NCBI GenBank assembly: GCA_965648905.1 | Contig: CBFGIT010000030.1 | Location: 1-29,518, forward strand | Length of the DNA: 29,518 nt | Reading direction: 5' to 3' | Source: a candidate division WOR-3 bacterium | GTDB lineage: Bacteria; Hydrothermota; Tepidihabitantia; Tepidihabitantales; Tepidihabitantaceae | Shown here: positions 1-29,518 of the stretch, piece by piece | Layout of the letters: the number at the start of each line of letters is the position of its first letter | How positions within the stretch are numbered: position 1 is the stretch's first letter | Translations under genes and position numbers: made by a program | The notes under the pieces: model-generated | The model's database searches: none | Seen by the model: the letters and a program-made list of their open reading frames with translations, nothing else | Told to the model about the DNA's origin: nothing

Positions 1-27
1 TTCTCCTTTCGGTAACGAAGATAGTAT
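1..27 (-). promoter_or_regulatory. Probable -10 box and RBS of a divergent gene that starts outside the window
   Basis: The minus strand reads TATACT (28..23) and GAAAGGAGAA (10..1). Confidence 0.45.
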
Positions 28-132
28 ATGAATCGCCTGGGTAGCTGCTATTGTTGGCGCGACCGTGACGAACTAGGGACCTGAGGCAACGGGTCGGTCT
101 CGGGTAGATTATTTCTGAGGCAACGCGCGGAT

Positions 133-161
133 TTGACTGCGCAGCAGGACGACGATAATAT
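133..161 (+). promoter_or_regulatory. Sigma70-type promoter of the DUF2723 gene
   Basis: TTGACT(133-138)-17 bp-TAATAT(156-161), with an overlapping GATAAT; RBS CAGGAGG at 244-250. Confidence 0.55.
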
Positions 162-258
162 GACCGGTTGATGTCATTCACCGGCAGCGGTTCGGCCCTT
201 CCGCCGTTCGCAATCTCGTTCAGATGTGTACGCCCAACCCAGTCAGGAGGTCCAGTTG

Positions 259-3105
259 ATGAACGACCGTAGACTCCGTCTCGTTCTCTTTTTCGCGGTG
301 ATAGCGGTCGTCGGCGCGGCGTATCTGTACAGCGTTGCGCCAACCGCCTCGTTCTGGGACTGCGGCGAGCTGATCGCTGTCTCGTACATCATGGGTGTAC
401 CGCACCCGCCCGGAACGCCTCTATTTGTCACCATCGGTCGTATCTTCTCAATGCTGCCTCTGGGACCTGAGTACGCTTTTCGTGTCAATCTCATTCCGGT
501 GCTGTTCGGCGCACTCTCGTGCGGCATTATCTACTTGCTGGTACTGAAGCTGATTTCGCTCTATGGCGGTGGCGAGCGCGAGCGGTTCCGCTGGCTGCCG
601 CACGTGTCCGGCGTGTTCGCGGCGCTGGCGTGCGGGTTCGCTTACTCGTACTGGGACAACTGTGTCGAGGCTGAGGTATACGGGCCATGCGTGGTCGTGG
701 CGCTGTCGGTGCTGTACATGGCGCTGGTCTGGCGCGAGCGGGCCGAAGCGGGTGGCGACAACCGGCTGATACTTGCGGCCATCTTCCTGCTCTTTTTGTC
801 TACCGGGATTCATTTCACGCCGATGATGACCGTGTTTGCAGTCCTCGTCTTTGCTCTGGTCGTTGACCGTCAGTCGGTCCTTCAACTGCGGCTTTTTGAG
901 CTAATTGGCGGCTACCTCATCATTCTGACTGCCGGCGAGATGGGACTGAAGCCGGGCACATTCGTCACCGTGCTGCTGATGCTGGCGGCGATGTGGTACG
1001 GCATCAGGGTCATCGAGGACTCAGACCGGTGGTGGAAAGAGATGCTCGGGCTCTGTCTGCTCGGGATGGTTTTTGTCATCGGCTACGTTGCAGCCGGGAA
1101 CCGCATCATGGACGATACGGTGCTCTTCCTGGCCTCGCCGACGGTCGCGTTCATCGAGCGCTGGGTGCAGTCGCCTGTGCTCGTGGTGCTGTTTGCCTTT
1201 GGGTATGGCGGCTATCTGTACTGGCTGCACCGGCAGGGTCGGCTCAGCCCGAAGTACGTCCTGTTGATGCTTGGTCTGGTCTTTCTTGCCGGTACGGTTC
1301 AGTTCATCATGCTCATCCGTGCCCGGCTCGCGCCGAGCATCAACGAAGTTGACCCGTCGAGATGGCGCGACTTCGTATCAGTGCTGAAACGCGAGCAGTA
1401 CGACCCGATGAAGCTGTTTCCGCGCAAGACCCAGTTCCTCACCGAGCAGGACTGGCGGATGAACGAGAATGCCCGGTTCAGCCTGGCGGTCGCCTACTTC
1501 GAGCAGGTGAAGTTCTATCTGCGCTACTTCTTCTGGCAGTGGGGCAATGAACGGTTCTTCGATATCTTCCTCGGCATCAAGTGGCAGGCGCTGCTCGGGC
1601 TGATTCCGCCACTCATCGGCATCTGGGGAATGTGGCATCAGTTCAAGCACGAGAAGCGTTCGTTCGTGCTCATCATGGTGGCGTTTCTGGTCGCTTCAGT
1701 CGGGCTGATTACCTATCTCAACCTCAAGTACTCGCCGTCGGACCCGCGGCGCGGGGACCCAGCTCAGGGCAAACTCGGCTTCCTTGAAGTTCGTGAGCGA
1801 GACTACTTCTACGCGTTCTCGTTCGTCTTTTTCACCATCTTCATCGGCGTGGGTGCGTACGCACTGCTGCGTCGGGTTCAGGACCTGGTGCGTTCGCGTC
1901 GGTGGCCGATGCGGGCAGTGGGGGCCGTGCTTACCATTTTCGGGTTCGTGCCGATGGTCTTGAACTACCAGACCGTTACCCGGCGCCATAACTGGATACC
2001 GGCAGAGTACGGCTACAACATGCTTGTCTCCTGTCCGGGAGAGAAGGCGGTCATCTTCACTAACGGCGACAACGACACGTTCCCACTCTGGTTCATGCAG
2101 ACCGTGCCGTCGCGCATCGCAGGCTATGATGCGACGTTCGGTAAGAACGTCTCGGTCGCCAACCTGTCGCTTCTGAACACGGCCTGGTACTGCAAACAGA
2201 TGAAGCGCTGGGGCGCGCCGATATCATTCACTGAGGCGGAGATTGAGAAGCTGCCTCAGGGTTTTCAGGGACGAGGCGGCCGAACCTTCCTGCTTAAGGA
2301 CGTGATGATCCGCGACATCGTTGCCACCAGTGCCGGCATCAAGCTGAAGTGGCCGGACGACTACGGTTCGACCGCTGAGGAGTTCATGAACAAGGTATTC
2401 CGGGCCGGCCAATACAGTCCCCGAAACCCGGTGTACTTTGCGACCACGGTGTCGCGGGACAATCTGCGTGACGTCGAGCCGTTCCTCCGACTTGAAGGGT
2501 TGGTGAATCGGGTGGTCGGTCAGGAGGGTTTGAATCAGGTTGACGTTGAGCGCACACGCCATCTGCTCTACGATGTGTATCAGATGAAGTCGATGACCGA
2601 CCGGCGCGTTGAGAAAGACGACAACACCCGGGGCCTGCTCATCAACTACGCGGCGAGCTATCTGGCCCTGGCTGGCGAGTACCAGAAGGCGGGCCGCAAT
2701 CGTGATGCTCAGGAAGTTCTGATGACGGCGCTGAAGTTCGACCTCGACCCGGACCGAAAAGTGCCGCTTTTCTACCACACTTCGATTTTCGCGACACTCA
2801 GCGGTGATTATGACGTCGCGCTTGCCTGCCTTGACTCGGTCGAGGCGCGCGGGTTCCGCGATGCCGAGCTCTCGATTCGCCGTGGGATTGCCTATCACGG
2901 CAAGGGCGAACTCGACAAGGCCGAGAAGGCCTACCGCGACGCTGCGCTTCAGGATGGGTCACGGTCTGAGCCGGTTCAGGCGTTGTTCCGGCTCTACCTT
3001 GAAGACCTGTATGACACCAACCGGGCGCGAGCCCTGATGCAGGACTGGCTGCGGCGCAATCCGGGTGACTCAACCGCCCATCAGATGCTCAGGGACATCT
3101 CCTAG
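259..3105 (+). CDS. DUF2723 / TMEM260-like GT-C membrane glycosyltransferase with C-terminal TPR repeats
   Basis: Motifs SFWDCGE, HPPGTPL, EAEVY, RERDYFY and GDNDTFPLW; many TM helices; TPR-like helices at the C-terminus. Start moved to ATG 259 because of the RBS at 244-250. Confidence 0.88.
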   Translation: MNDRRLRLVLFFAVIAVVGAAYLYSVAPTASFWDCGELIAVSYIMGVPHPPGTPLFVTIGRIFSMLPLGPEYAFRVNLIPVLFGALSCGIIYLLVLKLISLYGGGERERFRWLPHVSGVFAALACGFAYSYWDNCVEAEVYGPCVVVALSVLYMALVWRERAEAGGDNRLILAAIFLLFLSTGIHFTPMMTVFAVLVFALVVDRQSVLQLRLFELIGGYLIILTAGEMGLKPGTFVTVLLMLAAMWYGIRVIEDSDRWWKEMLGLCLLGMVFVIGYVAAGNRIMDDTVLFLASPTVAFIERWVQSPVLVVLFAFGYGGYLYWLHRQGRLSPKYVLLMLGLVFLAGTVQFIMLIRARLAPSINEVDPSRWRDFVSVLKREQYDPMKLFPRKTQFLTEQDWRMNENARFSLAVAYFEQVKFYLRYFFWQWGNERFFDIFLGIKWQALLGLIPPLIGIWGMWHQFKHEKRSFVLIMVAFLVASVGLITYLNLKYSPSDPRRGDPAQGKLGFLEVRERDYFYAFSFVFFTIFIGVGAYALLRRVQDLVRSRRWPMRAVGAVLTIFGFVPMVLNYQTVTRRHNWIPAEYGYNMLVSCPGEKAVIFTNGDNDTFPLWFMQTVPSRIAGYDATFGKNVSVANLSLLNTAWYCKQMKRWGAPISFTEAEIEKLPQGFQGRGGRTFLLKDVMIRDIVATSAGIKLKWPDDYGSTAEEFMNKVFRAGQYSPRNPVYFATTVSRDNLRDVEPFLRLEGLVNRVVGQEGLNQVDVERTRHLLYDVYQMKSMTDRRVEKDDNTRGLLINYAASYLALAGEYQKAGRNRDAQEVLMTALKFDLDPDRKVPLFYHTSIFATLSGDYDVALACLDSVEARGFRDAELSIRRGIAYHGKGELDKAEKAYRDAALQDGSRSEPVQALFRLYLEDLYDTNRARALMQDWLRRNPGDSTAHQMLRDIS

Positions 3106-3135
3106 GGCAGGGTTGGCTGGAAAGGGGAACGCGTC

Positions 3136-3465
3136 GTGCACGAGCTGGCAATCACCCGGAGCATGCTGAACCAGGTTCTTGCCACGGCTCGGGAGCACGG
3201 CGCGGGCCGGGTGACAGGCATCAGACTGCTGGTCGGCGAAGCAGCCGGGGTGGTTCCCGACTGCGTTCAGTTCTACTTTGACCAGATGAAAAGTGGGACT
3301 TGTGCGGCTGATGCGAGACTTGAGTTCCGCACTGCTGAACTGCGGCTCCGTTGCCCGGCGTGCGGTGGCGAGTTCTCAGGAATCGAAGACCTGTGTCCCT
3401 GCAACGCCGGCGCGGAAGTAGTCTCCGGCCAGGAACTGACAGTTGAGAGCATCGAAGTCGAGTAG
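3136..3465 (+). CDS. hypA: Hydrogenase maturation nickel metallochaperone HypA
   Basis: N-terminal MHE Ni-binding motif, CPAC zinc motif, C-terminal GQELTVESIEVE; purine-rich RBS before the GTG. Confidence 0.92.
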   Translation: MHELAITRSMLNQVLATAREHGAGRVTGIRLLVGEAAGVVPDCVQFYFDQMKSGTCAADARLEFRTAELRLRCPACGGEFSGIEDLCPCNAGAEVVSGQELTVESIEVE

Positions 3466-3479
3466 CGCGGAGTTGCACT

Positions 3480-3962
3480 ATGGCTAAGGGTTTCGTGACT
3501 CTGGGGCTGGTGTGTCTTGTCGCTGTTGCCCAGTGGCATGGGGTTTATCACGACTCGCCGCTGGCACTCAAAGTCAGGCCCGACCGAGCACGCTACCACC
3601 CGGCCGACACCTTCCGCATCACGGTTACTGCGACCAACACCAGTGACCGGCCTGTACTCTTGCGCCGGAACTGGCGCGAGCAGCTTGTTTTCTACCACCT
3701 CAATCCGCTGGACAGCTTCATGGTCGAGTGGCCGGGCCGCGTGAACACCGCTACCTGGCTCAAGCCGGACGATACAGTGCTGGTCAGACCCGGGCAGAGC
3801 TACTCGTTCTCCCGGCTGGTCTATGTTTTCATTCCCGAAGATACACTGCCGTTCCAGTTCCGCGTCAAGCTTGTCGGCGTCAAGGATTACGGCAGGGTGT
3901 TCGCTACCTGGCAGGGCGAGGTCTGGTCGCCTGCGGTACGAATCAACCTGTCGTCTCGCTGA
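3480..3962 (+). CDS. Secreted beta-sandwich (Ig-like) hypothetical protein
   Basis: Signal peptide ending AVA-Q; Ig-like pattern FRITVTATNTSDRPV...VRPGQSYSF; starts 14 bp after hypA. Confidence 0.7.
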   Translation: MAKGFVTLGLVCLVAVAQWHGVYHDSPLALKVRPDRARYHPADTFRITVTATNTSDRPVLLRRNWREQLVFYHLNPLDSFMVEWPGRVNTATWLKPDDTVLVRPGQSYSFSRLVYVFIPEDTLPFQFRVKLVGVKDYGRVFATWQGEVWSPAVRINLSSR

Positions 3963-4441
3963 TTCACTCAGGCTCGGTTGCTGCTGCCCGTCACTGAGGG
4001 CTGCGGTTGACGGCCTAAGTTGGCTTGCGGAACCATTGGGAACGTTACCCGGACACGATGATGTCCGTGCATCTGGCCATACCACAGAACACCGATGAAC
4101 ATGACGGAGGTCGTTGAGCAAGTCGCGTGCAGAGCGGTTGCAGCGTGCAAAGCGGGCAGGCCTTCGGTCGTGCAGTCGTAGGTCGAGTCAGTTGGGCGGC
4201 CCACAACCCAGCCGCACGTCGCAATGGCAACCATGCGTATGAGGGCGAGTGATGGCGGAGGCCAGAGGGGACAGGCAAGCGCAGGCGCAATCGTGCGCAG
4301 GATTCTGTGAACGGCGATTGCGCTGATTCCGGCAGGTCATATGGTGCGGACTACCCCGGGAACGCAGGAGGACTTGACAGGCCGAATCGGGCAAGCGCTT
4401 GAGTGCTCGGCAGTTAGGTTGATTCCGTCCCCTTCAGCGGA

Positions 4442-4459
4442 TTGTAGCAAGTGCTACAA
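4442..4459. promoter_or_regulatory. Palindromic operator-like site TTGTAGCA-AG-TGCTACAA
   Basis: Perfect 8-bp inverted repeat, AT-rich for this genome, about 50 bp upstream of the marR -35 box. Confidence 0.55.
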
Positions 4460-4510
4460 CACTGTGCGCTGGTTTCGTCACTGTCGAACGAGGCGCTGCG
4501 TAGGCAGACG

Positions 4511-4538
4511 TTGACATGGCGCGACAATCAGCGATAAT
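4511..4538 (+). promoter_or_regulatory. Sigma70-type promoter of the MarR gene
   Basis: TTGACA-16 bp-GATAAT. Confidence 0.6.
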
Positions 4539-4543
4539 CGGAT

Positions 4544-5008
4544 GTGCCGTCGAGAGTGAAAGAAAGACTCTATCTGGGCCGGCTGGAGTGGCTCGGGCCG
4601 ATACTGGTTCGAGGACTAGGGCTGCTGAGCTCAGTTGAGGCGCTGGGCGTTGATTTCTCGTTCTCTCAGGCGATGGTATTGCAGGCGTTGCTGATTCACC
4701 GCGAGATGCGAATGAACGACCTGGCCCGGTTTCTCGGGCTGACCAAGGCTAACGCCACTGGTCTGGTTGACCGGCTGGTGAAACGGGGGCTGGTCGTGCG
4801 GGAGCCGGGTGTTGACGACCGGCGAGTGGTGCGGGTACACCTGACGCGGTCAGGCGTGTGCACGGCCCGGCGTCTTGCGGCAGTGCAGCGTCAGGGCTTG
4901 GTTCGGATGATGCGGCGCATTCCGGAAAAGAGGCTGGCCGTGTTCATGGACACGCTCGAGCAGTTGGCGCTGGGCCTAGCCGAAGCCCGGGCCGACAGCA
5001 GAAGCTGA
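4544..5008 (+). CDS. MarR family transcriptional regulator
   Basis: Winged HTH: DLARFLGLTKANATGLVDRLVKRGLV...DDRRVVRVHLT. An alternative GTG start lies at 4556. Confidence 0.9.
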   Translation: MPSRVKERLYLGRLEWLGPILVRGLGLLSSVEALGVDFSFSQAMVLQALLIHREMRMNDLARFLGLTKANATGLVDRLVKRGLVVREPGVDDRRVVRVHLTRSGVCTARRLAAVQRQGLVRMMRRIPEKRLAVFMDTLEQLALGLAEARADSRS

Positions 5009-5021
5009 CGACCCGGGCGCA

Positions 5022-5093
5022 CTGGGGGATAGGGATTCGAACCCCAACTAGCTGGTCCAGAGCCAGCCGTCCTGCCAGTTAGACGATCCCCCA
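5022..5093 (-). tRNA. tRNA-Gln (anticodon CTG); CCA end not encoded
   Basis: Minus strand TGGGGGA...TCCCCCA acceptor stem plus G discriminator; anticodon arm GCTGG-CTCTGGA-CCAGC; T-loop GGTTCGAATCC. Confidence 0.95.
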
Positions 5094-5106
5094 ACAGAAC
5101 GGGCAA

Positions 5107-5134
5107 AGGATAGACAAGGTCGGGCAGAAGTCAA
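5107..5134 (-). promoter_or_regulatory. Promoter of tRNA-Gln
   Basis: TTGACT-16 bp-TATCCT, ending 13 nt before the tRNA 5' end. Confidence 0.6.
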
Positions 5135-5190
5135 GGCGCACCGCGGTCTTGAGTCCGACGTTGCGGGTTCGGTCCTCCTGCGTTCTGCGG

Positions 5191-5805
5191 TCAGAAGTGA
5201 TAGGTGATAGTTCCTTCTGTATCGGTTACCAGCTTCTGCGCCAGCATCGAGGCGATGACTTGTTCGACCTCCTGCCGGGACAGTTTCTTCTGATACAGTG
5301 CCGAGATGCTTTGAGCCAGCGTCCTGCGGCGGCGCGGTCGTGCCCGTTTCTCGAGCCGGCCGAGGAGTTCCACGACTCGTCGCACCTTCTGGTCATCTTG
5401 GACCGGCGGCGGGTGGTGCGCACGTTGGGGTTGATGCAGCTCGTGTAACCCTGTGATACGCCGACACTTGAGGCCGTTTTCGTCAAGGTACCTGAGTAAT
5501 GGGTCAAAGCCCCGGTCCTTGGACAGCACGATGCACTCGGGCTTGTGTGGTTTGTCCATTACGCGACCGAGGTAGAAGGCGATGAAGAAGTCGAGTGCAT
5601 TTCGGCCCTCGCCTGACACCTTGTGCCATTCGATTCGGCTGCCGAGCTGCTGGGCCTTGGTTACGAGCTCGAAGGGTACGCTCTTCTGGTTCGTGCCGAC
5701 GAAGATCACCACACGATAGCTCTCGTCGAGCCGGGCCAGCTCGACCTGCTGGACGTTTTCGAAGTCGACCAGCAGCAGCCTGGTTTGGTCACTGGTTCGA
5801 TTCAT
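5191..5805 (-). CDS. PIN-like (PIN7/NYN-type) nuclease-domain protein with a small C-terminal helical domain
   Basis: Acidic PIN motifs LLVDFENVQ, GRNALDFFIAFYLG and LSKDRGFDPL; RBS GAGGTG. Confidence 0.8.
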   Translation of the reverse strand: MNRTSDQTRLLLVDFENVQQVELARLDESYRVVIFVGTNQKSVPFELVTKAQQLGSRIEWHKVSGEGRNALDFFIAFYLGRVMDKPHKPECIVLSKDRGFDPLLRYLDENGLKCRRITGLHELHQPQRAHHPPPVQDDQKVRRVVELLGRLEKRARPRRRRTLAQSISALYQKKLSRQEVEQVIASMLAQKLVTDTEGTITYHF

Positions 5806-5860
5806 GACACCTCGTTTTCTGGCGCTTTGCTGTTCGTGCCATCTCGTACTTCACTTCTGC

Positions 5861-5889
5861 AGTCTAGGTTGACACCGGGCGTATGTCAA
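5861..5889 (-). promoter_or_regulatory. Promoter of the PIN-domain gene
   Basis: TTGACA-17 bp-TAGACT on the minus strand. Confidence 0.55.
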
Positions 5890-5958
5890 GGTTTGACGGG
5901 CGGTTGTTGTCTGGGTTTCCCCGGCGTCTTTGGCGTCGATTCCCGATTCAGGCATCAA

Positions 5959-5988
5959 TTGACAGATGGCGGTGTGTGACTGTAACAT
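5959..5988 (+). promoter_or_regulatory. Promoter of pepA
   Basis: TTGACA-18 bp-TAACAT; RBS AAAGGAG before GTG 6026. Confidence 0.5.
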
Positions 5989-6025
5989 TGACGCTCAGGC
6001 AAGATAAAGACCCAAAGGAGACCAT

Positions 6026-7507
6026 GTGAAGATAACGCTAATGCCCCGCAAGTCATGGACCGGACGCGTGCTGGCTGCGTTCATGCTCGAGGGCGAAAAG
6101 ACCCTGCTCGGTATGACCGCTGCTGAGAGCATGGAATTTGTCCGAGTCGCGGCCGAGGAGAAGTTTACCGGCCAGGCAAAGAAGACGTCGTTCATGCGCT
6201 ACGACTCGGGCGTGAGCAAACTGGTCCTCGTCGGGCTGGGCAGGCGGAAGGACACCACGTTGGATATCGTGCGTGCCGGTACGGCCAAGGCACTGAAGCG
6301 GGCCGAGGAAGTCGGCGCAGAGTCGGTCGGGCTGCTCTTGCCCGAGGGCAGGCTGGGGCGGCTTGAGGTCGCGGACTTTGCCTCAGCCGCAATCGAGGGC
6401 GCCATTCTGGGCAGCTATCGGTTTGCCCGGCATATGACACCTAAGCCGGATGACCCGAAGCCGGTCGCCGAGTTGGTCCTGGTTCTTGCCGGCAATCGTC
6501 CGGCGTCTGTCGGGTTGACGCGCACGGTGGATAGCGCGGTCGCTCTGGCCGATGCGGTCTGTTTCACGCGTGACTTGGTGAACGAGCCATCCAGTCTGAA
6601 GCCACCGGAGAAGATGGGTGAAATCGCCCTGACCTTGGCGCAGAAGGGGCGGGTTTCTGTCAAGGTTATGCACAAGGACGAACTCGAGAAGCTCGGCATG
6701 GGTGGGATTCTGCGGGTCGGCGCTGGTTCGCACGAGCCGCCGTGTCTTGTGCACCTGACCTACACACCAAAGGGCAAGTCCAGAAAGACCGTGGTGGTTA
6801 TCGGTAAGGGCATCACTTTTGATTCAGGCGGGCTGTCCATCAAGCCGGCCACCGGCATGGAGTACATGAAGGACGACATGGCCGGCGCGGCTTCGGTGCT
6901 CGGGTTGTTTAAGTGGCTGGGCACAGTTGAGCTGCCTGTAACCGTCCACGGGTTTGCGCCTCTGGCCGAGAACATGCCGGGCGGCGGCGCGCAGAAACCC
7001 GGTGACATCATTCGGCACTACAACGGCAAAACGGCTGAGGTTATCTCGACCGATGCCGAAGGCCGGCACCTGCTGGCCGACTGTCTTGCCTATGGTTCGA
7101 CCCTGAAACCGGACGTGATGATTGACGTGGCGACTCTGACCGGCGCCTGCGTCGTCGCGCTCGGCGATGAGTACTCGGCCCTGCTCGGCACTGACCAGAA
7201 GACGATCGACAAGCTCATCCGCCTGGGCGGGGAGCAGGGTGAGTTCTTCTGGCAGCTCCCGCTGCCCGAGCGGTACAAGGCTCAGCTCAAGAGCAGGGTT
7301 GCCGACGTGAAACACATCGGCAAGCCTGGCTCGGGCGGCACGATTACTGCGGGTCTGTTTCTGAAAGAGTTTGTCGCCGACGACGTGCCGTGGGTTCACT
7401 TTGACATCGCCGGTCCGTCGTTCACCAAGGAAGACTGGGACTATACTCCGGTCGGCGCAACCGGAATCCCGGTGCGGACTCTGGCCGCGTTCCTGCGGAG
7501 CCTCTAG
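6026..7507 (+). CDS. pepA: Leucyl aminopeptidase (M17 family)
   Basis: GKGITFDSGG, MKDDMAGAA, TDAEGR, DVATLTGAC and WVHFDIAG motifs. Confidence 0.95.
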   Translation: MKITLMPRKSWTGRVLAAFMLEGEKTLLGMTAAESMEFVRVAAEEKFTGQAKKTSFMRYDSGVSKLVLVGLGRRKDTTLDIVRAGTAKALKRAEEVGAESVGLLLPEGRLGRLEVADFASAAIEGAILGSYRFARHMTPKPDDPKPVAELVLVLAGNRPASVGLTRTVDSAVALADAVCFTRDLVNEPSSLKPPEKMGEIALTLAQKGRVSVKVMHKDELEKLGMGGILRVGAGSHEPPCLVHLTYTPKGKSRKTVVVIGKGITFDSGGLSIKPATGMEYMKDDMAGAASVLGLFKWLGTVELPVTVHGFAPLAENMPGGGAQKPGDIIRHYNGKTAEVISTDAEGRHLLADCLAYGSTLKPDVMIDVATLTGACVVALGDEYSALLGTDQKTIDKLIRLGGEQGEFFWQLPLPERYKAQLKSRVADVKHIGKPGSGGTITAGLFLKEFVADDVPWVHFDIAGPSFTKEDWDYTPVGATGIPVRTLAAFLRSL

Positions 7508-7539
7508 TGGCGATCAATTCTCGGAAGAGGAGTACAGTG

Positions 7540-9690
7540 ATGACCAGAGCGCTGATTGGGTTGTTGAGCTGTTCTGTATTGGTGCTGGCGATGCCGTTGC
7601 CTGAGTCCGGAGCACCGCCGCCGGAAGCGGTTCCGTTCGATGACGCCAGCCGGGTCGCCTTGAGCCTTGCGCGAGCCGAGTTCCCGGGCGCACGACTGGG
7701 CACGGTTGTGCCCTATGTTGACGAGTCGGGCATGACTGCGGCCTGGATGTTCCACTTCAGGACTGATGGTGGTATGTTTCCCGACTATGACCGGGTCGCG
7801 GATGAGGTGCTTGCCCAGCGCCAAACTTTGGCGCCGAACACCAATCTGACCTGCTGGACATCGCCCTACTGCTACGTGCTTGTCTCGGCACGCTATGACC
7901 GGCCGCCGGTCTGCCGCTTCGGCTACGGCAGCTCCGAGTACTACGCGCTCGGCCGCCCGGCGCTCAATGAGGCTCGGGCACTTCTGGGCGTTGATGCCCG
8001 GCTGTCGCGCATCTACTTTGTTTACCCGAACACCTATCTTGAGTTTGAAAACGGAGTCGGTCAACGTGTTGTCCTCTCCTTTCAGCCGAAGCGCGTCTGG
8101 TCATCGCGGGCGGACTTCGCGGAATACATAGCGGTCGAGCGGTCCGAGATGGAACGTCAGTACCCGGTGGATGAGCAGGCGGTCCGTGAGTGCCACCGCC
8201 GCGAGTGGGACCGAGCGCTGGTCGGTTACGGGCCGAGTTATGCCGACGTGTTCGTACCCAACGTGAGCCGGGCGCCGTTCTACGACTGGAGCTATGGATG
8301 CACGCCGACTTCAGGCGCGATTGTCCTGGGGTACATCGACCGCACCAGAGAATACGGCCGACTCGTAGACTGGTTTGCCCAGCGTCGTGACAACGTTGAG
8401 AATGAGATGGACTGGCAGATACCCAACGTGCAGCGGGAGTGTGCTCTGGCGATGTACACCGATACGAGTTACGGCGGGACGTATCTGCAGTACATCGCAC
8501 CCGGACTGGCAACGGTCGGGGCTGATAACGGCTACTCGTTCGAGGTAACCGATGTTCTGGGCGCGGAGTGGAACGACTGGGCCTGGGATACGATCACGGC
8601 GCAGATTGACTCGGGTCGGCCGATGGTCTGGTCTGCGACCTGGGAGCGGCATTCGCTGGCCTGTTTCGGCTACCGGACCGAAGGTCAGTTCCTGTATGTG
8701 CACAATACCTGGTGGCAGCCCGCGGCCTGGTGGTCTCATTCTGGGCCGAACTGGGCCCATGTTGCTGCCGTCAACCCGAGTGGAGGCGACCCGCACCAGT
8801 TGCATCTGGTCTACCCCAAGGGCGATACGAACTACAATTCGACGGGCAGGGGAGAAGTAATCTACGTCGGAGACACCTGCCTTGTCCGCTGGGACAATCA
8901 CGGCAATCCGGGTACGGCAGTGGATATCTATCTGTCGCAGAACGGAGGGCGCGATTGGCTGCAGATCGTTGACGACGCTCCGGACAATGGTTCCTACGCC
9001 TGGTACGTTTCCGAGGCCCTGACGAGCAATGATACAAACCGGTTCCGACTCGAGCAGTACAATGGCGCCACCTATACTGCGGCCGACGGTTCGTTCGGCA
9101 ACTTCCGATTCCAGCGCGAGCCGATGCCGCCAACTCACCTGGCTCCACCCAATGGCCTGCCGCTTCAGAACCCGCCGGTCGTGCTGGTGATTGATTCGAC
9201 CCGGGCCCGGTGCGACAGCGTCGAGTTCAAGCTGATACTCGGGGTTGATACCATCTGGCATCAGCTTGGCACGGCGTCGCGCTGTTCGCTGCCCGACAAC
9301 CTGTTCGAGCGCAATCGTACGTACAAGTGGACGACACGAAGCCACAACCGGTTCGGCTGGGGTTCATGGGCAGGCACGTGGTCTTTTCGGGTGATGTTCG
9401 GTGGGGTCGAGGAGGCACCAGGGTCGTTACGGCCACAGGAGCCTCGGCTGCCAGCAGTGGCGCGCGTAAGCGGCGGTGCAGTCATGTTGCCTGGTGCAGT
9501 GGCAGGCTCGAAGGTTGAGGTCTTTGATGCACTGGGGAACCTTGTCCGGGTGGTTCAGCCGGCTCAAGCAGGTGAGTCAGGTTGGGACCTGCGTGATGGT
9601 TACAGACGACGGGTTCAGACCGGCCTCTACTTCGTTCGGTTCGTGGCCGAAACCGGGACTCAAACTCGCAAGTTCGTCCTAGTCGACTAG
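7540..9690 (+). CDS. Secreted papain-fold cysteine peptidase (C39-like/C10-like) with propeptide-like N-terminus, Ig/Fn3-like domains and T9SS/FlgD-Ig-like C-terminal domain
   Basis: Signal peptide; catalytic-type WSYGCTPTS (Cys) and RHSLACFGY (His); CTD VFDALGNLVR...WDLRD...GLYFVR...KFVLVD; RBS GAGGAG before 7537/7540. Confidence 0.75.
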   Translation: MTRALIGLLSCSVLVLAMPLPESGAPPPEAVPFDDASRVALSLARAEFPGARLGTVVPYVDESGMTAAWMFHFRTDGGMFPDYDRVADEVLAQRQTLAPNTNLTCWTSPYCYVLVSARYDRPPVCRFGYGSSEYYALGRPALNEARALLGVDARLSRIYFVYPNTYLEFENGVGQRVVLSFQPKRVWSSRADFAEYIAVERSEMERQYPVDEQAVRECHRREWDRALVGYGPSYADVFVPNVSRAPFYDWSYGCTPTSGAIVLGYIDRTREYGRLVDWFAQRRDNVENEMDWQIPNVQRECALAMYTDTSYGGTYLQYIAPGLATVGADNGYSFEVTDVLGAEWNDWAWDTITAQIDSGRPMVWSATWERHSLACFGYRTEGQFLYVHNTWWQPAAWWSHSGPNWAHVAAVNPSGGDPHQLHLVYPKGDTNYNSTGRGEVIYVGDTCLVRWDNHGNPGTAVDIYLSQNGGRDWLQIVDDAPDNGSYAWYVSEALTSNDTNRFRLEQYNGATYTAADGSFGNFRFQREPMPPTHLAPPNGLPLQNPPVVLVIDSTRARCDSVEFKLILGVDTIWHQLGTASRCSLPDNLFERNRTYKWTTRSHNRFGWGSWAGTWSFRVMFGGVEEAPGSLRPQEPRLPAVARVSGGAVMLPGAVAGSKVEVFDALGNLVRVVQPAQAGESGWDLRDGYRRRVQTGLYFVRFVAETGTQTRKFVLVD

Positions 9691-9715
9691 GCGCAGCCGG
9701 ACAGAGGACGCAATG

Positions 9716-9748
9716 CCCCGACGCCCCGGTTCGGCCGGGGCGTCGGGG
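9716..9748. terminator. Bidirectional hairpin between convergent genes
   Basis: Perfect 14-bp stem CCCCGACGCCCCGG/CCGGGGCGTCGGGG with loop TTCGG; U-tracts are weak. Confidence 0.7.
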
Positions 9749-9759
9749 TTGCCAAGCGG

Positions 9760-12087
9760 TTAGCGGGTGACTAGGATCTTGGCGATTCTGTCCTGGCGTT
9801 TGACGAAGTAGACTCCGGGCGTGAGGGAGCCAACTTCGTTGGAACCCGGCTTGAGCAGGAGAAGTGTGCGTCCGGTTGCATCGAGGAGAGTTGCCGACGA
9901 TTCCTGACCGTCGTCTGCCGGAGTCAGATTGATAAATCCGCGGGAGACGGTAAGCGCGGGACGCGGCGAAAGGCCAGGGGAATGTGGTTCGGTGACCCCG
10001 GTCATGCTGTCGCGGAAGACCGAGATAGAGGAGTTGCCGTAGTTGGCGACATAGACCCGGTTGTCTTGTGGATGCCAGGCCATATCGACCGGCTGCAGAC
10101 CGGCCTGGAGTACGCTTCGTATCGAGTGGAGGCGCGCATCAATCACCGAGACCGTGCCGGTCGAATGGCAGCAGTAGACGGTCTTGTTCGCATCGTTGTA
10201 GAGCAGGCCGATGGGCCTTGGTGATACTGGTACAGTCGCGACCCACTGCCCGGTCGTGCCATCAATCACAGTCAGGTCGGCGCCGGCACGGTTCGCGCAG
10301 TAGACGAGGTTGCCTTCGGGCACGTGGAGCAGGGCCACAGGTTCCTGACCCACTCCAACGTTTGAGACGAGCGAGTCACCCCAGGCGTCGATGATGCTCA
10401 CGGTGTACGACTCGCGGTTGGCGCAGAATACGAGACCGCTTTGTGGATTGTAGCAGAGTGCGATTGGTGTGTCGCCGACCGCGATCGTGGCGCAGACAGT
10501 GTCGACCGAGCAGTTGATGACCGATACGGTCCGGCCCAGCGCATTAGCGCAGTAGACTCGGTTCTGAGTCGGGGCGGCGCAGAGCGCGACCGGCGCGTTA
10601 CCGACCGGGACCGATGCGATGGTCGTATCGAGTGAACCGGAGATGACGCTGAGCGCCCGCCGGGTCCGGCTGGTGACGTAGACCTTGTCCGCAGTTCGGT
10701 TGTAGCAGACCGCAAGGGGCGCGCCGCCAATCTTGGGCGTTGCGATGACGTTGCTCGACTGGCCGTCAATGATTGCCACGTCCGAACTGGCGTAGTTGAC
10801 GCAGTAGACCTTGTTTCTCTGGTCATTCCAGCAGAGTGCGCTTGGTTCGCGGCCGGTCTGGATACCGGCAATGACGGCGTTGGTCGGACAGTCAATCACT
10901 GCAACCATGCCAACTGCGCGGTTGGCCGAGTAGAGCAGGCGTCCGGTCGCGTTGTAGCAGAGGGCCTGGGGTTGGGCCCAGCTCGAGAGCACCGCAAGGG
11001 TTGCTCCGGACTGACCGTCGAGCACGGTCACCGTGTTGCCGGTGCGGCTGGCGCAGTAGACCCGGCCCGCGTCCGGGTTGAAGCAGAGTGCCACTGGTTC
11101 GTCGGCAACGGCGACCGACTCGATGACGGCATTGGTCGCGCCGTTGATGACCGAGACGCTGTCCGAGAGTTCGTTGGCACAGAAGACGCGGTTATGGACC
11201 GTGTCGCAGACCAGAGCGCGGGGATAGCGACCAACCCGAATCGTGGCAACGACCGCATTTGACGCGCCGTCAATCACGGTCAGCGTGCGACTTAGCTCGT
11301 TACCGCAGTACACCTTGTTGTTACGGGAATTGTAGGCGAGCGCGACCGGGCGTGACCCGGCTGGCCGGGAGGCAATCAGCGTGTTCGTCACGGCGTCAAC
11401 TATCCTGACGGAATCGCGCTGGTAGTCCGCAACGTAGACTTTGTTGTCGCGCGGGTTGTAGCACACGGCCGCAGCCTGACTGCCGACGGCAATCGTCGCT
11501 AGCACGGTGTCGGGAACGCAGTCAATGACCGAGAGCGTACCGGCATTCTTGTTGGCGACGAAGATGCGATTGTCAACCGTGTCGTAGACCAGGGCCTGCG
11601 GTGTCAGACCAACCGGCACGTGGCGCAGAACCTGATTGGACGCGGCGTCGATGACCGTGACGCTGGTGCTGACGTAGTTGGCGACATAGACCTTGTTACC
11701 GCGCGGGTCATAGGCCGCGGCGCACGGGCCACTACCGGTTGGCAAGGTGGCAATCACCGTGTTGGAGCCGGCGTCGATGATGGAGACGCTGTCAACCGCC
11801 CGATGGACAGCATAGACTCTGTTGCTCACCGGGTTGTAGCAAAGAGCGCTAACAGTAGACGTCACGGGAATAGTCATGGTCTGGCTGTTTGACGTGCCAT
11901 CAATGACGATGACCGAGTTGCCCGAGTCGCCGCCGACATAGACCGAGCCACTGCCCGAGGCGTAGACCAGGTTCTGCGGGTTGCGTGCCCCGCCGAACAA
12001 GATTGTCTGTTCCAGCCACTGGGCTCGAACCGCCGGAACTGAAGCGAGACAGAGCAGGCAGGTCAATACTGCGGACGTGGTTTTCAT
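9760..12087 (-). CDS. Secreted YncE/YVTN beta-propeller repeat protein (16 repeats) with T9SS-like C-terminal domain
   Basis: Signal peptide MKTTSAVL...VRA-Q; 16 repeats of ~42 aa (P.ALCYNP..NKVYCAN..S.TVSVID); C-terminus LLDATGR...PGVYFVK...KILVTR; RBS CAGGAGG before ATG 12087. Confidence 0.88.
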   Translation of the reverse strand: MKTTSAVLTCLLCLASVPAVRAQWLEQTILFGGARNPQNLVYASGSGSVYVGGDSGNSVIVIDGTSNSQTMTIPVTSTVSALCYNPVSNRVYAVHRAVDSVSIIDAGSNTVIATLPTGSGPCAAAYDPRGNKVYVANYVSTSVTVIDAASNQVLRHVPVGLTPQALVYDTVDNRIFVANKNAGTLSVIDCVPDTVLATIAVGSQAAAVCYNPRDNKVYVADYQRDSVRIVDAVTNTLIASRPAGSRPVALAYNSRNNKVYCGNELSRTLTVIDGASNAVVATIRVGRYPRALVCDTVHNRVFCANELSDSVSVINGATNAVIESVAVADEPVALCFNPDAGRVYCASRTGNTVTVLDGQSGATLAVLSSWAQPQALCYNATGRLLYSANRAVGMVAVIDCPTNAVIAGIQTGREPSALCWNDQRNKVYCVNYASSDVAIIDGQSSNVIATPKIGGAPLAVCYNRTADKVYVTSRTRRALSVISGSLDTTIASVPVGNAPVALCAAPTQNRVYCANALGRTVSVINCSVDTVCATIAVGDTPIALCYNPQSGLVFCANRESYTVSIIDAWGDSLVSNVGVGQEPVALLHVPEGNLVYCANRAGADLTVIDGTTGQWVATVPVSPRPIGLLYNDANKTVYCCHSTGTVSVIDARLHSIRSVLQAGLQPVDMAWHPQDNRVYVANYGNSSISVFRDSMTGVTEPHSPGLSPRPALTVSRGFINLTPADDGQESSATLLDATGRTLLLLKPGSNEVGSLTPGVYFVKRQDRIAKILVTR

Positions 12088-12104
12088 CGGGTCCTCCTGA
12101 CAAG

Positions 12105-12132
12105 ATGGTAGAACATCAGGAGCCAGTGTCAA
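12105..12132 (-). promoter_or_regulatory. Promoter of the YVTN propeller gene
   Basis: TTGACA-16 bp-TACCAT; the ORF track's TTG start at 12132 is this -35 box. Confidence 0.6.
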
Positions 12133-12169
12133 GCATGGACTTGGGCGCCGGCAGCGCGGCGCGGTCGGG

Positions 12170-12937
12170 CTAAGGCAGGGAACCAGAAGGCAGGTACTCG
12201 GGCTTCAGGTTGTGCAGGCCCCAGAAGAGATTGGTGCGGGTGCGAGGGTGCTGGTGATAGAGTCGTTCCAGGATGCGGCGGACCCGCATCCGGGTGCTCG
12301 ACCGGTCGGACGGGCAGCGGTAGCGCACGGCCTTCAATCCCTGAGCGGCGAGGTAGCGGCGAATAAGAGGTTTCCCTATGTAGTACAGGGGGCGGATGAT
12401 TTCGAGCCTGCCGTCGAAGAATTCCTGGCGCGGGACGATGGCCGCGGCCGAGGAGGTGAAGAGCAGGTTTAGAAGGAACGTTTCGTTGACGTCGTCCATG
12501 TTGTGGGCAAGGGCAAGCTTGCGGCAGCCTAGTTCGGCAGTGATTTCGAACAGGGCCTTGCGTCGCTCTCGCGCGCAGAGGAAACAGAGGCTGCGTTTGT
12601 CGGGGCGTCGGCCTGGGACACGATCCGGAATGTCGGACATTCCGGTCATGTCCCGCGCCACGGCGAGCTGTACCACCCGGCAGGGGAGTCCGATGCGCGC
12701 GCAGGCGCGTTCTATCCGGGCCGGGTTCCAGCCGGCGAACCCGGGGTCGATGTGAACCGGGTGGATGGTCCAGCCTCTGCGGCCGTGCCGGTTATGCTCG
12801 TGCAGTAGGTGTAGGAGGCACAGGCTGTCCGCACCGCCGGAGACCCCGACCACCACGCTTTCGCCGTCTTCGAGCAGGCGGCAGTGCTCAAGGCAGCGGC
12901 GGAAGAGCTGTGGGCAGGTCTTCTGGGGCCAGCTCAT
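12170..12937 (-). CDS. ttcA: TtcA-family tRNA 2-thiocytidine biosynthesis PP-loop protein
   Basis: PP-loop SGGADS, CFLCARERR, LALAHNMDD.NETFLLNL, IIRPLYY, single C-terminal CP. Confidence 0.8.
   Translation of the reverse strand: MSWPQKTCPQLFRRCLEHCRLLEDGESVVVGVSGGADSLCLLHLLHEHNRHGRRGWTIHPVHIDPGFAGWNPARIERACARIGLPCRVVQLAVARDMTGMSDIPDRVPGRRPDKRSLCFLCARERRKALFEITAELGCRKLALAHNMDDVNETFLLNLLFTSSAAAIVPRQEFFDGRLEIIRPLYYIGKPLIRRYLAAQGLKAVRYRCPSDRSSTRMRVRRILERLYHQHPRTRTNLFWGLHNLKPEYLPSGSLP
12615..12654. repeat. REP-like palindrome inside the ttcA coding sequence
   Basis: GGGACA-CGAT-CCGGAATGTC-G-GACATTCCGG-TCA-TGTCCC: perfect 10-bp inner and 6-bp outer inverted repeats. Confidence 0.6.
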
Positions 12938-12955
12938 AGCGGCGGTCGCGCGCCC

Positions 12956-13014
12956 AACTCAGAACTCAGAATGCAGAACCGAAGGGCGAGCGGCGAAGAG
13001 CGAACGGCGCAAGG
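12956..13014 (+). repeat. Degenerate heptamer tandem array filling the pmm-ttcA spacer
   Basis: aactcag aactcag aatgcag aac cgaaggg cgagcgg cgaagag cgaacgg cgcaagg. Confidence 0.6.
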
Positions 13015-13016
13015 CG

Positions 13017-14384
13017 TCATGTCCCCATTGGCAACCTGACTTCGGGGAAGCGGCGGAGCTGGTCGAAAAACAGCGCTTGGATTTCGGGCAGACGCTCCGG
13101 CGTGCGGGCCTCGAAACGAAGCACGAGCACAGGCTGGGTGTTCGAGGCGCGTACCAGCCCCCAGCCGTCCTCGAACACGACCCGCGCGCCGTCGATGTCG
13201 ATGACATGGTACCGGCTCTTGAAGTAGTCGCAAAGCTCGGACACGACCCGGAACTTGAGTTCGTCCGGGCAGTCGGCCCGAATCTCAGGCGTGGAGAAGT
13301 ACTGCGGCATCTCGGCCGCGAGGTTGGAGAGCTTCCGCCCGGTTTCGGCCATGATGCGCAGCAGGCGGAGCGAGGCGTATATGGCGTCGTCGTAGCCGTA
13401 GTAGTCGTCGGCGAAGAACATGTGTCCGGACATCTCGCCCGCGAGCAAGGCGCCTTGTTCCTTCATCTTGGCCTTGATGAGCGAGTGGCCGGTCTTCCAC
13501 ATCAGGGGCGTGCCACCGATGGACTCAAGGTACTCGATCAGTCCCTGCGAGCATTTTACCTCGAACACGACCTTAGCACCGGGGTTACGGGCAACGACCT
13601 CCTTGGCGCAGATACCCAGGAGTCGGTCGCCGTAGACAGTTGCGCCGGTCTCGTCGATCGCGCCGATTCGGTCGCCATCGCCGTCAAAGCCGATGCCGCA
13701 GTCGGCCGAGAGTTCCCGTACCTTGTCAGCGGCCTGCTTCATGTACTTGGGCACAGTGGGGTCAGGCACGTGGGCAGGGAACCGGCCGTCGGGTTGCAGG
13801 TTGATGAAGGTCGGCCGGACCCGGGTGCCGGCGAACAGCCGGTCCAGGAGTACGCCGGCAGTGCCGTTGCCCGGGTCGAACACAACCGAGAGCTCTTTGG
13901 GAATTTCGACTTTGGACCGGCACATGGCGACATACGCGGGGATGACGTCGGCCCTGGTCGTCCTGCCCCTGCCAGACTCGAACCGGCCTTCTTCCATCAG
14001 GCGCCGCAGGCGCTGGATTTCTTCGCCGTAGATGGTGGTCTTGTCCAGCCCGACCTTGAACCCGTTGAACTCAGGCGGGTTGTGGCTCGCGGTCACCATC
14101 ATGCCCGCCTCGGCCCCGAGGTGGAAGAACGAGAAGTAGAATACCGGGGTGGGGACAACGCCCAGGTCGGTCACGTCGAGGCCGGTCGAGACGATGCCGT
14201 CGGTCAGGGCCTCTTGGATGCGCGGGCCGGACAGGCGCACGTCCCGGCCCACCACGCACCAACGCTTGCCATGTCGGTGGGCATAGGTGCCGTAGGCCTG
14301 TCCGAGTCGAAACACATCAGTGTCAGTCAGGTCGGAATCGGCCAGGCCCCGGATGTCGTACTCGCGGAAGACGAGGGGATTCAC
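13017..14384 (-). CDS. Phosphomannomutase/phosphoglucomutase (AlgC-like)
   Basis: FREYDIRG, phosphoserine loop TASHNP, metal loop FDGDGDR, sugar loop GEMSGH, RASNTQP. Confidence 0.95.
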   Translation of the reverse strand: MNPLVFREYDIRGLADSDLTDTDVFRLGQAYGTYAHRHGKRWCVVGRDVRLSGPRIQEALTDGIVSTGLDVTDLGVVPTPVFYFSFFHLGAEAGMMVTASHNPPEFNGFKVGLDKTTIYGEEIQRLRRLMEEGRFESGRGRTTRADVIPAYVAMCRSKVEIPKELSVVFDPGNGTAGVLLDRLFAGTRVRPTFINLQPDGRFPAHVPDPTVPKYMKQAADKVRELSADCGIGFDGDGDRIGAIDETGATVYGDRLLGICAKEVVARNPGAKVVFEVKCSQGLIEYLESIGGTPLMWKTGHSLIKAKMKEQGALLAGEMSGHMFFADDYYGYDDAIYASLRLLRIMAETGRKLSNLAAEMPQYFSTPEIRADCPDELKFRVVSELCDYFKSRYHVIDIDGARVVFEDGWGLVRASNTQPVLVLRFEARTPERLPEIQALFFDQLRRFPEVRLPMGT

Positions 14385-14390
14385 GGTCGA

Positions 14391-14419
14391 ATACTAGCAG
14401 AGCAACGTGGGAAAGACAA
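14391..14419 (-). promoter_or_regulatory. Promoter of PMM/PGM, probably leaderless
   Basis: TTGTCT-17 bp-(TGc)TAGTAT, then 6 nt, then the GTG start; no RBS. Confidence 0.6.
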
Positions 14420-14443
14420 GCGGGGACGCACTCGCGTCCCCGC
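14412..14443 (-). terminator. Intrinsic terminator of the outer-membrane protein gene
   Basis: 10-bp perfect stem GCGGGGACGC/GCGTCCCCGC with 4-nt loop, followed on the minus strand by TTGTCTTT. Confidence 0.7.
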
Positions 14444-14462
14444 GCACACTCGATTGTCCGGG

Positions 14463-15464
14463 CTACCAACCCAGTCCGCAGCAGCCAACGCCGCCGCCTT
14501 TGCCACGGCGATAGGCGAGGTTGATGCTAAGGGCGGGACCGTGATGGACTTCTCCGCCGCCAAACAACAGGTAGTACCGTGCGTCCGCCATGACGTGGAA
14601 GTCGTAGGTGTGGAAGAGCATGTACCCGGCGCCGGGTGAGATCACGAATCCCGGGCCGCTCCTGTAATCGCCCCAGTATCCTTCCCGGTTCTTATAGTAG
14701 CTGTAGACGCCAATGCCCATGGCGCCGCCATAGTAGGGGGTGAAGTCTGCCCGCGAGGCGGTCTTGAACACGCCGATAGTGATGGGCATGAAGCTCGCCC
14801 CGCTGTAGGATTCGTTCGACATGTCGATGCTCGCCGAGTAGCGCAGTTCCGCGAAGAAGTCCGGCGTCTCATAGAGCGCTGCTCCGGCATAGGTCATCAG
14901 CATGTTGCTACCACCAAGGCTGGCAATAGGAACGAACGCCCCGAAACCGACGATGCCGCCGAAGAAGGCCTCGCGGCGGGTGGCCTCTTTGCCTTCCTTC
15001 TGCGTAACCTCGCCCAGTTCAACATCAGCCGCTGACTTCTTCTTTGATGCGACAGCCTTGGCAAGTCGCCGCAGTACGACGTCGAGTTCCTCCTGACTGG
15101 TGGTCGCAAGCTGGTCCTCGAACTCGACACCGGTCGAGACGTCGATAAGCTGGACCTTGCCGATGGTTTGAGTGCCCAGCTTGCTCAGGCTGCCGATCAC
15201 CGCTTTGGCCACGCCCATCGAGCGGGCGGCGTCCTGAGCTTCTGAGATTCGGGTTACCACCTTGTCCGAACCCAGAGCCGTGACTACCTCGTCCACGGAT
15301 GCGACCGAGAACTTGCCGGTTGCACTGAGCTCGGTGCGGAAGACCGAGGTCGCCACGACCGCGGTTACTGAGTCTATCCCAATTCCCTGGAAGCCAAACA
15401 CGGCCACCTTTGGCGCTGCGGCCGCGATTCCGACCAGGGCAACGAACATGACTGCCACTTTCAT
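14463..15464 (-). CDS. Outer-membrane protein: N-terminal CsgG/TolB_N-like alpha/beta domain plus a small C-terminal beta-barrel
   Basis: Signal peptide MKVAVMFVALVGIAAA; KVAVFGF...FRTELSATGKFSV...AVIGSLSKLG...VQLIDVSTG; alternating aromatic strands (FTPYYGGAMG, DARYYLL); RBS GGAGG before ATG 15464. Confidence 0.65.
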   Translation of the reverse strand: MKVAVMFVALVGIAAAAPKVAVFGFQGIGIDSVTAVVATSVFRTELSATGKFSVASVDEVVTALGSDKVVTRISEAQDAARSMGVAKAVIGSLSKLGTQTIGKVQLIDVSTGVEFEDQLATTSQEELDVVLRRLAKAVASKKKSAADVELGEVTQKEGKEATRREAFFGGIVGFGAFVPIASLGGSNMLMTYAGAALYETPDFFAELRYSASIDMSNESYSGASFMPITIGVFKTASRADFTPYYGGAMGIGVYSYYKNREGYWGDYRSGPGFVISPGAGYMLFHTYDFHVMADARYYLLFGGGEVHHGPALSINLAYRRGKGGGVGCCGLGW

Positions 15465-15517
15465 CGGACCTCCGTTTTGTTTGACACTGCTCTGCGCCGG
15501 ATTTCTCCAGCCCATAC

Positions 15518-15545
15518 AGTGTAGCTCGCTCGGCCTCAGTGTCAA
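15518..15545 (-). promoter_or_regulatory. Promoter of the outer-membrane protein gene
   Basis: TTGACA-16 bp-TACACT. Confidence 0.6.
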
Positions 15546-15572
15546 TACACGAAGAACAGACCATCGTCAGGC

Positions 15573-15602
15573 TTGACCGGCAAGCCTTCACTCGGCTATG
15601 AT
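15573..15602 (+). promoter_or_regulatory. Promoter of the NTF2-like gene, probably leaderless
   Basis: TTGACC-18 bp-TATGAT, then 6 nt to the in-frame ATG 15609. Confidence 0.55.
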
Positions 15603-15608
15603 GCGATG

Positions 15609-16247
15609 ATGTATCAGCTTGCGTCGCGACCACGAGCTTCCTCTCCGGTTCGGCTGGTTGCGGCTGGTCTTGTGTTGTGTGTGTTCTGCACTGGTCGGTG
15701 CGCGCGGGCAGCATTGGCCCGAGCTTCGCGGCAAGGCGGGACTGACTATCTGGTCGTCAGGAAGTTCGTTTCCGGGTTCGGCTCGATGTCAGGACCGAGT
15801 CTGGCGCGGTTGTTCGCTGAGGACGGTCGGGTGACAATCGAGGGTCTATCGGTGCTGTCGACCGGTCGGCAGGAGATAGCTGGGCTGGCAGAATACGGTA
15901 TCTCGGTGCGCTCCCGGATGACCCTGCTTGACTGGATTTCAGACAGCGCGGTCGTTTCGTGCCGCCTGGCCGAACGGAACGACTGGCTGCAGTTGCTCGG
16001 AGTGGACTCGGCCACCTACCGGTGTCGGTTTGCAGTCAATCGAGGGAGAATCAGCGATGCGGTCATCGCTCCGGAGCCGGCAAGCCAGGAGCTGCTGGCG
16101 GGGAAACTGGTTGAATTCGGGCTCTGGCTTGCGCTTAACCATCCGGCCGTACTCGGCAGACTGCTGCCGGACGGCAAACTGGTGCCGGGCCGGACCGACT
16201 TCGGGGAAGTGATGCGTCTGCTCAAACAGTGGCGCCGCGTGCGTTGA
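15609..16247 (+). CDS. Exported NTF2/SnoaL-like fold hypothetical protein
   Basis: Hydrophobic N-terminal segment; LARLFAEDG...GRQEI...F.V..GRI pattern typical of SnoaL-like domains. Start is ATG 15606 or 15609. Confidence 0.55.
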   Translation: MYQLASRPRASSPVRLVAAGLVLCVFCTGRCARAALARASRQGGTDYLVVRKFVSGFGSMSGPSLARLFAEDGRVTIEGLSVLSTGRQEIAGLAEYGISVRSRMTLLDWISDSAVVSCRLAERNDWLQLLGVDSATYRCRFAVNRGRISDAVIAPEPASQELLAGKLVEFGLWLALNHPAVLGRLLPDGKLVPGRTDFGEVMRLLKQWRRVR

Positions 16248-16272
16248 CCCTGGTCCGGTAATCGAGTATAAT
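16244..16272 (+). promoter_or_regulatory. Near-consensus sigma70 promoter of the C25 protease gene
   Basis: TTGACC-17 bp-TATAAT; the -35 box overlaps the upstream TGA stop. Confidence 0.75.
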
Positions 16273-16387
16273 TATCGAGCAGTGAGACATGGCGAGCGGT
16301 TGAGATGGCAGCCGTTCCCCACAATGTAGAATAGAACTCGCCGGCCCGATACAGGGTTGCGTGAGTTGTTTGGCAGGAGGCCATGTG

Positions 16388-19300
16388 ATGCGGATTGCTG
16401 TTCTGGCATGTGTAGTACTTGAACTGGCGGTGGGGGCGACGCCGGTCACGTGGACGGGTGGTTTCAATGGCGGAAGTCTGTCGATTCAACCAGGGCCGAT
16501 TCACGTCGTGCACCAGGACATGGACGGCCGTCGGTTTGCGTCGGTTGGCATCGCGGGCGCCGGAGTCGGGGGCGATTACGGCACACCAGCCGTGCCATGG
16601 TTCCGGTATCTTGTCGAGGTGCCGCTCGGCGCCGAGGTCACGGTCGTAAGCGACGTGGGTATGTTGGATACAATGGTGCTCGAATCACCGCTGGCTCCGC
16701 GCCAAGAGCCGGTGCCGAAGTCCGGACCAGCCCCGTTGTTCTGCTATGACGCCAAGGCCTATGCTCAGGATAGTCTCCTTCCTACAATCAGTGCCCGTTT
16801 GACCGAGTTCGTCGAGGTACGGGGACACCGTATCGCCGTGATTGATGTCTTCCCGGCGGCGTACAACCCGGTTCGAAACATGCTGGTTACGGTCCAGGAG
16901 ATGAAGCTGCAGGTGGACTGGACTGGAGCGGACTGGGGAGCAACGCACGCGGCTCATCGTCGCTACGCTTCACCCGCGTTTGTCGGCCGGCTTGACCGGG
17001 TCGTGCTCAATTCCGAGCAATTCGCCTTTGATGATGGGCCGAGTCTACCGGTCGGGTACCTGGTGATTGTGCCGGATGACTGGGAGCCGAGCGTCCGGCC
17101 TCTGGTCGACTGGCGTCGGCGCAAGGGGTACAACGTGTTTGTGAGGACGTTAACTCAGGTCGGTGGCGGTTCGACAGATGCGGTCAAGGCGTACATCCAG
17201 AACGCTTATGACAACTGGCCGATCCCGCCGAGCTTCGTGCTCCTGGTCGGCGACGTGGACCGCATCAATTGTTTCACTGGTGGCGGTCAGGGAAGTCCGC
17301 CGACTGACTTGAACTTCGCCTGTGTAGCCGGAACCGACTACCTGCCGGACATTGACGTGAGCCGGCTCTCGGTGGCAAGTCAGGCACAGCTCGACAGTTT
17401 TGTCAGTAATGTCGTGCGCTATGAGCAGGTGACCGGAACCGGTGGGACCGGATGGCTGCAGCGCGCATACTTCGTCGCATCGTCCGATGGCGGCAACCAC
17501 CAGGTCGCCGAGCGCACCCACGCTCATGTGATGGGCCGGCTTCGGCCCAGAGGTGTGCTCTGTGACTCCCTATGGCTCTATTACGGAACCGGCACACCGA
17601 TTCCCAGCGCGGTCAATTCCGGACGCGCCTGGGTGACATATTCGGGCCACGGCAGCGAGAACGCCTGGGCCGACCCCAGTCCGGACTTCGACCTTGCCGC
17701 AGTACACGGGCTCGCTAATGTTGACCTGATTCCTTATGTTCAGACCTACGCCTGCTATTCGGGCAACTTCGCTTCGTCGAGCTATCCTGAATGCTTCTCC
17801 GAGGCGTGGATAAGGAATGGCCGACGCGGCGCGATTGCGCACGTTGCCTCCTCAGTGACCTCGTATTGGACCGAGGACGACACGCTTGAACGCCGAGTCT
17901 TCGACTGCATGTTCGACTCGGCCGCGACCTGGATCATGGGCGGGCTGAACAAGGCCAGACTCTGGTACTTCCGCCAGATGGGTTCAACTCCGACCACACG
18001 CCGTTACCTCGAGATGTACAACCTGATGGGCGACGGTGCAATCGACATCTTCACTCGGGAACCCAAGAGGCTATCGGTCGTTCACCCGTCGGTGATTCCG
18101 CTCGGGGTCTATGCGCTTCCCGCATCGGTCTTTACCGGGCAGGCGCCGGTTCCGAATGCGCTGGTCTGTGCCACGGCGAAGCACGACTCCACGGTGTTTG
18201 CTGCCGGCTACACCGATGCTGCCGGTCAGGTTGTTCTCTCGATTACCACCCTGCAGCCGGACTCAGTCTACTTGACAGTCACGGGCCACAATCTCGAGCC
18301 ATATCTGGGTGCTGCGCCGGCCCTGCCTTCGGCCGGTCCGTATGTCGCATATCTGCGTCATACCGTGGACGACTCTGCAGGCGGCAACCGTGACGGTGTC
18401 ATCAATCCGGGCGAGACAGTCAACCTGCCGGTCTGGGTGAGAAACTGGGGTGGCGTCGAAGCAGAGGGGGTTCGGGCCTGGCTGCGAGCGACCGACTCGA
18501 GCGCAGTGGTGCTCGACTCCCTGCGTGACTTCGGCAGCGTAGGCGCTGGAGATTCGGCTTACACCGGCCGGACCGGGTTCGGGTTCCGGGTTGCGCCGAG
18601 TTGTACCAACCAGCAAGTGCTCCGGTTCACGCTTGTGGCACAGGATCGCTGCGATTCCACCTGGGTTTCCTCGCTTGCCCTGACCGTCGGCACGCCGGTA
18701 GTGCGGTTCCTGGGCTACCGGGCTGACGACCCGCCGCCGGGCGGCAACGGCAACGGCATGATTGACCCGGGCGAGAACGGCGACATCATCGTCACCCTGC
18801 GCAACCAGGGCCGGGGCAACGCCTACGGCGTATTCGCAACTCTGCGTTCGGGCGACGCGCGGCTCGTGGTGCTCGACTCGGTCGGCTCGTTCGGCGACAT
18901 CTTGGCCGACTCGACCGGGAGCAATGCGGCCGACCGGTTTTCGGTGCGAGCCGACGGGACGATTCCCCGCGAGACTAGAGTCGCGTGTACGCTTGCGGTC
19001 TGGCTCGGCGCAGTCACGGAACTGCACACTTTTCAACTGGCGGTCGGAACGATCCGAAGCTGTGACCCGATTCCGGATGGCCCGCGCACACCGGCCCGTT
19101 ACTACGCCTACGACATTACCGACACCGCCTATTCCGAAGCACCGGACTTCGTCTGGCACGAATTGCGCGGCATCGGCACGCGGCTGACACTGGGCGACGA
19201 TGAAACCCGGGTCGTGAGTCTGCCCGAGTCGTTTGGTCCGCTGGTCTGGTACGGTCAGAGCTTCAGTCAGCTCTCGGTCTGCGGCAACGGCTGGGTCGCG

Positions 19301-20047
19301 CCCGGGTCAACCACATCCTCGGCCTATGCCAACACCGCGCTGCCCGACGGCACGAACCCGGGAGTTATCGCTTGCTGCTGGGACGACCTGTATCCGCCTC
19401 AGGGCGGCGGCGTGCTGTACTATTTCGATGAGGCCCGGCGGCGTTTCATCGTCGAGTGGGATTCGGTCCACTATTACTCGCCCCGTGAACAGTGGGACTC
19501 GTACCAGCTCATATTCTGCGACAGCTCAATGCGCACCCCGACCGGAGATAACGTGGTCGTCGCCCAGTATCTGACCGCGAACAACTACGGCTCGGTCACG
19601 GTCGGCATCGAAGACCCGCAGTCGACCATCGGCATCAACTACCTCTGTAACGGAGTCTACCATCGAGGCGCAGCAGCAGTTACACCGGGCATGGCGATCA
19701 AGTACACGACCAGTCCGCCCCAGCCGCGCGTCGGTGCGACCGAGGCCGACCATCTGCCCGGAAAGCCGACGCGGCTCAGTCTGTTCGGTGGTGCACCCAG
19801 TCCGTTCCGTTCCCGCACCCGGCTATCCTACGCCGTGCCGCGGTCGATGCGACTGCAACTGGCGGTCTACGACCGCGCCGGCCGGACGGTGACCGTGCTG
19901 GTTGACGGGCCGGTCGAGCCGGGAAACCACGTCGTATGCTGGAATGGAACCGACGCCCGCGGTCGACGCGTGCCCCAGGGCATCTACCTGTTCCGGCTGA
20001 GAAGCGACGACGTCACTCTAGTACAGAAGACCGTGCTGGTTGACTGA
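16388..20047 (+). CDS. Gingipain-like peptidase family C25 with propeptide, two Ig-like repeats, a C-terminal beta domain and FlgD-Ig/T9SS-like CTD
   Basis: Signal peptide; LVDWRRRKGY, FVLLVGD, His-Cys dyad YSGHGS...YACYSG, YNLMGD; two DD..GGN.[DN]G.I.PGE repeats; CTD VYDRAGR...WNGTD..GRRVPQGIYLFRL...KTVLVD; RBS CAGGAGG. Confidence 0.9.
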   Translation: MRIAVLACVVLELAVGATPVTWTGGFNGGSLSIQPGPIHVVHQDMDGRRFASVGIAGAGVGGDYGTPAVPWFRYLVEVPLGAEVTVVSDVGMLDTMVLESPLAPRQEPVPKSGPAPLFCYDAKAYAQDSLLPTISARLTEFVEVRGHRIAVIDVFPAAYNPVRNMLVTVQEMKLQVDWTGADWGATHAAHRRYASPAFVGRLDRVVLNSEQFAFDDGPSLPVGYLVIVPDDWEPSVRPLVDWRRRKGYNVFVRTLTQVGGGSTDAVKAYIQNAYDNWPIPPSFVLLVGDVDRINCFTGGGQGSPPTDLNFACVAGTDYLPDIDVSRLSVASQAQLDSFVSNVVRYEQVTGTGGTGWLQRAYFVASSDGGNHQVAERTHAHVMGRLRPRGVLCDSLWLYYGTGTPIPSAVNSGRAWVTYSGHGSENAWADPSPDFDLAAVHGLANVDLIPYVQTYACYSGNFASSSYPECFSEAWIRNGRRGAIAHVASSVTSYWTEDDTLERRVFDCMFDSAATWIMGGLNKARLWYFRQMGSTPTTRRYLEMYNLMGDGAIDIFTREPKRLSVVHPSVIPLGVYALPASVFTGQAPVPNALVCATAKHDSTVFAAGYTDAAGQVVLSITTLQPDSVYLTVTGHNLEPYLGAAPALPSAGPYVAYLRHTVDDSAGGNRDGVINPGETVNLPVWVRNWGGVEAEGVRAWLRATDSSAVVLDSLRDFGSVGAGDSAYTGRTGFGFRVAPSCTNQQVLRFTLVAQDRCDSTWVSSLALTVGTPVVRFLGYRADDPPPGGNGNGMIDPGENGDIIVTLRNQGRGNAYGVFATLRSGDARLVVLDSVGSFGDILADSTGSNAADRFSVRADGTIPRETRVACTLAVWLGAVTELHTFQLAVGTIRSCDPIPDGPRTPARYYAYDITDTAYSEAPDFVWHELRGIGTRLTLGDDETRVVSLPESFGPLVWYGQSFSQLSVCGNGWVAPGSTTSSAYANTALPDGTNPGVIACCWDDLYPPQGGGVLYYFDEARRRFIVEWDSVHYYSPREQWDSYQLIFCDSSMRTPTGDNVVVAQYLTANNYGSVTVGIEDPQSTIGINYLCNGVYHRGAAAVTPGMAIKYTTSPPQPRVGATEADHLPGKPTRLSLFGGAPSPFRSRTRLSYAVPRSMRLQLAVYDRAGRTVTVLVDGPVEPGNHVVCWNGTDARGRRVPQGIYLFRLRSDDVTLVQKTVLVD

Positions 20048-20055
20048 AGCTGGGC

Positions 20056-20084
20056 TTGACTCGGACGGACTTTGACGATAAGTT
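20056..20084 (+). promoter_or_regulatory. Promoter of the hbd-xseA-xseB operon
   Basis: TTGACT-17 bp-TAAGTT; RBS AGGAG at 20101-20105. Confidence 0.55.
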
Positions 20085-20111
20085 TGGCCTAACTGAACTT
20101 AGGAGTTTGAA

Positions 20112-20966
20112 TTGAAGAACCGCAGAGTCGGAGTCATCGGTGCCGGCACGATGGGCAGCGGCATTGCCCAGGTGTTTGCTCAGGCCGGCTATGACGTGGT
20201 GCTGACCGACGTCGAGCAGCGTTTCCTCGACAAGGGTCTGGCCACGGTAGAGAAGTTTCTGGCAAAGATGGTCGAGAAGGCCAAGCTGACCCGGGACGCG
20301 GCCGACCAGGTGCTCGGTCGCATCAGCATCAGTTTAGACCTGACCGCTGTCCGGGAATGTGGTTTGGTCGTCGAAGCCGCGACCGAGAATCAGAAGGTCA
20401 AGAGCGAGTTGTTCGCGCGCCTCGATGGCCTGTGTCAGCCTGAGGCGATACTTGCAACCAACACCTCGACGATTTCGGTGACCGCCATTGCTGCGGCGAC
20501 CAGTCGGCCGGACAAAGTCATCGGCATGCACTTCATGAACCCCGTGCCGGTCATGCAACTGGTCGAGGTCGTCCGGGGTCTGGCAACCGCGGCGGCGGTG
20601 ACCGACGAAGTCGTGGCGCTCGCCCGGGAACTGGGTAAGACTCCGGTCGTGGTGAACGACTCGCCCGGTTTTGTCTCCAACCGGGTGCTGCTGCCCATGA
20701 TCAACGAGGCGATCTTCTGCCTGGAATCGGGCGTGGCCGACAAAGAAGCAATCGACACGGTCATGAAGCTGGGCATGAACCACCCGATTGGGCCCCTGGC
20801 ACTTGCCGACCTGATTGGCCTTGACGTGTGCCTGGCGATCATGAACGTGCTCCACACCGATCTGGGCGACTCGAAATACCGGCCCTGTCCGTTGCTCAAG
20901 CGGATGGTCGCGGCCGGACACCTGGGCAGGAAGACTGGCAAAGGGTTCTACGACTACCAGAAGTAG
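20112..20966 (+). CDS. hbd: 3-hydroxybutyryl-CoA dehydrogenase
   Basis: GAGTMG NAD-binding motif, [47 protein letters not shown]. Confidence 0.93.
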
Positions 20967-20979
20967 CCGCACTTCGGTT

Positions 20980-22374
20980 CTGACCGTCTCGGAGCTGAAC
21001 CGGCTCGCAGCCGAGACCCTTGACCAGCGGTTCGCCGATGTCTGGGTGCGCGGCGAGGTCTCCGGGCTCAGACAATCGGAGCGAGGTCACCGCTACTTCC
21101 GGCTGAAGGACGAGTCTTCCCAGCTTGACTGTGCGCTCTTTGCCTCCTCAGCCAGCAGGCTCAAGTTCGAACTCGAAGACGGTCTGGCGGTCCTGGTGCA
21201 CGGCCGACTTGACATCTATCTGCCGGCCGGTCGGTACCAGTTCGTTGTCAGCGAACTCGAACCGGAGGGATATGGTGCGCTTCAGAAGGCATTCGAACAG
21301 CTCAGGAAGCGGCTTGCCGCCGAAGGCCTGTTCGCACCGGAACGGAAGCGGCCGCTGCCGCGTCTGCCCCGCGTACTGGGGATTGTCACCTCGCCGTCCG
21401 GGGCCGTGATTCACGACATCCTGACGACTCTGCGCCGGTATCGGGCTTGTCTGAAGGTGTTGCTCTGTCCGGTCGCAGTCCAGGGAGAAGGCGCGGCCGA
21501 GCAGATTGCCCGAGCAATTGGTCTGCTTGGGTCGAAACCCGAGATAGACGTAGTGATTGTCGGCCGGGGCGGAGGCTCGATTGAGGACCTGTGGGCGTTC
21601 AACGAGGAAGTCGTTGCCCGTGCCATCGCGGCCTCGCCCGTACCGGTCATCAGCGGCGTCGGCCACGAAGTTGACTTCACGATTGCCGATCTTGTTGCCG
21701 ACGTCAGGGCGGCAACGCCCACTGCGGCGGCTCAGCTTGTGGCTCAGGGCTGGCATGAGCTGGACCAGCGCCTGGTTGATGTCCGGCACCAACTGACCGA
21801 AGCGGCCGAGCAGTTTCTCGCCGAGCGGCTCAGAGTCGTTGAGGACTTCGCGACCCACCGTTGCTTTGATGCCGTGGCTCGGCGCGTGACCAAGTTGCAA
21901 CTCCGGCTGGCCGGGAACCAGACAAAGCTCGCGGCCGCGACGAGTGATCAACTTACTCGAGACCGGGACCGGCTTGCCCGGTTGCGTGAGCTGCTTGCCC
22001 GGCAGAATCCGGTATCGCGCATCCTGCATCAGCAGATGCATGTGCGGGCCTGGCTGGCGCGCATCGAGCAGAAAGTCCGGGATGCACAGCAGCGGGTGTC
22101 GGAGCGGTTCGAGCGTCTGCGTGTGAGACTGGAGCGACCGATTCAGCTTCGGCTGGCGGCGAGCACTCAGCAGCTCGCCGCGGTCGGCGCCAGGCTTGAA
22201 GCACTGAGCCCGCTCGCAAACCTGGACCGGGGCTATGCAATCTGCCGTCGGTCCGACGGCGCGGTCGTCAGTCGGACGGGTCAGGTCAGGCCCGGAGACA
22301 GCGTATCGGTGCGCGTGTCGGACGGTCGGATTGGCTGCCGGGTTGAGGATACGATAACCGAACCAGGAGGCTAG
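20980..22374 (+). CDS. xseA: Exodeoxyribonuclease VII large subunit (start uncertain, probably non-canonical at 20950 or 20980)
   Basis: LTVSELN...VWVRGEVS...GHRYFRLKD OB fold, GIVTSPSGAV, GRGGGSIEDLWAFN, GVGHEVD, ATPTAAA, LSPL..L.RGY; followed by xseB. Confidence 0.92.
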   Translation: MTVSELNRLAAETLDQRFADVWVRGEVSGLRQSERGHRYFRLKDESSQLDCALFASSASRLKFELEDGLAVLVHGRLDIYLPAGRYQFVVSELEPEGYGALQKAFEQLRKRLAAEGLFAPERKRPLPRLPRVLGIVTSPSGAVIHDILTTLRRYRACLKVLLCPVAVQGEGAAEQIARAIGLLGSKPEIDVVIVGRGGGSIEDLWAFNEEVVARAIAASPVPVISGVGHEVDFTIADLVADVRAATPTAAAQLVAQGWHELDQRLVDVRHQLTEAAEQFLAERLRVVEDFATHRCFDAVARRVTKLQLRLAGNQTKLAAATSDQLTRDRDRLARLRELLARQNPVSRILHQQMHVRAWLARIEQKVRDAQQRVSERFERLRVRLERPIQLRLAASTQQLAAVGARLEALSPLANLDRGYAICRRSDGAVVSRTGQVRPGDSVSVRVSDGRIGCRVEDTITEPGG

Positions 22375-22380
22375 CACACA

Positions 22381-22635
22381 ATGGCGACGAAGAAGAACGG
22401 TTCAGAGGCGGTTGGCTTTGAGCAGGCGCTGGCCGAGCTTGAGAGCATCGTCAAGCAGCTTGAGGCTGGCAACCTGGCTCTGGAGAAGTCGTTGGAGCTC
22501 TTTGAACGGGGGGTCGGACTGGCACGGCTGTGCAAAGAGAGGCTGGTCCAGGCCGAGCTGAAGGTGAGTCAGTTGGTCAAGGACAAGGAGGGATTGTTCT
22601 CCGAGGAACCGTTCGAAGAGGGCGGGAGTCGCTAG
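22381..22635 (+). CDS. xseB: Exodeoxyribonuclease VII small subunit
   Basis: FEQALAELESIVKQLE.GNL.LE.SL.LFERG..L...C...L..AE.KV; RBS AGGAGG. Confidence 0.95.
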   Translation: MATKKNGSEAVGFEQALAELESIVKQLEAGNLALEKSLELFERGVGLARLCKERLVQAELKVSQLVKDKEGLFSEEPFEEGGSR

Positions 22636-24584
22636 GGCAGGACCGTGAGCTTGGCCGCCGGGCCATGGGCCGGCATGACCAAGACGAAGTAGCCGCCAGC
22701 CGGCATCGACCTAAGGTCGAGCGCGAATGACGAAGTCCGAATGTCGAATGACGAACGAAAGACCAGGTGGCCCGAGGTATCGTAGACGCGGAGCGCAAAC
22801 GGCGGGGCGCGAGAGGCGAAAGGCGCCCTCACTACCGTCTGCCCGCGGCAGGGGTTGGGCTCGATTGTGAACGCGGGGTCGGCTGGCAGCCTGGAAGGAT
22901 GCGGTTCCTCACGGGCCGTGAGCTCCACAGTCTCAATGCGCAGAGCCCGACGTGCCACCAGCGGTGCGGACACCCGCGGATACCAGTTGTTGCAGGTGTG
23001 GGTCAGGCCGCTGGAGCCGTCCCGGTTCTGGAGGCCGACAGTTGCCTGCGAGAAGTTGTTCGCGGTGCGGAACTGAATCATCATTGAGTTGTCGCCGGTC
23101 GGTGTGGTGACCGTCTGGTCGTAGAGCTGGAACTGAACCTTTTCCCAGTCACGCACGTGGCCGAAGTAAGGGACTGAGTCATACTCGACGATGAACCGGT
23201 GATTGGCGGTGTCATGGTAGTACCAGATTGAGCCGAACGCAGTCGGGTCAAGGTCGTCCCACTGCACGGCCACGATGTTCGGCGGGGCGTTCTGATAAGG
23301 CAGCGCGACGTTGACAAAGTCGCACCGGTCGGTCCAGCCCGCAGCGACCCAGCCATTGGAGCAGACCGAAATCGTGTCGTAGTCCACGCCATAGTAGCGC
23401 CACGGACCGAATCCCTCGGGCAGGGCAAGCTGTTGTGTTTCGTCGCTGCCCAGGTCGATTCGCACGCCGATACTGCGAAGCTCAAGCCAGTCGTAGACCG
23501 GCAGCCGGGCATAGCCGGAGTCGGTGTAGTCGTAGATGCGATAGCCGCCGATGTCCGGGCCTGCGGGCAGATTGGTTGAGTCGCCGACGAGGAGCGGTAT
23601 CAGAACCGTGTCGTGATAGCCGCTGCCTGAGAGTACAAGATGGCAGTACGCCGGCATCTCGACCGGGGCACCGGCCGCGGCCCGCACCCGGAACCGGTCG
23701 ATGCCTGAGGATGTTGTCTCGCCCTCACCGACCGCGGGGAAGCTTCCGTCCGGGTCGAGCACTGTCAGGTAGGGGCTGTCCGACTCAAGCCGGCCGGTGA
23801 GCGGGCCGACCGGCGCGCCGGTGTTCCTGAGCACGATGGCAATGTCCGCTTCCTCGTCCGGGTCGAGCTTGGCGTTGACGATACCGCCCGTGTCGTCAAC
23901 CCGGAAAGAGAAGAACCGCAGGTATGGAGCTTCTCTGGTCCAGACGGACAGGTTGTCGGCGAAGACCTTCGCCGCGGGATAGACGCTTCAGCAGTTGTCG
24001 AGGACGAAGCCGAGCAAATACACTCGGATCGCCTTGACCGACTCCGGAACCACACCCGGGAGATTGGAGCTGACTTCCTCGGCAACGTTGAACCGGTAGT
24101 CGTGCCATTGCAGCGAGTCAGGCGCGGGCACGAGATGAAGAACCGATGTGCTGGTCCAGGGGCAGCCCGCGGTGGCGGAATAGATCCGGGTCTCGCCGAT
24201 GACCGAATCGCGACTGTCCAGATACTCGAGTCCGGCGCAGGCCGCGGCAAAGAGCGATTCGCGCTCGGTCTTGGACGAGAGGCGGCAGGAAACGGCGTAA
24301 CCGAGGTCGAGAGTGACAACGCTGAACTTCTGGGACAGCTTCATCCCCTGATGGAGCATCTTGTGCAGCATCACTTCCCGGTCCCGGTCCGGAGCGATAT
24401 CGTGCCGCCAGCGCAGGCGGCAGTTGCCGGTGTCGGAGTACATCCCCCAAGTATCGAGTTGCCAGCCGAACTCGGGCGCGAGTTCGAAGTCGCCGTTGAT
24501 CACAAGGTCACGACCGGACGCAAGCGCGACGAGCAAAGCACACAGCGTCGTCAGTGTCGCCGTTCGCCATTCGCGGTTCGTCAC
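22632..24584 (-). CDS. Predicted secreted selenoprotein (~650 aa, Cys198-Sec199): CBM-like jelly-roll, Ig-like repeat, C25-associated beta domain and T9SS-like CTD
   Basis: GTG 24584 starts a signal peptide. The frame reads ...GFVLDNC-TGA-SVYPAAKVFADNLSVWTREAPYLRFFSFRVDDTGGIVNAKLDPDEEADIAIVLRNTG... straight into the 22632..23834 ORF; a SECIS-like hairpin follows the TGA. Confidence 0.75.
22724..22758 (+). repeat. CGAA-type heptamer array inside the CTD coding region
   Basis: cgaatga cgaagtc cgaatgt cgaatga cgaacga. Confidence 0.65.
23957..23990 (-). promoter_or_regulatory. In-frame UGA plus bacterial SECIS-like stem-loop
   Basis: mRNA: UGA-13 nt-CGGCGAAG-GU-CUUCGCCG; the apical sequence AGGUCU follows a 19-nt spacer after UGA. 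Confidence 0.72.
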
Positions 24585-24595
24585 TCGCGGTTCGC
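24557..24595 (-). repeat. CGAA-type heptamer array spanning the start of the selenoprotein gene
   Basis: Minus strand: cgaaccg cgagtga cgaaccg cgaatgg cgaacgg cga. Confidence 0.6.
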
Positions 24596-25170
24596 TAGTA
24601 GATCGGCTGACCGACGCGGACCGTGTAGGTGTTTGTACGGTACTCAACCTTGACCGCGTCGGAACCGACCTCGACGATTCGGCGGCCTTCAAGGTCATCA
24701 CCTGGCTTGAGTCGTTTCTCACCGACCAGGGCATAGCGCGAACCGCTGGCATCGACGATGATCGCCTTCAGCTCGTGGGGACTTGAGCTGCTGCGCCGGC
24801 TCGAACTGCGGGTGAAGCCACCCGACTCGCTTCGCCGTGTGCGGCTCGGGCGGCCGCGCTGGCGGTCCTCCCGACCTGATTCGCTTCGGCGACTGCGGCG
24901 CGCGGCGACCCGGTCTTCCTGTCGCGAGCGGCGCGAGGCTTTTGCGACCGAGGATGATTTGGTGCGTTTCTTCGGTGTTTCTTCACCGGCCGCGGGCTTG
25001 GCCCGGGTCGGGGTCGGCTGGCTCCTGCCCGTGGTCAGCAGTACCACGACAATGATAACAACAACCGCCGCACCAATCGCCATGTAGAGGTACTGATTCG
25101 CCGCTCCTTTCTGGGCGCCCCGGGCACGCGGTCGCTGCGGGGCGGCAGCGGTCTTGCGTGAAGCCATCAT
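24595..25170 (-). CDS. Single-TM protein with Arg/Ser-rich linker and C-terminal GspB/PilP/GspC-HR-like beta domain
   Basis: TM segment YLYMAIGAAVVVIIVVVLL; C-terminus LKAII...YALVGEKRLKPGDDLEGRRIVEVGSDAVKVEY; RBS AGGAGGTG. Confidence 0.65.
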   Translation of the reverse strand: MMASRKTAAAPQRPRARGAQKGAANQYLYMAIGAAVVVIIVVVLLTTGRSQPTPTRAKPAAGEETPKKRTKSSSVAKASRRSRQEDRVAARRSRRSESGREDRQRGRPSRTRRSESGGFTRSSSRRSSSSPHELKAIIVDASGSRYALVGEKRLKPGDDLEGRRIVEVGSDAVKVEYRTNTYTVRVGQPIY

Positions 25171-25239
25171 CGTACACCTCCTAGTTTCACGTCAGGTTGT
25201 GCGACCTGGCTAGCTCTGCCTGACAGAATTCCATACTAC

Positions 25240-25267
25240 AGCTTACCGTGCAAATCAAGCCGGTCAA
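25240..25267 (-). promoter_or_regulatory. Promoter for the GspB-like and selenoprotein gene pair
   Basis: TTGACC-16 bp-TAAGCT. Confidence 0.45.
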
Positions 25268-25270
25268 GCG

Positions 25271-28200
25271 CTAGAAGTCGGCGCGCAGCTCGGATGAGAA
25301 TCGGTGGTCTGCTGGCCGGTCCGGACGGTCGGAGAAACCGTACCGGGCCGAGGCGTTGAGGACGTTGCTGAATGAGTGGCTGAGTTCGAGTCCCAGCATG
25401 GGGTTCAGACCGGTGGGACTGGAAAGCGCCAATTCGTAGGGCAGGTCGGGAACCGACGCGGTCCGGCGAACCAGTTCAATCGAGGTACGGATGCGGGTGC
25501 GCGAGCCGATGGTCGTGGACCGGGCGAGTCCGCCACGCCAGACATCGAGCGTGAAGCGTCCCAGCTCGGGATAGGTGACGGGCTCGGCGACCAGAAGTCG
25601 TTCAAAGCCGGTAGTCAACTCCAGCCGCAGTCGCTCACCGAGTACCGGGTTGAATTCCGCCTTGCCGTGAAGTTCCTCGTGGTCGGTCAGGCCGGAGTTC
25701 AACGTCCGTTGTGCCCGGCCCGCCTCAAGACATGAACGGAGCTGAAGCTCGCGGAACCAGTCGGAGTTGAGTTCGACATAGCCGATTGAACGGGCCGAGG
25801 CGAGGCCGGTTGCCGCCAGAGTGCGGTCGTGACTTGCAAGGTAGTTCGCTCCCAGGATCGGGTTCACGGCCGGTTCGAGTGCTCGCACCGACAGCCGCAG
25901 GTCCCAGCGGACGTCGCTTGACAACTCGCCCGATTCGGTCCCGGCGCGGTTCAGACTGAAAGAACCGCTCAGGGCCGCGGGCCGTGCGGTCGAGACTTCG
26001 CCTGAAGCCGAGGCGGAGAGGGTGCGAGCCGCGGTAGTCCGGCCGGTCGTAATCACCACGCGCTCGTAGTCACCATCCGGGTCTGAGACGTAGCGGCCGG
26101 TAACCGTGTCTCTTCGGAACGTGCCTTGGCCCGGTCCGACGTAGCGGAAGAACTCGTCGCGCAGTTGCACGCGCCGGAACGACTGGCCCAGGTCAGTCAT
26201 GAATCTGAGCCCGGCCCGGGGTGCGAACGTGGCCCGGATGCTGCCCAGAAGCTGATGCCAGTCATCCTGAGCACTGAGCAGAAACCTGCGGTCCTGGTGG
26301 GCTGCGCGGCCGTCAAGGTCCAGAGCCGGCAAGGGTTTCCATCCGACTGTCACCTGGACCAGTCGAGCGCGGCTGGTCCTGTTCCAAGCTCCGCGGCTGG
26401 AGTCAGGTTCCTCGTACTCAGTGAGCCGGGCCGATACGCCGCCGGCCGGACGTCCGACTGACCGACGGGTCGAGCTGTCGACTGCGAGGTCAAGACCGGC
26501 AAGCCAGGAGCGCGACCGTTCCTCGGGCCGAGCTTCGTTCTGCCATCCGGCCCGGGGCAGCAGCGGTCCGAGCCGGGGCGCGGCATGAACGTCGTGACGC
26601 GTAACCTGACCGGCGTGTGCTCCTTCATACTGCAGCCAGCCGAGTCGTGCCGACCCGCCCAGCCGCGTCACCGCTCTCCGGTCAGTCCTTGCCAGCCGTC
26701 CGGCATCAGCCGCAAACTCCAGAAACCGCCAGGGCCGGGCGTGTGCTGCCAGTTCGTCGCTGCTCGCGCGCTGGTCCTCAGTTGTCCCGCCCCAGCGGTA
26801 GCTGAAATCAACAATCGGGCTGGCACCGGGTAGTGCAAGACCACCCCCCTGCATATGGCGGCGGTACCCAAAGCCCCAAGTCGAGTCTTGGTACGCAGCC
26901 GAAAGGTTGAGCCCGGAAGCTCCCGGCCCGACCGGAGACGGGGCGAACAGGTTGAGGTTTCGGCGCTGAAACGCGCCTTCGACCCGGGTTGAAAGCCGAG
27001 CTGCATTCAGCCCGACCCGGGCGTAGACCAACTCATCCTGCTCGGGCAACCGCACCCGCACCCGCGCGGCATAGTTGCCTGCGCCCGGGCCGACATATAG
27101 GTACGCGAACAGCGTGTCGTTGTACACGTAGTCTCCGACCGAGTCCCCCACCAGGGTAAACTGGACGTTGTAGTCGCCGCTATCCGGGCAGTAGAGGAAG
27201 TGGTCGGCTTCACGGACATAGCTGCCGTTGCCCGAGCCGACGTAGGTCTCGCCCGGCAGCCAGGCTCGGCTTGTGTCCTGGCCGATGCTGGCCAGATAGT
27301 CCTGTTCCTCCGGACTGAGGTCAAGAGCCAGGTTGCGTGACCGGTTGTCATTCTCGCGGAAAAGCCCCAGACCGAGGTCGAACAAGGCCGGGCGATAGTC
27401 CGCCACCACCGCTGCTCCGGTGCGCTCATAGTCACCGGCCGCAAACTGGAACGTTGCCTCGATTCGCGACCGGTGGCTGATGATATTCCGGTCGGTGAAT
27501 ACCAGCTCGCCGCCTGCGTAGTCAATGGTGTAATCTCCGTCCCAGCCCCGAGTCATGCGCCGGCCATCAAGATAGACCGCTTCGCTGCCCGGCACGACCG
27601 TTGCGGCCTGTCCGTTCGGCGCCAGCAGATAAGGGCCTTGGGAACCATCGGTCCCGAGCAGGGAGACCCGGCCGAACTGGCCCCGGGGCGTGGCATAGCC
27701 GACCGTCACGTTGGCGCCGCCGGTCTGACCTGAAACCAGCGCGCCCTTTGCTCGACGTTCGATTCGGCCGAACGACCCTGCAGGCACCGAGACGTCAACA
27801 TCGCCGAACGAGCCCTGCCAGGACCGAGCTTTGAGACTGATGAGCAGCCGGTCAAGCTCCTGAATGTCGCGGGTCGTGCCCTCTGCCGGAATCGGCGAGC
27901 TCTGGTCCGAGAGCTCGGCCTCGACCCTGATTCCCTCGACCTCGCCCGAAAGCGCTACTCGGGTCGCCTGGTCAATGCCGCTGCCTTCGGTTCCGCCGAA
28001 CGAGACTCCGACCGTCTTGCTGCCCGAGAGTTCCAGACCCGCACCCGGTCCAGTCGTGTCAATGACCGCAAGCACGGTGCTGTCGGCCTGCAGTGCCGGA
28101 ACCGGCTGATTCCGGGACGCGCTGCGGGCACGGGACGGGCCGCCGAAATGCAGGCACCGTCGGGTGACGGTTATGACCGCGCCGGCTGCCGGTCTCGTCA

Positions 28201-28564
28201 GTAGCCAGACCCGTCCGTGGGCGGGGTCGAAAAGGTAGCGAGACCGGTCCAGGACGCGACCGTCGACGTGCACGGTGTCGGTGCCGATGACGGTCAGTTC
28301 TTCGGGCAACCAGAACACCGCGCTCGACCCATCGGCAACGAACACGGTTTGACACCGCTCGCCGATTAGCTCGGCTCGGCACGAATCGTGCCCCCGGGTC
28401 GGAGAAGGCACGCCGAACAGTTCGTGGGGCAGCAGCCCGACGGCAAACACGAGAGCGCCCGCCCGGACCAGTGCCGCGACCGGTGCGGCGAGAAGCCCGA
28501 GCCGCCAGGGTCGGGTCGACTTACAGTTGCGGCAGAACGTACGACAGGACTCGGGTTCCGGCAT
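25271..28564 (-). CDS. Large (~1100 aa) outer-membrane beta-barrel protein of an FCB-type conserved family with SprA-like motifs; start uncertain
   Basis: SGSKTVGVSFG...LSDQSSPIPAEGTTRDIQELDR, GPYLL...GSEAVYLDGRRMTRG...DYTIDYAGGELVF; long amphipathic beta region; BAM-type terminal Phe (ELRADF). Confidence 0.65.
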   Translation of the reverse strand: MPEPESCRTFCRNCKSTRPWRLGLLAAPVAALVRAGALVFAVGLLPHELFGVPSPTRGHDSCRAELIGERCQTVFVADGSSAVFWLPEELTVIGTDTVHVDGRVLDRSRYLFDPAHGRVWLLTRPAAGAVITVTRRCLHFGGPSRARSASRNQPVPALQADSTVLAVIDTTGPGAGLELSGSKTVGVSFGGTEGSGIDQATRVALSGEVEGIRVEAELSDQSSPIPAEGTTRDIQELDRLLISLKARSWQGSFGDVDVSVPAGSFGRIERRAKGALVSGQTGGANVTVGYATPRGQFGRVSLLGTDGSQGPYLLAPNGQAATVVPGSEAVYLDGRRMTRGWDGDYTIDYAGGELVFTDRNIISHRSRIEATFQFAAGDYERTGAAVVADYRPALFDLGLGLFRENDNRSRNLALDLSPEEQDYLASIGQDTSRAWLPGETYVGSGNGSYVREADHFLYCPDSGDYNVQFTLVGDSVGDYVYNDTLFAYLYVGPGAGNYAARVRVRLPEQDELVYARVGLNAARLSTRVEGAFQRRNLNLFAPSPVGPGASGLNLSAAYQDSTWGFGYRRHMQGGGLALPGASPIVDFSYRWGGTTEDQRASSDELAAHARPWRFLEFAADAGRLARTDRRAVTRLGGSARLGWLQYEGAHAGQVTRHDVHAAPRLGPLLPRAGWQNEARPEERSRSWLAGLDLAVDSSTRRSVGRPAGGVSARLTEYEEPDSSRGAWNRTSRARLVQVTVGWKPLPALDLDGRAAHQDRRFLLSAQDDWHQLLGSIRATFAPRAGLRFMTDLGQSFRRVQLRDEFFRYVGPGQGTFRRDTVTGRYVSDPDGDYERVVITTGRTTAARTLSASASGEVSTARPAALSGSFSLNRAGTESGELSSDVRWDLRLSVRALEPAVNPILGANYLASHDRTLAATGLASARSIGYVELNSDWFRELQLRSCLEAGRAQRTLNSGLTDHEELHGKAEFNPVLGERLRLELTTGFERLLVAEPVTYPELGRFTLDVWRGGLARSTTIGSRTRIRTSIELVRRTASVPDLPYELALSSPTGLNPMLGLELSHSFSNVLNASARYGFSDRPDRPADHRFSSELRADF

Positions 28565-29348
28565 CGAGCACGACCAGGGTCGAACTGAGAACGGCAAAGC
28601 CGACCGGGCTGGAGCAGCCCGGCAGCCTGAAGCCGGTGGTCCGGCCCCGGGCAAGAGTCCAGACTTCGGGGATACCGGTCTCCATCAGGTAGACCGTGCC
28701 GCGGTCGTCGGACTCAGCAATGTCACAACCGTCGGGAATACGGTCAGTACCGGTCAGTACGCCGGCACGGTTGAAGTGAACCATGTGTCCGTTGCCTGAG
28801 ATGACGCAGAACCGTCCGTCAGGCATGGTCGCCAGTGCGCCAGGATTCGACAGCTCGGATTCGGAAAGAAAGCGACGGCTCTCACCGAACACGGTCTTGT
28901 GCCAGACGACCTTGCGGCTTGCATCACTGACCAGCATCTCACCGGGCGCAAAGCTGGTCATGCCGGCAACCTCGACGTTGCCCAGCCAGGAACCAAGCTC
29001 CAGTTTCTCTTTTGACATGCGCCAGACAACGCGCGAGTCCCAGATGTAGTAGTAGAACCGGTCGGCCCTGACTCCGCGCGGCCCAACCAGCCTTCGGCCA
29101 AGAGGGATTGTCTCACCGGGCACGAGTCGCGCCGACAAGAGTACCAGTCGGTCCCCGCCCGCATCAAGCACGACGACCCGGTCGCCGTCACGGCACAGAC
29201 CAGCGGCCGGAGTAGCGAGGAGGAGTGAATCCGCGGGCAGCAAGGTCAGCTCTGGCCGGCTCGCGGTCATGCGGATGGTCCCGGGACAGCCGGCAACGAA
29301 GACGGCCAGACACAGCGCAAGGATAGGGACCGGTTTCTTCACAGTCAT
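28521..29348 (-). CDS. Lipoprotein with NHL/6-bladed beta-propeller-like repeats
   Basis: Lipobox VAGC after a hydrophobic stretch; repeats of P.G[LV]...[VL][VL].D..[GS].R[VL]. Confidence 0.7.
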   Translation of the reverse strand: MTVKKPVPILALCLAVFVAGCPGTIRMTASRPELTLLPADSLLLATPAAGLCRDGDRVVVLDAGGDRLVLLSARLVPGETIPLGRRLVGPRGVRADRFYYYIWDSRVVWRMSKEKLELGSWLGNVEVAGMTSFAPGEMLVSDASRKVVWHKTVFGESRRFLSESELSNPGALATMPDGRFCVISGNGHMVHFNRAGVLTGTDRIPDGCDIAESDDRGTVYLMETGIPEVWTLARGRTTGFRLPGCSSPVGFAVLSSTLVVLDAGTRVLSYVLPQL

Positions 29349-29350
29349 CT

Positions 29351-29378
29351 ATTGTCACGACTGCTGCGTCAAAGTCAA
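29351..29378 (-). promoter_or_regulatory. Possible promoter of the lipoprotein / OM-protein operon
   Basis: TTGACT-16 bp-GACAAT immediately before the start codon region. Confidence 0.4.
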
Positions 29379-29518
29379 GCGAGCACAGAGACCTGACTTA
29401 CCCCACTAAGTCCGTGTAGCCAAGCCCGGGAGAGTACGCTGGACTGTAGCCGTGCGGAGTGTGTCCCGCACTGTCCGCAGGTTGCTCAAACGTCGGTTCG
29501 GTTCTGCTCTCCGGTTCA

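Follow-up and report, generated by a model that had tools for sequence, protein, structure and literature searches.

A conserved in-frame TGA and a SECIS-type hairpin point to a family of probable exported selenoproteins with a lectin-like jelly-roll

One minus-strand reading frame with a single in-frame TGA

The window, a 29,518-nucleotide stretch from a candidate division WOR-3 bacterium, contains on its minus strand two neighbouring open reading frames (ORFs) that a first-pass annotation of this DNA had proposed to be halves of one hidden, secreted selenoprotein gene. The first, a 254-aa ORF (24752..23988), closes with ...LDNC-TGA, the TGA lying at 23990-23988. The second, a 400-aa ORF, runs from a GTG at 23834 to the TAG at 22632. 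We found that the 51 codons past the TGA (23987..23835) are indeed free of stops and share the frame of the 400-aa ORF, and that the two ORFs form one frame from a GTG at 24584 to that TAG in which the TGA is the sole interruption (Table 1).

The readthrough product counted from the first ATG (24752) has 706 residues, but this ATG is probably not the true start. A neighbouring upstream gene of 191 aa, in a different frame, has its TAG stop at 24597-24595, and its homologues adjoin a homologue of the selenoprotein gene in 20 of the 29 loci searched. Because the 191-aa gene stops at 24595 and a signal-peptide-like sequence follows the GTG at 24584, we infer that this GTG, at which the region marked in the first-pass annotation also ends, is the start codon. 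Counted from there the product has 650 aa, the approximate size that had been suggested for it.

Table 1 Features of the putative selenoprotein gene in the window
Feature	Position	Strand	Details
Whole gene of the putative selenoprotein	22632..24584	minus	GTG start 24584, probable Sec-TGA 23990-23988, TAG stop 22634-22632; 650 codons
Predicted signal peptide MTNREWRTATLTTLCALLVALASG	24513..24584	minus	By inspection; homologues begin alike
CBM-like beta-jelly-roll containing the probable Sec	23937..24512	minus	P0001 residues 81-272; AlphaFold, VIA-align, Foldseek
In-frame TGA, almost certainly read as selenocysteine	23988..23990	minus	P0001 residue 255, which is residue 199 from GTG 24584; conserved in homologues
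Putative SECIS hairpin, C-GGCGAA-GGUC-UUCGCC-G	23957..23974	minus	7-bp stem (6 bp conserved), GGUC loop; comparative
Ig-like beta-sandwich with DD.GG.N.KLDPGE motif	23586..23924	minus	P0001 residues 277-389; strands 201-312 in the full-length model
Nidogen-like (NIDO-related) domain	22929..23546	minus	P0001 residues 403-608; transitive evidence
C-terminal type IX secretion sorting domain	22635..22859	minus	P0001 residues 632-706; own Por_Secre_tail score below cut-off

Domain architecture, fold and predicted export

Five parts can be distinguished in the product: a predicted signal peptide, a beta-jelly-roll resembling carbohydrate-binding modules (CBMs), an Ig-like domain, a nidogen-like domain and a putative type IX secretion sorting domain. 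An AlphaFold model of the jelly-roll, made from 65 sequences, reached a pLDDT of 94.3 and a pTM of 0.90. VIA-align of this domain gave Z of 12.6-14.9 against CBMs and the C-terminal domain of a phage tailspike, and Foldseek matched it to CBMs and to the sugar-binding domain of Fbs1, with E of 2e-6 to 1e-5 to solved CBMs. The fold is the same as that of the beta-jelly-roll CBMs (CBM16 2zew, porphyran-binding 8xmz, CBM4 1gui/3k4z and hyaluronan-binding 4d0q); CBMs of this type align with the N-terminal domain with VIA-align Z of 10.7-13.4 and an rmsd of 2.5-3.5 over 136-154 residues, and Z to solved CBMs is 10.6-13.4 overall. The likeness extends to the first strand, which is of NGDFE type, and to the last, of ADD type. 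Pfam CBM_4_9 (PF02018) had no match in this protein at E <= 1, and matched one of 19 homologues (E 0.0066). In the model, the Sec position is located in the loop ahead of the last strand of the jelly-roll. Termination at the TGA would remove that strand (residues 183-195 of the model; pLDDT 94), which bears out the suggestion that the stop would cut a domain.

The remainder of the protein resembles a C25 peptidase encoded in the same window. Over residues 272-664 the protein shares 37% identity with the C-terminal part of this peptidase, including the VDDTGG...LDPDEEADI stretch, in line with the homology that had been noticed between a short motif of the two proteins. The Ig-like domain is homologous to two copies in the peptidase, and the two proteins have the Ig-like, nidogen-like and sorting domains in common. 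The nidogen-like domain had no direct Pfam NIDO match in this protein and was assigned in two steps: residues 87-285 of P0002 align to residues 481-670 of P0073 (E 8e-21), and NIDO matches P0073 at residues 543-595 with 33 bits, over a cut-off of 25. A Foldseek search with the full-length model returned only low-TM multi-domain matches (such as MAM-Ig ectodomains and galactose oxidase; TM 0.1-0.2), and phmmer with the C-terminal 429 residues found nothing among PDB sequences at E <= 1. The Ig-like, nidogen-like and sorting domains probably constitute a generic surface-display cassette, which is also present on C25, M14 and M28 peptidases of this organism, whereas the jelly-roll is the reusable module by which a large family is defined.

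The sorting domain scores below the model cut-offs in this protein, with 20.8 bits for Por_Secre_tail (PF18962; cut-off 27) and 15.6 bits for TIGR04183 (cut-off 23), the only NCBIfam match. Among 19 aligned homologues, Por_Secre_tail was found in nine (best E 3.7e-13) and FlgD_ig in 12. The genome also encodes a SprA/Sov translocon (G000:C10, 456 bits summed). These matches suggest that the protein is exported and located at the surface. The signal peptide would export the product and the C-terminal sorting domain would hand it to the type IX secretion system; being passed to that system, it would end on or outside the cell surface.

Conservation of the TGA, a downstream hairpin and the selenocysteine machinery

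The first-pass annotation had named the homologues as one test of its proposal, and we compared 70 non-redundant full-length ones, which were left of 73 entries after L024 and L025 (duplicates of L021 and L022) and L050 (a C-terminal fragment) were dropped. The TGA was found at the identical site, in frame and with both flanks conserved, in 69 of the 70, at 28-70% identity, well beyond what chance would yield, and the two halves share one frame in every homologue. A profile of the N-terminal domain yielded 264 matches in 108 of the 272 genomes of the phylum, with a TGA in all 150 matches listed. Within the taxonomic family there were 129 profile matches: 122 have the TGA, one has a TAG and ends short of the site, four are N-terminal fragments and two span the site without a stop, so that 122 of the 124 site-spanning copies carry the TGA. 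The Sec domain occurs in eight paralogues in this genome, with the TGA in all eight. The annotated gene is almost certainly a selenoprotein gene, and it is one of these eight rather than a single case. The number of N-terminal domain copies per genome goes up to nine, and public data hold 416 family clusters at 50% identity.

A stem-loop had also been claimed to lie next to the TGA. The hairpin is real and conserved, but folding the 81 nt after the TGA as a single sequence gave a structure no better than shuffles (z -0.33), and its support is therefore comparative, not thermodynamic. Its onset is 13-14 nt past the TGA in this gene and 11-17 nt across homologues. Base pairing in the 6-bp core holds in 413 of the 414 cells (69 sequences), and one sequence, L074, has one stem mismatch. 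Four of the six core pairs show compensatory two-sided changes (in 5, 2, 20 and 1 sequences, respectively); the observed covariation score was reached by none of 500 shuffles, and all slid controls were lower. RNAalifold independently recovered the same stem. The hairpin codons encode A-K-V-F-A of the last beta-strand. At third codon positions, entropy is 0-0.38 bit in the five hairpin codons and the one codon preceding them and 0.84-1.95 bit in flanking codons farther out, and all 69 sequences use GUC for the hairpin Val. Swaps from K/F to E/S occur only jointly, with the base pair kept. In the beta-strand, Lys/Phe and Glu/Ser alternate in concert, since their codons form pairs in the stem, and the locus illustrates cleanly how an RNA signal can shape the sequence of a protein.

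The geometry of the hairpin, with a 4-nt loop starting GG, a stem of 6-7 bp and a UGA-to-loop distance of 17, 20 or 23 nt, fits the bacterial SECIS model in loop, stem and spacing (criteria in PMC13188914, section 5). In that model the UGA-loop distance is 16-37 nt, the stem is 4-16 bp and the apical loop has G in its first place and G or U in its second (PMC13188914). The minimum free energy is -7.9 to -11.3 kcal/mol in 12 of 13 variants and -7.1 kcal/mol in one, just short of the -7.5 of the model. Rfam contained no matching family and gave a chance match only, to an HCV element (E 2.7). SelB- and SECIS-dependent genes, of which E. coli fdhF is the prototype, likewise have an in-frame UGA followed by a short hairpin in the coding region, together with selA, selB, selC and selD, and the loop of the fdhF hairpin is likewise GGUC.

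All four machinery genes, whose presence had been named as a check on the proposal, were found in this genome: a tRNA-Sec (selC; 72 bits, anticodon TCA), selB (348 bits), selA (560 bits) and two Sec-type selD genes with one in-frame TGA apiece, all exceeding curated cut-offs. TGA is not reassigned in this genome and is an ordinary stop elsewhere: it closes 280 of 642 long open frames, and within the window it terminates the phosphoglucomutase and C25 peptidase genes. Both a conserved recoding signal and a genome equipped with the Sec machinery are thereby shown, and the TGA at 23990-23988 almost certainly encodes selenocysteine. The locus is very probably one gene for a SECIS-dependent, exported selenoprotein of about 650 residues with Sec in a lectin-like jelly-roll. 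In the mechanism that we propose, SelB with Sec-tRNA(Sec) would recognise the GGUC-loop hairpin 13-14 nt past the UGA, and selenocysteine would be inserted in place of termination, in an exposed loop that links the two final strands of the N-terminal, CBM-type domain.

It is very unlikely that the UGA is instead read through without Sec, by a near-cognate or suppressor tRNA inserting Trp, Cys, Arg or Gly, and that the hairpin is a generic stimulator. In other systems, a hairpin past a stop codon can promote readthrough. In loop sequence and spacing, however, the present hairpin matches the SelB-type SECIS model (PMC13188914, section 5), Sec-type selD genes are found in the same organism, and TGA often serves as a genuine stop in the genome. 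In a cross-tabulation made by hand, selA was present in 101 of 108 phylum genomes with the N-terminal domain versus 21 of 164 without it, counts that overstate the support because related genomes are not independent. Three of five domain-bearing genomes without selA that we checked have selB or tRNA-Sec; in the assembly of G128 (96% complete), which has the TGA gene, selA, a full selB and tRNA-Sec were not found. Some TGA-less relatives also have Cys, the usual counterpart of Sec.

Less probable again are two genes, one for a secreted protein of about 175 residues ending at the TGA and one for an independent 400-aa protein downstream. Databases do list many proteins of about 185 aa whose end falls at the site (106 of the best 150 representatives) and many of 392-461 aa that start just past it, but such entries are what a gene caller puts out when it stops at the TGA, and the called start of the downstream ORF varies among homologues over that same length range. 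The downstream ORF carries a secretion sorting domain but no signal peptide. The 51 bridging codons are conserved and encode the last strand of the N-terminal domain and the first of the next, the frame is always kept across the TGA, and the TGA-less relatives P0043, P0104 and P0111 are single proteins of 636-639 aa.

A pseudogene, nonsense mutation or assembly error has a negligible chance of being correct: although a lone in-frame stop that splits a gene resembles a recent nonsense mutation, and public annotation enters the halves as separate or truncated proteins, it is refuted by conservation of the TGA in homologues that belong to different genomes and are as little as 28% identical, and in every paralogue of this genome, with both halves open and conserved and with the nucleotides after the TGA conserved beyond the needs of the protein, and the origin of the homologous TGAs in several sources argues against an artefact of one shared assembly pipeline.

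Residues at the site, known selenoproteins and possible roles

The vicinal Cys-Sec pair that had been read as a redox motif is present in this protein, as N-C-U-S, but is not a constant of the family, occurring in 30 of 65 aligned members. Among the best 150 database representatives, 77 of the 106 proteins ending at the site have Cys before Sec; members without this Cys have Gly or Ser at that position. Alternation of Sec with Cys, which had been named as support for Sec, is seen in a few TGA-less relatives. P0115 has Cys in the Sec column (...HSCG-DGWAEV... against SGUG-TPWAKV), and P0043, P0097, P0135 and P0165 have one within one column; P0097 corresponds by motif to L103, which reads ...ETSCPPPF... 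at the site and has no TGA. These Cys counterparts amount to 5 of 17 TGA-less representatives, with the loop alignment uncertain by one residue, and 8 of the 17 TGA-less database relatives have no loop Cys. Two TGA-less genomic copies that we inspected both lack the K-V-F hairpin codons, and of the two copies in the taxonomic family that span the site without TGA, one (L081) also lacks any Cys. Because some TGA-less relatives have no Cys, the Sec residue is not indispensable to the fold; its use almost exclusively over Cys argues that selenium itself is needed. Alignment patterns gave candidate partner Cys residues, which may pair with Sec; both candidates are missing from the NSU and NGU orthologues.

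The bacterial selenoproteins known so far are mostly thioredoxin-like or metal-cofactor redox enzymes. The present protein is unrelated to formate dehydrogenase and to each of 119 catalogued selenoprotein families, being predicted to be exported and having a lectin-like fold rather than a thioredoxin-like or molybdopterin one. Pfam and NCBIfam scans returned the secretion tail only, in agreement with the earlier impression that it belongs to no known selenoprotein family. 'Hypothetical protein GOS_C'/NF045500 and the FCYXU-type TonB-dependent receptor NF049945 are likewise non-cytoplasmic selenoproteins (PMC13188914, Table 1), but neither model matched this protein in the NCBIfam scan, and their motifs are UxxC and CxxU, as against [CGS]-U-[GSMT] here. 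In a 2026 catalogue of 119 selenoprotein families, most of them with an NCBIfam or Pfam model (PMC13188914, Table 1), none is a CBM and there is no lectin-fold or T9SS family. The text of the BSepDB supplement has no mention of secretion, sorting, carbohydrate, T9SS, WOR-3 or lectin, and literature searches, with sources available in part, gave nothing relevant on selenoproteins or selenocysteine with WOR-3, type IX secretion or carbohydrate-binding modules. We did not find this large selenoprotein family in current catalogues.

Animal thioredoxin reductase has the vicinal Cys-Sec motif GCUG, and the homologue L049 reads G-C-U-G. The 'CU' families SaoL, HgcA and KCU-star have a vicinal Cys-Sec as in N-C-U-S here (PMC13188914, Table 1). 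The pair in this protein, in contrast, lies in an internal beta-sandwich loop and not in a C-terminal tail or the metal site of a known enzyme, and the Cys is absent from about half of the family. Selenobacteriocins are small peptides. Their entry (TIGR04081) gives two Sec and an SGUG motif (PMC13188914, Table 1), and a paralogue group of the present family that includes G000:C14 also has S-G-U-G; there is no sequence match, however, and the motif here belongs to a folded domain of 190 residues.

Our best guess at the role of selenium is a reactive or ligand-binding selenol at a binding site of the lectin-like domain, which in some subfamilies would be paired with a nearby Cys. A broader reading, tentative and somewhat doubtful, is that the Sec jelly-roll represents a new extracellular selenium-dependent binding or catalytic module with the selenol at its functional site, that the Cys at -1 or the TCWP Cys would resolve the selenol according to subfamily, and that, with 8-9 copies per genome, surface selenoproteins would be a major use of selenium in this uncultivated phylum. 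If so, the purpose of selenium would lie outside the cell, under the anoxic, reducing conditions of habitats in which sulfur chemistry would fail, and possible uses include redox catalysis on a polymer or mineral, capture of metals or chalcogens and Se-S cross-links that resist reduction. The family could reveal a use of selenium chemistry in an extracellular, anoxic setting. As had been foreseen, gene callers split such genes, and hundreds of database entries are truncated halves; the selenoproteomes of these organisms are, for that reason, larger than current estimates.

Reading frame and conservation of the TGA

On the minus strand, the 254-aa ORF (24752..23988) ends ...VLDNC and is followed by a TGA at 23990-23988. 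The next 51 codons (23987..23835) are stop-free and in frame with the 400-aa ORF, which runs to a TAG at 22634-22632, in keeping with the proposal of the first-pass annotation that the two ORFs are joined across the TGA. ATG 24752 is unlikely to be the true start of this predicted selenoprotein gene, because that stretch is taken up by a 191-aa gene read in a different frame, homologues of which lie directly upstream of the family gene in 20 of the 29 related loci searched. GTG 24584, ten bases past the stop of the 191-aa gene, opens MTNREWRTATLTTLCALLVALASG, a predicted signal peptide as judged by inspection, and a start there gives a 650-codon gene that coincides exactly with the extent first proposed (22632..24584). 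Residue numbers below count from ATG 24752, which makes the selenocysteine (Sec) residue 255.

A word-indexed protein search returned approximately 40 close relatives of 392-461 aa, limited to the region past the TGA as gene callers that terminate at this codon would make them, and one uninterrupted relative of 637 aa (P0043). Both genomic loci retrieved by homology (2/2) carried an in-frame TGA in the same place. When the 272 genomes of the phylum were searched in six frames, near-full-length matches carried the TGA; matches to the C-terminal part only had none and lay inside peptidases of 800-1700 aa. The homologue set comprised 73 entries, including a paralogue from the same genome, of which 70 were aligned after removal of two duplicates (L024 and L025) and a C-terminal fragment (L050). 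TGA was found at the homologous site in 69 of these 70, in the local motifs N-[CSG]-U-[GSMT]-[VI]-Y-P, S-G-U-G-T-P and x-C-U-G-A-[ST]-E; the sole exception, locus L081, reads TARQHSE. A profile of the N-terminal domain found 264 copies in 108 of the 272 genomes, with TGA in all 150 copies listed. In the complete list for the taxonomic family (129 rows), 122 copies have the TGA, one is cut short of the site by a TAG and four are N-terminal fragments. The remaining two cross the site with no stop codon: L081, which has no Cys, and locus L103 (...ETSCPPPFDSVRVLADN), which has a Cys at or adjoining the Sec position. These comparisons argue that the putative Sec codon is conserved, not accidental.

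A covarying hairpin downstream of the TGA

The TGA is followed by a hairpin (listed in the table), and among the 69 TGA-bearing sequences the 6-bp stem lies 14 nt past the TGA in 39, 11 nt in 27 and 17 nt in 3, which places the loop 17-23 nt beyond the UGA. Across the six core pairs, 413 of 414 alignment cells show pairing, and four of the pairs show two-sided changes (G-C to A-U in 5 and 2 sequences; A-U to G-C in 20 and 1). The covariation score and the percentage paired were reached by none of 500 shuffles, every measure dropped when the 3' arm was slid as a control, and unguided RNAalifold recovered the identical 6-bp stem and 4-nt loop. The seventh, outermost pair is weak (standard pairing in 49/69). 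Wobble entropy is 0-0.38 bit at the five codons of the hairpin (Ala-Lys-Val-Phe-Ala) and at the preceding one, and 0.84-1.95 bit at flanking codons further out, which vary freely; the Val is GUC in all 69 sequences. The hairpin codons encode either Lys-x-Phe (AAG..UUC) or Glu-x-Ser (GAG..UCC), with no mixed combination (A-U in 49, G-C in 20, unpaired in none), so that the RNA pair would dictate the residue pair, and the predicted SECIS stem imposes an amino-acid covariation on the last beta-strand.

Hairpin free energies range from -7.1 to -11.3 kcal/mol across variants. The family hairpins fit the bacterial SECIS model (loop of 3-9 nt with G first, stem of 4-16 bp, spacing of 16-37 nt, minimum free energy of -7.5 or lower; PMC13188914), although the single variant at -7.1 falls just short of the energy limit. 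Rfam returned nothing for the hairpin region, and single-sequence folding of the wider region after the TGA was unexceptional (z -0.33). The DNA of L081 has neither TGA nor hairpin. In the residue sequences of L103 and of the TGA-less database relatives, the K-V-F of the hairpin codons is missing. By its pairing and placement, the hairpin is a predicted SECIS element.

Features of the window and of other contigs of the source genome (G000)
Feature	Location	Strand	Remarks
C39-like peptidase with type IX sorting domain	7507..9690	+	TIGR04183, 28.9 bits
790-aa beta-propeller protein	9760..12132	-	YNCE, lactonase and NHL matches
C25 (gingipain-type) peptidase	16361..20047	+	1228 aa; propeptide plus Ig-like, nidogen-like and sorting cassette as in the selenoprotein
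Hairpin GGCGAA-GGUC-UUCGCC	23973..23958 (with an added C-G pair, 23974..23957)	-	14 nt past TGA
191-aa ORF	24595..25170	-	covers the stretch around ATG 24752; TAG 24597-24595
1127-aa ORF	25271..28654	-	faint SprA/Sov-like stretch, TIGR04189, E 2.7e-3
Sec jelly-roll paralogue	G000:C14:53427-54005
Sec jelly-roll paralogue	G000:C52:9772-10338
Sec jelly-roll paralogue	G000:C1:71408-71977
Sec jelly-roll paralogue	G000:C3:118048-118608
Sec jelly-roll paralogue	G000:C31:24340-24912
Sec jelly-roll paralogue	G000:C23:27589-28155
Sec jelly-roll paralogue	G000:C27:1433-1984
Sec-type selD, first, with selB	G000:C8:88040-90884		directly adjoins selB
Sec-type selD, second	G000:C4:87631-88554

Selenocysteine machinery and the use of TGA

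The machinery of Sec recoding is textbook knowledge, and the genes that the first-pass annotation had left to be checked were all found in the source genome (3.01 Mb in 60 contigs): selA (560 bits), selB (348 bits), selC as a tRNA-Sec with anticodon TCA (72 bits), and two selD genes with one in-frame TGA apiece. Global reassignment of TGA is ruled out by its common use as a stop, since it terminates 280 of the 642 open frames of at least 500 codons in this genome, as well as two genes of the window, those for phosphoglucomutase and the C25 peptidase.

By hand cross-tabulation, selA occurs in 101 of the 108 phylum genomes with the Sec domain versus 21 of the 164 without it, counts that are descriptive because related genomes are not independent. 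Five of the seven domain-positive genomes without selA were inspected, G160 and G221 (74-76% completeness) lying outside that set. One has selB and tRNA-Sec and one has tRNA-Sec. The single-contig relative G133 has selB approximately 3 kb from a family member (G133:C1:1643019-1647900) and neither selA nor tRNA-Sec at the thresholds used; in G128 no selA, selB or tRNA-Sec was detected, and in G088 the domain match itself is weak (E 2.8e-9).

The conserved TGA (69/70), the covarying hairpin and the four sel genes support the selenoprotein reading of the first-pass annotation. Comparative evidence shows recoding at UGA 23990-23988, which would be read as Sec through a SelB-type hairpin in a Sec-competent organism, and we consider this very probably a real, canonical recoding event. 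A scan of the source genome for in-frame TGAs that have both flanks open and, 15-27 nt downstream, a GGTC-loop hairpin with a stem of 5 bp or more gave 20 candidates, versus 4 for the control loop GACC. Seven of the 20 belong to the Sec jelly-roll family, and further unannotated selenoproteins may be among the others.

A family of predicted exported lectin-fold selenoproteins

The model of the Sec-bearing domain (65 sequences; pLDDT 94.3, pTM 0.90) is a beta-sandwich with Sec (model residue 178) in the loop joining strands 164-173 and 183-195. Termination at the TGA would delete the last strand of this model, which agrees with the earlier view that the stop would cut a domain. The closest solved fold by VIA-align is a phage tailspike C-terminal domain (Z 14.9), followed by a porphyran-binding CBM (13.4), a hyaluronan-binding module (13.1), CBM16 (12.6) and CBM4 modules (10.6-11.6); Foldseek concurs and further matches the Fbs1 sugar-binding domain and meprin MAM, and Pfam assigned the domain to no CBM family. 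Residues that are invariant or nearly so are N86, F89, E90, W97, D122, D124, E126, Q141, Y177, G186, T188, R189, W199, W216, Y219, E226, A261, A265 and D266.

The full-length model (19 sequences, pLDDT 77) adds an Ig-like sandwich, a mixed domain and a C-terminal sandwich. Homology to the C25 peptidase of the window, noted at first pass for a short repeat, extends over residues 272-664 (37% identity to peptidase residues 775-1177, E 6e-68), and the Ig-like part recurs, with weaker similarity, at peptidase residues 659-745. The third domain appears nidogen-like on transitive evidence, and the tail is a predicted type IX secretion sorting domain, sub-threshold in this protein and clear in homologues. 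The same cassette terminates M14 and M28 peptidases of relatives labelled candidate division WOR-3 by NCBI. The gene for the SprA translocon was found in the source genome, and we infer that the selenoprotein would reach the cell surface by way of the Sec translocon and then the type IX system.

A correction to the first-pass annotation is that the gene is one of many paralogues: the Sec domain occurs eight times in the source genome, each time with the TGA (8/8). The hairpins of these copies have a GGUC loop in seven, the eighth being a GGCGGA-AGUU-UCCGCC variant. The Sec domain is joined to the cassette in the window's copy and in C14, to other long regions in C1 and C52, to the sorting domain alone in C3 and C31 and to a C-terminal region of approximately 80 residues in C23; it is almost solitary in C27. 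Such differing architectures point to the Sec jelly-roll as the functional unit of the family.

When 1.84 billion representative proteins were searched with a profile, 416 matched at E <= 0.001. In the top 150, 106 terminate at the Sec site (last residue Cys in 77, Gly in 21), 15 more end near it, most a few residues past the profile match as judged from the printed tails, 12 are N-terminal fragments and 17 are stop-free through the site. Only one of these 17 (P0115) has Cys exactly in the Sec column; Cys lies within one column in four, and eight have no Cys in the loop. The vicinal Cys-Sec pair noted at first pass holds for the selenoprotein of the window but not for the family, where 30 of 65 aligned members have a Cys immediately before Sec. 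In the S-G-U-G-T group a Cys is found instead within a conserved TCWP segment, and the N-S-U and N-G-U orthologues have neither. Because Sec is near-exclusive over Cys, the loop Gly-rich and exposed and the partner Cys variable, the data suggest that Sec acts as a reactive selenol and is not purely structural; it may equally form a reduction-resistant Se-S cross-link or serve as a ligand for a metal or chalcogen.

The earlier impression that the protein matched no recognised selenoprotein family held up: NCBIfam and Pfam scans matched no selenoprotein model, and the family is missing from the 119 selenoprotein families in Table 1 of a 2026 review (PMC13188914). The family is unmentioned in the parts consulted of the deep-Sep (PMC12013277) and BSepDB (PMC13326102) papers, a keyword search of the BSepDB supplement did not find it, and full-text literature searches with paired terms gave nothing relevant in the portions returned. 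By these comparisons it is a large, uncatalogued family of predicted exported lectin-fold selenoproteins.

Upstream of the selenoprotein gene, the order 1127-aa ORF, 191-aa ORF, selenoprotein forms a conserved cluster. Homologues of the 1127-aa gene adjoin the family gene in 13 of 29 related loci, a count limited by flank length, and the 191-aa ORF has a hydrophobic segment at its N terminus, while its C-terminal part is conserved over approximately 60 residues. The three genes are probably co-transcribed. The C39-like peptidase and the beta-propeller protein of the window are probable surface proteins.

Follow-up and report, generated by a model that had tools for sequence, protein, structure and literature searches.

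A gene of a candidate division WOR-3 bacterium is interrupted by an in-frame TGA, shortly after which its transcript could fold into a small, perfect hairpin. Does this hairpin act as a bacterial SECIS that has the UGA read as selenocysteine (Sec), or does the gene simply end there? We have followed this question in the window, i.e. the whole stretch of 29,518 nucleotides analyzed here (contig CBFGIT010000030.1), and in relatives of the gene within the same genome, the phylum and the sequence databases. We consider it highly probable that the hairpin recruits SelB and that the UGA is decoded as Sec, which would join the two annotated fragments into a 650-residue, likely exported protein. Its Sec is predicted to occupy a surface loop of a lectin-like beta-sandwich, where it may form a reversible selenium-sulfur pair with a neighboring cysteine. 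The observed basis of this mechanism is the in-frame TGA, the hairpin, their conservation, the covariation and the Sec genes of the genome. In the proposed sequence of events, SelB with its Sec-tRNA would almost certainly bind the GGUC loop and insert Sec199, while without selenium translation would terminate, and the product would have neither the final core strand nor the tail for export.

The interrupted gene and its hairpin

The current annotation splits the gene into two fragments at the TGA, and the first in-frame start after it lies 52 codons downstream. The features of the read-through gene are collected in Table 1, counted from the GTG that the signal-peptide-like stretch suggests as the start; farther upstream, at 24752, there is also an in-frame ATG. 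A search for near-length homologs of the whole protein found nothing, because database entries end at the TGA, and the full protein, C-terminal tail included, has no NCBIfam match. The middle region gives a weak NIDO match in two of 46 homologs. A search of positions 22400-25400 turned up no promoter of sigma-70 type. Upstream on the same strand lie two genes, one for a membrane-anchored protein of 191 residues (24595-25170) and one for an outer-membrane-like protein of 1127 residues (25271-28654) with a weak SprA stretch (E 0.003). Since both are also found upstream of the orthologs in many relatives, an operon with the selenoprotein gene is suggested.

Table 1. Features of the read-through gene, in window positions
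Feature	Position	Strand	Remark
Read-through gene, 650 aa with TGA as Sec, GTG 24584 to TAG	22632..24584	minus	
Signal-peptide-like N-terminus: basic start, hydrophobic stretch, ALASG	24513..24584	minus	judged by eye
Domain carrying the Sec, residues 24-220, predicted beta-sandwich of CBM-like fold	23925..24515	minus	
Cys198 codon immediately 5' of the TGA (Cys-Sec dipeptide)	23991..23993	minus	Cys before TGA in 82/155 homologs
Putative Sec codon, in-frame TGA, U199 counted from GTG 24584	23988..23990	minus	TGA co-located in homologs
Spacer from UGA to stem, 13 nt (AGCGTCTATCCCG)	23975..23987	minus	
Putative SECIS hairpin CGGCGAA[GGUC]UUCGCCG, 7 bp and 4-nt loop, encodes A-A-K-V-F-A-D	23957..23974	minus	
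Middle region, residues 219-562, module common to many proteins of the lineage	22899..23930	minus	
T9SS-type C-terminal sorting-domain-like tail	22674..22859	minus	Por_Secre_tail (PF18962) 20.9 bits, cut-off 27 bits

The initial annotation had described a perfect inverted repeat beginning 13 nt past the UGA, and the minus strand, a strand not named there, indeed reads CGGCGAAG-GT-CTTCGCCG at 23974-23957, with AGGTCT beginning 19 nt past the TGA (hairpin DNA CGGCGAAGGTCTTCGCCG). The proposed AGGUCU apex stands, while the 2-nt GU loop implied by the repeat was rejected, as it cannot form: in the RNAfold prediction, 6-7 bp enclose a loop of four nucleotides, GGUC (23967-23964), which starts 20 nt past the UGA. 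In Escherichia coli, SelB reads the GU of the apex, and the bulged U17 has a role in SelB binding. The E. coli fdhF gene, whose UGA140 is read by SelB, resembles the window in that a hairpin within the open reading frame follows just past an in-frame UGA and carries the apex A[GGUC]U. In NC_000913.3, the fdhF AGGTCT follows its TGA by 17 nt, in line with the roughly 17 nt of the initial annotation, whereas the distance in the window is 19 nt; the bulge of the fdhF upper stem is missing from the window hairpin, as had also been pointed out. The window stem is a perfect 7-bp helix with neither the bulged U nor a conserved lower stem of the strict fdhF type, and its host protein is not a formate dehydrogenase.

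A broader yardstick is the consensus bacterial SECIS of PMC13188914, which, as given in the legend of its Fig. 2A, has a loop of 3-9 nt on a stem of 4-16 bp, a G at loop position one or two, usually with G or U after it, 16-37 nt between UGA and loop, and an MFE of at most -7.5 kcal/mol; PMC4605307 describes stems of 6-8 bp and a conserved G about 20 nt from the UGA. The window hairpin fits all four constraints of this consensus, with its 4-nt GGUC loop, its 6-7 bp, its distance of 20 nt and an MFE between -11.0 (38 nt) and -16.7 kcal/mol (61 nt). Judged by its sequence, the element belongs among the ordinary bacterial SECIS elements, as a new one rather than a strict copy of that of fdhF.

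Taken alone, the single hairpin is weak evidence, little beyond chance, and its stability is ordinary. Its RNAfold z-scores are -0.36, -0.73, -0.93 and -0.04 in four folding windows, and 2,941 of 100,000 synonymous re-codings of AAKVFAD (2.9%), drawn with the codon usage of the genome, yield the identical stem and loop. The nucleotide-level evidence, which the initial annotation had held to be independent of the protein, is so only in part: A-K-V-F-A written in common codons already favors the stem. These figures are what could be said for a real stop, with two genes or a pseudogene around it and the hairpin a by-product of the AKVFAD peptide and codon bias, a reading that we regard as extremely improbable in view of the family. 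It is this family-wide evidence, and not the single copy, that gives the hairpin its significance.

Conservation and covariation of the hairpin

The genome (3.0 Mb) encodes eight paralogous Sec domains, and all eight have a TGA at the same place followed by the same hairpin. Conversely, each of the eight copies of the family hairpin in the genome stands 17 or 20 nt past an in-frame TGA. A looser hairpin rule is satisfied after 27 of 93,297 TGA triplets genome-wide, compared to 1.3-4.4 per 10,000 after other triplets; eight of the 27 belong to the Sec-domain family. Among 155 TGA-bearing homologs, the loop is GGUC in 143 and AGUU in eight. The spacer sequence is unconserved, and its length shifts by whole codons, which places the loop at 17, 20, 23 or 26 nt. 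Scripted as rules, the consensus bacterial SECIS of PMC13188914 is satisfied by the window hairpin and by 106 of 108 homologs; what sets the family apart from this consensus is that its stem sequence is highly conserved across the phylum and that residues of a core beta-strand change in concert with the stem. The combined DNA pattern of TGA and hairpin occurs in 25 of 41 genomes of the class, its reversed control once. No such hairpin is present in the three TGA-less homologs whose DNA was examined (L051, L132 and L119), and one further homolog (L124), which has its TGA further upstream, is missing the hairpin. A covariance model of the family hairpin proved family-specific: its sole match is the hairpin of the window itself (35 bits), and it recognizes neither fdhF (none at E<=10) nor selD nor the other candidate genes described below.

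For the counts of covariation, codons and tree changes, we omitted L135-L195, which had been fetched by the hairpin-encoded peptide pattern, and L124, which lacks the motif. The 75 distinct hairpins are paired in 93.3% of cells, with 54 two-sided changes and a covariation of 0.372, the underlying structure having been derived from the same sequences, which favors it. Covariation exceeded 500 of 500 shuffles on four of five measures, while the pair count was reached by 117 of 500; slid controls were 22-62% paired, and the real hairpin lies above all of them. The compensatory changes that the initial annotation had named as a check on the hairpin do occur, and the stem is kept in the TGA-bearing genes.

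Because the stem covaries, K-V-F at the apex repeatedly becomes E-V-S or R-V-L. In 107 hairpins, the codons flanking the apical Val encode K/F 65 times, E/S 23 times and R/L 13 times, with the rarer pairs E/F (three) and R/F (one) being wobble-compatible and Q/C and V/S seen once each; K/S or K/L never occurs in this set. On an IQ-TREE quick tree, from which post-TGA residues were left out, E/S needs eight changes, at least five of them forced by well-supported branches, and R/L needs three, at least two of them forced by strong branches. Within the hairpin, third codon positions show a fixation of 87-96%, which drops to 54% and 50% for the two Asp codons that follow, and the apical Val is GTC in 101 of 107 cases, compared to a genome usage of 46%.

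This pattern bears directly on the possibility of a real stop. Amino acids swap in pairs that preserve the stem, the post-TGA strand belongs to the predicted sheet of the domain (see below), the next in-frame start is 52 codons away, and TAA or TAG never replaces the TGA among the matches listed. On these grounds, the pseudogene and two-gene readings were rejected.

Distribution of the family and decoding of its TGA

A profile of 37 domains, searched against 251 genomes of the phylum, found the domain in 91 of them, with up to eight or nine paralogs per genome. One TGA is present in 149 of the best 150 matches, beyond which 73 weaker ones follow, and in 15 of the 18 matches from the five genomes with all matches listed. 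The corresponding figure for all distinct domains fetched, 155 of 158, is not an unbiased prevalence, as L057-L116 were chosen from the listed profile matches. The NCBI labels of the family members read candidate division WOR-3, with other records labeled Stahlbacteria, Cloacimonadota, Eisenbacteria and Krumholzibacteriota. A short sub-family (L050 at G000:C27, L120, L130 and L134) has about 220 residues, ends some 27 residues past the Sec and shows no secretion tail, and one clade (L059-L066, L091, L093, L096 and L097) carries C-U-x-x-H-C, the most metal-site-like motif of the family.

Beyond the phylum genomes, 403 of 1.84 billion database representatives match at E<=0.001. The best 150 representatives hold 152 domains, of which 120 stop at the Sec position, 19 are stop-free and 13 are otherwise partial. 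The stop-free group includes one clear Sec/Cys pair, P0007 (a cluster of two), with Cys at the Sec position; most of the 19 have unrelated residues there, and therefore neither Sec nor Cys appears to be needed for the fold. Five stop-free domains (P0051, P0074, P0092, P0100 and P0116) are found in long proteins, one of them named from a Thermoplasmata archaeon, and mostly have no Cys or Sec at the site; they are a possible outgroup of the family.

Turning to the machinery, the window's own genome is 99.6% complete and contains selA, selB with SelB-wing domains, selC and selD, with a tRNA-Sec of 72.2 bits and anticodon TCA. Its two selD genes have one TGA each (G000:C8:88040-90884, minus strand; G000:C4:87631-88554, plus strand). 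One of them lies directly downstream of selB, and in the other AGGUCU stands only 7 nt past the UGA, with further hairpins following. The SECIS reading of the initial annotation thus finds support on several sides: the agreement with the consensus constraints, the compensatory changes, the lack of the hairpin in three TGA-less homologs and the presence of the Sec machinery.

Across the phylum, selA is found in 105 of the 251 genomes, among them 86 of the 91 that carry the domain, and 141 of the 146 selA-negative genomes are without the domain; the genomes are kin, and these counts are not independent. As for the five domain-bearing genomes with no selA match, G022 has selB and tRNA-Sec, G249 has selB and G236 has tRNA-Sec, while neither selA nor selB over the cut-off nor a strong tRNA-Sec was found in G058 (76% complete) and G191 (96%, about 300 contigs). 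On five contigs (G208:C233, G238:C48, G050:C37, G034:C133 and G030:C14), a family gene lies within about 4-12 kb of selA.

These distributions also bear on whether the UGA could be read as Trp, Cys or Gly, be it through a leaky stop stimulated by the hairpin or through a variant code. Such a reading would suit the Gly, Ser and Thr that are common around the site, the scarcity of Cys homologs and the TGA gene that G058 and G191 still carry without clear Sec genes. Against this, the domain tracks selA, one Cys homolog exists (P0007), the only TCA-anticodon tRNA examined is tRNA-Sec, and the GU apex and the spacing of 17-26 nt suit SelB, going by the consensus of PMC13188914. Moreover, TGA is an ordinary stop in this genome, where it ends 335 of 802 long ORFs; a variant genetic code was rejected for this reason, and we regard readthrough with any residue other than Sec as very improbable.

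Several other genes of the genome, among those listed in a genome scan, are candidate selenoprotein genes. L196 (G000:C3:95969, minus strand) and L197 (G000:C21:22924, minus strand) are TlpA/ResA-like thioredoxin genes with an in-frame TGA in UxxC, and they share a hairpin, GCGG[AGUUA]CCGC at 16 nt, a signal peptide and a FlgD/T9SS-like tail. L198 (G000:C11:21813, minus strand) encodes an FG-GAP protein with SG-U-C at an in-frame TGA and a hairpin with A[GGU]U at 20 nt. L199 (G000:C1:78387, plus strand) and L200 (G000:C10:62914, plus strand) encode BNR/sortilin-type propellers with EGSG-U-G at an in-frame TGA; the loop of their predicted hairpin is UCA, without GU. Finally, L201 (G000:C16:1978, plus strand) encodes an unannotated, secreted-looking protein without Pfam or NCBIfam match, with H-C-U and the hairpin loop CGUGU. 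The window apex is not shared by all of these putative elements: the loops differ, and two have no GU. The label 'fdhF-type' of the initial annotation therefore describes the window apex only. The variety of the candidate loops would fit a SelB that is tolerant of variety.

The Sec-bearing domain and the possible role of its selenium

AlphaFold predicts the domain to be a beta-sandwich (pLDDT 94.9, with Sec modeled as Cys), in which the Sec belongs to the loop that leads from strand 162-171 to strand 181-193. The last strand of the predicted sheet lies past the TGA and is encoded by the SECIS itself. The closest solved structures, with Z from 14.8 down to about 10, are carbohydrate-binding modules and their relatives; they include 5w6h (Z 14.8, rmsd 2.5, 145 residues aligned), 8xmz and 4d0q (Z 13.2) and 2e33, Fbs1 (Z 10.6), with CBM-like folds at Z 12-15. 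On the sequence level, the domain has an N-terminal NGDFE motif and a weak profile match to 5x7o (E 0.006). None of the 37 members matches CBM_4_9 (PF02018) at the cut-off, one of them touching it at E 0.0081, and likewise these domains have no Pfam, NCBIfam or PDB-sequence match at the cut-off, nor any NCBIfam match below E 0.018. The predicted fold is CBM-like and resembles the galactose-binding-domain-like sandwiches (CBM4/9, CBM16, CBM61, tailspike CBMs and Fbs1), from which the family differs in an identity of 6-17% to the structure matches and in the Sec and Cys of its tip loops. A shared fold shows no function.

According to PMC4603797, the beta9-beta10 loop of Fbs1 holds the sugar-binding residues Tyr279 and Trp280. 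By alignment offset (model 1-195 against chain 124-297), we infer that the Sec loop corresponds to this loop. The strand order further suggests that the loops with Cys55, with His-Lys-Met-Leu-His, with the C-W-P of the paralogs, with Cys141 and with Cys198-Sec199 would all lie at one end of the sandwich. The Cys before Sec and the Cys of the C-W-P loop nearly exclude one another: in a tally of 154 domains, from which L124 was again omitted and whose counts, being from kin, are not independent, 71 have only the Cys before Sec, 52 only the Cys in the C-W-P loop, 11 both and 20 neither, and 153 have a Cys in at least one scored loop. Judging from these sequences, it looks as though a sulfur partner for Sec were always required.

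Two uses of such a pair can be distinguished. At the tip of the sandwich where ligands would bind, Sec199 may combine with Cys198 or, in paralogs, with the C-W-P Cys into a cell-surface site that is redox-active or binds soft metals, a reading that we put forward tentatively. It is also possible, though we have more doubts here, that the inserted Sec has a structural or incidental role and, through a stable Se-S or Se-Se bridge, keeps a sugar-binding loop of a true lectin or adhesin in place without redox cycling or metal binding. The CBM-like fold, the alignment of the Sec loop with the Tyr279/Trp280 loop of Fbs1 and the stop-free homologs without Cys at the Sec site would agree with such a bridge. 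However, the TGA is kept in 149 of the best 150 matches at the price of constraining five codons, and Cys homologs are rare, which is unexpected were any bridge enough. Likewise, the motifs near the Sec, C-U-x-x-H-C and H-x-C-U, resemble metal or redox sites, and within the clade of the window gene we noted no conserved pair of aromatic residues in the Sec loop. Given the pairing pattern of Sec and sulfur, with a Cys in 153 of 154 domains, we prefer a Se-S site at the surface, for redox chemistry or soft metals, to a bridge with a structural role only.

A location at the cell surface would require export, which probably proceeds via the signal peptide and type IX secretion. As in known T9SS cargo (Por_Secre_tail), the start is signal-peptide-like and the genome encodes SprA (456 bits summed, cut-off 200); the match of the C-terminus to a sorting tail scores under the cut-off (Table 1). 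The searched text of PMC13188914 lists no T9SS cargo as a selenoprotein. The closest counterparts in the literature, SaoL, SaoB, SaoC, SaoX, HgcA and MbdU, are CU-dipeptide or exported selenoproteins (bioRxiv 10.1101/2022.07.06.499078; PMC13188914, Table 1). According to these sources, they share with the Sec-domain family the Cys-Sec dipeptide and the truncation of database entries at the UGA, and they include exported lipoproteins whose Cys/Sec clusters have been proposed to bind metals. The Sec-domain family, in contrast, has a different fold, a T9SS-like tail, eight to nine paralogs at most and no shared gene neighborhood.

We therefore compared the family with existing catalogs. The comparison covered Table 1 of PMC13188914, Pfam and NCBIfam 20.0. 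The family is in none of the three, and the table contains neither a CBM-like family nor one of T9SS cargo. A literature search returned no paper on WOR-3 selenoproteins, nor on selenocysteine in connection with a CBM, an in-frame UGA or type IX secretion, and a search by title and start of abstract returned none on the Sec-domain family. On the sequence evidence, the gene very likely encodes a selenoprotein, from a likely exported family with a predicted CBM fold that these catalogs do not include. Methods for selenoprotein search rely on Cys homologs, and according to PMC12013277 families without them may be filtered out. The present family, with its predicted CBM-like fold and T9SS-like tail, has up to eight or nine paralogs per genome, at least 403 database clusters and hardly any Cys form, and would therefore be mis-annotated as hypothetical proteins of roughly 190 residues in many assemblies. 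Catalogued bacterial selenoproteins are mostly thioredoxin-fold proteins or metabolic redox enzymes, and the family raises the question of what role selenium plays on a surface-binding module. Its hairpins also offer a natural set of SECIS variants, with the loop at 17, 20, 23 or 26 nt and with compensatory swaps that change amino acids, for the study of SelB recognition beyond E. coli.

More speculatively, and with considerable doubt about the claim as a whole, these proteins could form a phylum-wide, T9SS-secreted family of 'selenium lectins' with almost no Cys versions, in which the ligand loops of a carbohydrate-binding fold were made into a surface Sec-Cys site for redox-gated or covalent ligand capture or for soft-metal scavenging, while base pairing in the RNA would govern how the final core beta-strand evolves. 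The family would then be one of several exported selenoprotein families through which these uncultured anaerobes place a large share of their selenium outside the cell. The window itself holds further T9SS-type cargo, namely a C25 peptidase (16361-20047, plus strand), a C39-like peptidase (7507-9690, plus strand) and a YVTN beta-propeller (9760-12132, minus strand).
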